The position numbers and the translations under genes are program-made. Below, in pieces: positions 1 to 64,000 of a stretch of 64,000 nt of DNA; the stretch's first letter is position 1, and every line of letters starts with the position of its first letter. The DNA comes from a virus, in the IMG/VR virus record IMGVR_UViG_3300044993_000765, positions 11,954-75,953 of that record. The stretch is one strand, 5' to 3'. The notes under the pieces are model-generated. The model was given only the letters and a program-made list of their open reading frames with translations, made no database searches and was not told where the DNA came from.

Positions 1-3000
1 GGAAGTCCGGCGCCGCCGGGTCGATCAGCCGATAGTCCAGTCCTGCCTTGTTGGCCTGCCCGGTCAGGGAGAGCGCATTGACCCGGCCCTTGGTCTGCCG
101 GGTCAACTCGCGGATGCGGGCGAAGCGGCCCAGGATCGACTCCGGGTTGAGGTCGATCTTGGGAGTCAGGGCCGCTTCCACGATGCCCATCTGGGCGTCC
201 TCGCGCGTCGGATAGACCGCCAGGGCGCGCGGGTAGGCTTCGCCGGGCACCTCGATCTTGACCCGGAAGCGGCCGTCTTCGGCCTCCTCGATCGTCGCCG
301 TTTCGCCGCGCCCAGGATTGAAACCGAACACCACGCCGCCGCCCTCACTGCGCGCCAGATGCGGGACACCCATGAACTCGGCCACCTGTGGCGAGCGTTC
401 GGCCACCACGATCTGCGGGCGGCCACCCAGCAGGTTCGGAACCGGGAAGCGCCCGCCCTTGGCCGCTTCCTGGGCCTTGAGGTCGTCCAGCGTCACCACG
501 TCCGCGAACGCGCGGTAGTCGGCCATCAGTGACGGCAGGTTCTGGAACTTCGCAAAGCGGGTCGAAGCACGGAAGCCGGCGCCGGAGGGCGCGACCTCGT
601 ACACGTTCTCGATGCTGCCGTACTGCCGCGCCCAGGCATCGAAGACGTGCAAGTCCTTGCGCTTGAGCGTCGGGTATTGCATGTACCGCTGGAGGTTGAA
701 CATTTCGACCAGCGAATTGCTGACCGGCGTACCCGTGGCTGTCACCAGCGGCGCCTTGTCGCCCAGCGTCCCGAACAGCCACTGCGTCTTGACGAACAGA
801 TCGAACGCGCGATCGGAGCCGTTCGGATTGCCCATGCCGGGCACGCGCGACATCGCCGTGGTGTAAAACAGGTTCTTGAATTCATGAAGTTCATCGACGA
901 ACAGGGCATCGACGCCCAACTCGTCGAAGGTCAGCACGCCGTCGCGTTGGCCGATGTTCGCCAGCTTCTGCTTGACCTTGGCCTCCAAGCGTGCGCGGAT
1001 GCCCTCCATGTCGCGCACGATGCCGCGGTCGCCGCGCTCGCGCTTCATCTGTTCGATGAGGCTGGCGATCTCGTCGATCTGTTCGGTCAGGATGCGGGTC
1101 TCGGTCTCGGCCGGCAGCCCGATCTTCTTCAGCGAGGAATGGCCGACGATGATCGCGTCCCAATCGCCGGTCACGATGCGGGAAAACAGCTTCTTGCGGT
1201 TCTCCCGCGTGAAATCGTCCGGTTCCGCCGCCAGCACCACGGCCCCCGGATACAGCCGGGCGAATTCGGTGCGCCACTGCACGGTCAGATGATTGGGCAC
1301 GGCGAACAGCGGCTTGCGCGCGACACCGAGCCGTCGCATTTCCATCGCGATCGCGACCATCTGGAAGGTCTTGCCGGCACCGACGACATGATCGAGCAGC
1401 AGTTGACGCGATTGCAGGCCACGCCACACCCCGTTCTGCTGGTGCGCGAGCAGGGTCAGGCCGGGACTCATGCCCGGCAGGGTCAGATGACTGCCGTCGT
1501 AGCGCCGCTCGACGGTGCGGTTCATCTTGTCGTTGTAGAGCGCAAGCAGGCGCTCGGCCCGCTCGGGGTCGCGCCAAACCCAGGCCCGCCATTCGGCCCG
1601 CAGCGCGTTCTGTTTCTCGCGGGCGCGTTCGGTTTCGGCTTCCAGCACAATGCGTTCGATCTTGCCGTCGCCATGTTTGATCGTCTTGGTCACGACCACC
1701 GCGCGCCCGGCGAGGGTCGCCTGGAAAATCTCGGTCGCGCCCATCTCCTTCGTGCCCCAGGTCGAGGCATTCAGTACCCGATCCGGTTCGCCGACGACGT
1801 TCACCAGCCACAGGCCCGACCCGCGCACATAGGTCATGCGCGCGTTCGCGCCCGTCACCTCCCGATGGAAAGCTTGCAGATCCTCTGCCGGCAGGAACGG
1901 AGCGCCGAGCGCGATGGTGATCTCGCTGGGCGTCTTGTCGCGCGGAATGACCTTGGACAACGCCCCGACGTTGCGGGCGAAGCGCGGATCGCGCCGGGCC
2001 GCGTCCTTGGCTTCGACGAGCTTGGTTTTCACATCGCCCGACAGGTAGTCGTCGGCCGTGACCAGATTGCCGTCCGGCGTTTCGTACACCAGCGGGCCGA
2101 GTTCCTTGACGAGCGCGGTACTGTCCTTGCCGTAGACCTCGGTCATGTAGTCCAGGTCCAGACGGCCACGGTAGTTCAGGCTGGCGAGGTAGGCGTCGCG
2201 CGCACTGTGGACGGTCACGAAATCCGACGGCGGGAACAGCACGCGACGACGGAAGATATCGGCTTTCGTCGCCTTCGGGGCGCGCGGCTCGATGCCCTCG
2301 CGCTTGGCGACGGTCTCGCTCACGCCGGCGTCGTAGTCGAACTCCAGTGCCAGAAGCAGGCTGGCGTCCGGGTCGTCGAAGAACAGGCTACGGTTGGTCC
2401 GCGATGCGCTGAGGTGGCCGTATCGCTTGAGGAAGGCGTCATAGCGATCGTTGAGCAGACGACGGTTGGCCTCGATCTGCGCCTCGCTCGCGTCCGCGGC
2501 GCGTTCCAGGCGCATCTGCTGGCGCAGCACGTCGCGAATCTCGATCATGCCGCGCATGCGCGCCTCGGCGGTCGCACCGGGCGCCGTCCACGGCGCCGCT
2601 TGCGGCTCGCCCATCCGGTCCTCGCCCCGGATCATGATCCGCCCCTCGGCGTCGATGAAGTAGGCGCCGACCTTCACCCCCTCGGGCACCGCACTGGCGG
2701 TCATCGCCTCGGTGCGGTCGATCGGGCTGTAGATGCCCTCCGGCAACGTCCGCGCCCATGCCGTCAGTTGCGCGGCCAGATCGCCGGAAGGGGCGACGGT
2801 GTAGTCGTTGGCCCGGTACATGGTGCCGCCGGCCGTCTGCGTGCCGAGGATATGATCCGGGTGATCGACGTACCAGGGGTTGATGCGGAAGGAGAACGTC
2901 TCGCCCGTGGTCGGGTGTTCTAGCGTCTGTTCGACGGTCTGCACCCAGCGCAGGCGCGCGGCCCGCGTGTCGTCGCTCGGCGGGTCGGTGTCCGGGGCGC

Positions 3001-6000
3001 GCTTCTGGAGCACGATGATATCGGTCACGACCTCGGTGCCGGCGTTCTCGGCGAACGCGGTGTCGGGCAGGCGCGCGGCGGCGATCAGATCCGCCCGCTC
3101 CGCGATCCACTGCCGCACGCGACTGTCTTTGGCGTCCAGAAACTGACGCGACACCACCATCATCAGCACGCCGCCCGGCCGTAGCTTGTCGATCGACTTG
3201 GCGAAGAAGTAGTTGTGGATGCTGAAGCCCGAATACGGGCTGCGCTCAGAATCGACGATGGGTTCGCTACCGAAGGGCGGATTGCCGATCGCCACGTCGA
3301 AAAATTCGCTCGGGACCGCCACGTCCTGAAACCCGCTCTGGCGAATGTGCGCTTTCGGATAGAGCGCGGCGGCGATTTGCTGGGTCAGCGGATCGAGTTC
3401 GACGCCGTAGAGCGTGGAAGCGTTCCGCAGCTTCGCCGGCATCCCGCCGAAGAAATGGCCAATGCCGACCGCCGGTTCCAGAATGCGCCCGCGGGTGACG
3501 CCCAGACGCACCAGTGCGGAGTACATGCCGTCGATCACGGGCTTGCTGGTGTAGTGGGCGTTGAGCGTGGACGCGCGCGCCGCGCGCCATTCGGCATCCG
3601 TCAGCAGGCCCTGAAGCTCGGCGCGGACTTTCGCCCATTGGGCATTGGCCGGATCGAAGACGCCCTTCAGCGCACCCCAACCGACGTAGCGCGCGAGTTG
3701 GCGACGCTCTTCCGGCGACGCCGGCCGCTGTTCGGCGGCCATCGCCTTGACGATGCGGATCGCAGCGAGATTGTCCCGCGCCTTGCGCGCGAGCCCGCCT
3801 TTGCCCAGATCGTCGGCCAAGCCCTCGACGGCCTGCTCGGCTGTATCCACTTCCGTCGCGGTGGCGGCGACAACGCCGGCCTCTGGCCCCGCGGCAGGCT
3901 CGGCCTGCGGCGACGCGGTCTCGGCCACAACGGAAGAGGCCGCAGGATCGTCGATCGCTGCGGCCTCTTGGGTCAGGCGCTCTCGCTGCCCGGTTCGGGC
4001 GGAGGGGGATCGTCGTCGTCGGTCGTTGGTGGCTCCAGCGACAACTCCCACACCTGCGCCTTCTCCCAGCTCGACAGATGATTCAGGCTCGTATCGGCCT
4101 TCGCCCGTTCCTCCTCGGCGGTCTGGTTCGCCAGCGCCTCCAGGTAGTATCCCGACCGGATCAGTTTCTGCACCCGCTTGGGCCAACCCAGCATCCAGCG
4201 GTTCGCGACCTCGCGCGCGGTCGGCGACATCGCCAGCAGTTTCGCGCGCACGTCGGCGGGATAAGCGTTCGGTTTGACCAAGTCCTGCATCGGGGGTGTC
4301 CTCCGGGTTCGCGGCGTCTGCCGCCTCGTTCAGCGTCGTGTCGGTACTGGTGGCGGCGGCAGCGTCGACAGTGACAACGCGCCCTCCGTCGACGATGTCG
4401 GGTCCCATGCCTCCTGCACCCGCACCGTCTCCTGCATCAAAGCGGCCAGATACTCTCCCGAGTCGATCAGGGCGCGCGCCCGCATCGGTCTCGTTCGCAT
4501 CCAGTGGTTGGCGATCTGCGTCGCCAAGGGCGACATCGATTCCAGGGCGATCCGTGCCGCGGGCGGATACCGCTCCGGTCTCAACAGGATCGTCACTGCC
4601 CACTGCCTCCCTCGATGCCAGGTCCCTGCCATTGTCGGCCCGACGCCCCGCGTCCGTCGACAGGCTCGGCGCGATCTGGACATCTGCCCACAACTGATTG
4701 GCACTACTGGACAGGGTGATGATGCCGTCCGCGATGACATAGCGCGCCCCGTAGGCTCCGCCGGTGTTGACCGCTCCGGCCTGCTCGAACGCCCGACGAG
4801 CCGCGGCCATCGCCGAGTGGACTTCGGTGACATGGGCGAACGCCGCCGGAAACGGGACCCGCCCGGACTGACCTGAACGCACCTGCGCAACCAGCCCGTC
4901 CACGAAATCCGCCAGGATCGCAGCATTGCCTGTGGGTTGCCTTGCGCTTTCCGTCGCCGCATCTTCCACAGTCTGTGCCGAGGCGGTCGACTCGATGACA
5001 GGTGCAGCGATCTTCGTCCAGCGATCGGACCAGGGCACCTCCCGGCGTTGCTCGATCCGGCCATCGTGGCTCACCGTGATCGTCTGTCCATCGTCTAGGC
5101 GCACCCAGGGGAATCCGGACTTGGCGAACAGCGTGCCTTGGGCCGTCTGCGGCGCACCAAGCATCAGATTGCGCGATGTCGCCTGCACGCGGTCGCCGAT
5201 GGCGAGTCCCGCCGCCGCCAGGACCGAAAGCCGCCGACTCCGGTTGCCCTCGTTCATCTGGTCGGCCAGTCGTTGCAGGACCGGCAGTAGGCGACCGTAC
5301 TCCGCGGTCGCCCGATATGCCTGTTTGCCACCGAACGCGCGTGCACGCTGCGCGACCCACTGATTCGCCTCGGCGTAGCTCCCGAACCTCGGAAACGTCT
5401 CGACCGGCGCACGCGCCTCCGCCTCGCGCTGGGCTCGCCGCTCCGCCTCCCGGGATTGTTCGGTCGCGCGGTCGGTACCGGCCCAACGATAAATCGCGTC
5501 CTCAGATGCCGAACGTCCACGCGGCAGAGTGATACCCGTCGTCGCAGCGAAAAGTGCACGACTCGCCGGATTCATCTTGGCATCGCCCAGATTGCGTTTA
5601 AGCAAACCGCGCGCATCACGGCGCTCGATCAGATCGATCAGTTCGTCTGCGGCCTTCTCGTAGAAGCCGCTCTCCTCATCGGTGACGTTCGGTCGCTTCC
5701 GGCGCATCGTCTCCACGAACATCCTGCGCAGCGCCGGACGATCCAATCCAACGGAGTTTTCGAGTGGCGGCGCGTCGTTCTCGGATGCCACCGCCTGATC
5801 GACAGACACCGACACGGTTTCCCGTTCAGGCGGAAGATTTACAGGTGCACTCTGCGCATCGGTCAGCATACGGCGGTGCAGGTTGCCCCCTGGGATCGGC
5901 TGTCCTCTCGCATCGAACAGCGGCAAATAGTTGCGTTCGCCCTCCCAATCGGAACGACGCACACGTACCTTGGTATTGCCACGCTTTTCCCGAAAGCCCA

Positions 6001-7684
6001 TCAACGCTTCGCCTTCAGGCGTAGTGACGTTGAGAACGACCCCTTTCGGCGTGGCTCCGGTCGATTCCACTGCTATCGATTGGGGTGCTGGCGGTCGATA
6101 GACTGATGCCTGCGCTCCGATTCGCGACGACAGCACCGCTTCATTCGGCGCCGCCGCGGGATGACGGGCGCGCGCCGCGTTCACGTCTGGCGTAAGCCCC
6201 AAGGAATCGCGCTCAAGCGCAAGGGCTGTCGCATCCCGATCGAACGCTCCGCGCTGCGCGGCGGGGATCGCAATACCCTCGGGCGTGACCATCGTCACCG
6301 GCTCCGGAAGCGCCAGCAACCGCCGATAAGTCGCCGGTGACTGTCCCGTATTGGGAGTCGATGATGCTTGTCCGACCTGGCGGTCGCTGGCGAGGGTCTC
6401 CATCGCCTGCAGGAACGCGGCATCACCCTGCGGCTGCGGCCGCTCGCGGAGGGCACCGATACCCCCGAATACGCCGCCGCCCAAACCACCGGCTGCCGCG
6501 CTGTCGAAGTACGCCGTGAGTGCATCCGCATCAGTCAAGGACTGTTGGCCGGCGAACCGCGTCGCGCCTTCCTGTACCGCTTCGGTCGCACCCTCCCCGA
6601 CCGCATTGCGCGCGAAGCCGGCCGCGACGCGATCCTTCAGTGCTCCGCCGCGCACACCCCGCAATAGCGTATCGGCCAGCAGCGCATCGCCGAACGTCTC
6701 CGCAGCCCCATAGATTGCGCCGCCGGTCAGCACGCGCCCGAGATCCACCTCGGGGCCTCCGGTCTGCTCGGTCGCGAAGGCCGCGTTATAGGACTCGCCC
6801 ATACCGCGCGCGGTCGAGGCCGCCGCCAGAGCCCCCGTCGCACCCAGCGTACGCATCGTCTCTTTCGCCAGTTGATCGCGCATCAGGCCCAATGCCTCGC
6901 GCTTGGCAACCGCCTCGGTCGCACCCATGGCGACCTGCCTGGTGACGTAATCGGCAGCCAAGTTCGCGATCTGCGCCTGGACTTCATCGCGGACCAGTTT
7001 CTTGCCGAAGAAACCGCCGACCGCGCCGCCGATGGTGCCCGGCCCCGGTGCCGCACCGCTGCCGGCGGCGGCACCAGCCACCGAGAACATCAACGACTCC
7101 AGTACGCTCGGCAGCATCTGACCGAGGTTGAACTGCGCCCAATCCGCCAAGTTGCCGAGTGTGCCGGTGATGCCGTCGCCCGTCGCCCAAGCGCGACTCA
7201 AGCTGTCGGTCGGACGCGCATCCTGCGCCTGCCGTTCAAGGAGACCTTGCGCACGCAAGGCCCATTCTCCCGCAGTCTCGTCGGCGCCGAACAGATCCGC
7301 ACCCAGCGCACCCAGGCCGTACAGTGCTGCCTGCGTACCTGGCCAGTAGGTCTGCATGCCGCGCCCGAAATCGCCGGCATCGGTGGGCGGCGGAACATCC
7401 TGCAGGAACTGACGGGTCCACTGTGCCGCATCGCCCCCCTGCTGTTGCGCCAACCAAGGCAAGATCACATTGGCGTAATCGGCGTGAATACGCTGGCGAT
7501 CCTCGGGTGCGGCCATATTCCAGCCCCGTCGAGCCTTGACGGTCTCCCAGCGCAGGTCGGGGATTTCGGCCGGAGCAAGCGATGGCACGGCCGGTGCCGG
7601 CGACGAAGTCACCGGGTCATTCAGGCGTGCGGTCAGCGCAGGATCGACAAAAGCCGATCCGAACGGGTTGTAAGCGTCGGTCAT
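1..7684 (-). CDS. Giant DarB-like protein (N-terminal virion/injection region, N6-adenine methyltransferase, SNF2 helicase); 3' end runs off the window, >2,500 aa
   Basis: ATG at 7684 (MTDAYNPFG...) is in frame with the MTase motifs ILEPAVGIG and IGNPPF and the helicase motifs HVVGAGKT, DELHEFKN and TGTPVSN. The ORF track lists no stop in this frame; the segments I read by hand were open. Confidence 0.85.
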   Translation of the reverse strand, partial: MTDAYNPFGSAFVDPALTARLNDPVTSSPAPAVPSLAPAEIPDLRWETVKARRGWNMAAPEDRQRIHADYANVILPWLAQQQGGDAAQWTRQFLQDVPPPTDAGDFGRGMQTYWPGTQAALYGLGALGADLFGADETAGEWALRAQGLLERQAQDARPTDSLSRAWATGDGITGTLGNLADWAQFNLGQMLPSVLESLMFSVAGAAAGSGAAPGPGTIGGAVGGFFGKKLVRDEVQAQIANLAADYVTRQVAMGATEAVAKREALGLMRDQLAKETMRTLGATGALAAASTARGMGESYNAAFATEQTGGPEVDLGRVLTGGAIYGAAETFGDALLADTLLRGVRGGALKDRVAAGFARNAVGEGATEAVQEGATRFAGQQSLTDADALTAYFDSAAAGGLGGGVFGGIGALRERPQPQGDAAFLQAMETLASDRQVGQASSTPNTGQSPATYRRLLALPEPVTMVTPEGIAIPAAQRGAFDRDATALALERDSLGLTPDVNAARARHPAAAPNEAVLSSRIGAQASVYRPPAPQSIAVESTGATPKGVVLNVTTPEGEALMGFREKRGNTKVRVRRSDWEGERNYLPLFDARGQPIPGGNLHRRMLTDAQSAPVNLPPERETVSVSVDQAVASENDAPPLENSVGLDRPALRRMFVETMRRKRPNVTDEESGFYEKAADELIDLIERRDARGLLKRNLGDAKMNPASRALFAATTGITLPRGRSASEDAIYRWAGTDRATEQSREAERRAQREAEARAPVETFPRFGSYAEANQWVAQRARAFGGKQAYRATAEYGRLLPVLQRLADQMNEGNRSRRLSVLAAAGLAIGDRVQATSRNLMLGAPQTAQGTLFAKSGFPWVRLDDGQTITVSHDGRIEQRREVPWSDRWTKIAAPVIESTASAQTVEDAATESARQPTGNAAILADFVDGLVAQVRSGQSGRVPFPAAFAHVTEVHSAMAAARRAFEQAGAVNTGGAYGARYVIADGIITLSSSANQLWADVQIAPSLSTDAGRRADNGRDLASREAVGSDDPVETGAVSARGTDRPGIDVALGDADRQPLDANETDAGARPDRLGRVSGRFDAGDGAGAGGMGPDIVDGGRVVTVDAAAATSTDTTLNEAADAANPEDTPDAGLGQTERLSRRRARETAGDVADRARGREPLDAGLAQAGAETDPVGILPGGAGEPDRRGGTGEGRYEPESSVELGEGAGVGVVAGATNDRRRRSPSARTGQRERLTQEAAAIDDPAASSVVAETASPQAEPAAGPEAGVVAATATEVDTAEQAVEGLADDLGKGGLARKARDNLAAIRIVKAMAAEQRPASPEERRQLARYVGWGALKGVFDPANAQWAKVRAELQGLLTDAEWRAARASTLNAHYTSKPVIDGMYSALVRLGVTRGRILEPAVGIGHFFGGMPAKLRNASTLYGVELDPLTQQIAAALYPKAHIRQSGFQDVAVPSEFFDVAIGNPPFGSEPIVDSERSPYSGFSIHNYFFAKSIDKLRPGGVLMMVVSRQFLDAKDSRVRQWIAERADLIAAARLPDTAFAENAGTEVVTDIIVLQKRAPDTDPPSDDTRAARLRWVQTVEQTLEHPTTGETFSFRINPWYVDHPDHILGTQTAGGTMYRANDYTVAPSGDLAAQLTAWARTLPEGIYSPIDRTEAMTASAVPEGVKVGAYFIDAEGRIMIRGEDRMGEPQAAPWTAPGATAEARMRGMIEIRDVLRQQMRLERAADASEAQIEANRRLLNDRYDAFLKRYGHLSASRTNRSLFFDDPDASLLLALEFDYDAGVSETVAKREGIEPRAPKATKADIFRRRVLFPPSDFVTVHSARDAYLASLNYRGRLDLDYMTEVYGKDSTALVKELGPLVYETPDGNLVTADDYLSGDVKTKLVEAKDAARRDPRFARNVGALSKVIPRDKTPSEITIALGAPFLPAEDLQAFHREVTGANARMTYVRGSGLWLVNVVGEPDRVLNASTWGTKEMGATEIFQATLAGRAVVVTKTIKHGDGKIERIVLEAETERAREKQNALRAEWRAWVWRDPERAERLLALYNDKMNRTVERRYDGSHLTLPGMSPGLTLLAHQQNGVWRGLQSRQLLLDHVVGAGKTFQMVAIAMEMRRLGVARKPLFAVPNHLTVQWRTEFARLYPGAVVLAAEPDDFTRENRKKLFSRIVTGDWDAIIVGHSSLKKIGLPAETETRILTEQIDEIASLIEQMKRERGDRGIVRDMEGIRARLEAKVKQKLANIGQRDGVLTFDELGVDALFVDELHEFKNLFYTTAMSRVPGMGNPNGSDRAFDLFVKTQWLFGTLGDKAPLVTATGTPVSNSLVEMFNLQRYMQYPTLKRKDLHVFDAWARQYGSIENVYEVAPSGAGFRASTRFAKFQNLPSLMADYRAFADVVTLDDLKAQEAAKGGRFPVPNLLGGRPQIVVAERSPQVAEFMGVPHLARSEGGGVVFGFNPGRGETATIEEAEDGRFRVKIEVPGEAYPRALAVYPTREDAQMGIVEAALTPKIDLNPESILGRFARIRELTRQTKGRVNALSLTGQANKAGLDYRLIDPAAPDF
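3973..4290 (-). CDS. Small protein overprinted in an alternative frame inside the DarB-like gene
   Basis: GGAGG SD about 9 nt before ATG; protein-like composition; paralog of 4330..4596. Confidence 0.65.
   Translation of the reverse strand: MQDLVKPNAYPADVRAKLLAMSPTAREVANRWMLGWPKRVQKLIRSGYYLEALANQTAEEERAKADTSLNHLSSWEKAQVWELSLEPPTTDDDDPPPPEPGSESA
4330..4596 (-). CDS. Second overprinted small protein (GTG start, 88 aa), paralog of 3973..4290
   Basis: GGGAGG SD before GTG at 4596; shared motif YP..R..L..MSP.A...AN.WM...P.R...LI.SG.YL.AL. Confidence 0.55.
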   Translation of the reverse strand: MTILLRPERYPPAARIALESMSPLATQIANHWMRTRPMRARALIDSGEYLAALMQETVRVQEAWDPTSSTEGALSLSTLPPPPVPTRR

Positions 7685-7690
7685 GAGCGA

Positions 7691-8416
7691 TCAGGATTTG
7701 GGGGACGAGCGACGCAGATGCTGCAGATCGAGATCGATCGAGTACGGCGGCTCAGGGGACGGCACGAGCGACGCTGGAGTCGTCGCATCGGTTGGCGTGA
7801 AGAAGGACGGCGGAAAGATCGCCTGGGAGGATTCGGCACCAGGGGGCTGCACTGGCCACATCGGAGGCAAGACCGGCCGGTAATGCGGCTGCGCAGGTGG
7901 CGCACTCAAGGCTGCGGCCAGTGGCGCATAGGGCGGCAAGAAGGTGGGCGTAGCGGACTGGCCCAGCGCCTGTGCGATGAATGCGGGGGAGCGTTTGGGC
8001 TGCGGGTACGGCGACGACGGCAAGCTGGCCCAGGTGCGCCCATCCTTTCGGACAGCGGTGGCGTAATCCCCGCGAAGTACATCATCCAGCGATCCGCTGC
8101 GTCGCATCAATTCCAGCGCACCTAGATCCTGCGAGCGCGGCGAGAAGTCGCTCAAGCCAAGCGTCCCCGCGATATCATTCCAAGTGGAGTGCAGAAACTG
8201 GTACTTGCCCGCTGCCGTTGTCGTGTTGGCTTTACCGTCCGTCTGTCGGAACCTTCTCGCAATGCCGGGATGACGAGACAGATCGGGGATGGCACTGCCT
8301 CCGAAGGCGACGCGATAAGGATCGGCGTATCTGGCTGTCCCTTCGGCTTGCGCGATCAGGTCGAGATAACGACGGACATTCGGATGTTCCAATAGCGCGG
8401 TCAGATCGCGGCTCAT
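7691..8416 (-). CDS. Lambda-R-like (GH104) muramidase/lytic transglycosylase with Pro-rich tail, probably virion-associated
   Basis: LDLIAQAEGT and TTAAGKYQFLHSTW...FSPRSQD motifs; sits among injection genes. Confidence 0.85.
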   Translation of the reverse strand: MSRDLTALLEHPNVRRYLDLIAQAEGTARYADPYRVAFGGSAIPDLSRHPGIARRFRQTDGKANTTTAAGKYQFLHSTWNDIAGTLGLSDFSPRSQDLGALELMRRSGSLDDVLRGDYATAVRKDGRTWASLPSSPYPQPKRSPAFIAQALGQSATPTFLPPYAPLAAALSAPPAQPHYRPVLPPMWPVQPPGAESSQAIFPPSFFTPTDATTPASLVPSPEPPYSIDLDLQHLRRSSPKS

Positions 8417-9834
8417 GGACGATATGTCCGGTAGGCGTTTTCGGCTTCCATCTCTCGCGTTGCGCGCTGGAGCTGATCGGTGCTTCTGCGCAGCAGTCCC
8501 TGTTGATCTTCCAGGCGTTGATCCATCTTCGCCAATTCTTCGAGCATCCGCTGGCGTGCGTCGCGCAGGGTTCTCAGCCGTGCGGCATCAGCCGTGGGGC
8601 CTTCGCGCACCAAATCCAGATCCAGCCGCTTGAGACCGGCGTAGAGCTGGGCGCGTTCGGCGACCATGCGACGCATGTCCTGCAGGGTCTGCGCGGAAAT
8701 CTGTCGAGCCCGGTCCAGCGACTGCGCCGGTGTCGATGGCGATGCAGATGGCTTCGTCGCACCCGGCTCTGGCCTCGGTGCAAGGCCGATGCCGCTGGCT
8801 GCAGCGTAGCCGGCCAAACCTGCAGCCTGCCCCGTCCCCGCTGCCTGTGCGACTGTCGGAGGCAGGCCGCCGGTCTGCGAGGTACTGGAACCGCCCGTGT
8901 CGCCGATGTCCAGGCCATACCGCTGCGCCATCTGTTCGAGCTGCATCCTGCTCTCGGGCGTCGCCATCGGATCGGCGGCGGCCTTGAGCAGTTCCAGACG
9001 CAGTGCGTTGCGTGCCTTGACGTCTTCCCTGGCCAGTTCAGCTTGCTGCTCGAACCGCTTGAGCATCGCCGCCTGCGCCGCCTGCGTCTGCGCTGCACCA
9101 TATGCCTGCAATTGCGTTCCGGGTTGGCCCGTCCGCGACTGCAGCACGACGGCGGCCTCCCGCACGTCCAGAGGCATCGAGGCGCGTCCCTGCACATCGA
9201 TCAACACCACCTTGCCATCCGGCTGCGCCGTGATTCGCCCGAGTCCCAGCCGCGAGAATTCAGCGTCTGCCGTAGCGATCTCGCCGGTCAACAACCGGTC
9301 GATCACCTGTCCGACCTGGGTCGCAGCAGACGGCGCGGCGGCACCGGCCTGGGCCGACAAGGCAGCAGGCGATTGCCGAAGCGTGTCGCGGATGGCGGCG
9401 TCGCGCTGCAGCGGGTCGATCAGACCATAGGTCGCGGCCCCCGCGCGTAGCTGCGCGGCTGGAGATTGCAACCGGTCGTCCAGCAAGGTGCGACGCGCGG
9501 CGGTGTTGTCCGGGGAATAGGCCCACTGCGACTCCTGCAGGGCCAGGCCGTTCTGACTGGCGTTCAGCCGGTAGGCGGCGCGCTGCACGTCCTCCTGATC
9601 GGGCAGCAGCCGGGCCTGCATGTCGGCAAGCCTAGCCTGATAGACGTTGCCCGCCTGCATCCGGTCCAATTCCGACGGATACAACTGAAATACACGGTCA
9701 CGAGCGAAGCCATCCGCGTAGGCGGCATTGTTGGTCGCGGTCTGCTGGGCGATGGCGCGATCCAGCGCCGACTGCCAATTCGAGGCATGCGCGTTCGCGC
9801 GCTCCAGGATCGCGAGCGGGTCGTAGGTTTGCAT
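8413..9834 (-). CDS. Putative internal virion/DNA-injection protein
   Basis: Ala/Gln-rich helical 473-aa ORF, coupled to neighbouring late genes. Confidence 0.55.
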   Translation of the reverse strand: MQTYDPLAILERANAHASNWQSALDRAIAQQTATNNAAYADGFARDRVFQLYPSELDRMQAGNVYQARLADMQARLLPDQEDVQRAAYRLNASQNGLALQESQWAYSPDNTAARRTLLDDRLQSPAAQLRAGAATYGLIDPLQRDAAIRDTLRQSPAALSAQAGAAAPSAATQVGQVIDRLLTGEIATADAEFSRLGLGRITAQPDGKVVLIDVQGRASMPLDVREAAVVLQSRTGQPGTQLQAYGAAQTQAAQAAMLKRFEQQAELAREDVKARNALRLELLKAAADPMATPESRMQLEQMAQRYGLDIGDTGGSSTSQTGGLPPTVAQAAGTGQAAGLAGYAAASGIGLAPRPEPGATKPSASPSTPAQSLDRARQISAQTLQDMRRMVAERAQLYAGLKRLDLDLVREGPTADAARLRTLRDARQRMLEELAKMDQRLEDQQGLLRRSTDQLQRATREMEAENAYRTYRP

Positions 9835-9843
9835 GAGAGCGGC

Positions 9844-11142
9844 TTATGCGTAGGGCGCGGAGCGGTCCGCGAAACCGCGAGCATCGCGCAGAGTGAATGT
9901 CTGAGGATCGTCTTCGGCATCGAGACCGAGACCGGGCACGCCCCGGGCCAGCATCGCCGTCCCCATGCCGAAGGACTGAAGACTGTTGGCTCGGGATTGC
10001 TGGAGAAGATAGCCAGAGAAGCGCCCGAAGCTGGCTTGCAAGGCACCGTAGTAGCCGCTCATGCCGCTCATCAACGCCTCGTTCGCGCCACTGATCGCAG
10101 CCGTCGCCGCGCGCATGTCCCCTGTCGCGCTCGCTTGCAGACTGCGTCCGACGTTGAACATCTGTAGCCGGCGATTGAACTGCACATCATCGCGGCGCCA
10201 TGCCTGCAATTCCTCATAGCGCCAGGCGTGGTTCACGGCATCGACTTCGGTTCGTGCCAACTCGCTGTGAATCTCGCGCAGCAGGTTGGCGTTGGCGCCG
10301 GCGCAATACCGCGACAACCGGCGGTTCAGGCCGGTGATCGCCTTGCCGAAAGCGCGTGCAGCATCGTTCCGAGCGCGCCCCATGTGCACCTCATACTGAG
10401 GCATATAGCGCGGGTCGGCGGCGACCTGCGCCATGGTTGCGTCCTCGACCGGAGCGAAAACCGTCGTATACCGACAATACTCTTTTTCGGCGATGACAAG
10501 TTGACGATTGGCGAGCGAGGCCTGATCGTTGGCGATCGAGCGGATCAGATCCCTCTGCTTGCTGGCGATGTAGTTGTCGACCGCGATCTGGATGGCGATC
10601 TGCCCGATAGCCTTCACTCCCACGCTGTCCAATTGCTGCTTGTAGGCCAGCTCCGCGAGATAGCGGTCCCTGCCCGCGGCCGGGTTCGGGACGACGTGCA
10701 GGGTCGGCTGGGCAAGGTAGGCCATCAGCGCACCGAGACCCGCCCCGACGATTGTGCTGGTCACGCGGCTGTTGCCGTCCGGATCACTCGCGACGACTTC
10801 GACGTTTCCGGTTGCGCAGTTGAAGCGCGGCAAAGTCCGCCCAAAGCCGGCGTAGTCATCGTCTTCCAGCATCCAGCCCAGCAGTCCTCCGACGCCGGCA
10901 CCGGCAAGGATCGTTCCCCAGGAGATCGTACCCGGCTGCACGGTCGGTAGCGTCGGGTTATAGATGACCTGCCGGATCTGCTGGTTGATGTCCTGACGCT
11001 GACTGGACTCGGCATTGATCCAGGCATTGACCGCAGAGGTGTTGTCGTTCTGGACAAGATTGCGGTGCTGGAGCATCGAGAGGTAAGCAGCGTCCATGAA
11101 GGACGCCCCACCCCAATTCGTGACGAGAACTGCAGTCGCCAT
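9844..11142 (-). CDS. Putative internal virion/ejection protein
   Basis: Gly/Ala hydrophobic segments; TGATG coupling to the upstream gene. Confidence 0.55.
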   Translation of the reverse strand: MATAVLVTNWGGASFMDAAYLSMLQHRNLVQNDNTSAVNAWINAESSQRQDINQQIRQVIYNPTLPTVQPGTISWGTILAGAGVGGLLGWMLEDDDYAGFGRTLPRFNCATGNVEVVASDPDGNSRVTSTIVGAGLGALMAYLAQPTLHVVPNPAAGRDRYLAELAYKQQLDSVGVKAIGQIAIQIAVDNYIASKQRDLIRSIANDQASLANRQLVIAEKEYCRYTTVFAPVEDATMAQVAADPRYMPQYEVHMGRARNDAARAFGKAITGLNRRLSRYCAGANANLLREIHSELARTEVDAVNHAWRYEELQAWRRDDVQFNRRLQMFNVGRSLQASATGDMRAATAAISGANEALMSGMSGYYGALQASFGRFSGYLLQQSRANSLQSFGMGTAMLARGVPGLGLDAEDDPQTFTLRDARGFADRSAPYA

Positions 11143-11600
11143 CAGCCGAGCCGCTTGCTGTAGGACATCGTGGCGGGACGGAAGCCAATCAGCGCCGGCA
11201 TGCCGCAACCCGAGGCCAATTCGATCCGTAGCTGGGTTGCCTGCCGTTCTCTCGCCCAAGCTTCGAAGTCAGCGACCAGCTCGGTCGCCGTCGTCGCGGT
11301 GACACCCTCGGCACCGCCGTCGATCATCACCAGCGGCGCATGCGCCTGAATCTCGCCGTCCAGAGGTGCCAGTGCGTTGTAACCCATGAGCACCCCTACC
11401 GGCAGCCCCGCATCGTTGATCGCGGCGCCGACGTACATCGAAATACCGCCCGCGCCGGCCATGACCGGCACCAGCGAACGCACGATCCCCGCCTCATGCG
11501 GCTTGGTCTCGGGGTCGAGCGCGACGACATAGCGCCGAATTAGATCGACCAGCACCTCGGCCATGCTGAGGGGGATGTCGTTGTTGCGTTTGATCTGCAT
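11142..11600 (-). CDS. GNAT-fold-like phage protein
   Basis: C-terminal LVADFEAWARERQATQL..IGFRP pattern; typical position before injection genes. Confidence 0.5.
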   Translation of the reverse strand: MQIKRNNDIPLSMAEVLVDLIRRYVVALDPETKPHEAGIVRSLVPVMAGAGGISMYVGAAINDAGLPVGVLMGYNALAPLDGEIQAHAPLVMIDGGAEGVTATTATELVADFEAWARERQATQLRIELASGCGMPALIGFRPATMSYSKRLG

Positions 11601-11619
11601 GGAACCTCCAGAAACTGAA

Positions 11620-11639
11620 AACCCCGCCGAGGCGGGGTT
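11620..11639 (-). terminator. Rho-independent terminator
   Basis: aaccccgcc-ga-ggcggggtt hairpin followed by a T-run on the minus strand, after the moron gene. Confidence 0.75.
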
Positions 11640-11664
11640 CTTGGGCTTGCATCACGATAAAGAC

Positions 11665-12897
11665 TCAGGGAGTAAGGAATTCGATTCCGTCTTTGAGCAA
11701 CTTGCTCCTAGCCTTGAGCTGATTTACATCCCGAGGAAGACTCAGAAATTCGTGAAGCTCGGACAGAGAGCGGTAAGACAACGCATTTCCGATCAAAAAC
11801 CAAAAAAGACACTTATAGTAGCTCTGAAGCAGGAAACAATTTGTCCTAGCCTCATTGGTTTGATGCCCGGCGTGGATGCTTGAATTCCGATATTCTCGCA
11901 AGTGCATCAGCACCTGTCGATGATAGTCGGCTTCCTGAAGGATGAAGCAACATCGCTCGACCAGCGCGTCGTAGTCAGCGACCCCCGGAGTCAGCAACAT
12001 CTCAAATGCCCCCCAGAGGCGGATGAAAGCCGTATTCGGGTCTGGCTCATCTAGCGCACCAACATACCTCACCAGGGACTCAGCGATAACCTTTCCAAAC
12101 GGAGAATTCTTGATCCTTCGCATGGCATATCGAGCGTTTTTTTGGACAATTTCTGAATTCTTAAATCGATAAAGTTTTTCTTTCTTATACTCAGGAATAT
12201 ACCAAACCGCCTCTGAAGCCAGTTTTCCACCAGCATGATGAAGCGTCTGGAAACTTCCAAGCCTGATGAGATTGATAGGCTTATGGTCATTTCCACCGAA
12301 CGAGATTTCTAGCGACTTGTTCGCCTCTAGGCACAAGATTCCACGATAAACGTCGAGATAACGCAGAGCCTTGCTAGTAGCCATGTGCGCAGACTTCGCG
12401 TACACCGAGACGCCAATCACGCAATAATCTGAGGGCTCATCTTCTATGCCAAGATGCCTTCCGTTCCGTTCGATCAAATCTTGCCTCGACCCGAACTTTT
12501 TTGGCATCCGCATGCCAAAAAAGTCAATCGATGAATTCAATGCCGAAACTCGTCTCTGCCAAGTGGTCGAATCGAGAGAAATTGAAGTAATCAGTACGAA
12601 TTTTTCTTCTTTCTTGGCGAGCTGTTTATTCAAACCCTTATTGATAGCAGTGATGAAGCTATCAGGTGAAAGGTCCGGACGCGATGCAAAGAGCGCACTG
12701 AATACTAGACCCGCCTTATCCATGTCCTCCGCAACCTGCGGAAATTCGAGCATCGACGAAAGCGCGGCTGCATCCTGGTGAATTTGGAAATCAGCAAAAG
12801 ACGTTGATCCATCTTCGGCAATAGATCGAGTCTTGCCCAACCGCTCAAACACGACCTGAGGCTTAAACTTTTTAGGGTTTTTCCATTTTATCGGCAC
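11665..12897 (-). CDS. Apea-like HEPN domain protein (moron, candidate defence)
   Basis: Lower GC; AFIRLWGAFEMLL...YRNSSIHAG (RxxxxH). Confidence 0.65.
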   Translation of the reverse strand: MPIKWKNPKKFKPQVVFERLGKTRSIAEDGSTSFADFQIHQDAAALSSMLEFPQVAEDMDKAGLVFSALFASRPDLSPDSFITAINKGLNKQLAKKEEKFVLITSISLDSTTWQRRVSALNSSIDFFGMRMPKKFGSRQDLIERNGRHLGIEDEPSDYCVIGVSVYAKSAHMATSKALRYLDVYRGILCLEANKSLEISFGGNDHKPINLIRLGSFQTLHHAGGKLASEAVWYIPEYKKEKLYRFKNSEIVQKNARYAMRRIKNSPFGKVIAESLVRYVGALDEPDPNTAFIRLWGAFEMLLTPGVADYDALVERCCFILQEADYHRQVLMHLREYRNSSIHAGHQTNEARTNCFLLQSYYKCLFWFLIGNALSYRSLSELHEFLSLPRDVNQLKARSKLLKDGIEFLTP

Positions 12898-12929
12898 ATC
12901 TTCTCCTCGGCGCTAAATGAACCTCGACC

Positions 12930-13145
12930 TCAGGAGTCAGAATTACTAGCACTACGCTCAAACGGGTCAACTTGGCCTTTCCGAACAAGGCTCCTCAGCA
13001 GCATCTTTGCGACTTGATTTTCCGACATACCTCCAAGCTGCGTAAACTCACACCCTCGCTCACCGAATACGGTGACCACGTTTTCGTTGACGTGATATTC
13101 GGCTTGGTATCGCTTGTTGTCTTTTTCAATCTCTACGAAACCCAT
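12930..13145 (-). CDS. Small hypothetical protein (moron)
   Basis: GGAGG SD before ATG 13145; lower GC. Confidence 0.55.
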   Translation of the reverse strand: MGFVEIEKDNKRYQAEYHVNENVVTVFGERGCEFTQLGGMSENQVAKMLLRSLVRKGQVDPFERSASNSDS

Positions 13146-13304
13146 CCCGCCTCCGTAGCTTGAGTCCAAAAAAATTATTTTTTCGGAAAATTAAATCGGG
13201 ATTTGCCGCGCTTGCTGGTAATAAACCACCTAGCGACCTCCGAATTCGGCGGCTAATGAGCAGCGTATTATGCTGCTCATGGACGCCCATCACTAAGATA
13301 CCTA

Positions 13305-13583
13305 CTATTCGATTCGGCCCAACAATACCCGCAAATGTTCTAAAGGAGCGCGACTCAGGTCATCCGCAACATCCATCTTGCCTTGCGAAGAAGGCGTCAA
13401 CGTGATACGGGCCTCAACTTCCGCTTTCAAATCGTCAAGCGATGGCCAAGAGCCTTTTTCGAGCATCTCACCCATGATCTTTCCCAGCACCGCATCCCGG
13501 AGGAAAGGGCCTGATTTCTCGACGCTTCTACGATGCATGTCGCCAAGCCGCTTGACCTTAGCATCGACTCTTGAGTCTGTCAC
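13305..13583 (-). CDS. Small hypothetical protein (moron)
   Basis: GGAGG SD before GTG; 92 aa. Confidence 0.55.
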   Translation of the reverse strand: MTDSRVDAKVKRLGDMHRRSVEKSGPFLRDAVLGKIMGEMLEKGSWPSLDDLKAEVEARITLTPSSQGKMDVADDLSRAPLEHLRVLLGRIE

Positions 13584-13878
13584 AACACACCTCCGATGGC
13601 ACTCTCGTCATCAACTAGCCATGAACAATGCTTCACCCGTGAATTCGCGTTGCCGTTTGAGTATAGCGATAGCGCCAAATAAGTTGCAAAGATAAACGCT
13701 GCAGGTTTGCAGTCTCAAATACTGAGACTGATTGCATGGCCATGGTGTCAGCAAGGACCCCGCCTAACAACCATCCGGGCTGGGCTGCCAATGGCCACGC
13801 AACCTGACGAGGAACAGGATAACGCCGGGGCGTCGGACGGGCCATCCGCCGTTCCCTCGCGGCCGCGTCAGAGTTTCC

Positions 13879-15552
13879 TTACCGCTCCGCCAGTTCGGCT
13901 ATGCTGCTGGCGATGTGGATTTCCCGCAGCGCGCCTTTGTCAGGGGATTCCGGCCGCTCGATCTCGATCTCGAACCCCAGGTGCCGGCTCAGATGCGGCA
14001 GGCGGAACGGGTTGGAGTGACGGAGTTCGCGCTCAAACCGTAGCCTGTCGTCGGTCCATAACCGGAATGTGGTGGCGGGAGCCGCATCAGTCCAGTCACC
14101 GCGGAACGGGTGGGCGTCCCAGACCACCTTCGCCGCCGCCCAGTTCATATGCCCTGGCGTGACCGTGCAGCGCGTCCGGTAGCGCAGCGGCAGATAGGTC
14201 GGCCCGGCGTTCCACTGACCGATGCCGGTCGGCAGCGCCAGGAACAGCGCGTCGGTGCGGCTGCGGTGCAGCGCGCTTGGCCGCAGCGACAAGGCGATCA
14301 GCCCCAACTGCCGGCCGGGATAGACCGGATCGGTCAGGTCGAGCATCCAGCCGCTGTTCGCGGCGAAGCCGAACCACAGGCCATCGTGGACGGCAGCGAG
14401 CATCGTCTCAGGCTGCAAGGCTGCGAAGTCATCCTCGCTCCAGTACGCCTGACTGACACGCAGGCATTGGCGACCCGTGAGCAACACCAGCCCGTCGCGG
14501 CCGGCGTACAGCGCAGCGGCGCTGGGCGTCGTGGCCATCGACCGCCGTGATGCGCAGGGCATGGGTTCGGGCATTCGGAACACCTCACGTCTGCCCCACT
14601 CGTCCGCCTGCGGCGCGATCCAGTACGGATGCCCGTCCGTGGCCACGTACAGCCCGCTGTCGGTCCAGGCCAGCGCGACGATGGTGTCGTCGAGGTGCAG
14701 GCGGTAGGCATCCGGCCACGCATGGAACTCGTGCGGCTCGCAGAACCAGAGGTCGCGACCCGCGGCGCCCGCCAACTGCGCGCCGTTCGGCTCGGCGACC
14801 AGATGGGTCAACCCCTCCGGCGGCGGGGCGAAGCGCATTGTCGTCAGCGGCTCGCCCAGGTCGAGGTTCCGCAGCGCGTCATTGACGCCACCTATCGCCG
14901 CCGGAAACTCGCCGACCAGATGGAAATCTTCCGCGCGCGGCAGGCCGATCTGCTCGGCCCCGGCATCGCTCGCGGTCAGGCGGTACAGCCGCACCGCCTG
15001 CACGTCCCAACCGCCGACCGGCGGGCCGTCCCATTGCACCCGAACGGCGGCACCGTCGTCGATCCCGAACCGCACGCTCGGCAGTGAGGGCGGCCCCTCG
15101 TTCCCGAAACGATCCACATACGTCACCACGTAGGCCCGGTACTCGCTGCGCTGGTCATTCGGCCCGGCCCAGCCCGGCGGCGCGCTAGGGGTCGCGATCG
15201 GCGGCGTCGGCACGGGCAGACCCAACCGCCACCAGCGTCCGGCCACGGCGTCCGCCGCATCGGCCCAGACCGGGACGCGCAGATCTTCGCCGACCGCGAT
15301 CACGCGCGGGCAACCGGGCAGGCCGGCAACAAGATCATCGACTCCGGACAAGACGATCCAGCCGGCCTCCGTTCGGAAGATCGTGCGATGCGACGCCCCA
15401 CGCGGATCGACCGGCAGCGGTGTGGGATACGCCTCGATGGTGCCGTGCCAGAGGTTCACGTTCTCGGCCCAGGTCGCCTCATTGCCCTGCAACAGCGTGC
15501 GGTTGATCCGGGGACGCATGCCGGCGAAGGCGGACTTCAGGATAGAGGGCAT
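13879..15552 (-). CDS. Putative tail tube/packaged-DNA stabilisation (nozzle) protein
   Basis: 557-aa beta-rich, Trp-rich protein in the podovirus tail position. Confidence 0.6.
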   Translation of the reverse strand: MPSILKSAFAGMRPRINRTLLQGNEATWAENVNLWHGTIEAYPTPLPVDPRGASHRTIFRTEAGWIVLSGVDDLVAGLPGCPRVIAVGEDLRVPVWADAADAVAGRWWRLGLPVPTPPIATPSAPPGWAGPNDQRSEYRAYVVTYVDRFGNEGPPSLPSVRFGIDDGAAVRVQWDGPPVGGWDVQAVRLYRLTASDAGAEQIGLPRAEDFHLVGEFPAAIGGVNDALRNLDLGEPLTTMRFAPPPEGLTHLVAEPNGAQLAGAAGRDLWFCEPHEFHAWPDAYRLHLDDTIVALAWTDSGLYVATDGHPYWIAPQADEWGRREVFRMPEPMPCASRRSMATTPSAAALYAGRDGLVLLTGRQCLRVSQAYWSEDDFAALQPETMLAAVHDGLWFGFAANSGWMLDLTDPVYPGRQLGLIALSLRPSALHRSRTDALFLALPTGIGQWNAGPTYLPLRYRTRCTVTPGHMNWAAAKVVWDAHPFRGDWTDAAPATTFRLWTDDRLRFERELRHSNPFRLPHLSRHLGFEIEIERPESPDKGALREIHIASSIAELAER

Positions 15553-15605
15553 AATTCAGGCTCTACGGGGGCGGTGGCCGGTCCCCGGCCACCCATAAGG
15601 ACACC

Positions 15606-16706
15606 TTGGACATGAACACGTCCGTGCAGCCGGAGGCAGACGATGGGAAAACGATGGAACCGCCCCTGCCACCATCGACGGTCCCGACAACGACCACGTT
15701 GAATCTGCGCGCACTGGATTCGGATCACGAGTGGAACGAACGCTTCGCCGACAACCTCCGTTACCTCGTTGTCGAGTGCGGTCGATTCATGGACTTGCGT
15801 CTACTCGAAGGCGTGACGGTCGGTTTCAACTACGACGATGCGTTGAACTCCGTCGACCTCGGCTACGAGTCGTCGGTCGCGAAGGGATACACCAAAGAAG
15901 GCGGACTCGTCGGCGTCGGCAAACTGCTCCGCGTTCTTCGCGACGACGGCATCAAAGCGCACATCGTCATCGACGCCGGGGTTCTGCACCCGCTCGCGGA
16001 ATTAGAACATCCCCTGTTCCTGTCCACGGCCAACATCCTCGCGCACGAACTGGCGCATGTGAACGTGATGCTCTGGCTCGTCGAATACAACCTGGAGGTT
16101 ACGCCCGCACCACTCAGCAGCGACGGCGTTGTGCATGCGATGCGCGAGGCCGCGTACACGATCTGGGAGGAATACGCCGCCTGTCGATTGAGTGCCAGAA
16201 TTTCCGGAGACCAGGTGACGACGAACTACGCGAAGAGCGTCGAAATCTCAATGCCCGGCGCCGTTGGACGTGCCCGCGAGGGCATCAAAGGCTTTCGCAA
16301 ACATGGGAATTTCGGACAGCTTCTTACCGAAACGCTGACCGCCATCGCCACGCCCATCAAGATGCTGGCTTATTTGCTCGGCCATCTTGACGGACTGGAT
16401 CGAGAGACCGACCGCAAGACGCTTGCCCCTGCCTGCGTTGACGACGAGCTATGCCCTGCCGTTCCGATCGTGCATGACGCATTGCGACAAGCATGGGAGG
16501 CGCGGCACGACAGGCAAGGAATCTCAGCCGTAGACGGCATTGTCGACGCCTTGCAGAAGGCGCTGGAGATTGCCGGCGTCCAACTTCGCCTCAGCGAAGA
16601 AGGCGATGGCTCGATGATCCAAGCTCCGTTTACTGCGGCCACCATGCCCAATGGCGAGCTGGATATGGCAATCATCCGGCTCCAGCGCATGCTGGGGGCG
16701 GAATAA
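15606..16706 (+). CDS. Zincin-type metallopeptidase-like protein (moron)
   Basis: ILAHELAHV (HExxH) with downstream WEEYAA; opposite strand to the late genes. Confidence 0.6.
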   Translation: MDMNTSVQPEADDGKTMEPPLPPSTVPTTTTLNLRALDSDHEWNERFADNLRYLVVECGRFMDLRLLEGVTVGFNYDDALNSVDLGYESSVAKGYTKEGGLVGVGKLLRVLRDDGIKAHIVIDAGVLHPLAELEHPLFLSTANILAHELAHVNVMLWLVEYNLEVTPAPLSSDGVVHAMREAAYTIWEEYAACRLSARISGDQVTTNYAKSVEISMPGAVGRAREGIKGFRKHGNFGQLLTETLTAIATPIKMLAYLLGHLDGLDRETDRKTLAPACVDDELCPAVPIVHDALRQAWEARHDRQGISAVDGIVDALQKALEIAGVQLRLSEEGDGSMIQAPFTAATMPNGELDMAIIRLQRMLGAE

Positions 16707-16722
16707 ATCTGTAGACAACGAC

Positions 16723-17343
16723 ATGACAATGACAGGCTCTTTCGGAATTCTCCTGCGAACCTTCTTCTCACTTCATCATGCGCAAGCGGCATCATTCCAC
16801 GCGCGTCAAGCGATTGGCATAACGCTGGATGGCACGGAGGAGACTGCGATTGCCCTGGGCGCACACGTCTCGGCCGCCGTGATTTCCGCTGGCGCGTTTT
16901 TGGAAGCCACCGTCAACGAAATCAGTGAGAGCGACGAGCGAAGCGGCGCATTGGAGCGTTTGAACACATATCTCATGGCGCATAACGCCCAGTGCATTCC
17001 AAAGAGCGATCCGCGCTGGCAATCGGCCAAGACGCTGATGGAGCTGCGCAACCGCCTCGTGCATTACACGCACGACTGGCTTGACGATGGCTCCGACCAT
17101 ATGATCGGAGACAAGGCGCTCAACAAATCCACGCTTCTCTCACGCATGCAAGCAGAATTTGTGTTCCTGCCGCCACCAGGGCACTACATTCCACGATTCC
17201 TTTCGCCGGACTGCGCGGCCTGGGCCATCGGCACTGCGACGACACTTCTGGACGAGTTCTTTCAGCGACTCGGCAGACAACCGTTCCATGACCACTTGCG
17301 CGATCGGATCGAATTGGAACGACCCCGCCCTACACATCTGTGA
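16723..17343 (+). CDS. HEPN-like protein (moron)
   Basis: SAGAFLEATVNE helix and ELRNRLVHY (RxxxxH). Confidence 0.6.
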   Translation: MTMTGSFGILLRTFFSLHHAQAASFHARQAIGITLDGTEETAIALGAHVSAAVISAGAFLEATVNEISESDERSGALERLNTYLMAHNAQCIPKSDPRWQSAKTLMELRNRLVHYTHDWLDDGSDHMIGDKALNKSTLLSRMQAEFVFLPPPGHYIPRFLSPDCAAWAIGTATTLLDEFFQRLGRQPFHDHLRDRIELERPRPTHL

Positions 17344-17845
17344 CCGATGCTCGGCTCACCGCTCGCGCTGTCATCCCGCCGCACCGCACCCAGATCGTCA
17401 TGGACGCCACCTCACAGCCGGCGACGGCCACGCGCCCGAGATACCACCCTTCCGGCGCTTCGGTCAGATCATGGTCGATAACGAAGGTCGCGACTCCTCG
17501 CACGACGGATACCGCCGTGTAGGTCTTCGAGGGTGACGGCACGACAACGGGCAACGCGCCCTCGCAAGGGCGACACGACGCGAGCGTCGGCGAGCACTTG
17601 CCACAGTCGTCGCAATTCGATTCCCCGCAGCCACCACATCCGCCCCAGCGGCCTTCCGTTACGTCATGCGCGCGCGGGCACGGCGGCGTGCAGGCATCCG
17701 CGCAGTCCAGCACGGGCTGACACACGCTTTCGCCCTTGCGGGTGACGGTCAAGGTCACGTTCGTCGCATCGACGGTCGCGCAGTCGCGCATCAACACGAC
17801 TTGCAGGCGTTCGGTATTCGGCTCGACGATCAGCGGACGCGCCAT
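17330..17845 (-). CDS. Cys-rich phage structural/hypothetical protein
   Basis: Late operon; central Cys/Gly-rich segment. Confidence 0.6.
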   Translation of the reverse strand: MARPLIVEPNTERLQVVLMRDCATVDATNVTLTVTRKGESVCQPVLDCADACTPPCPRAHDVTEGRWGGCGGCGESNCDDCGKCSPTLASCRPCEGALPVVVPSPSKTYTAVSVVRGVATFVIDHDLTEAPEGWYLGRVAVAGCEVASMTIWVRCGGMTARAVSRASVTDV

Positions 17846-17854
17846 GCCGTTCTC

Positions 17855-18484
17855 CTACACCGCAAAATCGCCGCGTTCCAACACCATCATCCGCGCGCCG
17901 CCTGTGCGACCACGTAAGCGGCGCGTGCGGGCGCGCAGGATCTCGGCATCGAAACGTTGGCCGTAGATGGTCGCTAAACGCGGATCGCTGAACGACTGTC
18001 CAGGCAAGAGCAGCACGTCTGCGAGCGCCCCCTCCACAAGCGCACGCCCCCACTCCTCGGCGAGTCGCGCATCGAGTCGGCACGCATCGTGGCGCGGGGC
18101 AGCCACATAACGCACGCGCAAGGTGTCGCAGGCATCGCCGTCACGATCGGTCCAGACCGACACATCCGGCGTCTCCAACGCTTCCACCCGGAAGCCGCAG
18201 CCCGTTTCGATCACGTCGCGGCGCGGATCGAGCGGATCGCATCCGATAGACACCGCGATCACGCGGACCACACGCTCGCACTCCGCCGGCACGACAGGAT
18301 AATCGCGCACCCCGCAGGCCATCGGCAATCGCACCTCGCGCTCCAGCCAGCCGGTTGCTTCACAGAAGCGGATCGCCGTATCGCGCAGGTAGCTGTGCGC
18401 CGCCACATCCGGCAACCCCGGCGCGGCGGCCACGACTCTCGCCAGGAACGGCGTGAAGTCGGTGAACCCCGGTCCACAGCTCAC
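17855..18484 (-). CDS. Putative head-tail adaptor-like protein
   Basis: GTGA coupling; LRDTAIRFCEATGW...LVEGALADVLLLPG pattern. Confidence 0.5.
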   Translation of the reverse strand: MSCGPGFTDFTPFLARVVAAAPGLPDVAAHSYLRDTAIRFCEATGWLEREVRLPMACGVRDYPVVPAECERVVRVIAVSIGCDPLDPRRDVIETGCGFRVEALETPDVSVWTDRDGDACDTLRVRYVAAPRHDACRLDARLAEEWGRALVEGALADVLLLPGQSFSDPRLATIYGQRFDAEILRARTRRLRGRTGGARMMVLERGDFAV

Positions 18485-19191
18485 GGCTGCGCCCCTTCCG
18501 GCGCGCGCCCTGCCTGCGAGACGGCGACGAGCCGTTCCTTCACTTCGGACACGCCGAGCATCGCGTAGAAGTGCTGGCGATGGGAGTCCTGTTTGCCGAA
18601 GGACTGCGGCGACTCCATATCGACGCTGTAGGCGCGGTACAGCATCCACTCGACAAGCGCATTATGCATGCGCGCGGGCGTCACCAGTCGGCCGTTGCGC
18701 GGGTCTGCATCGTCGAGGTGCGCGACCGTAATCGGCTCGGGGGCTTGCTGGCACACCAGAACGATGGAATAGGTCCGACCATCCTCCGGCACGGGAGGAT
18801 CGACGAAGAACGCCATCGGGTCCTGCGGCGTGAAGCTGTAGCCGCGTACGCTGTAGTCGCCGCAGACACTGATCGGGGCGCATCCGGTACCTGCGAACGC
18901 CTGCAACAGTCCGTCATCGACCTTGCGCGCGCGATCGGCCTTGCCTGTCGACCCGATAATCTTCTGCAATTGGCATCCCTCAGGCAACGGTCCCTGTCGC
19001 GCGCCAGGCGACAAGGTCAGTTCCGAAGTGTTCGCGTACAACTCTGGCCGATACAGGTAAACCTGTCGCTGCGCATCGTTGAGGTACTCCAGAAGATCCT
19101 CGCGAGGCCAGCGGGTATGCGCATAACCGGGCTCTGCATCGTTGAGGAGCCGTGAGACCTCCAGGATCAGATGTCTGGCGTATCCGCTCAC
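18481..19191 (-). CDS. Putative head-tail adaptor (DUF6682-like)
   Basis: LND...RWPREDLLEYLNDAQRQV...ALVEWMLYRAYSVD pattern. Confidence 0.6.
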   Translation of the reverse strand: MSGYARHLILEVSRLLNDAEPGYAHTRWPREDLLEYLNDAQRQVYLYRPELYANTSELTLSPGARQGPLPEGCQLQKIIGSTGKADRARKVDDGLLQAFAGTGCAPISVCGDYSVRGYSFTPQDPMAFFVDPPVPEDGRTYSIVLVCQQAPEPITVAHLDDADPRNGRLVTPARMHNALVEWMLYRAYSVDMESPQSFGKQDSHRQHFYAMLGVSEVKERLVAVSQAGRAPEGAQP

Positions 19192-19649
19192 AGCAATTGC
19201 GCCCCGCTTTCCCCACCATCGATTCTCTCGTTGCGCTTGGCCACTGCACTACGTGCCGCCTGTCCCGTGCGGTTGAACACATCCTCGAATCCGCCTTCGA
19301 TGCCACTGGTCGCGATGCCAAGGGGATTGCCCATGACATCGGTCTCGATTGTGGGCACTGTGAGGATGGTCCCGACCTTTCGGATCGGATCCCCAGCCGG
19401 CTCGAAATCGACACCGTTGGTCGTGAAGCCCGGAGTCAGACCGGGAATCAACTCGAACTCGTCGTCGCGCGGGTAAAGGTGTCCGTGTTCGTCCTGGAAT
19501 ACCATCATCGGCTCCCCCGTGTGGTGGAGATTGCGATGCATGTCCAAGGACACCGGCTGTGTATCCGGAATCAGGATCTGAGGCGAACCGAAGTTCGTCA
19601 CCTGCCTATCTGCCTGCTGGGCAGGCGCCGATGGGGATTGATCGTTCAT
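19188..19649 (-). CDS. Phage hypothetical protein
   Basis: AAGGA SD; coupled to the next gene. Confidence 0.6.
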   Translation of the reverse strand: MNDQSPSAPAQQADRQVTNFGSPQILIPDTQPVSLDMHRNLHHTGEPMMVFQDEHGHLYPRDDEFELIPGLTPGFTTNGVDFEPAGDPIRKVGTILTVPTIETDVMGNPLGIATSGIEGGFEDVFNRTGQAARSAVAKRNERIDGGESGAQLL

Positions 19650-19728
19650 GAAAGATTCCTTTGGACAAAAGAAAAGCCCCGCTTACGCAGGGCCGGGTAG
19701 AATTTCGTTCACTTGGAACGCAGCATTG

Positions 19729-22227
19729 TCATCCGCCGCCATCGCCGCCGCTATCGGCAGGCGGAGCCATCGTTCGCGAACCGATCCGCATCACCGGCCC
19801 ACTCGGGCTGTCCAGACCTGCCGCCTCGGTTCGCGCCTGCTCCTGAGTCAGCGCCTCTTGGCGAGTCATCTGCACGTTTTGCGCAATCGCCGATGACTGC
19901 TCGATCGACTGCGAGAGCGCATGTTCCAGATTGATCGGAATTCTGCGGTGCGCCGGACTGTCGAGATCTCCCTGTACGATGAACAGGGTCTCAGGGCGTC
20001 CCGTCTGCGGATCGATGCGGCTGCTCGGCACGACATGATCGATGCCGGAGAAGTTCCATCCCTTGGCGGACAACGCCTCGGCGACAACGGAGGCGCCCAA
20101 TGTCGCGCGCTCGTGCTGCGTCAGCCCCATACCGGGCGCGGTCTCGATCCTCGACAATGCAGTCTGTGCCTGGAGGTAAAGCAGGTGCGCGGCGTGCCCG
20201 GGTTCGTTCAGCAGCGAAGGTTGCGGCGGGGTCCGGGTGTCTTCGCCGTGCAGCGCCTCCGACTCAGTCTCCGTCGGCTTTTTCCCGGGCGACGCCAGCG
20301 AAGGGTATTTCGCCATCAGCGCGGACTCGTATGCCTCCACCTTCGCTTCCACACTCGGTACCACCGTATCGTTGAGGTGCCGCTGGAACGACTCCATGCC
20401 GCTTCCGATGCCTTCCCTTACCACATAAGCCGTTTTGGGGGCCGCACCAGGTAGGGCATGCGCTGCGACGGCATTCTCCTTGAGCGCATAGCCCGCAACC
20501 GCAGCCGCGCCTGCTACCGGCGCATACTCGCTTACCTGCGCCAGCCTGTCACTGGCGATCTCCAGTACTTCACTCAGCGACTTGCCCGCGTAGATCGTGG
20601 CATCACCCTGCAGTCGTGCACCCTTCACCGCCACCGTGTCCAGCACATCGGCCACGGCGTCCGCGTTCTGCCGTATCGCTGCGGCGTCCTGGTTGGCGTC
20701 GCGCAGTGCCTGACCGGCTTCGGCCCGATTGCGCTGTCGCGCCTCGGTGCCGTCACGCTGCAGATCGTCCGCACGGCGGTCCGCCCAACGCTGTAGGCCG
20801 TCCGGCAGAAGGTCGATATCGCCGATGTTGCGCAGGACGCCGGCCCCGGCTGCCGCACTGCGCGCCCTCACTTCGCCCTGAAGCAGATCGATAGACGCCT
20901 CGATCGTGCCGGCGATTTCGCGGACATCCGACGAAGCCTCGCCGCTGGTGCGCACACCGGCCGCGGTCGCGCGCCCCAGGGCACGGCCTGCCTGCGCCTG
21001 AAGCTCACCCGCGAGGTTCGCGGCTGCGCGCACGCCATCGCTCTGCGCATTCAACGACGATGCATACAGCTTGCCGCCGACTTCGGCCCACTCACCGACT
21101 TCATTGCCCACACGCGCCGCCGCTGCCTCACGATGCGCGAGGTCCAGCAACGGACCAGCGAAGCTGGACACACCGGAGAAACTCGGCACGTCCGGACGCG
21201 GCACCAGCGCGCTATTGGGGTCGTCGGGGTCGCTGCGCTGCATCGGTCGCATCGGGACCACGCGCCCCGACGCCAGCGGCATGTCGCGCAGCAAGGTTTC
21301 GGTGTCGCCAGTCGCCAACTGGTCCACGAACGCACCGAACGAGACGCGCGCATGCGGCGGCATCATGTGTTCGACCCGCGCCTTCAGCTCGTCGCGCACC
21401 TCGTCGGGCACGTTCTGCAGGATGGTCGCACTGTGCCGCATCACCTCGGCCAGTTGCCGGTTGTGGAACGCATCCAGGCGATCGACGTTGTAGACCACGC
21501 CATCGCTGAGCACCTCGCCCTGGACTTGGTAGGCAAGAATGTGCGCATTCGGATCGTAGAGTCGCGCACCTGGATTGCGGTCGACAAAATCGCGGGCGGT
21601 ATCGGGATGCAGCGGCGCCGCATTGAACGTCACGGCACGTTCGCCGCTGACCGATACGGCCGCCGAGGCCAGGCCCCCTCCGAGAGAGTGGCCGGTGTAA
21701 TCGACACGCACTCCAAACTGCCTGAAATCTCTCGCCAGCTCCATTGCGCGATCGTAGTAGTCGGTACGCGAGCCTATCGTCTGCGGCCCGTTGATGCCTG
21801 CGAAGTCTTCGAGCGTCGTGTCGCGCGTGGTGCCGTCCGCGAGTTCGATCGGCCCGGAAGACCCTTTGAAGGCCACCGTGGGCTTGAAGCCCGGCCCAAG
21901 AATCTCCAGATCGGGCAGGTAGATCTCGGCGCGGAAACCTGATCGCTCTGGCTTCAGATACTTCGTGATCGCATCATTGTCAAGATGCGAAAAAGCAGTA
22001 ACTTGCTGGCGCAAAAGATCAAGATTTTCACTGCCGCGTATCCATCCCGCCGGTGGCTGACCTTCGCCTGCTGCAGAAAGGTAGACGTCCTGGCCCAGGT
22101 AGGACATTTCAGCGTCGTAGTGCAACGATTGTAGCTTCTGCAGATCGGCCAGTGCCTCTGGTGTCCCAATGGATTGCAGCCGTTCACGGAGGACGCGACG
22201 GTGTTCCAGCTCTGTGGGGGACGTCAT
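19729..22227 (-). CDS. X-T4SS effector: lipase/phospholipase (alpha/beta hydrolase) with C-terminal XVIPCD
   Basis: YTGHSLGGGLA nucleophile elbow; IDHVVPS...FIVQGDLDSPAHRR...QSIEQSS is XVIPCD-like. Confidence 0.82.
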   Translation of the reverse strand: MTSPTELEHRRVLRERLQSIGTPEALADLQKLQSLHYDAEMSYLGQDVYLSAAGEGQPPAGWIRGSENLDLLRQQVTAFSHLDNDAITKYLKPERSGFRAEIYLPDLEILGPGFKPTVAFKGSSGPIELADGTTRDTTLEDFAGINGPQTIGSRTDYYDRAMELARDFRQFGVRVDYTGHSLGGGLASAAVSVSGERAVTFNAAPLHPDTARDFVDRNPGARLYDPNAHILAYQVQGEVLSDGVVYNVDRLDAFHNRQLAEVMRHSATILQNVPDEVRDELKARVEHMMPPHARVSFGAFVDQLATGDTETLLRDMPLASGRVVPMRPMQRSDPDDPNSALVPRPDVPSFSGVSSFAGPLLDLAHREAAAARVGNEVGEWAEVGGKLYASSLNAQSDGVRAAANLAGELQAQAGRALGRATAAGVRTSGEASSDVREIAGTIEASIDLLQGEVRARSAAAGAGVLRNIGDIDLLPDGLQRWADRRADDLQRDGTEARQRNRAEAGQALRDANQDAAAIRQNADAVADVLDTVAVKGARLQGDATIYAGKSLSEVLEIASDRLAQVSEYAPVAGAAAVAGYALKENAVAAHALPGAAPKTAYVVREGIGSGMESFQRHLNDTVVPSVEAKVEAYESALMAKYPSLASPGKKPTETESEALHGEDTRTPPQPSLLNEPGHAAHLLYLQAQTALSRIETAPGMGLTQHERATLGASVVAEALSAKGWNFSGIDHVVPSSRIDPQTGRPETLFIVQGDLDSPAHRRIPINLEHALSQSIEQSSAIAQNVQMTRQEALTQEQARTEAAGLDSPSGPVMRIGSRTMAPPADSGGDGGG

Positions 22228-23147
22228 GGGTTCCCCTCATCGAGTTCTGGCAACAGGACTTTCGACTCGTCTGTTTCAAATCCGAATGCCTCCCGATCCC
22301 GCCGGTAGTGGTCCGGCAACGGGGGGCGCTTGAATCCCTTGTTCAGCACCCACTGCTGGCACTTGATCTGCCATTCCCGTCCTTCTCCCGGATCCATGGG
22401 TTTCCAGAAAATGGACTCCATTATCAGCGATCGGTGGCTCTGGCCCGGCGGCAAAAAATTTCTAGGATTTGGGTCTGCTCCCTTTTGCAGCAGCCAGTAA
22501 GCTTTCTTGAACGCACCACGGCTAGAATAATTATGAAGAATTGTCCCGATGCCAGTGATGGCGTTGACATCAGCCCCACGCTCAACCAGTAGCTGCACGT
22601 TCTGCCACTGGTCCTGCCAGATAAAGGCTTGAAAGAGCAGCGTCTCATTGTTGACATTCCGTGTATTCGGATCGCCGCCGTGATCGAGCAGATGACGCAG
22701 ATAGATGGGGTCTTCCTGCTTCGCTGCCCATACCAGAGCATTGTCATTGTTCCGCGCGGGACGATCTGGCGACACGGGATAAGGCAACGCCGCATTCGGA
22801 TCTGCGTCGTTCTCCAGCATCGCCTTCAACCCCTCCGGATTTTTGGTGAAGATCGGCCACGCCAGCAGCGGCATGCCTTCGGGCGAGAAATGCTTGTCCG
22901 GATCGACGCCCTCCTCCTTCATCAGCCGACGCACCTCGGCGGCATCGCCAAATTCCGCGGCGACCGCCAATGCCTGGGCGCCCTTGTCCGGGTACCACGT
23001 CTCCAGGCTGCGGGTGTGCGCCGATTTGGCGGCAGGAGGCAGCGGCTCCAGCAGGCAGCCGCTGATTGTCATTTGCACCAGCAATAGGACAACAACCAGC
23101 AGAGCCTTCACATGCAGTTCCTTTTTGAGTAGAGGAGGCGGTTTCAT
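22224..23147 (-). CDS. Ankyrin-repeat lipoprotein, probable cognate immunity protein
   Basis: Signal peptide with lipobox-like ISGC; LLENDADPN/GGDPN/GADVNA repeats; ATGA overlap with the effector. Confidence 0.8.
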   Translation of the reverse strand: MKPPPLLKKELHVKALLVVVLLLVQMTISGCLLEPLPPAAKSAHTRSLETWYPDKGAQALAVAAEFGDAAEVRRLMKEEGVDPDKHFSPEGMPLLAWPIFTKNPEGLKAMLENDADPNAALPYPVSPDRPARNNDNALVWAAKQEDPIYLRHLLDHGGDPNTRNVNNETLLFQAFIWQDQWQNVQLLVERGADVNAITGIGTILHNYSSRGAFKKAYWLLQKGADPNPRNFLPPGQSHRSLIMESIFWKPMDPGEGREWQIKCQQWVLNKGFKRPPLPDHYRRDREAFGFETDESKVLLPELDEGNP

Positions 23148-23257
23148 TGACGGTATCGCCCTTTTCTCATCGATACGATCCGTTTCGAGATACCCATTCC
23201 CTGTTTCAAGGCGGCATTCGGATACACATTACTGCCATAGACGGTCCTCGATTTCGT

Positions 23258-23860
23258 TCACGGGCTCCCGAAAACAACATTCGGTATATCTTCGCGCATC
23301 GCCCCTTGCCTGCCGCGCTGAATGTACATGATTTCCTGCCAGATTTCCTCGCCCATCGATCTGCTGAATGCGACACCGAGACGATAGCTCTCCTGCATTT
23401 GCTTCGGTGAATTTTCGACCAGCTTGCGGCCCAACGGAGACGAAAAGAATGCAATCAGTCCTCTGATGTCATCGCGGCTATAGTGCCGGTCGTAAAGCGC
23501 GGCCATGATCTCCATCAACTCCGGAAGTCTTCTCTCCATGACACGCTCAGAAACGGCCCTGTAATCCCGTGAGAGGGGTTTTGCAGACGCGCCGGCGTCG
23601 TCGCCCCCTTCTCCAGCGCGCATGGATTTCTCCGTTTCCTCGAACATCATTTGATACATCCGCCTGAAGCTCTCCTCCTCATTCGTAAGTTTCATCAGCC
23701 TCACAATATCCGCATGTTTTTCGCCGGCAGCGTCCTGCGCAGACGCGACCGGCATCACGCATATGAGTAGCAGCGCAGTCAGCCATCCCGCCAGCATGTA
23801 TTTGATTCTCCTGTGACTTGTAACGTCGCGGCCTTGCGTCCCGCCCATGTCTTCCCCCAT
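23258..23860 (-). CDS. DUF2059-like exported protein (start uncertain)
   Basis: LYDRHYSRDDIRGLIAFFSSPLGRKLV motif; signal peptide. Confidence 0.75.
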   Translation of the reverse strand: MGEDMGGTQGRDVTSHRRIKYMLAGWLTALLLICVMPVASAQDAAGEKHADIVRLMKLTNEEESFRRMYQMMFEETEKSMRAGEGGDDAGASAKPLSRDYRAVSERVMERRLPELMEIMAALYDRHYSRDDIRGLIAFFSSPLGRKLVENSPKQMQESYRLGVAFSRSMGEEIWQEIMYIQRGRQGAMREDIPNVVFGSP

Positions 23861-24052
23861 TAAGGTTTCTGCTTGGTTTGCAATACCAAATGATTCATGA
23901 TCGCGTGCTTGATCGGTACCGCTTGTTCAGCACAGCACCCACAGCGCCGCCGCCAGAGCGCATTTGCCCGACCATTCCAGTATCTGCGGCCATTTTTTTC
24001 GCCACGACCACCACCACTTATCCGGTCGCATACAGATTGTCTGTCGCCGCAT

Positions 24053-24499
24053 TCATGCCGCTGCGCGGGGAGAGGCCGACAGGTTCACATGCCGCATCCA
24101 TTCGCCCATCGTGATCTGCGGGGGGCATTTCCCTGCCGCGATCTGCTTCTTCAGACGGATTTCTTCGCGATCTACCGCTATCGATCGAGGCGCGACTACC
24201 CCGATGCGCACCTGCCTGTTGCGCAGTGCCGAAAAACCTAGATATGTCGGCTTGAACGAGACGCTGACATCTGCGTCTCCCACCTCAAAGCGATCCTGGC
24301 TTAGCAGGGTGAGGAGATAGAAAGAGGTCCCGTCGCCCAGAGCCGCGCCTCGCATTTTCACGCCGTTGACGATCAGCGGTACCGAAGGGGGCGCGAGCAC
24401 ACCCAGCATGACGTGGTAGCACAGCTTGTCGTAGACGGTGAGACAGATACTGTCTCCGATGTATATCGTCTCGCCCACCCTGCGCGTGAGGATTAGCAT
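24053..24499 (-). CDS. Single-chain tandem CsrA/RsmA-like protein
   Basis: Begins MLILTRRVGETIYIGD; second repeat ends QVRIGVVAPRSIAVDREEI. Confidence 0.8.
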   Translation of the reverse strand: MLILTRRVGETIYIGDSICLTVYDKLCYHVMLGVLAPPSVPLIVNGVKMRGAALGDGTSFYLLTLLSQDRFEVGDADVSVSFKPTYLGFSALRNRQVRIGVVAPRSIAVDREEIRLKKQIAAGKCPPQITMGEWMRHVNLSASPRAAA

Positions 24500-24903
24500 C
24501 GCGTGCTCTCCTGCCGTGGCATTGCCCACTGTTGTGCCATATCTGACGGATCGGCATCGCCCGTGTGCTCGTAACTGACACGAATTGCTGCGGGCGTCGC
24601 AATCCCGACATGAACACAGTCCACGCAGTCTGCAGCCAGCGATACGACATCGCCAGGCAGCCAGATCGCGATGAGGATGTCGTCGATACGAAAACGGCGG
24701 ACACGTCGAAGCGAGAAGTAGTAAGCCTGTCTGTCATTCGACATCGATAGAGGACTGATCGTCGCACCATCGAAAAGCAGTTCCGACCCAACGGGCGCGA
24801 ATACGCTGACCGCGATCCGATCCTTTTCCCGTCCGCTGACCGCGACCTGCACGTCATTGCCGACATGGACCACCCCTCCCAATTTGCAGGTCATCACCAA
24901 CAT
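24493..24903 (-). CDS. Degenerate tandem CsrA-like protein
   Basis: MLVMTCKLGGVVHVGNDVQV...; homolog of 46315..46761. Confidence 0.65.
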   Translation of the reverse strand: MLVMTCKLGGVVHVGNDVQVAVSGREKDRIAVSVFAPVGSELLFDGATISPLSMSNDRQAYYFSLRRVRRFRIDDILIAIWLPGDVVSLAADCVDCVHVGIATPAAIRVSYEHTGDADPSDMAQQWAMPRQESTRC

Positions 24904-25070
24904 GCGTCCAAGCTCCCTGTTCAGTGAGCGCGACATGGCAGGGCCACCCCGCCCGTCATAACTCAGGGACCAAAATACACCATTGGTTTATTATAATGCA
25001 ACCGTGGTCTTTACATCTCCCGGCTCACGTCGTCTAATCCCTGCCGCCCCTCCTCTCCGACCCGGCTCCC

Positions 25071-25721
25071 ATGGATTCCTTCGCCCAGGCTCTTTCCGAC
25101 GCCATCGACGACTCCGGCATGCGTGGTGACTTCATCGCCAAGCAGGTCGGCACGACTGCGAACCGCCTTTCGCAGTGGAAGAACGGTCGTCGACCAGTGC
25201 CGGCGCACTACGCGCCCACGCTCGCCGCCGTGCTCGAAGTGCCGCCGGAAAGGATCAGCAGCGCATATGCAAAAGTGATCGAAGCTGGGCTTTCGATTGA
25301 TTCTGCAAATCGATCAACACCGATACCGAGCGGCAACGTCCGTATCCCGAGGCTCGCCGATTTCGGTCGACCCGAAGCTATGGACGACTGCTATCTCCTT
25401 GAAGTCATTGCGCGTCGGAAGCTGGGGACCACACCTGTCGATGACTGCCGCTGGGCTCTGCAGCCCAATGCGGCCATGTCGCCGCTGATCGAGCGGGACT
25501 GCGTGCTGCTCATCGATACGCGCGTCACCCGCCATGCCGACATCATGGACGGGGCGGTGTATGCATTCACCCTCTGGGGACGATCTGATGTCCGCCGGAT
25601 CTTCGTCAGGCGAGATCAGTTGCTGCTGGCTGCCCATAGCTCTGAAGTCGAGCGCATCGAAGTCCATGGCGATGATTTGGCTGATCTCCATCTGCATGGC
25701 ATGGTTGTGGGCTGGCTTTGA
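25071..25721 (+). CDS. XRE HTH regulator with S24/LexA-like C-terminal domain lacking the catalytic dyad
   Basis: IAKQVGTTANRLSQWKNGRRP HTH; NAAMSPLI...VLLID...DVRRI. Confidence 0.8.
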   Translation: MDSFAQALSDAIDDSGMRGDFIAKQVGTTANRLSQWKNGRRPVPAHYAPTLAAVLEVPPERISSAYAKVIEAGLSIDSANRSTPIPSGNVRIPRLADFGRPEAMDDCYLLEVIARRKLGTTPVDDCRWALQPNAAMSPLIERDCVLLIDTRVTRHADIMDGAVYAFTLWGRSDVRRIFVRRDQLLLAAHSSEVERIEVHGDDLADLHLHGMVVGWL

Positions 25722-25824
25722 AAGCCCGCAAGCTTGCGACTTCCGGCGCAGTTTGCTTTACGATCCGTAGCAGTCCACAAATTCGGGACCGGCAAGCGGC
25801 GCCAGGACGCAGGGGAACTGAGGC

Positions 25825-27381
25825 ATGGAAGGCAACAGATGGATCATGTTCGGCAGAGGCCTGTCAGCGTCGGCGGGCTACTGCGCGGCCTATTGGCTTC
25901 TGTGGCAAGCATCCTTTGACCAGTGGTTCCTCCCGGCAGGTTTGCGGGCGACGGTCTTTCTGCTCGCCCCCTTGCGATATTGGCCCTATCTGCTGGTCGG
26001 CGACGCTGCCGCTCTACTCATCATCCGAGCCCCCATGGCCAGTGATTATGGAGCGACTTGGGCTTACCTCAGCCCGTTCTTGCTCGCGCCCTGGGTCACT
26101 TCCGCCGTATTGTCGCTAAGAAGGCTTCTGCCTACCCTAGAACGGCAGGTATCGTGGCTCCCTGCCGCGGGCATTGCCTTGGCCATCTGGGGGACGCTCG
26201 GGAACGTCGCCATCAACGCCGTCCTGTCCGGCCCGTCTTCCTTCGATACTTTCGACAAGGCTTCGAACTTTGCGGTCGGGAATTACCTCGGGATTCTGCT
26301 CCTCGCGCTCCCGGGTTACTTCTTCACGATGGGCAAGCACCGGAAGTTGAAAGGCAGCATCTTCATTCGCGACACCGGAATCGGAGTTCTGCTGGTCGTC
26401 GGAATCTACGCAGCGATCTCTCTTTACGACTTCAGCATGACATCAAGGCAAGTCCTGATGATGTTGATGTTTCTGCCGGCGGCAGGCTTGACGCTTCTGC
26501 ACGGATGGAGAGGGGCGGCAGCCGGCGTGTTCATGGTCAACCTCGCGATCGCGCAGACCATGACCTATACAGGAGAAGAAGCCACCCGAGACCTTGATGT
26601 CTTTGTCGTCCAGTGCGCATTGACCATCGCCGCGATCGTCCTTCTGGCGATTGGAACGAAGATTTCTTTACTCTACAACCGCGCGAGGCAGCTTGGCATT
26701 TCCGAAAAGCGCGCCCTGGAAATGACTCGCTCCAGCCTTTTCATCGGCGAAAACAACCTGCGTGAACAGGTGCTCTTCATGGCGCAGATGCATGTCTACA
26801 TGCACGAGCAACGGACACAACTGGTCGAACTATACAGGGCGCAGGGCAAATTCACGGAAGCGATGCTACTGAACAGCGCAACCGTAGAACACATGCAATC
26901 TTTCGAGAGTCGCGCCGCTGCGATTTACCCATTGAAGATCGAAGAAGTCGGACTCTATCGCGTCATTTTTCCGGATGCCTTCACCGATTTCTGGGCGGGA
27001 GATGCAGAGGTCATCTACTCTAACGCAGTCGGCATGCCGCGCACTCTTTCTGTCGACCTGCAACTGACCGCTTATCGCTGTATCTGCAATGCCTTTACGG
27101 TGCTCGCCCAAAGCGCACCGAAGCAATACGTCGTCAAACTGCGCACATGGAAACGGCGCGGACATCGCGGTATCGTGTTCAAGGTCATCGCAAACTACGC
27201 AGGCTCGCCTCAGATCACACGATCCGGTGCGATGGCCGAGATCGATCTCGAACGGAGAGTCAAGGCGTATGGAGGCGCCATGGCGCGCAAGCAGCTTCAC
27301 TGCGTCCATGTGATGCTATGGGAGCCGACGACTGACGAATCGGCTCCCACAGCAGACGAGGTCCTGCCGTCAGAAAGATGA
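25825..27381 (+). CDS. MASE1-domain membrane sensor with degenerate UhpB-like kinase region
   Basis: WFLPAGLR...YWPYLL and LHGWRGA MASE1 motifs; multiple TM helices. Confidence 0.8.
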   Translation: MEGNRWIMFGRGLSASAGYCAAYWLLWQASFDQWFLPAGLRATVFLLAPLRYWPYLLVGDAAALLIIRAPMASDYGATWAYLSPFLLAPWVTSAVLSLRRLLPTLERQVSWLPAAGIALAIWGTLGNVAINAVLSGPSSFDTFDKASNFAVGNYLGILLLALPGYFFTMGKHRKLKGSIFIRDTGIGVLLVVGIYAAISLYDFSMTSRQVLMMLMFLPAAGLTLLHGWRGAAAGVFMVNLAIAQTMTYTGEEATRDLDVFVVQCALTIAAIVLLAIGTKISLLYNRARQLGISEKRALEMTRSSLFIGENNLREQVLFMAQMHVYMHEQRTQLVELYRAQGKFTEAMLLNSATVEHMQSFESRAAAIYPLKIEEVGLYRVIFPDAFTDFWAGDAEVIYSNAVGMPRTLSVDLQLTAYRCICNAFTVLAQSAPKQYVVKLRTWKRRGHRGIVFKVIANYAGSPQITRSGAMAEIDLERRVKAYGGAMARKQLHCVHVMLWEPTTDESAPTADEVLPSER

Positions 27382-27819
27382 CGGTGTGCGCACCTGCCAG
27401 CGTTGGGTCGCGCCATCCTGGTACAGGATCACTTCCACGTCTTCCGAGCGGAACAGGACCTTGGGCACGCCAGCCGGCTGTGTTTCCGCCTGGATGGTCA
27501 CGCGATCGACATCGCTCCCGATTGGCATGGTCCAGAACGTGTCGCCGATACGGCCCACGGCCGCTCGGACATTGCCGTATTGGTCATTGATCTGGGTATA
27601 GCGAATGCCGTCCCTCTGGAATTCGTAGACCTGCCACGCGGCATCCGCTGCGAGATCCGGCGCAACCGGGAACTCCTGGCCGAGACCGGATTGGGCAGCC
27701 GGAGCCCCGGCCCCATCGCTGGGACACCCGCACTTTGCATGGACCACCGGGGTCGCGAGAACAGCCATCAGGCCGATGAGCGTGAGACCGCGCGTTCTTG
27801 AAGCAACCTTGAAAATCAT
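27370..27819 (-). CDS. Small secreted protein, KCGCPxDG family
   Basis: Sec signal ending VHA; clear homolog of 49239..49691. Confidence 0.8.
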   Translation of the reverse strand: MIFKVASRTRGLTLIGLMAVLATPVVHAKCGCPSDGAGAPAAQSGLGQEFPVAPDLAADAAWQVYEFQRDGIRYTQINDQYGNVRAAVGRIGDTFWTMPIGSDVDRVTIQAETQPAGVPKVLFRSEDVEVILYQDGATQRWQVRTPSSF

Positions 27820-27958
27820 GACTAACTCCTTGTATTCCGTCGAAAAACAGGGATGGCGTTACCGGCAGGAGATGCCGGCGACACCGATTTGGGATACCCG
27901 CTCCATTGGTTTGCGGGCCACTTGACGGTAACACCGGAGTCAGCACATACGCTGCCGG

Positions 27959-28594
27959 TCAATTGCCCGTGTCCGGGCGCAGAACGACCGCCGAAACGGT
28001 CAAGCGCAACCGGGTGAGGATCTCGGCCGGAAGCGTGTTGACGATCAGGACCAATGCATCGGCTCGCGAAAGCCAGTTCCCGACCGCGACCCAGCCCGAT
28101 GCGACCACACCCCCGTTGATCTCCGTGGAGGGGATGCCCTCCCGGACCGACCCGAGAGTAAAGGCCACCCCCTCCTCCGGGACTTCGACCTTCCAGTAGA
28201 CCCCGAGCAGAAAGCAGTCCGGCGGGATCACGACCGGATAGATCGTGTCGTTTTCGGCCAGCGGATGGCAGGCCAGGTACTGCTGAAGACCGACCTGAAG
28301 CCGGCCGGTGTTTTCGGTCGGAAGCAGGCAGTCCTGACGCAGGGTGTACCCGGTATCGATGAGCGCCGGATAGAAGTCCAGTGTTCGCGAAAGGCCATAG
28401 GCCACATGGATCTTGTGGCCCGCCGCTTCGGTCCGGACCGCATCGAGCAGCTCGGTGGTCATGGGGGCATTGGGATCGATCGACATTGGACAGTCGTCCG
28501 CGCAAGCATCGCCGGCCCAGCCGGCCACGTTCTGCGGGAACAACACGTCCTGCGGGGTTTGCCCGCCCCCGTGATACAGATGATGATGTGCCAT
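27959..28594 (-). CDS. Putative capsid-associated/decoration protein
   Basis: Immediately downstream of the major capsid gene; GAGGA SD. Confidence 0.55.
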   Translation of the reverse strand: MAHHHLYHGGGQTPQDVLFPQNVAGWAGDACADDCPMSIDPNAPMTTELLDAVRTEAAGHKIHVAYGLSRTLDFYPALIDTGYTLRQDCLLPTENTGRLQVGLQQYLACHPLAENDTIYPVVIPPDCFLLGVYWKVEVPEEGVAFTLGSVREGIPSTEINGGVVASGWVAVGNWLSRADALVLIVNTLPAEILTRLRLTVSAVVLRPDTGN

Positions 28595-28626
28595 GGTGGT
28601 TTCCTCTGTGGATGAGTCGCCTGCAA

Positions 28627-29577
28627 TCAATTGAACCGAACGTAGGCGACGCCCAGATGTTCGGGGAACAGCGGTTTATGGCCGAAGATCGACAGCCCGC
28701 GGAAGTACGAGCCGAAGAAGTGCTCGGACTTGATGACATCCGCGTCCTGCAACTGCTGCACGTAGCCCGTGGCCATGCGCTGGCCGAAGATCACGAAGCT
28801 GCACTGTGCGTTGGCAGTCTGATCCAGCACGGTCGGCACGAAGTTGCTGCCCATGAGCTGGAAGCCGGCCGGCGCGAGCGCGCCCATCGTGTTCCCGCGC
28901 GGGTCCACAATGAAGCTGCGCGGCAGACCGGTGATATACGCACTGGCCAGCGGCGATGTGAACAACGCGGTCTGCGCTGCGTCAGGCAGGATCATGAACA
29001 TCTGCCCGGCCTCGAAGGCATTGGCTTCGCCCATGACGGTTCGACAACGGGCCATGAACTCCAGCAGGTTGGCGCCCGTAATCTGCAGCGGGGCGCCTAC
29101 CCGACCCAGGTTGATGTTGCGGCTGATCGAGCCGGCGTTGCTGCCTTTGTTGTACGGCGCTGCATGACGGATCATCTTCGCCAGCACCGATTTTTCCTGC
29201 GCGTAACCGACGGTACGGCCGCCGCTGTCCTCCAGAGACTTGATGAGTCGATCCACATTGCGGATCTGCTTCATGTCCACGCGATCGAGCTTGTAGTTCC
29301 AGTAGAAGCCTTCGTCCACGGTGAGCGTGGTGCTTTCGACTTCCGGGGTGTTGGTCAGAAGCCTGGCATTTTTCTGGTAACGGTGGACGGTCGCGACCGG
29401 TTCACGCTGGAAGGTGATGCTGTCGCCGAACTGTTCGAGTTGTCCGGTGTAGCTGGTGGTGGTGATGTCTTTCAGGATCGTGGCCGCGTAGGACCGGATC
29501 AGAAAGCGGTTGTAGAACTGCGGTTGGATCAGGCTGCCCGAGTATTGCGGGTAGCCGGAGGCGGCGGGAATCGCCAT
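28627..29577 (-). CDS. Major capsid protein
   Basis: 316 aa after the scaffold; YTGQLEQFGDSITF and FFGSYFRGLSIFGHK patterns of P22-coat-like capsids. Confidence 0.75.
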   Translation of the reverse strand: MAIPAASGYPQYSGSLIQPQFYNRFLIRSYAATILKDITTTSYTGQLEQFGDSITFQREPVATVHRYQKNARLLTNTPEVESTTLTVDEGFYWNYKLDRVDMKQIRNVDRLIKSLEDSGGRTVGYAQEKSVLAKMIRHAAPYNKGSNAGSISRNINLGRVGAPLQITGANLLEFMARCRTVMGEANAFEAGQMFMILPDAAQTALFTSPLASAYITGLPRSFIVDPRGNTMGALAPAGFQLMGSNFVPTVLDQTANAQCSFVIFGQRMATGYVQQLQDADVIKSEHFFGSYFRGLSIFGHKPLFPEHLGVAYVRFN

Positions 29578-29658
29578 CGGAAGCGCTCCTCAGAAAATGG
29601 GGGGAAGCGCCCGGCCCGCCGCAGAGGGTCGGCGATCAGCAATGCATCGGTGATCGAC

Positions 29659-30726
29659 TCATGGATCGACGCGACCGCTCTGCTGTGCGGCGGTAAAGGC
29701 GCGCTCGAATGCCTGCAGTTCGGCGAAGGTTTTTTCGCCGCGCTGCCATTTCTTCACCATCGCGTCCAGATCGCCGGCCCGGAACCGTTGCCCCACAGCG
29801 GGGACGCCGGTCGCCTGTACGCGCGCAGGCACGGCCAATGCGTCGAACGGGTCGGGGCGAGGCCCCGGAGCCGTCGCGCCGACCTGTCGGTACGCCTTGA
29901 CGATGTTGACGATGGTGTCGATGTCGCCGGCCGCATCGGCTTCGATGAGGCTGGCGTTGTAGCTCTTGCCGGCGGTGTATGGGTTGCGCTGCTGCACGAA
30001 GTCGGCCCATTCGGGTTCGTCGAACACCGTGCGGTCCTCGCCCAGCCGTTCGACCAGTCGGCTGCGAAACGTGTCGCGTGTCCGAGTCGCGTCGCGGGCT
30101 TCGATCGAGCCGATGCGCGCATCGGTTTGTTGCTGCAGCGTCGCGACCTGTTGGCGGAGGTCGCGGATCAGGCGCGCACCGGTTTCGCCGTACTCGAACG
30201 CGAGATCATCGTCGATGTCTGTCGCCGGTGAGTCGCTCAAGGCGGTATTTGCCGGCTCAGAAGGCGTGGACGTTGCGCGCGCGCTGCGCAGCGTCTCCAG
30301 TTCGCTTGTCAGCGTCTCCACTTGCGCCTGCAGTTGCCGTAGGATGCCGGCGTCTTGTGAGGCGGTGCGCGCTTCGAGTTCGCGGATGCGGGCCTGGAGC
30401 CGCGGGACTTCCGCGTCGTACTTCCCTTTCAGGACGCGGTAGCGCGTCTCGAAGCCACCATCGGTCGGCGCGGATGACCGCGGCATTGGTTCGGCATCGT
30501 CGATGCGCCAAGCATCCAGATCGACGTAACCCTCACTGCCACCATCGGCTGCGGTCGACGCGCTGCCCGGATTCGGTGTCGCAGCGGGAGCTGCGGTCGA
30601 TCCGGGCGTCAGCGGTGTCGGTGTCGCGGAAGTCGATGCAGGTGTTGACGCGGCCGAGGATTCGCCGGTGTCTGCGGCGACCCGGGCTTGCAGGGCTTCG
30701 AGGGTGAAGACATGGGGTGTGGTCAT
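29659..30726 (-). CDS. Putative capsid scaffolding protein
   Basis: RYRVLKGKYDAEVPRL coiled coil, low-complexity linkers, position before the capsid gene. Confidence 0.65.
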   Translation of the reverse strand: MTTPHVFTLEALQARVAADTGESSAASTPASTSATPTPLTPGSTAAPAATPNPGSASTAADGGSEGYVDLDAWRIDDAEPMPRSSAPTDGGFETRYRVLKGKYDAEVPRLQARIRELEARTASQDAGILRQLQAQVETLTSELETLRSARATSTPSEPANTALSDSPATDIDDDLAFEYGETGARLIRDLRQQVATLQQQTDARIGSIEARDATRTRDTFRSRLVERLGEDRTVFDEPEWADFVQQRNPYTAGKSYNASLIEADAAGDIDTIVNIVKAYRQVGATAPGPRPDPFDALAVPARVQATGVPAVGQRFRAGDLDAMVKKWQRGEKTFAELQAFERAFTAAQQSGRVDP

Positions 30727-30945
30727 GGTTGGGCTCTTTGGGAGTCCACGCGCGCACCGCCACGCGCGACGCCAGTCCAGCCCGCGCATGACGACGCGGA
30801 TTCGGGTGTTGGCGCCGCGCATTGCGGCAGACGCATGGGTGTTCCAGAATTCCGCCGCACGTCAGTGGCGGGGCGGGCGGGGCCGATTGAGCTGAACGCA
30901 GGCTCGGCGTTGGCCTTGCACGGGTGACACGGGAGAACGGAAGGC

Positions 30946-31224
30946 TTACACCTGCGGCAGGCTCGCGGCAGTGGCGCGGTCTTCGATGCGCATCGGCGCA
31001 ATGGGCACAGTCGCCAGTACCAGCAGGGCGCGCAACTGACGCGCCGCGCCCTGGCGGCGCAGAAGCATGTCGGCGTCTTCCTCGCCAACGACGGCGTCTG
31101 CTGCGGCTCGGTCTGCATCGCGCAGAGCAGAGACGAAGGCGAGATACAGGTTGGGATGCGTGGTCGCCATCCGGCCGAAGACGGCGGACAGGGCGTCGAT
31201 CTGCGTTCGCGCGAATCCGATCAC
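30946..31224 (-). CDS. Small phage protein
   Basis: GTGA coupling; LLRRQGAARQLRALL motif. Confidence 0.55.
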   Translation of the reverse strand: MIGFARTQIDALSAVFGRMATTHPNLYLAFVSALRDADRAAADAVVGEEDADMLLRRQGAARQLRALLVLATVPIAPMRIEDRATAASLPQV

Positions 31225-31613
31225 AACGATGCCCTCCCCGCTGGCGCATCGGTCACGACGACGGTCGGCATCTGCGGGCCGAGCGCGATCCCGGTCGCGA
31301 CCAAGCGATAGCGGCCGGGCACGTCGATCACGGTGAGCGTATGCGTCGGCGTCAACAACCAACCGATGCCTTGCTGCATGGCCATGGCGTAGCGTTTCGC
31401 TTCCGCATGACCATGCACCATTTCAATGCGGATGGCGCCAACGCTGAGATCGAACGCGCGCACGATCGCACGGCCGCTGACTACCTCGAATTCGGGCGAC
31501 TCCACGGACTCGCTGGAAGGCGAAAGATAGACGGCCGGGTCGCGGGCCGGCATCGCGCCACAGGACCCCGGCCGGCCGCACACGGGCGCGGGAGGATCGA
31601 AGATCGAAGCCAT
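31221..31613 (-). CDS. Phage hypothetical protein
   Basis: TGATG coupling; beta-rich. Confidence 0.55.
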   Translation of the reverse strand: MASIFDPPAPVCGRPGSCGAMPARDPAVYLSPSSESVESPEFEVVSGRAIVRAFDLSVGAIRIEMVHGHAEAKRYAMAMQQGIGWLLTPTHTLTVIDVPGRYRLVATGIALGPQMPTVVVTDAPAGRASL

Positions 31614-32908
31614 CAGACGCACTCCGTATTGACACCCAACTGGACCACGCCAACCTGGGCAGGGCCGAACATCAGTTGCTGATCGCTGGCGCGACGGAAA
31701 TTGAGCCGGGTCATCACGAACCGACCGCCCGACACACCACCGGCGAGGGTGTAGACATACGTGAAGGTGCGCGCGACGCCAAGATTGAGCCAAACACCGA
31801 TGCCGCCGATGTCGCCCTCGTCCGAGGCGTTGCGGACCTCGATCTCGTAGTCGGCCGGATTGAAAGTGCCCTGTACCCAGCCACCGGGATAGATCTCGTC
31901 GATACCGCAGCTACTCGACTGGACGACGGCGCCGCTGGGCAGGAATTGCAATGTGTAGGAGGTACTGGCGCCGGACCCGCCCTGTGTGACGCAGCACAGG
32001 TCGCCGAGCGCACTCAAGCCCGCGCCGAAGATCGGTTCGCCATCGTTATCGCGCACGGCGATCGACGATGGCGCAGGCACGGCCGTGACGCGCGCATCCG
32101 GAAAGGCGGTCAACGTGAGCGTGCGATCCGGCCCGATCAGGGTATCCTGGACAGTGACAACGCACACCGGACCGCCGAAGGCGCCTACCGGAATCGTCAG
32201 GATCGGCGCAGGATACTGGTGCTGGCCCTGCTCGTCTCCGGAGAATGCAAGGGAGACGGTCAGCGGGCTGTCGTCGACAACGCGGTTGAGCACGATGTCC
32301 CAACACGCGGCCTGACCCTCGATGATCGTCGCCGCAGGCGGCGTCATGCTGACGATGCTGTAGCCGGCGCCTCCCTCCCCATCGTTGTCGAGCACGATGA
32401 TCGTGTCGAAGTGATTGCCCGGCGGTGTCCAGCCAGTCAGTCGTGGGCCGAACACAGGCTGCAGGATCAACTGCCGGTTCGGTTCGTCGATCGCGTCGTC
32501 CAAGGTCTCGACACATATGGTCGCGAAATTTGTTCCGATAGCGAAAGTCGCCGTCGGCGCAGGATAGCCGTGGATGCCCTGTTCATCGCCGCCCAAGCTG
32601 AAAGCGACCGAGAGCGGTGCATCCTCAACCGGGGCATCAAGCACCACCACCCAACATGCATCCTGCCCTTCGAGGATGTTCGCCAGCACCGGGGTCATGG
32701 TCAGGGTGTGGACCGAGCCGGTTGGCGGCGGAGTATCGCAGCAGGTATTGGCAATGGATAGCGTGCCGTCGCCGTTGTCGATGATTTCGATGCCTTCGCC
32801 TGCGCGAACGCGCTGCAGCAACGCCAGTACCGACGACGGCAACGTATCGTCTGCTGCGAACGGGAGGTGCTGGCCCGCCTCGTATTTGATCGGATTGCGG
32901 TCTGGCAT
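31613..32908 (-). CDS. Virion fibre/adhesin-like protein with two Calx-beta/Ig-like repeats
   Basis: Repeated unit IxEGQxACW...YPAP...CV.T..D...DND. Confidence 0.65.
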   Translation of the reverse strand: MPDRNPIKYEAGQHLPFAADDTLPSSVLALLQRVRAGEGIEIIDNGDGTLSIANTCCDTPPPTGSVHTLTMTPVLANILEGQDACWVVVLDAPVEDAPLSVAFSLGGDEQGIHGYPAPTATFAIGTNFATICVETLDDAIDEPNRQLILQPVFGPRLTGWTPPGNHFDTIIVLDNDGEGGAGYSIVSMTPPAATIIEGQAACWDIVLNRVVDDSPLTVSLAFSGDEQGQHQYPAPILTIPVGAFGGPVCVVTVQDTLIGPDRTLTLTAFPDARVTAVPAPSSIAVRDNDGEPIFGAGLSALGDLCCVTQGGSGASTSYTLQFLPSGAVVQSSSCGIDEIYPGGWVQGTFNPADYEIEVRNASDEGDIGGIGVWLNLGVARTFTYVYTLAGGVSGGRFVMTRLNFRRASDQQLMFGPAQVGVVQLGVNTECV

Positions 32909-32914
32909 GGGGCC

Positions 32915-33106
32915 TCAGAGTTGCCCTTCACTCGGGCAGCAGATGTTGATGATGGTGATCCCGCCATCGGCATCGGCAGTGATCGCGATGCCGTGCCCGG
33001 CGCGCAATCGCTGCGCGAGCGCAAGCGTGGCCGCGGGCACGGTGTCTTCGGGAGCGAACGGCGCATGTCGCGCCTCGTCGTACTTGATCGGGAGTTGATC
33101 GGCCAT
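32915..33106 (-). CDS. 63-aa stand-alone paralog of the N-terminus of 31613..32908
   Basis: PIKY...H.PFA..DT.P...LAL.QR.RAG.GI...DG...I.N.CC shared; GAGGAG SD. Confidence 0.7.
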   Translation of the reverse strand: MADQLPIKYDEARHAPFAPEDTVPAATLALAQRLRAGHGIAITADADGGITIINICCPSEGQL

Positions 33107-33116
33107 GTCCGTCTCC

Positions 33117-33773
33117 TCATGTCTCGACGTTGTTCTGCGATCCGGGCTCGCAGCGCCCGTAGTGCGGCACGCGGAATCCGCCGATGTCCAGGAAGCCGAC
33201 CGGCATACCGAGCAGCGCAGCACGGCCGCCATACAGCGTGGTCGGCAATTCCGCTGCCTCGCTCATCGGCGGCGGAAACACGCAGGGCTCGAACTGCAGC
33301 GCCTCCTCGATGGCCTCCCCCATCTCGGCGCAGGTCGGAATGGTGTTGCCCGGCTCATGCGGCGAACCGGCACAAGTCTGGAACAGGGCTGCAATCTTTT
33401 CGGGATCGCCACGCACCGGATCGTTGAGTAGTCCTGTGCCCTCGATGAGTTCGTGATCGGTATAAACGCCCGGGCCGGTCTCGGTGACGAGTGTCGTGCC
33501 ATCGCTCATCACCAGTTGTATGCGGTGATCCTGCAGGACATTGATCTGTCGGACCTCGATGACTACCGGGAATTCGGGAAACTCTGGCAATGCGTCGATG
33601 GCCGCCTGCAGATCCACACAGGTCGCGATCGCGGTACCGGCACGCAGATCGCGACCCGCGCAATCGGTTCCGATAATCGTGCCGGTCATCCGCCCGTTGA
33701 CGATCTCGGCGTTGACTAACGTGATGTTCCGGACGGTCTGACCGTCGATATTGGTTTCGTCGCAACAGCCCAT
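33117..33773 (-). CDS. Phage structural/hypothetical protein
   Basis: AAGGAGG SD, TAATG coupling; LPTTLYGGRAALLG.P motif. Confidence 0.6.
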   Translation of the reverse strand: MGCCDETNIDGQTVRNITLVNAEIVNGRMTGTIIGTDCAGRDLRAGTAIATCVDLQAAIDALPEFPEFPVVIEVRQINVLQDHRIQLVMSDGTTLVTETGPGVYTDHELIEGTGLLNDPVRGDPEKIAALFQTCAGSPHEPGNTIPTCAEMGEAIEEALQFEPCVFPPPMSEAAELPTTLYGGRAALLGMPVGFLDIGGFRVPHYGRCEPGSQNNVET

Positions 33774-34159
33774 TACGGGCCTCCTTGTGCGAGATGGGGA
33801 GAAGGCGCCGTCGCGATGGGGATATCGGTTTCCGTCCAGTAGACGACGGTATCGAGATCGCCGCGGCAGACCTGGACGCGATACGTACCGGGTTCGGCCA
33901 ACACGATCTGGTTGTGGCGGCCGCACAGAACCGACTTGCAGCCGTTGCGCCGCCACGTCGCCCACAACTCCGGCGCGCTCGGCGGCGCACAGCAGGCCTG
34001 CGCTGCGTCCTTGATGCGCGGATGGATCAGGAATTGCAGTTCCGCGCAGCCGCTCCCGGCGAAACGCAGCAGGACCCAACGGTTCGTGACCTCGACATTC
34101 GGCACCTCGTCAGCCACCGATGGCCATGCGCCGTAATAGAGAAATCCATTACGAGCCAT
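33773..34159 (-). CDS. Phage hypothetical protein
   Basis: GGAG SD; overlaps both neighbours. Confidence 0.55.
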   Translation of the reverse strand: MARNGFLYYGAWPSVADEVPNVEVTNRWVLLRFAGSGCAELQFLIHPRIKDAAQACCAPPSAPELWATWRRNGCKSVLCGRHNQIVLAEPGTYRVQVCRGDLDTVVYWTETDIPIATAPSPHLAQGGP

Positions 34160-34514
34160 GACCGGTCTCCGTCGATCCTGACGCCGCGCCTTCTGAACCG
34201 CCCGACGGCGGCTGCGCAAGCGTTTCCAGCAAGGGAGAACGCACCAGCACCGCCCACAACGCACGGAAGCTGCGCAACATCAGGGACCACACGCGAACAT
34301 CCTTCGCCGGCAGAAACACCACCGGGTCATGCCAGTACAGCGTCCGGCGGCGCGAGCGATCGTTGACGCCGCTCGGCAAATACCCGGCCGCGTACTGGCC
34401 GTAGCGGACGTAGAACACGCCCTGCACGGGGTCGATGCGATGCACGATCCCGGGCCCATACACGATGTCGAACACGGCGTCGCCCGGCACGATGTCGTCG
34501 CCGTCCATCTTCAT
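34149..34514 (-). CDS. Phage hypothetical protein
   Basis: AGGA SD; directly downstream of the portal. Confidence 0.6.
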   Translation of the reverse strand: MKMDGDDIVPGDAVFDIVYGPGIVHRIDPVQGVFYVRYGQYAAGYLPSGVNDRSRRRTLYWHDPVVFLPAKDVRVWSLMLRSFRALWAVLVRSPLLETLAQPPSGGSEGAASGSTETGHGS

Positions 34515-34530
34515 GTGTCGGTTCCTAGGG

Positions 34531-36648
34531 TCAGAGTCGGTCGTTGCGCAGCGCGTTCACGACGGGAGCTTGGCGGCCGTCGAGTCCTGGCATCGTGGTT
34601 CCGGGCTGGGTCGACACCGGAGCGGCAACCGCTCCGCCCATCGACGCCATCGGGTCGACCCCAAGCGGCATCCCCGCGGGTCCAGTCACGCCCTGCGCAG
34701 CCAGTTGTTGCAACAGGTCTTCTGGCAACTGCTTGCCGAAGATCAGATCGGGCTCGAAGCCCTGTAATTTCAGCCACTCGCGCAGCAGGTTCACGACGCC
34801 GATACGGGGAATGATCGGCATTGGTCCGGTCGCGAAGGGTTGCAGGGCCTGCAACGTCTCCACGGTGCGCGCCTGGCGCATCTCGCGGGCCATGATGCCC
34901 TTCGCGCCGCGGGCGGCCGCGGTGGCGTCGGCCTTCACGTTCTGGTCGGGGTAGAGCAGCATGTTGAGCAGGTACAGCCCTTCGATCACCGGCTCGACGA
35001 GGTACTTGTCGAGGTTGCCGATGGCCTGCTTGATGCCCTTGAGCGCGCTGTTGTAGAGCAGCGACAACCCCCCCATGGTCGAAGCCGCGCCCTGCGAAGG
35101 CGTCGCCCCGCCATAGCTGTAGGCCGGAATGCCGCAGACCTCGTCGGCGAGCCGCCAGTAAGCATTGAACACCGCCAGCAGCTCGGCTGCGACGCTCGGA
35201 ACCTTGTCGAAGTTGATCGCCTTGCCCTTGTTACTGCCGCGGGTATAGAACACACGGTAGGGCCGGATCACGTTCGGCGTGTCCTCGCTCTCGTCGAGCG
35301 CGTCCAGGTTGATCTCGCCGATGGGTCCGGAGGCATAAGCCATGTTCTGCACCAGCCGCCGCGCCGCGCTGTTGGCCTGCCGCTGCAGGTCGCGCAGCAG
35401 CATGACCACCGACTCGCCCCAGAACGATCCGGGCAGACGGTTGAAGCTGGTGACGGCATAGGGTCGTCGGCCGGTCGGCATCGGGTTGAACAGGCAGCGC
35501 AACACCAGCCCGGCGCAGTGCCAGACGTTGACCTCGTAGAACTGATCCGGGTCGACGCGCTCGGGAAACGCCTCATCGGGGTCGCGACCTTCGTAGGCGA
35601 CCCACTCCAACAGCAGTGCCCCGGGCACCCGACCCCAGAAGTCGATCATGTCGAACAGGCCATCGTCACCACCCCAGGCAGCTCCGCCCTGCGCTTCCAG
35701 TTGTCGCCGCTCGGTCTCGTTCGAGGTCTGAGCGCGGTAGCCTGTCGGATACAGGGTCAGAAGTGCGGAGATAGCCTCGGAACTGAAGTGCGGCAGCGCC
35801 TTGCAGTCGGTGATCGCCTTACCGGTCATCGGCATACGCTCGCTGACACTGCCGCCATTCTGCGGATCGGTCGAGTCGCGGGACGGGTACAGGTCGAAGG
35901 GCGAGACGCGCTCCACTCGGATCTGCGAGACCTCGCGCATCACGATCCGCTCGCCGGTCCACTTCGGATTCGAGACCCGGCGGACGATGGGCGATTTCAC
36001 GATGGCGGCGGGGAACACGGTCAGGTCGTCGATGGTGGCGTCGAACGCTTCGCGCCAACCGCCCTCCTCCAACTGGTCGTGGATCAGCTTCTCCATCCGC
36101 GTGCAGGCTTCGCGCGCGGTGTCGCTCTCCATTTCGGCGGCGACATCTTCCAACTGCTTGATCCGCTCGGCCGCGATGCCGGGCGGCAGCATCGACAGCA
36201 TCACACCCTGGCGCTGCAGATCGAGCCAGAACGCCTGTCGGGCCGCCAGCTTGCCGCTCGCAGACAATTCCGGCAGCGGTGTCGGCTCGACCGTCCACGG
36301 CTTGTCCTCGGCGTTGGCCAGCGTGTCGCGAATCCACGCGCCCGCCGCCCGCGCCTTCATGCTCGCCAGCGGCATATAGACGTCCACTCCGTCCAGCGCC
36401 CGCGCCAGCTCAGGGTCGTACTCGCCGTTGCGCATCCGCAGGCAGCGCATCAGGGTCTCATGGACGCTGACCCCACCCCGCCAGACCGCGTTCTCCTTGT
36501 GCCGCTTCGCGTCGAGGTATTGGTCTTCGACGTACTGGCCGAGGCGGGTGCGGAGGCGCTGTTCCTGAGATAACTTGTACTCATCGGCTGCACGTTCCCG
36601 CCCGAGCAGTGCATGCTGGGCTTGAGAAAAGGAATATGCCGGGAACAT
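34531..36648 (-). CDS. Portal protein
   Basis: 705 aa downstream of terL; ERVSPFDLYP, PGSFWGES, TMGGLSLL patterns. Confidence 0.8.
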   Translation of the reverse strand: MFPAYSFSQAQHALLGRERAADEYKLSQEQRLRTRLGQYVEDQYLDAKRHKENAVWRGGVSVHETLMRCLRMRNGEYDPELARALDGVDVYMPLASMKARAAGAWIRDTLANAEDKPWTVEPTPLPELSASGKLAARQAFWLDLQRQGVMLSMLPPGIAAERIKQLEDVAAEMESDTAREACTRMEKLIHDQLEEGGWREAFDATIDDLTVFPAAIVKSPIVRRVSNPKWTGERIVMREVSQIRVERVSPFDLYPSRDSTDPQNGGSVSERMPMTGKAITDCKALPHFSSEAISALLTLYPTGYRAQTSNETERRQLEAQGGAAWGGDDGLFDMIDFWGRVPGALLLEWVAYEGRDPDEAFPERVDPDQFYEVNVWHCAGLVLRCLFNPMPTGRRPYAVTSFNRLPGSFWGESVVMLLRDLQRQANSAARRLVQNMAYASGPIGEINLDALDESEDTPNVIRPYRVFYTRGSNKGKAINFDKVPSVAAELLAVFNAYWRLADEVCGIPAYSYGGATPSQGAASTMGGLSLLYNSALKGIKQAIGNLDKYLVEPVIEGLYLLNMLLYPDQNVKADATAAARGAKGIMAREMRQARTVETLQALQPFATGPMPIIPRIGVVNLLREWLKLQGFEPDLIFGKQLPEDLLQQLAAQGVTGPAGMPLGVDPMASMGGAVAAPVSTQPGTTMPGLDGRQAPVVNALRNDRL

Positions 36649-36776
36649 GCAATCGTGGAGGGCGGCTCAGGCAGAGGGCCTGGAAAATCGTCTTTTTGAC
36701 AGATCAAAGGGCGCTGGGGAATACTCAGGCATCCGGGAACTCCGGGCATCAGGAAACGAACCGACCAGGGGACGGC

Positions 36777-37337
36777 ATGCGAGACGACATCAGCGATAAA
36801 CTGGTGCACCTGACCAAGGGAATCGGGGTCGATCCACTGATGCACCGCGAGGAAGCGGCGCGAACGCTTGACAAGATTCTCAAAGACCAGGCTTTGCTAG
36901 GCGGCACGGGCTTCATCAAGGGAAAGCATCAGTGCGTCTGCTTCTCTGAAGCTCCCATCAGCAAGCTGTCGCAAATCTTGGCCGTGCGCGACAGCAACGC
37001 ATTCAAGTACCAGCCCTACGGACTCATCGTCAGCAAGAAGTGGTTGTTTGCCAGGGGCGGCCGTCCCGTCATTTACGGTCCTGCGAACGAGTACAACATG
37101 CTCCCCAATGCGATGAAGTACCGGCATGTCCGGTTTTATCTCTCAAAAAAGTATGATGTCGATCACTCTTGGGAGCGGGAGTGGAGAATCAAGACCGACA
37201 CCCTGAAGTTCACGGCCGAGGATGTCACGGTAGTGGTCCCCGACCGCGTCGCCAAGGAAGCCTTCCAAGTATCCGGACATGATGCGTGGCATTACATCGC
37301 CTTGAGTGATCTGGGCGTCAAGATTGATCGGCTCTGA
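36777..37337 (+). CDS. AbiGi/ADP-ribosyltransferase-fold-like protein (moron)
   Basis: LVHLT...VCFSEAP...YGL...GGRPVIY...WEREWR. Confidence 0.6.
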   Translation: MRDDISDKLVHLTKGIGVDPLMHREEAARTLDKILKDQALLGGTGFIKGKHQCVCFSEAPISKLSQILAVRDSNAFKYQPYGLIVSKKWLFARGGRPVIYGPANEYNMLPNAMKYRHVRFYLSKKYDVDHSWEREWRIKTDTLKFTAEDVTVVVPDRVAKEAFQVSGHDAWHYIALSDLGVKIDRL

Positions 37338-37371
37338 CACCCGCCAAAAACCAAAGACCGCAGGATCCGCC

Positions 37372-37929
37372 ATGTCCACACTCCTTCAGAAGTCATTGGA
37401 AGTGCTTAATGGGTCGTTTGACTACACACAGAACGGAATGACACAGTTTCAACTATCCGTAACAAACGAGGTCCTGCTGGCTGTCGCTGACGAAGAAATG
37501 GGCATCGACGTAAAGCAAATACCGTCTATGACTCGCGATCTGGGCTGGTCGCGTCATTGCACCAGGATGCTGATGGATCATGCTGAACTCGTGAATTCCA
37601 GCCGACATAATCCCCCGGCCCTTGGCGCTGGGACCGGATTCGCGATCGTTAGATTGAATCAGATAGATCTCATCCTGAAAGCCATGAAGGATCAGGACGA
37701 AAGCGTACTTTCATCGATCGAAAGCCTGCGGCAAGAGCTAGACGAGAAACTGAAATTGACATCCGAACAGACGATACAGCTTGAAAAATCCACGCATGAC
37801 GATGATAAAGGATTGTTGACAGCATTCATCATATTTGCACTTGCAATTCTGCTGATCTCAACATTTTTCCAAGTCTTTTCCCACGACGATCCCCCCAGCT
37901 TGACACTGCCAAGCATCGGACACGGATAG
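37372..37929 (+). CDS. Hypothetical protein with coiled coil and C-terminal TM helix (moron)
   Basis: Low GC; LLTAFIIFALAILLISTFF. Confidence 0.6.
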   Translation: MSTLLQKSLEVLNGSFDYTQNGMTQFQLSVTNEVLLAVADEEMGIDVKQIPSMTRDLGWSRHCTRMLMDHAELVNSSRHNPPALGAGTGFAIVRLNQIDLILKAMKDQDESVLSSIESLRQELDEKLKLTSEQTIQLEKSTHDDDKGLLTAFIIFALAILLISTFFQVFSHDDPPSLTLPSIGHG

Positions 37930-37968
37930 AATATCGAACTCTTTGAAACAGGACACACACAAGCCTAG

Positions 37969-39257
37969 TCACCAGTCAAAACCTCCTGAATTTCCATTTC
38001 TATTTCTGGAAATCAAAGCCTGTGGAGGCTTCGGAAACCTCGCCCCGATATCGTAAATCCGAGCCAGTGCGTCGAGCATGTCGTCGTGCAGCCCGGCCGG
38101 AAAAGTCAGGTATTCGGCATTGACGAACCGTTCCACCACATCGACCGGTGAGCCGTCCGACAACGTGCGCGGCAGCGCCTTCGGCAGCCACCAGCGCCCA
38201 TTCTCGAAATCCGGCTGTAACCGCTCTATCCGGTCCTCTTTCGCCATCTGCCCACCCAACGGCTCCAGGTCGAAGCGGTAGTTTTCCGCCTCCTGCACGC
38301 CATGGATGTGTTCGATGTCGCCGTCCTTGCCATATTTCTCGTATCCAGTCTTCAGCGGCTTCCACTTGCGGTGCAGGTAAATCAGCAGCGCAGCGCGCTC
38401 CTTGAGCGACAATCGATCGCGCACGGCTTCAAGCAGATAGTATCGGCCATCAGTGTTCAAGCCGATGACCACAAACGCGCTGTAGTCGCTGCGCTTGCCC
38501 TTGGAGCCGGCAGGGTCAACCAGCAGGTAGCGGTTCATCGGCCGCGCGATCTGGATCGGCAAGCTGTCGTAGTGGCGCAACCACTCTCGTTTGAAGAATC
38601 CACCCGTGCCAGCGACCGGCCGCTGCTGATACAACGCCTCCCAGTCCCTGCTCCCGCTGACGATTCGCTTTCGCTCCAGAGCTGCCTCGCTGAACCGTTC
38701 GGGACACAGAGCTTTCCCGGGCATACGACCCAACTGGTCGTTCTCCAGTGCCAGAGCCGGCAGCAGAATGACCTCCCAATCCTCCTGCGGGTGTTCGCGT
38801 AGCAACCAGCCGGCCAGGTCGTCCTCATGCCAACGGGTGTGCATGACGATCAGGATCGAGTCCTCCGCTAGTCTCGGATAGACGACGGAGGTGAACCAGG
38901 TCTTGGTCGACTCCCGCACCCGCTCTGACTCGGCTTCCTCGCGCGACTTGAACGGATCGTCGATGATGAAGACCTTGGACGGGAAACCGGTCGCGCCGCC
39001 GCGAATCGTCGTGCCGAGGTACAGACCGCCTTCGGTCGTCTTGAAGTAGGTCTTGGCGGTCGAGCTACCGTCCAGCCGCGACTCCGGAAACACCGCCGCA
39101 TGGACCGGCGACATCAGCGCATCTCGCACTGCTTGCCCGTTTTCCTCGGCGAGGTCGATCCCGTAGCTTGCGGCGATGATCGGCCAGTCCGGATGCTTCC
39201 CAAAAATCCACGGCGGCAACAGCTTCGACACGAGCCGGCTTTTGCCGTGCTGGGGCG
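37969..39257 (-). CDS. terL: Terminase large subunit, 3' part (interrupted gene)
   Basis: PQHGKS Walker A, IIDDP Walker B, MHTRWHEDDL, VDPA...SDYSA, HDDMLDAL. Confidence 0.93.
39251..39257. repeat. Satellite att core (left copy)
   Basis: tggggcg, identical to 55429..55435. Confidence 0.88.
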
Positions 39258-39321
39258 TCAACCACTATCTGCAAAAAAGTGATTGATTTTTTTGGTTTTT
39301 CTTATGAATCAATGGGATGCA

Positions 39322-39341
39322 TGCCCCCATTGTTGCCCCCA
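39322..39341. promoter_or_regulatory. Integrase arm-type sites (tgccccca x2, 12-bp period)
   Basis: The same pair with the same spacing occurs at 55289..55308. Confidence 0.75.
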
Positions 39342-39477
39342 GAGCCGGCCTTCTGCACCGGAATGTGGTGGGACTGCGCGGGACAAACGACGATCACGAC
39401 ACCCTGGCGGTTCATTACACACACGCCTTGCACGACAGCGCACGCGACTCAGCAACGCAACCCGCCAGCGGGTGCGC

Positions 39478-40053
39478 CTACTTCGGTTCGGCCGCGTCTC
39501 CCTGCTCGTAAAGCGACACCAAACCCTGCTCGCCGACGGCGTGCGTGCTGCACGGGAAATAGACCAGTTCGTCGATCACGTTCAACCACGCGCCGTTGAA
39601 TCGCTCGATCAGGTTGCGCTGCCAAGCATGCGGCATCGCCCAGATGTGTTTGCAGCGGGCCACGGCAACGTCATAGCTCGCATGCGGCTCGAAGTACACC
39701 AGGTACAGCGGCGTCACCTGTTCTGGTCCATAGCGGCGCTTCTGCATGCGATTGATCCAGTTCATCTCTTCATAGGCCCACACCAGACTGCTCGACACCG
39801 CCTTGCTTGCGACGTTGACGTAGTACGGCCGGGCGCGCGCAAATGCCAACATGTACACGACGGCCTCCGGTTCCGGCAGAGGTCGGCCGCGCAGGCTGTC
39901 CAGCGTCCAGGTGGTCGCCTCCGGCGCTGGGACTTCGGATCGCGCGGTCTCCGCCTCCAGCGTCGCCGGGGTGAGGCTTGCGAGATCAGCCGCCACCGCC
40001 GCCTCCACCACCTCCGCCGCCGCCACCCCCATCGCCGCCGCCATCGCCATCAC
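39478..40053 (-). CDS. Degenerate GIY-YIG (YhbQ-like) protein; start uncertain
   Basis: VYMLA...YYV and LVYFE.H....A.AR.K.I....AW...LIE..N..W. Confidence 0.5.
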   Translation of the reverse strand: MMAMAAAMGVAAAEVVEAAVAADLASLTPATLEAETARSEVPAPEATTWTLDSLRGRPLPEPEAVVYMLAFARARPYYVNVASKAVSSSLVWAYEEMNWINRMQKRRYGPEQVTPLYLVYFEPHASYDVAVARCKHIWAMPHAWQRNLIERFNGAWLNVIDELVYFPCSTHAVGEQGLVSLYEQGDAAEPK

Positions 40054-43000
40054 CCTGTGGTCCCGATGATGGTGTCAGCGTGCGCGGGCCGATCCGCATC
40101 ACCGGACCCTCGGTTTCCTGTCGCTCCTTTTTCGCCAGTTCTTCGGCCTGTATCTGCGCCAACACCTGTTCTCGCATCACCGTTGCAGCCTGCGCCATCG
40201 CTGAGGACTGCTCCAGCGAAGTGTGCAGCGCCTGCTGCGTATTGATCCCCGCACGGTGGCAGTAGTCGGTCGTCGGATCGCCCTGCACCGGAATCAGCGT
40301 GGCAGGCAAGCCGGGACCGGGCGCGCTTTGGGTGCTTACGCACAGACTGTCGATACGGGTGGCGAACTTGTCTTCGGCCAGGAACTGCGCCACCACGCCG
40401 GCCGCTAAGCGGCTTTTCTCCTCCTGCGTCAGCAGGCCCGCCGGCACCACGTCGCCGCGTTCGATCAGGCCCAACGCCTGCGTGTACATCGCATGCGCCG
40501 GGTGGCCGGGGTGCGTCATCAGCGTGGGCGCGGGCGACGCTTGTTCCGATGCTTGGGTGGGTTGCCGATCTTCTTCGCGTTCGTCGCGGGTCGCGGCGCG
40601 ATGGGCGAGCGCCGGATCGAGTGCCGTCGCGGTTTGCGGTGCGGTTTGCGCCTCGGCGCGCGCGGTATATTCGGGTTCGCGCTCGGGTGTGTCGTCGGTG
40701 CTGCGTGCCGTCGATGCGGACAGGCCCACGGTACGCGCTGCGGCGGCGGGCTCCGGTGTGTCCTGTGCTGGCGTCGAACGGTTTGGGCCGCTTGGTTCGC
40801 CACGTTCCCGCTCGCGTTGCGCCGCAAGCGCACGATCCACCGCGTCGCGCGTGTCCTGATCGGCGATGCCAGTCGCGGGGATGCCGTGCATCGTCTGGAA
40901 CTGGCGCACGGCGTGTTCGGTTTCCGGGCCGTACTGGCCGGTTTGTGGGATCTGCGTGCCGTCCGGTCCACGATAGCCTTGCCGGTCGAGGCGGTATTGC
41001 AACAGTTCGACATCATCGCTGCGGTCGCCCAGGCGTAGAACATCGGGATCGGATGTCGTGGGCGCGGGCGTCGTCGTTTCGATCTTCGCGGCGGTGCGCT
41101 CAGACTCTGGCAACGATTCGCGTTCTGGCGCGGCGGTCACGGTGGACGGTGGCGAGGGTTCGCGCGGTGTTTCGACTGCCGGCGACGCGGCGTGTCGATC
41201 GCTCGTCGCCGTTCGCACATCCGGTTCGGTGGTCGTCGTGTTCGGCTGCTGTGCGGATTCGCGTTCGCTCACAGGCGCGGTGGTGGGCGGGCTGCTGTCG
41301 TTCGCCTGCACACCGTTGGGCGGCGTTTGATCGCGCGCCGCGCGCTCAGCGTCGCGATGCTGTTCGATGTCCGCGCGTTCGCGCTCAATACGCGCGGCGT
41401 CATCGTCGCGTGCGTCGCGCGCCATCGTTGCGACGGCTGTCGCCGCCAGTGGAACATTCTGCGCCGTGGGCGTGTCCTGCACACGTTCGCGCTGCGGTGT
41501 GTTCTCCGGCGTTTCCTCGGTGGCGCGTGCTGCGTCGCCTGCCGGCGTCATCACGCGCGCCGATGCGCCCACGGCTGCCGCATCGACAGCTTGCTGCGCG
41601 TCTTCTTTCGACAACCCCTGTCGATTCGCCTCGCGCTGCGCCTGTTCGCGTGCGTCGCGTTCTTCGGGCGTCGCCTGCGTGATCGTGCGTTCCGGCACCG
41701 GCTGCGCATACGCGACGGCGTACTGCGTCGGCTGATCGGCGATGCCGGTCGCAGGCAAGTCGTGGGCCTGCTGAAATTTCGCGACCGCGTACACGGTGTC
41801 TTGGTCGTAGTGTCCATTTTGCGGAAGCGGCTGGCCGTCGATCCCACGATAGCCCTGTTGATCGAGACGGTATTGCAGCAACGCGACCTGATCGTTGCGG
41901 TCGCCGGGGTACGCGGTATCGGGATCGCGCGGGCCTGCCATCATCGCTTGGATCGCGGCGGTTTGCGCGGGGTTCTGTGTCGTGGGCACATCCTGCGCGC
42001 GCTCGCGTTGTGGTGCGTTCTCCAACGCCTGTTCGGGCGTGCGGATTGCATCCTCTGCTGGCGTGGTTCCGCGCGCCGGTGCGCCGATGGTGGCCGCATG
42101 GACGGCTTGCTGCGTGTCGTCGTTCGATAGTCCTTGCCGGTTCGCTTCGCGTTGCGCCTGCTCCGCAGCGTCGCGTTGCTCCGGCGTGGCGAACGCGATG
42201 GTCTGCTCGGGTGCTGCATGCGCGGGCGATGGCGCTTGCTGTTCATGCGATTTCAGTTCGCGCAACTCGGCCGCGATGTCGTTCGGCGTCGTGGTCGCCG
42301 CTGTCTCCACGTTCTTGCCGTCAGCGCCGCCAAAACGCGTATGACGAATCTCAATCTCGGCGATGGACTTCCCCGCCGTGTTCGGCTCAAGTTCAAGCGC
42401 ATTGACGCCCGCTATCAGCCCATGCTCGGCGCGCGTGCGTTGCACGGCAGCGTAGGCCGCCTCGAATTCCTCTGGTCGAACGTCGGGATTGCGGCCCGCA
42501 TCGACGTACAGGCGGCGCAATGCGGCGCGGTCGGCCTGTTCTGGCGTGGGCGGCGTCCAGTCGGGAATGCGCGCGAGTTCCTTCTCGTATCCCGGCATCG
42601 CCGAAAGCAAGCGTTCGCGCGTCAAGTCCAGTTCCAGCGCGCGCTGAGGGGGTGCCGGTTCGCCGCCGCGCATCCACGTCCCTTGCGCATCCCGTTCGTA
42701 AACACGTTCGTCGGAGGCTTGCAGTCGGTCGGTCGTCATGGCGCTGGTCACGGCCGCCGGCACCTCGCCGGCTTCGCCGTAGCCGTAGGCTTTGTGTCCC
42801 AACTGGTAGCGCATCGCGATGGCCGCCGGCCCCGCTTGAAGGTTCTCGTCTATCGTCTGGCGTGCTTGGGCATTCAACTGCGCGGTGCGCTCTGGACTGG
42901 CGTACTCCGGCTCCGCGTTCCACTCGGGGGCGCCTTCGCGATCCACGGTATCGGCCACTTGGCGCGACCAGCGTTCGCTTTCCACGTTGTAGGTCCAACG

Positions 43001-44308
43001 TCCTGTCTGCACATGCGCGGGGTCGCTCTCCGACACCGGCTGCACGAACGGGTTGCGCGGCGTCGGCACCTTGCCCAGCGCCTGTTCGGCCGCCTCCACC
43101 CCGGCCTGATAACTCAACTGCTGCGCTTTCTCGGGGGGCGCGCGATACCGCGCCGGTTGAAAGTCGCTGATCCCATCGTCCACTCGGTCGGCGCGCAAAT
43201 CTTCGCGAATCCAGTCCTTGCCGTTGTAGCCCCACGTCACGCCCGGTTCGTCGCGATCTTTCTGCGAATAAATCTTCTCGTTTTGCCAATGCGTGACGGC
43301 GCGATCAGCGGCTTCGGCCATGAGAAACGCATCGGCCGCCACCAACACCAGCGGACCCGTGCCCGTGGCGCCCACGGCGGCCGCCGTGAGCGTGCCGCCG
43401 CCCCAGCCCGCGACATTCCGTGCGCCGAAACGTGCCCACTGCTCGTTCGCGGCGGTCGCGTTGTCCTGCGCCCACAGTTCGCTGGTGCGTACCGTCGTTT
43501 GGTACGCATCGAGTCCCGTTGCCGCAATACCGCCCATGCGCAGGGCTTGGTTGGCGGAAAGATCGCCGACCAGAAATTCAGGCGAGATAAAACCGCGCTG
43601 GCCGCGTGGCACGCGGAACGCGCGCTCTGCCGCTTCGGCCCCTTGCTCGGTCAGCGTCAAGCGACCATTCTCCTGCGCGCTGTCCACCGCCTCCGACAAG
43701 CTCTGCAAGCCTCTCGCGGCATTGCCCTTGATGGTTTTCTTTCCGGGCTGGTCGATGGTCTCCAGGCTGGCGGTCAGATGCGATTCGGATTTCAGCACCG
43801 CCGGCCAACGCGCTTCGGGGCCGGTGAGTTTGCCGACCGCCTCGATCTCAAGCGCATGCGTGCGCTGGTATTCGGGGAGATTGCGAAAGAACGCCGCGTT
43901 CCTCGCGTTCGCGGCTTCGGGTGTCATGCCTTCCGGCGTGTTGGTCAGCAGATCGCCGTTGACCATTGCGAATTTGAGGGTGTCGCAGAGGTGGTTTACT
44001 CTTGCCGCTACCCGCTCGGCGGCGGCTCGATTTCCTGCGAGTGTGGCTTGACCATCCGGCGTTTCGGCCAGCTTTTCAAGTGCGTCTGTCAGTTTGTCAG
44101 AATACTCGCCCAGCGGTCCACCATTGTGAGGCGTGACGTCGAGTTTCAATGCTAATTGCCTGTCGGCAGGCAAGTTCAGCAGATTGCGGTCGCCATGTAA
44201 GTCAAACAGACCTCCTCGCGTGAGGTCTTGCAATAGCTTGCTTCTTTTATACGCATCTTGCTCAATGACGTGATGCCCTTGAAATACAGGCTGGTCGTGC
44301 TTAGCCAT
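39986..44308 (-). CDS. X-T4SS effector: N-terminal AHH (HNH-fold) nuclease, two peptidoglycan-binding domains, C-terminal XVIPCD-like domain
   Basis: FQGHHVI...NLLNLP...PHNGG; two V.LLQYRL..QGY...AV..FQ..H..P.TG.AD repeats; HPAHAMY...PVQGDP...TSLEQSS. Confidence 0.82.
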   Translation of the reverse strand: MAKHDQPVFQGHHVIEQDAYKRSKLLQDLTRGGLFDLHGDRNLLNLPADRQLALKLDVTPHNGGPLGEYSDKLTDALEKLAETPDGQATLAGNRAAAERVAARVNHLCDTLKFAMVNGDLLTNTPEGMTPEAANARNAAFFRNLPEYQRTHALEIEAVGKLTGPEARWPAVLKSESHLTASLETIDQPGKKTIKGNAARGLQSLSEAVDSAQENGRLTLTEQGAEAAERAFRVPRGQRGFISPEFLVGDLSANQALRMGGIAATGLDAYQTTVRTSELWAQDNATAANEQWARFGARNVAGWGGGTLTAAAVGATGTGPLVLVAADAFLMAEAADRAVTHWQNEKIYSQKDRDEPGVTWGYNGKDWIREDLRADRVDDGISDFQPARYRAPPEKAQQLSYQAGVEAAEQALGKVPTPRNPFVQPVSESDPAHVQTGRWTYNVESERWSRQVADTVDREGAPEWNAEPEYASPERTAQLNAQARQTIDENLQAGPAAIAMRYQLGHKAYGYGEAGEVPAAVTSAMTTDRLQASDERVYERDAQGTWMRGGEPAPPQRALELDLTRERLLSAMPGYEKELARIPDWTPPTPEQADRAALRRLYVDAGRNPDVRPEEFEAAYAAVQRTRAEHGLIAGVNALELEPNTAGKSIAEIEIRHTRFGGADGKNVETAATTTPNDIAAELRELKSHEQQAPSPAHAAPEQTIAFATPEQRDAAEQAQREANRQGLSNDDTQQAVHAATIGAPARGTTPAEDAIRTPEQALENAPQRERAQDVPTTQNPAQTAAIQAMMAGPRDPDTAYPGDRNDQVALLQYRLDQQGYRGIDGQPLPQNGHYDQDTVYAVAKFQQAHDLPATGIADQPTQYAVAYAQPVPERTITQATPEERDAREQAQREANRQGLSKEDAQQAVDAAAVGASARVMTPAGDAARATEETPENTPQRERVQDTPTAQNVPLAATAVATMARDARDDDAARIERERADIEQHRDAERAARDQTPPNGVQANDSSPPTTAPVSERESAQQPNTTTTEPDVRTATSDRHAASPAVETPREPSPPSTVTAAPERESLPESERTAAKIETTTPAPTTSDPDVLRLGDRSDDVELLQYRLDRQGYRGPDGTQIPQTGQYGPETEHAVRQFQTMHGIPATGIADQDTRDAVDRALAAQRERERGEPSGPNRSTPAQDTPEPAAAARTVGLSASTARSTDDTPEREPEYTARAEAQTAPQTATALDPALAHRAATRDEREEDRQPTQASEQASPAPTLMTHPGHPAHAMYTQALGLIERGDVVPAGLLTQEEKSRLAAGVVAQFLAEDKFATRIDSLCVSTQSAPGPGLPATLIPVQGDPTTDYCHRAGINTQQALHTSLEQSSAMAQAATVMREQVLAQIQAEELAKKERQETEGPVMRIGPRTLTPSSGPQGDGDGGGDGGGGGGGGGGGGGG
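41441..42190 (-). repeat. Internal ~78-aa duplication in the effector (about 41441..41674 and 41957..42190)
   Basis: ATPE.RDA.EQAQREANRQGLS..D.QQAV...PQRER.QD.PT.QN occurs twice. Confidence 0.85.
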
Positions 44309-44350
44309 GATGAAATTCTCCGATGAATAAGCAAAGGGCTATCGCAGCAA

Positions 44351-45004
44351 TCAGAAATCTGCTGCGTCTCTCCAGTGCAAGCCATCCGAGCTGGGCTTGA
44401 CCCCGATTCCTGCTTTACGGATTGCGTCGTACATGATCCGATCACAGATAACGGTGAGCGGTTTCTCTGCCATCCGAAACACATGGGCCGAACCAACGAC
44501 ATCTTTCTTAAATGCAAGCTTCGCGCCCCTCGTAAAATCTATAATTTCTACGTCTTTCCCTGTGCGAAAATCGTGTTCGATATCAACAAAAAACTCAGAG
44601 TTTTCCCTGTCCAGAGCAGATAGTTTTCGCACCACATCGCACAGGTAGAACTGTGGCCCTTGCGATCCATCAGGCAACACGTAGTCGCATGCGGCGAACT
44701 CAAACGCCTCCGGGTCAACGGATTCAAAGACGTTCTTCAATCGCTCTGACACGAGCCAGTAACCACCAAAATCCCCATCCAGATCATTCGGCGGCCTGTT
44801 CTTTCCTGGCCCAGTGCCATGAACTAGACGTGGCGTTTCCGGCAGGGGCGGAATGCCGCCTTCAGGTGGCCGAATGATGCGAGAGGGCGGCGTCAACAAT
44901 GCTTCTTCGTTTGCGAGAACGACATTGGATAGCGGCGAACTGCTGCGCGAATCTGGACGCAGCAAGTAGAACTGTCCTTTCTCGGACTTTTGCTTGGTGG
45001 TCAT
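44351..45004 (-). CDS. DUF1629/Imm11-family immunity protein
   Basis: WLVSERLKNVFESVDPEAFEF...YLCDVVRKLSALD; directly upstream of the AHH toxin. Confidence 0.78.
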   Translation of the reverse strand: MTTKQKSEKGQFYLLRPDSRSSSPLSNVVLANEEALLTPPSRIIRPPEGGIPPLPETPRLVHGTGPGKNRPPNDLDGDFGGYWLVSERLKNVFESVDPEAFEFAACDYVLPDGSQGPQFYLCDVVRKLSALDRENSEFFVDIEHDFRTGKDVEIIDFTRGAKLAFKKDVVGSAHVFRMAEKPLTVICDRIMYDAIRKAGIGVKPSSDGLHWRDAADF

Positions 45005-45519
45005 CGTGTCCTCACTGCTCATCAATGTGTCGGTGGTCATGCAGGTCAATCGTATCGATATTTACGTGAAGGCGTCAGCATCAGCAACATGCACGCGACG
45101 CTGGCACGGCTTCGCCATTGCGCATCCACGGCCCTTGCGTATCACGTTCGTAGTCGCGGTGGTCGGATGCGCGCAGTCGGTTGGTCGTGATGGCGGATCG
45201 CCTTTACGGCGCACGGCAACTGCTGGCGGATCGTGCAGCCGGTCGTTTCGATTCGGTCGCAGCCGCTGGTGCGGGGCGATGTCGTTGTTCTCCGTCATGG
45301 AGCATTCCTGTCCTGAGTCGTCCAAATTATGACAGCGGGTCCAGCCGGTGGCACACGGCCGGATTGGCGGGCGCGGTCGTCACAGCAGGTACAGCAACAG
45401 GGCGACCAGCCATTTGCAGACCCCGATCACAAGATCGTAGCGCCGCATTCTGCGTTGGTCTGCGCAATGCGCACCGTGCCTGCGCCGGGGGCGGCCAGGT
45501 GCCGACGTTGCGCGCGCAA

Positions 45520-45942
45520 TCAGGCCGCGTCCTCGATCACATACCCATGCGTATCCGCGATGCGACGTGAGTTCGCGTGGGGATCGGTACGTGCGATTTC
45601 CTCGCGTCGGATCACCAATCCAGACGGTGCGATCACTGCAATGCGGATCTGTCGCTGCCCGCCGCGCACCTTGCGCTTTGCGCTGGTCGCTTCTCCGACA
45701 ACGATCACCGCATCGCCGAGTTGCAAGGACTCGCCCGTGAGCAACCAGAGCAGGTAGAACGCGCTGCCGTTGGAAGTCGTCACCGGCCGCAGCGCGTCGC
45801 CTTCATCGGCGACCAGGACATCCAGTGGCGCGGCGACGGCGACAAGCACGCACGACCCGCGACGATCGCGCACGGTCAACCTCACGTCGTCACCGATGCG
45901 CAGGCTTTCGCCCGTCCTTCGATTCAGTACCAACCGGCCCAT
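45520..45942 (-). CDS. Single-chain tandem CsrA/RsmA-like protein
   Basis: LVLNRRTGESLRIGDDV...QIRIAVIAPSGLVIRREEI; homolog of 24053..24499. Confidence 0.8.
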   Translation of the reverse strand: MGRLVLNRRTGESLRIGDDVRLTVRDRRGSCVLVAVAAPLDVLVADEGDALRPVTTSNGSAFYLLWLLTGESLQLGDAVIVVGEATSAKRKVRGGQRQIRIAVIAPSGLVIRREEIARTDPHANSRRIADTHGYVIEDAA

Positions 45943-45943
45943 G

Positions 45944-46315
45944 TCATCCCTTCCTTTGGTAGCGCGACAGGCGCGCGCCCTGGGTACGCGCGATTTGCAT
46001 CGCTTCAGGTGCCTCTATCTCGAACTGCGCATCGCGCATCGCACGCGCGGTGCCTGCGTGTTCTCGCGCATCGCTGATGCGTACGCGCACCGGGCCAATC
46101 TCGAACGCATCACCGTCGAACAGGGCGAGGACGTGCGCGCGCCAACCGAATCCGCACGGCGCACTGGCGCGGAAGCCGTCCACGTCGCCCAGTGCGTTGT
46201 CCTGATGGGCCTCGATGTAGACGTACCAGGTGCCATCGACCCACCCGGTCAGATTCAAGCGGATGTGGTCGCCAAAACTGACGATTTCGCCGATGGCGAC
46301 GTGCAGCACGCGCAT
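45944..46315 (-). CDS. Highly degenerate tandem CsrA-like protein
   Basis: VLHVAIGEIVSFGDHIRL...FEIGPVRV...FEIEAP. Confidence 0.6.
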   Translation of the reverse strand: MRVLHVAIGEIVSFGDHIRLNLTGWVDGTWYVYIEAHQDNALGDVDGFRASAPCGFGWRAHVLALFDGDAFEIGPVRVRISDAREHAGTARAMRDAQFEIEAPEAMQIARTQGARLSRYQRKG

Positions 46316-46761
46316 CAGCGATGCCCCGAGAAAGTACCGGCCTCGCCCAGCGTCCCGCCCAAGGGGGCGCGCGGCAACGCGGAGGAGGCCGGCAGGGAAA
46401 CCGGGGCGAACCTGTCCCGGAGCGATGAGCCGATAACCCGATCCGCCACGGCGGACGCGATGCCAAGGTGAACCGCGTCATCGCAGCCGCGTGCATGTGG
46501 CACCACGTCGCCGGGCAACCAGACCTGCAAGGCCAGATGCCCCAGTCGGAAGCGGCGCACGGCCAGCAGTGAGAAGACATAGCCCCAGGTGCCGTCCGCG
46601 CGGCGTAGCGGCTCCAGGCGCGCGCCGTCCAGCCACAGGCAGATGCCGGCTGCCGCGCTCACAGACAGCGCCACACGGGGACCGATGCGAGCCTGGACGA
46701 CGATCCGGCTTCCTTCACCAACCCGGACGGGTTGGCCAACACGGCACGTCATCACCTCCAC
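46315..46761 (-). CDS. Degenerate tandem CsrA-like protein
   Basis: AGGAGG SD before GTG; VMTC.VG..V.VG and Y.FSL..VRRFR...WLPGDVV..A..C.D.VH.GIA shared with 24493..24903. Confidence 0.7.
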   Translation of the reverse strand: MEVMTCRVGQPVRVGEGSRIVVQARIGPRVALSVSAAAGICLWLDGARLEPLRRADGTWGYVFSLLAVRRFRLGHLALQVWLPGDVVPHARGCDDAVHLGIASAVADRVIGSSLRDRFAPVSLPASSALPRAPLGGTLGEAGTFSGHR

Positions 46762-46894
46762 GGGACACCTCCTGTGTGGCCGGACGAGGAGGCCGGCGGC
46801 AGGCGCATCGTTACCGGCGTTAACGCTGGTGTCAATAGGATGAATTTCTGATGTAGGCTTACACCATCCCCGTTCAGCCCGGAACCTGCCCCCC

Positions 46895-47551
46895 ATGAAC
46901 AAGTATTCCCAAGCCTTCCACGACGCCATGAAACGCACCGGCCTGCGTAACGTCGTGATCGCCGCGCACGTCGGGAAAGTCGGCAACAACTGTGTTGCGC
47001 AGTGGCGTTCGGGGCGTCGCCCCATCCCCGCCGAACACGCGCCCAAGGTCGCCGGCCTCCTCGGCATCCTTCCCGAGCAGATCAGCGAGTCCTACGATCG
47101 ACTGGTGAAGGCGGGTGCTCTGCTGCCGGATGCGGTGCCCGGCCGAAATGCGCCGCCGTACGGCCATATCGTGCTGTCGGAACTGGAGGATTTCAGCCGA
47201 GAAGCCGAACAGCCGCGCATCTGGCTCCCGGAGTCGATCACCAAGCGCAAGCTGGGCCTGACGCGGCCCGCCGACGTGCGCTGGGCGCTGCAACCGTCGC
47301 TGTCGATGGCCCCGGACATCGAGCGGCAGGCGCTGGTGCTGATCGACATCACCGCGCAGCGGCACGAGGACGTGGTGGACGGTGGCCTGTACGCCTACGC
47401 GCTATGGGGCAGGCCGGACATCCGGCGCATCCTGGTCCGCCGCGATGCCTGGACGCTGGTGGGGACCAACCCGGAAGTGGAACGGGTGACGGTGACTGAG
47501 GAAGAATTGCCGGAGCTTCGCGTGTTCGGCAGCGTGATCGGCTGGATTTGA
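46895..47551 (+). CDS. XRE HTH regulator with S24-like domain lacking the catalytic Lys
   Basis: QWRSGRRPIPAEHAP; RWALQP...LID...LWGR.D.RRI...GW shared with 25071..25721. Confidence 0.82.
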   Translation: MNKYSQAFHDAMKRTGLRNVVIAAHVGKVGNNCVAQWRSGRRPIPAEHAPKVAGLLGILPEQISESYDRLVKAGALLPDAVPGRNAPPYGHIVLSELEDFSREAEQPRIWLPESITKRKLGLTRPADVRWALQPSLSMAPDIERQALVLIDITAQRHEDVVDGGLYAYALWGRPDIRRILVRRDAWTLVGTNPEVERVTVTEEELPELRVFGSVIGWI

Positions 47552-47654
47552 CGGGCGGGATCGGGCCTAGAATGGCATGACGCCAGCGCGGCGATCGGCA
47601 CACCCTGTCGGATCAGACAGGGGCGGCGACAACACAGGGAACAGGGAGCGGAAT

Positions 47655-49202
47655 GTGGGCAAGACCTGGGGCAGGTATCTCGCGAAGGGCATCGTCATCG
47701 CCGTGGTGTACGGCGTCGCCTATCTGGCGCTGCGCTACATCTCGTTCAACCAGTGGTTCCTGCCGGCGGGGTTGCGCGCGGCATGCCTGCTGTTCCTGCC
47801 GTATCGGTATTGGCCCTTCCTCTTTCTTGGGGAAGCGGGACTCACGCTGTCCAAGAAGATCGAGATGATCGATGTCTATGGTGCAGCATGGGTCTACCTT
47901 AGTCCGTTGCTCATGCCGCCGATGGTCTCGGCGCTTCCATTTCTGGTCAGAAGGAAGCTGGGAACCGGTGATCGGTTGATGCGATGGCTGCCATTGCCCG
48001 CAGCCCTGATGGCCATTTGGTCTTCGACTTGCAATTTCGCGGTGAATCGTCTTCTTGACGGTCCAAATCATCCAGAAGACTTGAAGGCATTCTTGGGGTT
48101 TGTCATTGGCGACTACCTCGGGATTCTCACCGCGCTGATGATCGTTTTTTTGTTTCGATCCCTGCGAAGAGAGCGCCATGTCTCATTTGGCTTCATCCGT
48201 GACTCCGTGATTTCCGCTGCACTGATCGGATTCGCCTACGTCTGGATCGAGCACTTTCTAGCCGAGGACGATTTTCTCCGTCTTGCGTTGCTCATGACGA
48301 TGACGATTCCCATCGTACTACTGACCTTTTTCCACGGTTGGAGAGGAGCCGCTGTTGGCTCATTACTGGCGAGTCTTGGAGTCGCCCAGGCGATGACCTA
48401 TACCGGAATCCAGAACTCAAACAATGACTTGGTTCTCTACGCTCAGATGGGCCTTGTAGTAACGTCTGCCATGTTGCTTCTGCTGGGCGGGCAGATCACT
48501 CGACACTATGAAAGCGCCAAAGCGTCAGGTTTCGCGCAACAGGAAGCACTGAAGCTCGCACGCATGCAGTTGCTGTCCAATGAGCCTGCGGTGCGTGACC
48601 AACTCATCATCATGGCGAGCATGCAGGTGCAGATGGACGACGCCCGCGACCTGCTCGCCAAGGATCTGCACGCCAACGGCAAGGCACGCGAGGCGATGGA
48701 GTTGAACCGCCGCGGCGTCGAGCATCGGCAACTGTTCGAGGTGCAGTCGCTGGTGGTCTATCCCATCGGCATCGAGCGCGACGGCTTGTTCGGCGTGCTC
48801 GACACCGCCGCCTTCCGCGAGTCGCGCGCCAGCGGCGTGGCGGTCGAGTTCGCCTTCGGCCGCATCGACCCGCGCACGCTGTCGGAAGACTTGCAGGTGT
48901 CGGCCTACCGTTGCCTGTGCCACGCCATCGATCACCTGTCGGACTGGGAGCCGGCCCGCTACCGCCTGCGCCTGCGGGTCTGGCATGGTCGCGCCCGGCG
49001 TGGACTCTACCTGTCGGTCGCCATCGACACCGAGTACGCTCGCCACGTCACGCCGCACGGCGAGAGCGCCCTGCTGCTGCTGGAGGCACGGGTCAAGGTC
49101 CACGGCGGGCTGCTGCGCCGTACGCCGCACGGCATTCGCCTGCTTCTGTCGGAGCCGGCCGGGGAGCCTGCCGCCTTCCAGCCGCTGCCCCACACGGAGT
49201 AA
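47655..49202 (+). CDS. MASE1-domain membrane sensor with degenerate kinase-like region
   Basis: SFNQWFLPAGLR...YWPFL, FHGWRGA; homolog of 25825..27381. Confidence 0.82.
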   Translation: MGKTWGRYLAKGIVIAVVYGVAYLALRYISFNQWFLPAGLRAACLLFLPYRYWPFLFLGEAGLTLSKKIEMIDVYGAAWVYLSPLLMPPMVSALPFLVRRKLGTGDRLMRWLPLPAALMAIWSSTCNFAVNRLLDGPNHPEDLKAFLGFVIGDYLGILTALMIVFLFRSLRRERHVSFGFIRDSVISAALIGFAYVWIEHFLAEDDFLRLALLMTMTIPIVLLTFFHGWRGAAVGSLLASLGVAQAMTYTGIQNSNNDLVLYAQMGLVVTSAMLLLLGGQITRHYESAKASGFAQQEALKLARMQLLSNEPAVRDQLIIMASMQVQMDDARDLLAKDLHANGKAREAMELNRRGVEHRQLFEVQSLVVYPIGIERDGLFGVLDTAAFRESRASGVAVEFAFGRIDPRTLSEDLQVSAYRCLCHAIDHLSDWEPARYRLRLRVWHGRARRGLYLSVAIDTEYARHVTPHGESALLLLEARVKVHGGLLRRTPHGIRLLLSEPAGEPAAFQPLPHTE

Positions 49203-49238
49203 GCCCGGACGCCCTCGCGGGCTTCCGGGCCGCCGTCC

Positions 49239-49691
49239 TCACTCCGCCGCGCCCAGGGTGCGGATGAGCCAACGGGTCACGCTGCCGTCCTGGTAGCGCA
49301 CCACTTCCACGTCGGTGCCGCGATACAGCACGCTGGGCACGCCCGCCGGCACGGCATCGCCGGGCACGGCCACACGGTCGGCGTCGGTGCCGATCGGCAT
49401 GATCCAGGCGGTGCCGCCGATGCGCCCGGCTGCCGCGCGCACGGTGCCGGCGGAATCGTTGATCTGCACGTAGCGCACGCCGTCGCGCTGGAACTCGTAG
49501 ATCTGCCAGGCGGGATCGGCGGCAAGATCGACGGCGGCCGGGAAGGACTCGCCGAGTCCACTTGAGGCCGCTTGGCTCCAGTGCCCATCGGCGGGGCAAC
49601 CGCATTTCGCCCAGGCGCTCGGCGTGAAGAATAGTGCGCAGGCCAGCAGGGCGAGCGGCGCGCAGGCGGAACGGGAAAGATACATCGACAT
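49239..49691 (-). CDS. Small secreted protein, KCGCPxDG family
   Basis: Sec signal ending AWA; homolog of 27370..27819. Confidence 0.8.
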   Translation of the reverse strand: MSMYLSRSACAPLALLACALFFTPSAWAKCGCPADGHWSQAASSGLGESFPAAVDLAADPAWQIYEFQRDGVRYVQINDSAGTVRAAAGRIGGTAWIMPIGTDADRVAVPGDAVPAGVPSVLYRGTDVEVVRYQDGSVTRWLIRTLGAAE

Positions 49692-50189
49692 GATGAAACT
49701 CCTTTGGTCTTGGTCCGTGTTGAGGTGCTAACGGCGCGACGGTTCCCCCGGCCTGCCGTTAACGATGGATGGCCCGCTTGGCGTCTTCGCAGCGGGCATC
49801 TTGACGGTACCACCCCTATTCGCGTCCCGGCCCGTGCCGGCCGCACTGCGCCGCAGGCGGCATCGCCGGGGTTCGCGAGCAGCATCCGGATCGCACGCTG
49901 GCGCGCTTCGTGCGCCGTCCTGAGCGGTGGCTCCCCCCGTTCCTGCGGCCTTCTGGCCGTGTGGTGCGGGTGGTGCGGCGGCCGATGGATGCCATGCCCA
50001 CGCTGCGGAACTGCAGGGGACGACGTGGCCGCTGGGGGTGTGCGCCGCGATGCGCGTTCGCCGGAAAGGTTCTGGCCCATTCTGGCCGTTGGCTTCAGGT
50101 GGGCGTGCCGCCCCCGCGCGCGCGCGCGGAACGATTGGTTTTCCGCCCCTTCTGGGCGCGATCCTGACGCCCTCGCGCGCGCGGAACGG

Positions 50190-50717
50190 TCAGGTTGCCG
50201 CTGATCGCGGGCGTATGCGGGTGCGCTTGGGACGCGGTGCATGCGGTTTCGGGATCGCACGCCCGGCCTTGCGATGCCAGCACCACGGGCAGGCAGTAAC
50301 GGTCGCAGGCGCGTTCGGCCACAACAGGACCGGTCCGCAGCCGGCACATTCGACGACGCGCGTCCAGCCTGCGGGCACGCGCCCCGCCGCCATGTGCTGC
50401 GACCTCGCCAGCGCGCGCAGGAGCGCCGACAGCGCCTGCCGCGACAGTCCTTTGCAGGCGCGCAGATCGCGCATCGACAGCGCCGCCACGGTCGCTCCCG
50501 CCAAGCCTTCGTCGATCAGCAGATCGAACAGGGTCCGCAGCGTGTCGCCCTCGGCGGACGCCAGCAGCGCGACCAGTTCGGGCTTGTGGTCAGCGATACG
50601 CTGCTGGAACGATGACGGGATCGAGCCGCGTGTGGGTTCCAGGCGCAGTCGGTCACCGTGGGCGTACACCCGAATGCCGGCATCGTGCAGTTCGGCCATC
50701 GTGCGAACCGGCGTCAT
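50190..50717 (-). CDS. Satellite hypothetical protein with C-terminal CxxC...CxxC zinc ribbon
   Basis: GIRVYAHGDRLRL...HKPELVALL; CAGCG, CPWC. Confidence 0.6.
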   Translation of the reverse strand: MTPVRTMAELHDAGIRVYAHGDRLRLEPTRGSIPSSFQQRIADHKPELVALLASAEGDTLRTLFDLLIDEGLAGATVAALSMRDLRACKGLSRQALSALLRALARSQHMAAGRVPAGWTRVVECAGCGPVLLWPNAPATVTACPWCWHRKAGRAIPKPHAPRPKRTRIRPRSAAT

Positions 50718-50758
50718 AGGCCGCTCGCCTGTCGTCGGAACTGTTCGCCGCGACCGCC

Positions 50759-50983
50759 CGAAGGTAGCGAAGGTTGCGAAGATGGCGGCTGCACGGAGTT
50801 CGTATCTTCGGTGGTTTCGGCCCCCGAACCGCCACCTTCGGGGTGTTGCGACCCGCTCGGGGTCTGTTTCGTCATCGCCGTCATAACTCGACGACCGCTC
50901 CGGCGACCTCGCCAAGATGGCGGTCGGATGCCGAAGATTGCGAACAGGAATTTTCGCCATCTTCGCGACCTTCGCGATCTTCG
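50759..50983. repeat. Iteron-like 9-bp repeats, putative satellite replication origin
   Basis: cgaaggtag-cgaaggttg-cgaagatgg and inverted ccatcttcg-cgaccttcg-cgatcttcg at the 3' end of the helicase gene. Confidence 0.65.
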
Positions 50984-52722
50984 ACGGGCCGCCCACTGCC
51001 TTCGGCCAGTCGCCACAGCCAGCCGCCGAGCATGCCCCGCTTGACCGCGACCGCGCCGATCTTCCGCTTGGCCCGGTGCATGGCGTCCCTGGAGTAGCCC
51101 GCCGCGCTGGCTTCGGCGAACACGTCCTTTGCCGGACGCTCTCCCGCACGCAACAGATCGCGCAGGAAGCCGGCCGCGTCTTGACCCGCCCCATCGTCGC
51201 GGGATTCGGCCTCTGCCAACACCGCGCGCGCGGTACCCTCGATGACCTCGCCCCAGGCGACATAGGACGCGATCACGCCGGGATGCTCCGGCAGCGGGGC
51301 TTGTTGCAGGTCGTAGGCGAAGCCGCCACCATCCGGGCCGAGGTTGGATTTCGCGCGCAGCAGCACGTTGCGGGCGGGACGATCCTCGTCCGCCTCCTGT
51401 CGCGCCGCCACCAGGACAATGCGCGCCAGCGCGCCGAACGCCAGCGAGCCGGTGATGCGTTCCAGCGGATCACGCCCACTGGTGCCCTTGGAGAAGTGAG
51501 TGATGCCCACCACCGCGCAGCCGTGTTCGTCGGCCATATCCACCAGCGGCTGCAAACCGCGCCGGACCTCGGCGTTCTTGTGCGAGTCGCCGGCCACCGC
51601 CGACGACAGCGGATCGACCACGATCAGGCGCACGTCGGGGATGGCCTGCAAGCCATCGCGCAACAAGTCCATGTCGCGCGCGGGATCGAACGGATATGTC
51701 TCGCCCCGGTCGATCACGCGCTCGACGACGTGAATCCGGTCCATGTCCGCGCCGGCCGCGTGCAGGCGGGGACTGAGCGTGTCCTTGTGGCCATCCTCGC
51801 CCGACCAGATCACCACCGAACCGACGCGCGCGCGGCTGCCGTCCGGCCAACGGCCGCCACGGGTGACGATCGCCGCCAGCCCCGCCGCAAGCGTGGTTTT
51901 CCCCGTGCCGGGTACACCGCCGACCAGGTGCAACTTGCCAGCTGCCAGCCAGCCCGGCCACAGCCAGTCCACCGGCACCGGCTCCAGGTCGCTGCCGCGT
52001 CGCAGGATCACGCGCGGGCCGTCGTCGCGTCGTGGCGACGCCGATGTGACAGGCGTGAGCGAATTGCGCGTGGACGTGCCCTCGCGTGGTGTCGGCGGCA
52101 TGATGCGTGCGAGTGCCCACACGTCGTTGGCGTTGGCGTCGGGATGCTGCGTCAGCCAATCGACGCAATCGCCCTTCGCCGGGAGGTTCAGCGCCGCCAC
52201 GTCGATCCATTCCACCGATGCGGCGATGCCGCGCAGCTTGGCGGTGACGGTTTCGACATAGCGCCGGCCCGCCGCGTCGTTGTCGCCCCAGCAGAGGACG
52301 TGGCGCCCGCGCAGCGGCGACCAGTCGGCGGCATCGGCACTATCCGCGCTACCGCTGGTGACGGCGATCAGGTCGATCCGCGACAGCGCATCCACCTTGT
52401 TCTCGCCCTCCACCACCATCACCCAATCGCTGTCCTCCAGGGCTTGCAGATCTGCAAGCCCATACAGCAGTTTCCCGCTGGGAGGCGAGGAAGGTTCGCC
52501 GATCACGAACGCATGGCCGTTCCAGTGCATCGGCCGAATCCATTTCTCGCCGTTCGGATGCTTCGCGCGCAGTCGCCAGAACTGCACTTGGCCGCCAGCA
52601 TCGTAGTAATGGTGGAGCGCGGCCGGCACGAAGCCATCGGCGATAGCGGACGCGGCCAGTCGGCGCGCGGCCTGTGCGGGTGTTTCGTGGGCTGTGGCCG
52701 GGGGATCAGGTGCGCCGGCCAT
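50881..52722 (-). CDS. Toprim primase plus AAA_25/RepA-type helicase
   Basis: VVEGENKVDAL, WGDNDAAG, GVPGTGKT, IVVDP, GITHFSK. Confidence 0.9.
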   Translation of the reverse strand: MAGAPDPPATAHETPAQAARRLAASAIADGFVPAALHHYYDAGGQVQFWRLRAKHPNGEKWIRPMHWNGHAFVIGEPSSPPSGKLLYGLADLQALEDSDWVMVVEGENKVDALSRIDLIAVTSGSADSADAADWSPLRGRHVLCWGDNDAAGRRYVETVTAKLRGIAASVEWIDVAALNLPAKGDCVDWLTQHPDANANDVWALARIMPPTPREGTSTRNSLTPVTSASPRRDDGPRVILRRGSDLEPVPVDWLWPGWLAAGKLHLVGGVPGTGKTTLAAGLAAIVTRGGRWPDGSRARVGSVVIWSGEDGHKDTLSPRLHAAGADMDRIHVVERVIDRGETYPFDPARDMDLLRDGLQAIPDVRLIVVDPLSSAVAGDSHKNAEVRRGLQPLVDMADEHGCAVVGITHFSKGTSGRDPLERITGSLAFGALARIVLVAARQEADEDRPARNVLLRAKSNLGPDGGGFAYDLQQAPLPEHPGVIASYVAWGEVIEGTARAVLAEAESRDDGAGQDAAGFLRDLLRAGERPAKDVFAEASAAGYSRDAMHRAKRKIGAVAVKRGMLGGWLWRLAEGSGRPVEDREGREDGENSCSQSSASDRHLGEVAGAVVEL

Positions 52723-53122
52723 ACGCGCCTCCTACCAGGTCGCGCACGGCCTCAATGAACGGCCGGTCGATCAGACGCATGTGGAACGACACCAGATCGC
52801 CGTGGCCGCAGCCCGTGAAACAGCGCCAGTGCCCGCGCTCGCCGTCCAGACGCACCGACAGCGACGCATTGCGATCCTCGTGGAAGGGGCAACGCCCCTG
52901 CGCCCAGCCGTTGCCGTGGCGCGCGCCGAGCTTCGCCACGCGGGCGCGGTAGTAGGTCTCGGGGTCGGGGAGGCGGGTGCGCCAGTTCCGAGGGAGGCGC
53001 GGCGCTTGCACCGCACGGCGCGCGACGGTAGCGTGACGCCTGCGGTCGCTCTCTCCAAGCGCCTCCGTGTCCTCTGAACCCCCGCGCCCGCCAGCGCGGG
53101 GGTTCTTCATTGTGGCGGTCAT
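52706..53122 (-). CDS. Stand-alone CHC2 zinc-finger (primase ZBD) protein
   Basis: CPFHEDRNASL...WRCFTGCGHGD. Confidence 0.85.
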   Translation of the reverse strand: MTATMKNPRAGGRGGSEDTEALGESDRRRHATVARRAVQAPRLPRNWRTRLPDPETYYRARVAKLGARHGNGWAQGRCPFHEDRNASLSVRLDGERGHWRCFTGCGHGDLVSFHMRLIDRPFIEAVRDLVGGAYGRRT

Positions 53123-53349
53123 GCGCGCGCGCCTTGGTCGCGGACGGCGATGCGCTGGGTAATCCATGCGTCGATTTCGGCCGTGGACCACGCGCTGGTG
53201 CGCGAGCCGAGTTTCACGGGCGCGGGGAAAACGCCCAGGGCGATGCGGCGGTAAATCTCCGAACCCGACAGGCCGGTGCGGGCTTTGACGGATGGCAGGC
53301 GTTCGAGGGTGAGCGCGCCCGTTGCGGGCGTGGTGGGTGTGCGGGTCAT
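53119..53349 (-). CDS. alpA: AlpA-family regulator/excisionase
   Basis: RLPSVKARTGLSGSEIYRRI..G.FPAPVKLG...AW...EIDAWI. Confidence 0.9.
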   Translation of the reverse strand: MTRTPTTPATGALTLERLPSVKARTGLSGSEIYRRIALGVFPAPVKLGSRTSAWSTAEIDAWITQRIAVRDQGARA

Positions 53350-53550
53350 GGTCGGTCTCTGCAATGGGCCTGCGCCGGTCGGAACAGGTGGGGAACGTGT
53401 CGGGGAAACACCGCTGTCCGGCGCACAGGCACGCGGACGGCCGAACGCGCGACACGGACGCGCCTCGGATCAGGAAAAAACGGGGCAGTCGGCCAGCAGG
53501 CCAGAAGGCGCGTCAGGCGCGTCAGGCGCGCGGAGCATCGGGCAGACAAC

Positions 53551-53578
53551 AAAACGGGCCGCCTTTCGGCCGCCCGTT
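53551..53578 (-). terminator. Putative intrinsic terminator
   Basis: Imperfect aacgggccgcc-tttc-ggccgcccgtt hairpin with a T-run on the minus strand. Confidence 0.5.
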
Positions 53579-53655
53579 AGATCGAACACCGCCTCAGTCG
53601 CGCCACCGAACAAGCAACCGCGCCACGCTCAAAACGTGGCGCGAATGGCATGCGG

Positions 53656-53940
53656 TCAGCAGGGCATCACGCACCACCCGCAGCCGGTGGCCTCACGCAA
53701 GGCGCGCGCCGTCTCCAATGCGAACTCGCACAGGTAGGCCGTGCTGCCCTCGGTGCCGGTGTCGATCGCGCTGGCAAGAACGCGACGCACCGCATCCTCC
53801 AGGTCGGCCGCCTCACGGCGGGCGGTCGTCACCTCCACCCCGGCCAGCACCGCCAGCAGCGGGCGGCCCTCGTTCGGAATCTCCCGAAATTCGGTGCCGG
53901 TGGTGGTCGTGCGGGCCTCTGTTACGCTGGTTGTAGCCAT
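53656..53940 (-). CDS. DUF3077-like small protein
   Basis: LLAVLAGV....A...A..L pattern; GAGGA SD. Confidence 0.5.
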   Translation of the reverse strand: MATTSVTEARTTTTGTEFREIPNEGRPLLAVLAGVEVTTARREAADLEDAVRRVLASAIDTGTEGSTAYLCEFALETARALREATGCGWCVMPC

Positions 53941-54009
53941 GATCGTTCCTCTCTTGAACGGTGGTGGTCAGGGCGGCCGGGGTGTGACAGCACCCCGGTC
54001 ACCCGCTTG

Positions 54010-55257
54010 TTACCGGCTTGCGCCGGATGCGATGCGCCGGAACGGCACCACTTTCTGGCCCGTGTCCGCGCGTAATTCGTCGAGATAGTCCGCCCACGCC
54101 TGCATCATCTTCCGGCGTTCGGCGAGGTGGGCCGTGCGGTTGTAGGCGCGACCGTTGGGATCGCGTACCGCGTGCGCCAACTGGTGTTCGATGTAATCGG
54201 GGCGGAAGCCCAGCGACTCATCCAGCACCGTGCGCGCCATCGCCCGGAAGCCGTGCATCGTCATCACGTCCTTGTCGTAGCCCATCTGCCGCAGCGCCAC
54301 CACCAGCGTATTCGGGCCAATCGGGCGGTCGCGCCTCGGCCCGCGCATGGTCTGGAATACATGCGGACAACGCGCGGTCAGTGGGTACAGTTCGCGCAGG
54401 ATCGCCAACGCCTGCTGCGACAACGGCACCAGATGGGCATGCCGCATCTTCATCCGCTCGGCCGGGATCGTCCACTCTGCCTTGTCCAGATCAAATTCCG
54501 ACCACTGCGCAAAGCGCAGCTCGCCGGGGCGCACGAACACCAGCGGCGCCAGCCGCAGCGCGCAGCGCACCACGAAATGCCCCTTGTATACGTCGATGGA
54601 CCGCAGCAGTTCCCCAATCGCCTGCGGCTCCATGATTGCAGCAAAGTGCTTGTTCTTCGGCGACAGCGGCAGCGCGCCCACCAAGTCCGCCGCCGGGTTG
54701 CGCTCCGCGCGCGCGGTGACGATGGCGTAACGGAAAATCGCGTTGCAGTTCTGGAGCGTGCGCCGCGCGGTTTCAATCGCGCCGCGATCCACCATGCGAT
54801 TGAGCGTCACCAGCAACTCGCGGGCCGTGATCGCCGACACCGGACGCCGGCCCAGCCATGGGAACAATTCGCGCTCCAGGCGCAGCAACGTGCGCTCCGA
54901 GTGCGTCTGTACCCAATTGGGCGAGAACTTCGCATGCCACTCCCGCCCCACCACCTCGAAGCTGTTGGCGTACTTGTCGGTCTCCGCCGCGCGTCGCGCC
55001 TGCCGATGCAGACTCGGGTCGATGCCGGACGCCAGCAGCCGCCGCGCTTCGTCGCGCAGCGCGCGGGCAGCGGCGAGCGTCACATCGGGATACGTCCCCA
55101 GCGACAGCCGCTTTTCCTTGCCGAGAAAACGGTACTTCCATCGCCACCACTTCCCGCCTGCGGGCGAGAGTTCCAGATACATCCCGCCGCCATCGTGCAG
55201 GCGCTGGGTTTTCGTCATGGGCTTGGCGTTGCGGATCGCGGTGTCGGTCAGCGGCAT
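54010..55257 (-). CDS. P4-type tyrosine integrase of the satellite
   Basis: MPLTDTAIRNAKP...DGGGMYL arm-binding domain; VRPGE, HGFR, LAH, RAYNR catalytic motifs. Confidence 0.95.
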   Translation of the reverse strand: MPLTDTAIRNAKPMTKTQRLHDGGGMYLELSPAGGKWWRWKYRFLGKEKRLSLGTYPDVTLAAARALRDEARRLLASGIDPSLHRQARRAAETDKYANSFEVVGREWHAKFSPNWVQTHSERTLLRLERELFPWLGRRPVSAITARELLVTLNRMVDRGAIETARRTLQNCNAIFRYAIVTARAERNPAADLVGALPLSPKNKHFAAIMEPQAIGELLRSIDVYKGHFVVRCALRLAPLVFVRPGELRFAQWSEFDLDKAEWTIPAERMKMRHAHLVPLSQQALAILRELYPLTARCPHVFQTMRGPRRDRPIGPNTLVVALRQMGYDKDVMTMHGFRAMARTVLDESLGFRPDYIEHQLAHAVRDPNGRAYNRTAHLAERRKMMQAWADYLDELRADTGQKVVPFRRIASGASR

Positions 55258-55288
55258 TGGGGGCAACTCTCCTGCGAATCGGTGCGCT

Positions 55289-55308
55289 TGCCCCCAGACT
55301 TGCCCCCA
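55289..55308. promoter_or_regulatory. Integrase arm-type sites (tgccccca x2)
   Basis: Matches the pair at 39322..39341. Confidence 0.75.
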
Positions 55309-55428
55309 CACACACCCGGATGACCTGCGACGGTCGGAGAGGATGCGGGACGAGGGAGGGCAGGTTTTCTCGGGTCTTTTCGGGGGTCCGGGTCTTCCCG
55401 GGACGACCTGAGTATTCAATGTGATTGA

Positions 55429-55435
55429 TGGGGCG
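55429..55435. repeat. Satellite att core (right copy)
   Basis: tggggcg. Confidence 0.88.
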
Positions 55436-55610
55436 GCGCGAAGAACATCAGCCGTCCGCGTCCCCGGTGCACCGCAGCCTCCAGCCGTCGCGCGGCGTAG
55501 CGATGCCAGCGATACGGAACGTACTTGGGGTCGCCGAGGATCGAGTAGGCCAGCAGGTTGTCCCTCCCTTCGGACAAGAACGCCTGCACCGCCGGATCAG
55601 GCCGGTGCAT
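55429..55610 (-). CDS. terL: Terminase large subunit, 5' part (first 60 codons, ...RLMFFAPP)
   Basis: Overlaps the terS end; joins QHGKS in frame across the att core. Confidence 0.88.
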
Positions 55611-56196
55611 CGCGCTGCAGAATCTCCTCGGCCAACTTGCGACGCTGTTCCTGGGTCAGGTGTTCGCTCGGGTCGAACACACCTACGGCGCCAGTGTGCT
55701 TGTGCTGCTGGGCGAACATCCCGAGTTGCAGACCGAGCAGGTGAACCGGCTTGATGCGATCGACCATACGGATACGTTTCGTGTGTCCGATGACCTCACG
55801 CTCGCCGTTCACCACCGCCTCAATCTCCTGGATCTCGATGGACTGGATCAGTGCGGCCTGTTGCGCCGTCAGTTCGGTGATCTCGCGCACGCTGCCATCC
55901 GCATTGAACAGCCCGCGCACGTCGCCCATCCCCATCCAGACCAGTTGCCGCATGATCGCAGCTTGATCGACCTCGGCCATCGCCTGCAGCGCGCTCTGTC
56001 GGCCCACGAGATAGCGACCGACTGCCCCGTTCGCCAGCAGGCGCGAAGCGGCGTCCTGCGCTAGCTTGCGCGTGCCGGCCTTGTAACCCGCGCGCAGATA
56101 GGCCGCACCCGCGTCGAAGTCCATCAGATATTCGTCGCAGAACCGGCGCTGCATCGGGTTGAGTCCGGTCGTCGGATCGAGTCTTACGCGCGGCAT
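55597..56196 (-). CDS. terS: Terminase small subunit
   Basis: LNPMQRRFCDEYLMDFDAGAAYLRAGYK...ASRLL. Confidence 0.92.
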   Translation of the reverse strand: MPRVRLDPTTGLNPMQRRFCDEYLMDFDAGAAYLRAGYKAGTRKLAQDAASRLLANGAVGRYLVGRQSALQAMAEVDQAAIMRQLVWMGMGDVRGLFNADGSVREITELTAQQAALIQSIEIQEIEAVVNGEREVIGHTKRIRMVDRIKPVHLLGLQLGMFAQQHKHTGAVGVFDPSEHLTQEQRRKLAEEILQRDAPA

Positions 56197-56200
56197 GGGA

Positions 56201-56365
56201 TCAGACCTTTGCGATCACCAGGAGCGCCAGCGCGAGCGCACAGGCGATACCGAAGCCCACCACTGCACCACGCCAGAACAGGCAAACCGCGCAGTCGATG
56301 AACAGACGCTCCGGCAGCCACGCCAGGATGCGCCACCACAGCGGATCGTGGTCGTGCACGGTCAT
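56201..56365 (-). CDS. 54-aa membrane protein (holin candidate)
   Basis: Read by hand: MTVHDHDPLWWRILAW...GAVVGFGIACALALALLVIAKV; AAGGAG SD. Confidence 0.5.
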   Translation of the reverse strand: MTVHDHDPLWWRILAWLPERLFIDCAVCLFWRGAVVGFGIACALALALLVIAKV

Positions 56366-56577
56366 CGGACAGGCTCCTTGCGCGCAGTTGAGGGCGGTTC
56401 CGGAACGGGCTCAGGCGCGCGCGAGGGCGCGTCCAATGGCGTTTCCGGGGCGACAGGTGGCGGCATGGCGGGCCTCGGCGAAGGCGCAGTACGCGACTCA
56501 CCGGGCCGCGCCAATGGGCGGCAGCGACAGGGCATGAGATGTCCTTCGAGGGGGCTGGATTCGTGCGGCAGAACCGC

Positions 56578-56859
56578 TCAGGCGGGATATTCGTCGCGCA
56601 TCGCGGACAATTGCAGACGACTCCGCGCATACTCCACCATCGCCAGACCCTCGAAGGGATCAGCGCCGTTGCACCACATCCGCAGCGCACCCGAACGATC
56701 GTAGGTCACGATCAGAACGCGCTGAGGTGTGATTCCGGCGGCCTCGACGAGCATGCGCTCGCACGAAGCCAGGGAATGAGTATCCGCTGGCCGACGCCTT
56801 GCACGCTGCGTGCGCGCTGTTCGGGTCGATCCGGCGGCGGTCTTGCGTGGGGACGTCAT
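56578..56859 (-). CDS. Phage hypothetical protein
   Basis: AAGGA SD; 93 aa. Confidence 0.55.
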   Translation of the reverse strand: MTSPRKTAAGSTRTARTQRARRRPADTHSLASCERMLVEAAGITPQRVLIVTYDRSGALRMWCNGADPFEGLAMVEYARSRLQLSAMRDEYPA

Positions 56860-57057
56860 GTTCCTTCTACCTTCGATGCTTTCGTACTTGCGCAGCCAGC
56901 CTTCGCGGAGTGTCCCGCACTGCTGCGGAACGTTCTCGCGATGCTTCCCTGCGCACCATGCCGGCGAGAGCCTTCCCTCGCCGACGATCCTCTGGCGCTT
57001 TCTGGCCTTTGCGTTCAGGTTCCCCTGAACGTCGACGACCGGTCGCGCCTTGCAGGG

Positions 57058-57630
57058 TCAGCCCTGCATCAAGCGGGCCAAGGCGGCCCGCATTCGCTGC
57101 GGATAGCGGTTTTCAGCGTATTTCGGTCCGTTGTAGCCCAAAGCAAACGCATCGAAGTCGCTCCGCACCAACGTCTCGGCGAGTCCTTCACTGCGGATGA
57201 AGCGCACGAAGGCGTCGAGGTGACGCTGTTCTTTTTCTTGCATCGCGAACGCCAGATGGTGCGCGTTCGCGAATCCTGCCTTCTTGGCGTTGAAGCCCAT
57301 GATCTGGAAGGCGCCCCACGATGCAGACTGCAGCGCAGCCTCGGGATCGAGTTGCAGCGCCAATTCCAGGCGCGGGTATTCCGCCTCGCCGCCGCGATAG
57401 AGCTTCCGGTTCCAGACCGCCGAGGAGATCGACGGATGGCTCTTGTCGAAGCGATGCCGGGTCAAGCGCGAGAAGATGTGCGCCTCGAACAGGATCGCAA
57501 CGCGGTTGGAAGCCAGAAAGCCGCTGCCGGTTGCTTCAACCTCGGCCACCGCCTGGATCACTTCACGACGACAACCGAGCGCTTCGGCCGCGGACTGGAA
57601 ATCGGCGACAGTGAGTCGATTCAGCGGCAT
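57058..57630 (-). CDS. Endolysin, N-acetylmuramidase (DUF3380)
   Basis: AVAEVEATG, ILFEAHIF, SASWGAFQIMGFN, YNGP.Y..N.Y. Confidence 0.92.
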   Translation of the reverse strand: MPLNRLTVADFQSAAEALGCRREVIQAVAEVEATGSGFLASNRVAILFEAHIFSRLTRHRFDKSHPSISSAVWNRKLYRGGEAEYPRLELALQLDPEAALQSASWGAFQIMGFNAKKAGFANAHHLAFAMQEKEQRHLDAFVRFIRSEGLAETLVRSDFDAFALGYNGPKYAENRYPQRMRAALARLMQG

Positions 57631-58215
57631 GGCGACCTCTAAAAGGGGGTCCATGCCGGCGTTCGGCGTGCGCAGGAATCCGAACAGGACTGCGGTCGAC
57701 CCCAGGGGAAAAGTCGAACTCGCAGGGCTGCGCACTGGCGCGGCGACGCCTCACGACGAACCAGGTGGCGCATTGACCGCCCGGCATGGACCAAAAAATG
57801 GACCCGTCGACTTCGCTCTGTCGAGGGGATCTCTGTCGTGGCTGGCCTGACTTACGTCAGTCGCAACAATCCACGATGGCCCTTTGTACCGAACGGGGCT
57901 GCTCCGGTCAAATTATTTATACCTCAATCCCTAAAAATTACACATTTCACGCAAGATCGTTTGTTTCGTGGGCACAGCCAGTAACTCCTCGCATCGCGTA
58001 AGCATGTGGCCGCGAGGTCAAGCCGACGTGAAATCGCACGGCCACGGCTCAGTCGCCCAACCCTCCGCAACAGCAGCAGCGGTCGCGTAGGTTGATGTAA
58101 CAGACCCTGCGAATTTGCGATTTACGAAATTTTTACATTTCTCCGGGCACTTGCCAAGATGGCGCTGGGAAGGGTCAAGCCCCGCGTCCACTTGCTGGAC
58201 GCATCACACGCCACT

Positions 58216-59085
58216 TCATCGCCCAAGTCGCGCGGAGAACCGCTGCAGCGCATGCCGCTCCAACTCTCGCAACAGCGACAGTTCGCGCTCATGCATCGCA
58301 TTGACCCACAGCCGATAGAATTCCGCCCGCACGCCGACCGCTTTCGCACGGCGTTTGTAGGACCACGCTGCCGTCCCCCCGCCGTGACACCCCTCGCAAG
58401 CGCAAAGGTCTGCGCAGACCTTGCCCCTCGATTCGGGATCGGCCTTCAGGCGCAGTAACTGCCCACGCCCTTTGCAGATCTGACAGGGGTTCGGTTGCGC
58501 GTATTCGGCCAGGATCGCCCGCGCCACGGCCTCCCAGAACTCCGTTTGCGCACTGCGGGCCCCGAGCGCCGCCGCAGCTTCCGGAGAAGCCGCCATGCAC
58601 GCCAGTGCCTGTCTGCGGGCGCGGGCGGCCACCAGCGCCACCAACCGGCGCTTGCGGTCGTGCTCGATCGGCTGCACACCCTGTCGGCAAGCCTCCACCC
58701 GTCTTGCAGCCGATGATTCGTGCGGCGGTCGCTTCCTGCTGACCCTCTCGCGAGCCGTGGCCGTCGTCGGGCTGCCCGTCATCGGTGTGCTATCCGCTGC
58801 GACCTTGCGCGCCTGCGGGCCCTCGAACGTCTCCGGCCAGTGACGCAGGCACAGGACTTCCACCGCAAGCCGATCGTGGACACTGCCACGCGCCGCGAAG
58901 CCCAGCGCCGCTGCGATGTCCTGTGGCGTAAGCGCGGGGATGCCACCCTGCCCTGGCAAGCGCGGCATCGACTTCGGCGCCAGACGCGCCAACAGTCTCG
59001 CAGCACTTCCCAGGCGTCCTTCCTCCGTATCCCTCGATCCAATACTCACGCGACAGCTCCATCGTTCGGATCTGCGTCCGAGCAA
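58216..59085 (-). CDS. Q-like late antiterminator
   Basis: LTPQDIAAALG; CQICKGRG and CEGCHGGG zinc finger; upstream of the lysis genes. Confidence 0.7.
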   Translation of the reverse strand: MLGRRSERWSCRVSIGSRDTEEGRLGSAARLLARLAPKSMPRLPGQGGIPALTPQDIAAALGFAARGSVHDRLAVEVLCLRHWPETFEGPQARKVAADSTPMTGSPTTATARERVSRKRPPHESSAARRVEACRQGVQPIEHDRKRRLVALVAARARRQALACMAASPEAAAALGARSAQTEFWEAVARAILAEYAQPNPCQICKGRGQLLRLKADPESRGKVCADLCACEGCHGGGTAAWSYKRRAKAVGVRAEFYRLWVNAMHERELSLLRELERHALQRFSARLGR

Positions 59086-59672
59086 TCGCTCATCGGAGTC
59101 GATGTCCGCTCCGCGTTCGGAAGGTAGCGCTCGATCAAGTCGGAGATGTCTGTCATGGCTTGTTTCCGTCCGTCTCCGGCGCCTGCGGACGCAGAAACTA
59201 CGGCGGCAGATCGAACGGGGGCGGGCGCGCGCGCAGGCGCGCGAAAGCTTTTCTTATCCATATTTATAACCCTTTCCGTGTCCCGTTCCAGGGACACTTG
59301 CGGCATATTTTCGGGACGCTTATCGTCGTTTTTCGGGCGTCTTTTCTTCGCTTGCGAATAGCCCTGTGGAAGACGTGTGGATATCTTCGCGCGCATGTGC
59401 AATCTGTACACAATCACCTGTCGCGTCACACCCATGCGCCGACCGGTGTCGGATAACAGCCCCCATCGTTCAAGTTTGTCCAGATTGGCGATGATCGTCT
59501 TGCGGTTCTGCCCAGTGACGGCAGCCAGATAGCCGACCGACGGGAAGCATTCGAGCTTCTGGGTCTTCGTCAGTCGCGACATGAACGACAGCACGATCAA
59601 CAATGCCTTGGCCGATGAAGTGCGCGGAGGAAGGGGTAGCGACATTGCCCAAGCGACGGCGGTTGTACTCAT
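59046..59672 (-). CDS. HTH replication-initiator-like protein
   Basis: MSTTAVAWA...CFPSVGYLAAVTGQNRKTI. Confidence 0.75.
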   Translation of the reverse strand: MSTTAVAWAMSLPLPPRTSSAKALLIVLSFMSRLTKTQKLECFPSVGYLAAVTGQNRKTIIANLDKLERWGLLSDTGRRMGVTRQVIVYRLHMRAKISTRLPQGYSQAKKRRPKNDDKRPENMPQVSLERDTERVINMDKKSFRAPARAPAPVRSAAVVSASAGAGDGRKQAMTDISDLIERYLPNAERTSTPMSDCSDADPNDGAVA

Positions 59673-59771
59673 GGGGAAAGGCTCGAATTGAACAGAATTG
59701 AAAACGCGGGCATGCGTCGAGCCGCTGCAGCGGCAAGGCGCCACAGGCAGGACAACGAACGAAGGGCGAAA

Positions 59772-60041
59772 TCAGTCCGACTCGGGAGGCGCGCGCGCAG
59801 AGAGCCGCGAGCGCATTTCGATCAACGTCATTCCTGTGTCGGGGTCGACGATGTATTCACGCGCGATCGGCATTCGGTCAATCAGCCGTCGCGCGTACAA
59901 CTCCGGCACGAACTCGCCCCAGGTTCTCGGCAGGAAGCGCGAGACATGGAAGGCACGCGCGAGTGCGGCATGATTGATTCGCCCCCTCTGGGTAGTAGCG
60001 CCGACCAGGCGGGCGGCATCGCAAAGACGAATTCTCAACAT
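59772..60041 (-). CDS. Cro-like protein
   Basis: AALARAFHVS....TWGEFVPELYARRL; divergent from the repressor. Confidence 0.65.
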   Translation of the reverse strand: MLRIRLCDAARLVGATTQRGRINHAALARAFHVSRFLPRTWGEFVPELYARRLIDRMPIAREYIVDPDTGMTLIEMRSRLSARAPPESD

Positions 60042-60127
60042 GCAACATGTATAACTTTTTACACTAAACCTATGCAATAGGGTCGAAAAATGGTATTTTC
60101 CGCACTCTTCCGCTGGGGTGCTGAACA

Positions 60128-60534
60128 TGAATCATCTGAGCGAACGGATGAAGCATGCGCGTGTGTCGGCCGGGTTGACGCAGGGAGAACTGGCCGAGTT
60201 GATTTCAAAGATCACTGGTAAACCGGTCCTCAAAGGCACGGTATCGGCGTGGGAGAATGGACGAGTCGCCAGCCCGTCGGCTGCGGCGTTGATTGCGGTG
60301 CAGTCGGCGACCGGGTTTCGAGCCGACTGGATACAGAACGGCACACTCCCGCAGAAGGTCGAGCAACCCAGGTCGAAACGCGCGCAGACCGCGTCAACGC
60401 CGCTCGACAAGCAGGCGCTGCTCAGCGCCATCACGGATGTCCTGTCAGTCGAGCAAAGGCCCGAGAAGGCGGCGTCACGCATCCTGCGTCTGTATATGTC
60501 TCGTACTGGAAAGATCACAAAACCGCCCCACTGA
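60128..60534 (+). CDS. XRE-family (CI-like) repressor
   Basis: LSERMKHAR...LTQGELA...TVSAWENG. Confidence 0.85.
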
Positions 60535-60649
60535 TCGCACGAGGCGTCATATCCGGCTCAAACAAGCCCGATGGCAAATACCATGCGGCGGACGCTTGCG
60601 CGCTCGCGCGGAAAGTGGTATCAAATCACTGGTCTAATTATTTATACCT

Positions 60650-61033
60650 GTGAAAATACATATGCCGAAACTTCCCAACCTCCATCTTCATCGTCTGCTG
60701 ATTGACGATACGGCCTTACCGCTCGTGGTGAAGGCCCGCTCACTCACAGCGGCCCGCGACCACTTCATCGAGCATCATCTGAAAGTCGAACGCCTGACTC
60801 CAGAAGAAGCGTTCAATGCAGGCGTCGTCGGCGCGGCCTACGAAACGGCCGGCGCCACAGCAGACGCTACTGATGCTGCGACTCCCGATCGCTCATCCGA
60901 ACCGGGGCTGTTCGATTCGCCTTCAAACGGCGCCCCACCGTCAACGACAGGCGAATCGGACGCAGATTCCCGTCCGATCGACGGCAACGGCCCAGGCTAC
61001 GCTGCGGCATTGTCGGAAGCAGCGACGCTATGA
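60650..61033 (+). CDS. Phage hypothetical protein
   Basis: ORF in the early operon. Confidence 0.55.
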   Translation: MKIHMPKLPNLHLHRLLIDDTALPLVVKARSLTAARDHFIEHHLKVERLTPEEAFNAGVVGAAYETAGATADATDAATPDRSSEPGLFDSPSNGAPPSTTGESDADSRPIDGNGPGYAAALSEAATL

Positions 61034-61251
61034 GTCCGCCTCGCTGCGCTCAAGTCTTGTGCGGAGTATCAATCCTGCGTTCGGCGATCTTCATTCCCAT
61101 CGAGATCGCAACCGGCGCTTACGCCTACGCGGCTATCCAGACAGGACTGCTCGCAGCGGGCATCGTGCTATATACGATCTTCGCGTGTTCCATCACGAGG
61201 GCACAGGGATTGCTACCGCCACCGGTCGCAGATTCAACTCGCGTACCCTGA
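61030..61251 (+). CDS. Small membrane protein
   Basis: ATGA coupling; hydrophobic. Confidence 0.45.
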   Translation: MSPPRCAQVLCGVSILRSAIFIPIEIATGAYAYAAIQTGLLAAGIVLYTIFACSITRAQGLLPPPVADSTRVP

Positions 61252-61308
61252 AATTCTCACGCCTTCGAATTCTCTATGTTGACTTCGTTCGACACGGCAT
61301 AGCACATC

Positions 61309-61518
61309 ATGCAAGAAGAATTGTTCCAGGAGCGATGCCTCACGCTCGAAGATGTCGAGAAGCGCGTCGCCCGCAAGAAAAGCTGGATCTACCAGCAGAT
61401 CAAAAGGAAACGGTTTCCTGAACCCGACAGCGGGCGATGGTACGAATCCGAAATCAACGCCTACCTGCATGCACGGCGCAGCGGCAGACTCAGCGGCAGA
61501 AAGTCCTATATGCCATGA
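61309..61518 (+). CDS. AlpA-like DNA-binding protein
   Basis: KKSWIYQQIKRKRFPEP...RWYESEINAYL. Confidence 0.75.
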   Translation: MQEELFQERCLTLEDVEKRVARKKSWIYQQIKRKRFPEPDSGRWYESEINAYLHARRSGRLSGRKSYMP

Positions 61519-61811
61519 CAGGCACACTTGCTCACCCCGGCAGCATGACCGAGTCGCGCACACTTTTTTTCCTCATGGCAGAGTTTGGCACTGGCCATAT
61601 TCCTCTCGCCAAATGCGCACATCACTTCGGGATGTCTGTCGACGAAGCGAAGAAGGCCGCGACCAGGCAATCGCTGCCGGTCCCCGCCTTCAGGCTTGGC
61701 TCACAGAAGTCGCCCTGGCTGATCTCGGCAGAACACTTGGCCAACTATATCGACGAGAAGCGAAAGATCGCGGAGAGCGAATGGGAGCGAATCAACGCCG
61801 CGGCTTCTTGA
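61515..61811 (+). CDS. Pyocin activator PrtN-family protein (likely recombination directionality factor)
   Basis: TLFFLMAEFG...LPVPAFRLGSQKSPWLI...LANYID. Confidence 0.85.
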   Translation: MTGTLAHPGSMTESRTLFFLMAEFGTGHIPLAKCAHHFGMSVDEAKKAATRQSLPVPAFRLGSQKSPWLISAEHLANYIDEKRKIAESEWERINAAAS

Positions 61812-62880
61812 CCCTCTTCTCGTTCACGGTGAAATCTGGAACATCGTGCGGCTTCAAGTGCGTATACCGCTTCAGCGTCTGCCATGACTCGTGCAGCGTG
61901 AAATGCACGACCTGCGGAATGTCGTAACCAGCCTCGAAGAACCTCGATGTCGCTTCATGCCGCAAGTCGTGGAAATGTAGATCTTCGATTCCAAGGATCG
62001 GCATTGCGCGCGTAAATGCCGCACCGATCGATTTCGGGTTATAGGGAAAGACTCTCGGCTCGCCTGGCTTTTTCGGCTGGGCATCTATGATCGCCCAAGC
62101 TGTTGCTAGCAGGCGGAATTCCCTGTCGTTTCCGATTTTCTCCGTGGGATGCTTCACGTTGCGCAGCAGCGCGGTTCCCTTCTTTCGGTCAAGATCGCTC
62201 CAGAGTAAGCGCGTGATCTCTTCTTCGCGCCGTGAAGTAGCCAGCGCGAAGAGAACGATATCGCGCATCGGGATCCTGGCGCTTCTACCCCTTGTGGCGA
62301 AATGCTTGAGAATTCTCGCCTCCTCCCCGTCGCGCAAACGGCGGTCCCGCTTTTTGGGTTTCGCGATGATTCTTGACTGACGGAGATACTCGGCCGCGCG
62401 GTTCAACGCATCCGTTGGTACCGGACATCCCAGGACGGCATCTGCGGCACGAAATACCTGCCGGAACCAAATCAAGTCATTGGAGGCTGTCGCCGGACCG
62501 GCTCCTTCATTGCGCCGCCATTCGGTGTACCCGATGAAGTCGGCGCGCGTGAGTTGATCGGCCCTTTTGCCCGCGAGAGGGCCGGCCTTCATCCGCGCCA
62601 GATCGGCGCGCTTGGTCCTTCCCCAGGGTTTGTCCGGTCGCTCGCGGCTTTGGTACCACTCAATCATCTGTTCAATCGTCATCCGACGACCTACCACCTC
62701 GCCGCGGGAACGCTGCGCCTGCAATTCGGATTCTCGCCGTGTCATCCACTCGCGTGCTAACGCTTTCGTACCGAACGTCTCGGCTTCCGTATGCACGAGT
62801 CTGCCGTCCCGCTTGAGCCGAATCTGGGCGGTGTATCCTGTTGTCCCATTGCTCCGACGACGTGCTGTGATGGTTCCCAT
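61792..62880 (-). CDS. dusA-associated tyrosine integrase
   Basis: MGTITARRR...YTAQIR; HFHDLRHEATSRFFE, LKRYTHL; divergent from dusA. Confidence 0.92.
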   Translation of the reverse strand: MGTITARRRSNGTTGYTAQIRLKRDGRLVHTEAETFGTKALAREWMTRRESELQAQRSRGEVVGRRMTIEQMIEWYQSRERPDKPWGRTKRADLARMKAGPLAGKRADQLTRADFIGYTEWRRNEGAGPATASNDLIWFRQVFRAADAVLGCPVPTDALNRAAEYLRQSRIIAKPKKRDRRLRDGEEARILKHFATRGRSARIPMRDIVLFALATSRREEEITRLLWSDLDRKKGTALLRNVKHPTEKIGNDREFRLLATAWAIIDAQPKKPGEPRVFPYNPKSIGAAFTRAMPILGIEDLHFHDLRHEATSRFFEAGYDIPQVVHFTLHESWQTLKRYTHLKPHDVPDFTVNEKRVKKPRR

Positions 62881-62920
62881 GGTGCTACATGGCTATTTCG
62901 GTAGCACGGATTGTAGCACC
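62881..62920. promoter_or_regulatory. Inverted/direct repeats between int and dusA, probable integrase arm sites
   Basis: ggtgctaca...tgtagcacc palindrome with an internal gtagcac. Confidence 0.55.
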
Positions 62921-62962
62921 AAAAGCCCCGAAACGCCGAAGAACTCGCGAAAATCCCCTCGA

Positions 62963-64000
62963 ATGCCAGACCCGCATAGCAGCATGAAAAACGCGAAGAA
63001 CAGCGGAAATCTCTTCAATCCCGATGAGATTCGTCTGTCCGTCGCCCCGATGATGGACTGGACCGACACCCACTGCCGCAGCTTCCATCGCGTGCTCGCG
63101 CCGCATGCGCGGCTCTACACCGAGATGGTGCATGCGAACGCGGTGATCCACGGCGACCGATCGAAACTGCTGGCGATGGATCCGTCCGAACATCCGGTCG
63201 CGCTGCAGCTCGGCGGCAGCGATCCGGCCCTGCTGGCGCAGGCGGCGCGGATCGGCGCCGAGCAGGGTTTCGACGAGATCAATCTCAACTGCGGCTGTCC
63301 CTCCGACCGGGTCCAGGCCGGACGTTTCGGCGCCTGTCTGATGCGCGAGCCGGCGCTGGTCGCCGATTGCGTCGCGGCGATGATCGAAGCGGTGCCGGCG
63401 ACGCCGGTCACGGTGAAATGCCGGCTCGGCGTCGACGACGATCACGAATGGGAGCGCTTTCTCGACTTCATCGATACGATCGCCGCCACCGGCTGCGGCA
63501 TGTTCGTGATCCACGCGCGCAACGCCTGGCTGCAGGGCCTGTCGCCGAAGGAGAATCGCGAAGTGCCGCCGCTGCGCTATGACTGGGCCTACCGGCTCAA
63601 GCGCGAGCGTCCGCAGCTGCAGGTGATCGTCAACGGCGGCATCGCCGACTTCGCCGAAGCCGGTGCGCATCTGCAGCACACCGACGGCGCGATGCTCGGC
63701 CGCGCGGCCTATCACGACCCGTATCTGCTGCACCGGCTCGACGCCGCGTGGTGGAGCGGCGCGGTGCGCGACCGCGCCGAGCTGCTGCGCGCATGGCGGC
63801 CGTATGTCGAAGCGCAGCTCGCGCGCGGCACCCAGCTCAAGCACATGACCCGGCACATCCTCGGCTTGTTCCAGGGCCAGCGCGGCGGACGCGCGTTCCG
63901 GCAGATCCTCAGCGAAGGCGCGCATCGCGCCGGCGCCGACTGGTCGCTGATCGAACGCGCCCTCGCCGCCACCGGCCCGGCGCACGAGCGTGCCGCCTGA
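62963..64000 (+). CDS. dusA: tRNA-dihydrouridine(20/20a) synthase; 5' end probably supplied by the prophage
   Basis: SVAPMMDWTD, NLNCGCPSDRVQ.G.FGACLM, HARNAWLQGLSPKENR. Confidence 0.96.
   Translation: MPDPHSSMKNAKNSGNLFNPDEIRLSVAPMMDWTDTHCRSFHRVLAPHARLYTEMVHANAVIHGDRSKLLAMDPSEHPVALQLGGSDPALLAQAARIGAEQGFDEINLNCGCPSDRVQAGRFGACLMREPALVADCVAAMIEAVPATPVTVKCRLGVDDDHEWERFLDFIDTIAATGCGMFVIHARNAWLQGLSPKENREVPPLRYDWAYRLKRERPQLQVIVNGGIADFAEAGAHLQHTDGAMLGRAAYHDPYLLHRLDAAWWSGAVRDRAELLRAWRPYVEAQLARGTQLKHMTRHILGLFQGQRGGRAFRQILSEGAHRAGADWSLIERALAATGPAHERAA

Follow-up and report, generated by a model that had tools for sequence, protein, structure and literature searches.

What links the genes that fill most of a satellite element nested in a prophage, and do they control the toxin beside them? 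The window, the whole stretch of viral DNA that was analysed, is 64,000 nucleotides long. An integrative satellite-like element of 16.2 kb (about 39262..55427) interrupts terL. PHROGs assignments identify a tyrosine integrase (54010-55419, minus strand) and primase/helicase genes (50881-52722 and 52706-53455, both minus strand). The insertion point is the terL Walker A motif. The N-terminal part of terL (55416-55610, minus strand) ends in ...FFAPP, then HQSH and a stop codon. The C-terminal part restarts at 39261 with PQHGKS. Our search saw no empty-site contig for the satellite, and no capsid-redirecting genes were identified in the 16.2-kb element. As the first-pass annotation had estimated, a single gene cassette (cassette B) takes up about 60% of the satellite.

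Pfam and tblastn comparisons bore out the layout first proposed for cassette B, which spans 39986-49691. The order is an X-Tfe toxin, Imm11 and three CsrA-like genes, then a divergent XRE and MASE1 pair, and a convergent KCG gene. The claimed homology to a diverged copy on the phage (cassette A, 19729-27819) also held. Every core gene has a partner there, with protein identities of 37-63% in tblastn comparisons: 43% for XRE, 37% for MASE1, 63% for KCG and 37-42% for the CsrA-like proteins. The XVIPCD regions are 41% identical. Because these identities are low, cassette B is not a recent duplication of the phage copy. Cassette A comprises an X-Tfe gene (19729-22227), an ankyrin gene (22224-23147), a DUF2059 gene (23258-23860) and CsrA-like genes (24053-24529 and 24493-24936), all on the minus strand. 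XRE (25071-25721) and MASE1 (25825-27381) are on the plus strand and KCG (27370-27819) is on the minus strand. A sister phage, L078, shows 90% identity across 11.3 kb.

The core order, with CsrA-like genes diverging from XRE and MASE1 and with KCG converging, recurs at about 50 Lysobacterales genome loci and on 7 viral contigs. Carriers are Lysobacter/Xanthomonas-type genomes, phages and mobile elements, often with several core copies per genome. In these searches, the module is confined to Lysobacterales. A cargo-free core lies between tRNA-Leu and tRNA-Cys/Gly in 7-8 genomes, which marks the core as a self-standing unit. Early-branching Xanthomonas loci have MASE1 and KCG without XRE or CsrA-like genes.

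The regulatory core had been described as fixed and the toxin slot past the CsrA-like genes as exchangeable. Cataloguing the cargo of 52 readable loci upheld the fixed core and the variable slot, but not a core specific to toxins. A polymorphic toxin is the first co-oriented cargo in 21 of the 52, while 25 adjoin trp genes, a tRNA-Leu, Usp/MgtC or opposite-strand cysNC. Hence, the core stands by itself and toxins are frequent but optional cargo. The toxins include Rhs proteins with unrelated tips that vary from locus to locus, at least four X-Tfe types, one Tc-like protein and one with virD4. Between the satellite copy and its nearest relatives (L001, L004, L006 and L077), DNA homology is limited to 46742-49840. 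This stretch equates to the promoter region, XRE, MASE1 and KCG. In place of an AHH X-Tfe with Imm11, the cargo of these relatives is either Rhs toxins or a Tle1-like X-Tfe. Cores with XRE proteins 78-96% identical therefore have unlike cargo of these three kinds.

The toxin of cassette B is an X-Tfe-type interbacterial protein of 1440 aa (39986..44308, minus strand; Pfam). Its domains had been named as AHH, peptidoglycan-binding and XVIPCD, and the last two are sound. XVIPCD (PF20410; residues 1266-1373) scores 42.4 bits, above its cut-off of 24.9, and PG_binding_1 matches two stretches (101.8 bits). The N-terminal AHH match falls below the family cut-off (18.4 versus 22.3 bits), and its motif is GHH. 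A PDB sequence match to residues 1-260 was not found. Briefly, the AHH-like N-terminus precedes a repeated middle region with the two peptidoglycan-binding domains, after which come XVIPCD, at the C-terminus, and a Gly tail. DNA of this middle region resembles that of X-Tfes in L004, L049 and L079. The Imm11 gene (44351..45049, minus strand; Pfam, 208.7 bits) lies 43 bp upstream of the toxin gene, in a low-GC block (47-57% GC, about 44100-45050). Such a neighbour presumably fits a nuclease-type toxin. L003 also has Imm11, where its contig ends. A relic of the middle region of another X-Tfe (45087..45197, minus strand; tblastn and translation) lies in the gap that separates Imm11 from the CsrA-like genes. 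It comprises 37 codons, is 65% identical to toxin residues 522-558 and is kept in L003. Our data suggest that T4SS effectors can travel as cargo of phages and satellites.

The toxin/immunity pair might be an independent moron with its own promoter. The adjacency would then come from common use of recombination-prone accessory slots, and the module would regulate something else, such as host physiology via the CsrA-like proteins. At all loci measured (winA, winB, L001, L030, L045 and L049), 190-470 bp separate the last CsrA-like gene from the cargo. In cassette B this gap holds a promoter-like site, GTGCCA-17-CATAAT (45354-45326), and then CAGGACAGGAAUG directly 5' of an ATG (45296..45354 in all, minus strand). 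The CAGGACAGGAAUG motif is invariant in L003. Hence, the toxins may be transcribed independently of the module. The cargo transcript might have its own start at this site, together with a GGA site of the CsrA type. Counts of GGA motifs in cargo leaders gave no consistent cross-locus pattern. The foreign GC content of the Imm11 block and the lack of a toxin at half of the loci also favour a moron. However, in at least five core subfamilies that have diverged from one another, co-oriented toxins of three delivery classes lie directly downstream of the core. Toxin genes are an estimated <1% of a genome, and their recurrence beside the core is far above expectation. Furthermore, virD4 itself follows the CsrA-like gene in L049. 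We consider an independent moron a real possibility, though an unlikely one.

The CsrA-like genes of cassette B, all on the minus strand, are B3 (type 2, 46315..46761), B2 (type 3, 45944..46315) and B1 (type 1, 45520..45942). B1 passes the Pfam CsrA gathering score (46.7 bits, two stretches), as does the phage-copy gene A1 (62.5 bits); its match to NCBIfam csrA is sub-threshold. B2 (13.9 bits) and the phage-copy gene A2 (22 bits) fall below the Pfam score. The extra CsrA-like gene reported for the satellite is B2, which is degenerate and has orthologues in L003, L009, L018, L049, L079-L081 and L086. B3 has no Pfam match. It was assigned by tblastn to the phage gene at 24493-24936 (42% identity, E 2e-23), which matches CsrA weakly, and its signature in alignment A4 is TCR.G ... 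WLPGD ... DC.D..H. In the same alignment, B1 is a single-chain tandem: repeat 1 has the beta1 motif L-x-L-x-RR-x-GE and repeat 2 has AP...REEI. The family profile matches CsrA structures in two stretches (E 1e-13). Family members are 123-158 aa long with two repeats, the RR motif solely in repeat 1 and REEI solely in repeat 2. These chains rule out canonical CsrA, a homodimer of subunits of about 60 aa with two RNA-binding faces. Since the motifs are split between repeats, at most one intact RNA-binding face is predicted.

On the other side of the control region is an XRE-family repressor (46895..47551, plus strand; Pfam HTH). Its C-terminal S24-like domain scores 21.7 bits with Pfam S24, below the cut-off. 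Across 24 sequences (alignment A2), the domain is without the Ser-Lys dyad. Most members have Ala at the Ser position, and a conserved Arg pair, of which R177 is invariant and R178 nearly so, aligns with the Lys position. In cassette B, the Ser is kept and Arg replaces Lys. Loss of the catalytic dyad sets the protein apart from the self-cleaving LexA/CI S24 repressors. Because the loss is family-wide, RecA-stimulated self-cleavage is unlikely.

The divergent control region (46762..46894) contains the palindrome ACCGGCGTTAACGCTGGT (46813-46830), between a perfect TTGACA (minus strand, 46835-46830) and the -10-like hexamer AACGAT. In cassette B, the spacer of the leftward promoter is taken up by the palindrome. 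The 8-mer CGTTAACG is common to this region and the KCG promoter, and has just two places in the 64 kb, 46818 and 49757. The KCG promoter region (49727..49764) also has GTTAGC (49727). GTTARC is found at 4 places in the window, 3 of them within cassette B promoters. Across 58 loci, GTTA[AG]C is enriched 26-40 times in both promoter regions. It lies upstream of KCG in 40/58, and TGTCAA occurs at the divergent-control-region position in 45/58. A systematic test for locus-specific 7-mers common to both promoter regions was marginal (p 0.054). Cassette A has a motif of its own, CCATTGGTT, found only at 24980 and 27903 in 64 kb. Neither cassette has the motif of the other. As regards cross-talk between the two cassettes, this mutual absence points to putatively separate cis sites.

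A repressor and a divergent promoter would also suit a life-cycle switch. Here, XRE would be a CI-type immunity repressor and MASE1 an induction sensor, together controlling satellite or phage excision, replication or lysis. The CI-like architecture (HTH plus S24-like domain) agrees with this, as does occurrence on phage, satellite and ICE-like loci. The XRE ATG is preceded at many loci by a -10-like hexamer, at a distance of 7-10 nt, so its transcript may be leaderless like that of lambda cI. However, GTTARC, the hexamer proposed as operator, does not occur in the satellite integrase or primase regions. No observation ties the module to satellite excision or to the terL restoration that the first-pass annotation had considered. 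The phage has another repressor (60118-60534) adjoining its integrase, and loss of the dyad argues against SOS-type induction. The module also occurs alone, between tRNA genes or at conserved chromosomal sites, without integrase or replication genes. We regard a life-cycle switch as improbable.

The gene beside XRE encodes a MASE1 membrane protein (47577..49202, plus strand). Pfam MASE1 scores are 60.8 bits for this copy and 82.2 bits for cassette A (cut-off 29.8), and the MASE1 part is also matched by NCBIfam UhpB. Translation probably begins at 47655, giving a 515-aa form. In the structure model (pLDDT 81), the C-terminus is a DHp plus CA-like domain. Foldseek matched it best to the cytoplasmic domain of DesK, with those of HK853 and YycG also among the top (E about 1e-4, prob 1.0). 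By sequence, none of the kinases in the PDB was matched. Across the C-terminal 220 residues of 19 diverse members (alignment A1), neither a His, an Asn nor a DxGxG motif is invariant or nearly so. An active sensor histidine kinase of the HisKA_3 type is therefore unlikely, the conserved phospho-accepting His, N box and G box all being missing. With a modelled histidine-kinase fold but no conserved His, Asn or G box, the MASE1 protein looks like a pseudokinase.

The secreted KCG protein ("KCGCP"; 49239..49691, minus strand) has a Sec signal peptide followed by KCGCP, with its CGC motif, and a beta domain of roughly 100 aa. The structure model (pLDDT 79) had no match in the PDB, so the beta domain is without a known fold, and Pfam gave no match at E <= 0.1. 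The family has 140 clusters, and all named members are from Lysobacterales. We rejected the Tpf/DUF4189 periplasmic X-T4SS protection factor (bioRxiv 10.64898/2026.05.09.723464) as an identity for KCG, which has no DUF4189 match in Pfam. The two are alike only in being small, periplasmic, Cys-containing and in Lysobacterales. Identity of the XRE S24-like domain best tracks that of the MASE1 cytoplasmic domain (rho 0.71), in line with co-evolution of the two. KCG identity does not covary with sensor or repressor identity (rho 0.10-0.17), which argues against KCG as a cassette-specific ligand.

The MASE1 membrane segment is hypervariable among close relatives (32-53% identity, versus 61-96% in the flanks). 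This would suit an anti-phage or exclusion module, triggered by infection or attack via the membrane sensor and acting through a block of translation by the CsrA-like proteins, much as in abortive infection. Residence on prophages and satellites, in multiple copies per genome, would suit it too. However, none of 9 module proteins matched any PADLOC family at E <= 0.01, and the module adjoins interbacterial toxins or housekeeping genes instead of defence islands. An anti-phage role is thus very improbable.

The regulatory gene module is previously undescribed. Judged by sequence, it is a conserved unit across many genomes and mobile elements, in which kinase and protease catalytic residues have been lost. 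We favour a mobile regulatory module, with cassette B as one allele, that works through sensing, repression and a CsrA-like output; the chance that this is right is about even. Against it weigh the 25 loci with housekeeping or tRNA neighbours, the 190-470 bp gaps ahead of the cargo, the KCG identities, the marginal 7-mer result, the Xanthomonas loci that lack XRE and CsrA-like genes, and the GGA counts. The module would have four parts. These are the divergent control region; a rightward operon that encodes XRE, as a non-cleavable repressor of the CI/LexA kind, together with the MASE1 membrane pseudokinase; a leftward operon for one to three single-chain tandem CsrA-like proteins; and the convergent gene for KCG, a small secreted protein whose promoter shares a cis motif with the control region. 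XRE would bind GTTARC-type sites, repressing the CsrA-like operon and KCG. The pseudokinase may sense a membrane or periplasmic cue and lift repression via protein contact, not phosphotransfer or RecA-type cleavage. The CsrA-like proteins, probably retaining one RNA-binding face, would be the primary output. Their targets could be mRNAs of the neighbouring cargo and/or the host CsrA regulon, X-T4SS included in Xanthomonas. In Xanthomonas, the virB operon of the X-T4SS is under CsrA repression; sRNAs that titrate CsrA are not known there, nor are CsrA antagonists known in Lysobacterales (PMC7777525). The satellite cargo, the AHH-like X-Tfe and Imm11, would be delivered through the host X-T4SS.

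A broader proposal is that Lysobacterales at large harbour mobile 'sense-and-fire' modules. A pseudokinase and non-cleavable CI-like repressor would control single-chain, one-faced CsrA mimics, which would reprogramme the host CsrA regulon (e.g. de-repressing X-T4SS/T6SS) during toxin/immunity expression. Nested alleles with separate cis sites would act independently. We think this distinctly unlikely. If true, phages, satellites and ICEs would decide when host weapons fire the elements' own effectors. Little is understood of how the bacteria-killing X-T4SS and Rhs toxins are regulated in Lysobacter, Stenotrophomonas and Xanthomonas. The conserved, multi-copy module is found on phages and satellites as well as chromosomes, next to toxins from three delivery classes, and is a testable candidate switch for these weapons or the host CsrA regulon. 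A single-chain CsrA, a dead-S24 repressor and a putative MASE1 pseudokinase would be of general interest for signalling and RNA-regulation biology.

Parts of the locus resemble known systems. Like P4-like (integrase plus primase) satellites, the element has a tyrosine integrase and primase/helicase, is about 16 kb long and lies inside a helper-type prophage. Capsid genes are likewise absent from this putative satellite. In contrast to P4-like satellites, its site is the helper terL Walker A codons, not a tRNA, and the cassette accounts for most of the element. The cargo resembles X-Tfe/X-Tfi pairs of the Xanthomonadales bacteria-killing T4SS (PMC6536674) in that the effector has its toxin domain at the N-terminus and XVIPCD at the C-terminus, contains peptidoglycan-binding domains and is encoded beside an immunity gene. 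Recognition of XVIPCD by VirD4 has been described (PMC8740702). Unlike those pairs, the genes here are on a prophage and a satellite-like element inside it, a conserved sensor/repressor/CsrA-like module precedes them, and the immunity gene encodes Imm11. XVIPCD effectors borne by prophages did not turn up in our literature searches. As in Rhs/CdiA polymorphic toxin loci with displaced orphan modules, a conserved delivery scaffold has exchangeable toxin tips and the relic of an earlier toxin adjoins the current one. The relic is upstream here, not downstream, because the X-Tfe toxin domain is N-terminal. What recurs beside the toxins is a regulatory module instead of a secretion gene.

The regulators compare in the same way. 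The CsrA-like proteins share beta1 and beta5/REEI motifs with CsrA/RsmA and its mobile-element paralogues, which in some other genera are also carried by mobile elements (Pseudomonas Rsm family survey, PMC7366521; Legionella csrR/csrT-type, PMC4471563). They differ in being single chains of two CsrA-like repeats, a tandem form for which we found no counterpart in the literature, and in having two more, degenerate, subtypes. XRE is like lambda CI/LexA-type HTH-S24 repressors in its N-terminal XRE helix-turn-helix, C-terminal S24-like domain, divergent promoter with a palindromic site and possibly leaderless mRNA. However, the XRE gene is predicted to be co-transcribed with that of a membrane pseudokinase. 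Similarly, UhpB (MASE1 plus HisKA_3) and DesK share with the MASE1 protein a membrane domain of the MASE1 kind, followed by a DHp and CA fold. In contrast to these systems, the module has no response-regulator gene and the partner gene encodes the XRE repressor.

We mapped cassette B, the satellite copy (39986-49691), by ORF calling with a GC3 filter and Pfam. The source is a 75,953-bp IMG/VR provirus record and the window is about 65% GC. The minus strand encodes a toxin of 1440 amino acids. This has a sub-threshold AHH match (18.4 bits against a cut-off of 22.3, with the motif GHH), two PG_binding_1 domains and a C-terminal XVIPCD (42.4 bits), as in X-Tfe effectors of bacteria-killing X-T4SS. 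Imm11 is found beside it (208.7 bits). The CsrA-like genes, also on the minus strand, differ in appearance. The distal gene (45520-45942) has two repeats and clear CsrA likeness, the middle gene has faint likeness only, and the proximal gene (46315-46761) was recognised via its phage homologue. A control region of 133 bp separates these from the XRE/S24-like gene, which precedes the MASE1 gene; both are on the plus strand. The convergent KCG gene encodes a secreted protein whose mature end starts KCGCP. Using the cassette B proteins in tblastn against the window, we found a second copy of every core gene at 24053-27819 (37-63% identity). In this phage copy, cassette A, the toxin (19729-22227) shares with toxin B the XVIPCD alone (41% identity). 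Cargo also differs; the phage copy carries an X-Tfe of 832 amino acids, an ankyrin protein and a DUF2059 protein. Hence, the first-pass annotation had the gene content, order, orientation and divergence of the two copies right. Two further open frames were seen. A 191-codon ORF (39478-40053, minus strand) overlaps the Gly-rich 3' end of the toxin B gene by 68 nt, and its true start is probably later than called. Pfam, PHROGs and PADLOC gave no match for it, and no homologue lies beside other core copies. At the left end of the window, the crude gene caller picked a 2561-codon open frame (2-7684, minus strand).

The core is a conserved unit by sequence comparison. Clustering at 90% leaves about 70 relatives of the MASE1 protein; those with a taxon name all come from Lysobacteraceae or Xanthomonas. 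Profile scans gave 74 loci using one genome per species, and 14 in IMG/VR. Mapping by tblastn placed one to three CsrA-like genes divergent from XRE and MASE1, with KCG convergent, in about 50 genome loci and 7 viral contigs. The core is repeated within several genomes; Lysobacter sp. ACE_PRO74 and bacterium 2PB have three copies each. Early-branching Xanthomonas loci (translucens, albilineans and relatives) have MASE1 and KCG only, and X. albilineans has four loci of this type. The KCG family comprises 140 clusters, of which the named ones are all Lysobacterales and called "hypothetical" or "secreted". Among individual loci, L078 belongs to a sister phage in which cassette A has the same position (90% identity over 11.3 kb), and in L003 the same cassette B is present, beginning with Imm11.

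We catalogued cargo at the 52 loci with a readable flank, using crude gene calls, clustering and Pfam. The first co-oriented cargo is an Rhs toxin in 10 loci, an X-Tfe in 10, a Tc-like (SpvB / TcdB_midN / FG-GAP) protein in 1, and a pair of unknown proteins of 715 and 301 amino acids in 1. Elsewhere the slot adjoins housekeeping genes or tRNAs: a trpG-trpD-trpC block (7 loci), tRNA-Leu and then a GltB-like gene (8), Usp with MgtC (4) or opposite-strand cysNC (6). Five loci have other neighbours. The proposal that a fixed core serves an exchangeable toxin slot therefore holds for copies on mobile elements. It does not hold for a toxin-specific unit, since the core is conserved without any toxin at the trp, tRNA-Leu, Usp/MgtC and cysNC loci. 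In the tRNA-Leu group, the whole core lies between tRNA-Leu and tRNA-Cys/tRNA-Gly in 4 of 8 loci (L011, L019, L067 and L072, where the opposite flank is tRNA-Leu(taa)), and in three more (L033, L043 and L069) only the tRNA-Cys/Gly pair was seen. At all seven, the five-gene core without cargo adjoins tRNA-Cys and tRNA-Gly, then pgsA. From its position, the cargo-free core looks like a minimal island at clustered tRNA genes.

Cargo turnover is evident close to cassette B itself. Five loci (L001, L002, L004, L006 and L077) have XRE 78-96% and KCG 78-88% identical to those of cassette B. Their DNA homology to it is limited to 46742 to about 49840. Left of 46742 they hold other CsrA-like sets with Rhs or Tle1-like toxins. 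Across the Rhs loci compared (L001, L002, L006, L017, L023, L025 and L050), cores are 40-87% identical and tips after DPxGL are unrelated. The L002 tip has an AAHH motif, the toxin type that the sub-threshold AHH match suggests for the N-terminus of the satellite X-Tfe. Among X-Tfe loci, L004 and L077 encode a Tle1-like lipase, L045 and L078 have the phage toxin type, and in L049 virD4 directly follows the CsrA-like gene. Cassette B also retains a relic of another X-Tfe. This 37-codon stretch (45087-45197, minus strand) lies upstream of Imm11, between it and the last CsrA-like gene, and is 65% identical to residues 522-558 of toxin B, in the middle region. The arrangement mirrors the orphan tips of Rhs and CdiA systems but at the N-terminal side, as expected because the variable domain of an X-Tfe is N-terminal. 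Imm11 and the first codons of toxin B form a low-GC block.

The element carrying cassette B interrupts a prophage. PHROGs identified the major head protein (28627-29577), portal (34531-36648), terS (55597-56196), repressor (60118-60534), integrase (61792-62880) and an endolysin gene. The terL gene is in two pieces. The N-terminal one, 64 codons long (55416-55610), ends with FFAPP, then four foreign codons and a stop; the remainder restarts at 39261 with PQHGKS, and matches phrog_38 from position 312. The break is inside the Walker A codons (39262-39300 and 55416-55440). CGCCCCA is common to the two junctions, and the 9 bp GTGATTGAT recur as a direct repeat at 39279 and 55421. By sequence reasoning, crossover at CGCCCCA would restore the terL frame and crossover at the 9-bp repeat would not. 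The 16.2-kb insert contains a tyrosine integrase, primase/helicase genes and cassette B; the cassette occupies about 60% of it, matching the earlier estimate. A satellite-like integrative element is a reasonable description. Its integrase and primase genes were not found beside other core copies, apart from an integrase-like fragment in L003, 40% identical, that adjoins KCG. Hence, the cassette travels on different backbones. Proteins of about 3100 amino acids lie directly beside KCG at L049 (12135-21497), L081 (7782-17069) and L086 (3901-13254). The L081 protein has AAA_34, Strawberry-notch-type helicase domains and LPD39; those of L049 and L086 were judged similar by size and position only. 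The three loci look like ICEs.

A link between the module and satellite excision or terL repair had been suggested. None was found in a motif search of the window or in contigs over 38000-56500. Those contigs show the occupied site alone, with no empty-site contig. Their joints have sides of 20-29 nt, with one exception (54159-54514) that has a 49-nt side and falls inside the integrase region. Here, 357 other letters intervene, so this joint is a replacement. We take the joints as noise, uninformative on excision. The sequencing runs that contain the sequence are hot-spring and microbial-mat metagenomes, with no RNA run listed among them.

Loss of catalytic residues is apparent in two module proteins. 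The AlphaFold model of the MASE1 protein (pLDDT 81) has ten membrane helices, a helical hairpin and an alpha/beta domain. In Foldseek, it matches best to the cytoplasmic portions of DesK, HK853 and YycG (probability 1.0, E about 1e-4). No His, Asn or DxGxG is invariant in the last 220 residues across 19 diverse members. The family sequence profile recovers no kinase in PDB; it matches designed repeat proteins only, which is spurious. From model and alignment, we read the protein as a MASE1-anchored pseudokinase. In an alignment of 24 XRE members, Ala mostly occupies the place of the LexA/CI nucleophile, with Ser in copy B, and the general-base position falls in a conserved Arg pair (R177 invariant, R178 nearly so). 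Hence, self-cleavage of XRE appears unlikely. Complex prediction for XRE with the MASE1 cytoplasmic domain scored 0.00, which is evidence neither for nor against contact.

CsrA structures match the CsrA-like family profile over two distinct stretches, and the alignment has three types. Type 1 carries RR in its first repeat and REEI in its second; at most one RNA-binding face is therefore intact. Type 2 tandem proteins (46315-46761, 24493-24936 and locus genes in alignment A4) have lost both RNA-binding motifs and carry a TCR.G ... WLPGD ... DC.D..H signature, whose conserved Cys and His could be a metal site. The extra gene found in three-gene cassettes is of type 3. KCG has a Sec signal and, in its model, a confident beta domain of roughly 100 amino acids; its CGC motif is frequent and not invariant. 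Fold searches with KCG gave no match above noise (best Z 4.8), and ESM Atlas returned unnamed clusters only. Homology to DUF4189/Tpf was ruled out, with no Pfam match. No PADLOC model matches any module component.

Across 56 loci, identity of the XRE S24-like domain best tracks that of the MASE1 cytoplasmic domain (rho 0.71), although such correlations could arise in part from linkage alone. KCG, at 63% identity between A and B, is more conserved than any other part and tracks none of them (rho 0.10-0.17), which argues against a cassette-specific ligand. MASE1 residues about 126-320 (47950-48540) are hypervariable among close relatives of cassette B (L001-L008 and L077). DNA homology drops out at this membrane segment, which is 32-53% identical, against 61-96% for XRE, KCG and the N- and C-terminal parts of the sensor. 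This points to recombination or diversifying selection in the input part. The pattern fits a sensor with a diversifying input and an output kept matched to the repressor.

The cassette B palindrome ACCGGCGTTAACGCTGGT (46813-46830) sits exactly between a perfect TTGACA and the AACGAT hexamer of the leftward promoter. With this geometry, a bound protein would block RNA polymerase. The sequence CGTTAACG is limited to two places in the 64 kb; one of them lies 66 bp upstream of KCG-B. GTTARC is strongly under-represented in the window (6 matches counting both strands, at 4 places; shuffles give 19 +/- 6). The two cassette B promoter regions account for three of these places, and the motif is absent from cassette A and from the surroundings of the satellite integrase and primase. 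The cassette A palindrome differs (24979-25008). Its core, CCATTGGTT, also occurs in two places only, the second 84 bp upstream of KCG-A, and the A and B sites do not overlap within the window. Because the palindromes differ and the HTH parts are 42% identical, the two repressors are expected to have separate DNA targets.

The promoter motif is shared across many loci. At 58 loci, GTTA[AG]C occurs 4.4 times per kb in the Csr-XRE region and 6.9 upstream of KCG, against 0.17 in all locus DNA. TGTCAA, the -35 element on the Csr strand, is present in 45 of 58 Csr-XRE regions and 2 of 58 KCG upstream regions (0.15 per kb in all locus DNA). A stricter test, for locus-specific AT-rich 7-mers common to both promoter regions, was marginal (p 0.054). 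We dropped the idea of strictly private operators; the longest shared k-mers are near chance because the GTTAGC-type motif is common to many loci. Our reading of these counts is a family-wide motif with allele-specific variants. Since both regions have the element, KCG and the divergent promoter are probably one regulon.

In the mechanism we propose, XRE would repress the leftward operon and KCG, and the pseudokinase would modulate XRE by contact. The tandem CsrA-like proteins would be the primary output, acting post-transcriptionally on cargo, the host CsrA regulon or both. This last step has appeal: the virB operon of the X-T4SS is repressed by CsrA, and Xanthomonas has no known CsrA-titrating sRNAs (PMC7777525). 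Cargo is preceded by a gap of 190-470 bp in every locus measured; in cassette B this holds its own promoter-like site, then CAGGACAGGAAUG. Toxin expression may thus be independent of the module, or linked only in trans. Counts of GGA, the CsrA site, in cargo leaders had no consistent pattern across loci, and Rfam gave no match over the whole window.

In the open literature, we found no paper joining MASE1, XRE, CsrA and XVIPCD or Rhs. Nor did we find one that treats XVIPCD effectors carried by prophages. We rate the module as a repressor-controlled accessory module on mobile elements, beside polymorphic toxins. Its parts come from known families; the combination, and several of the forms, are undescribed.
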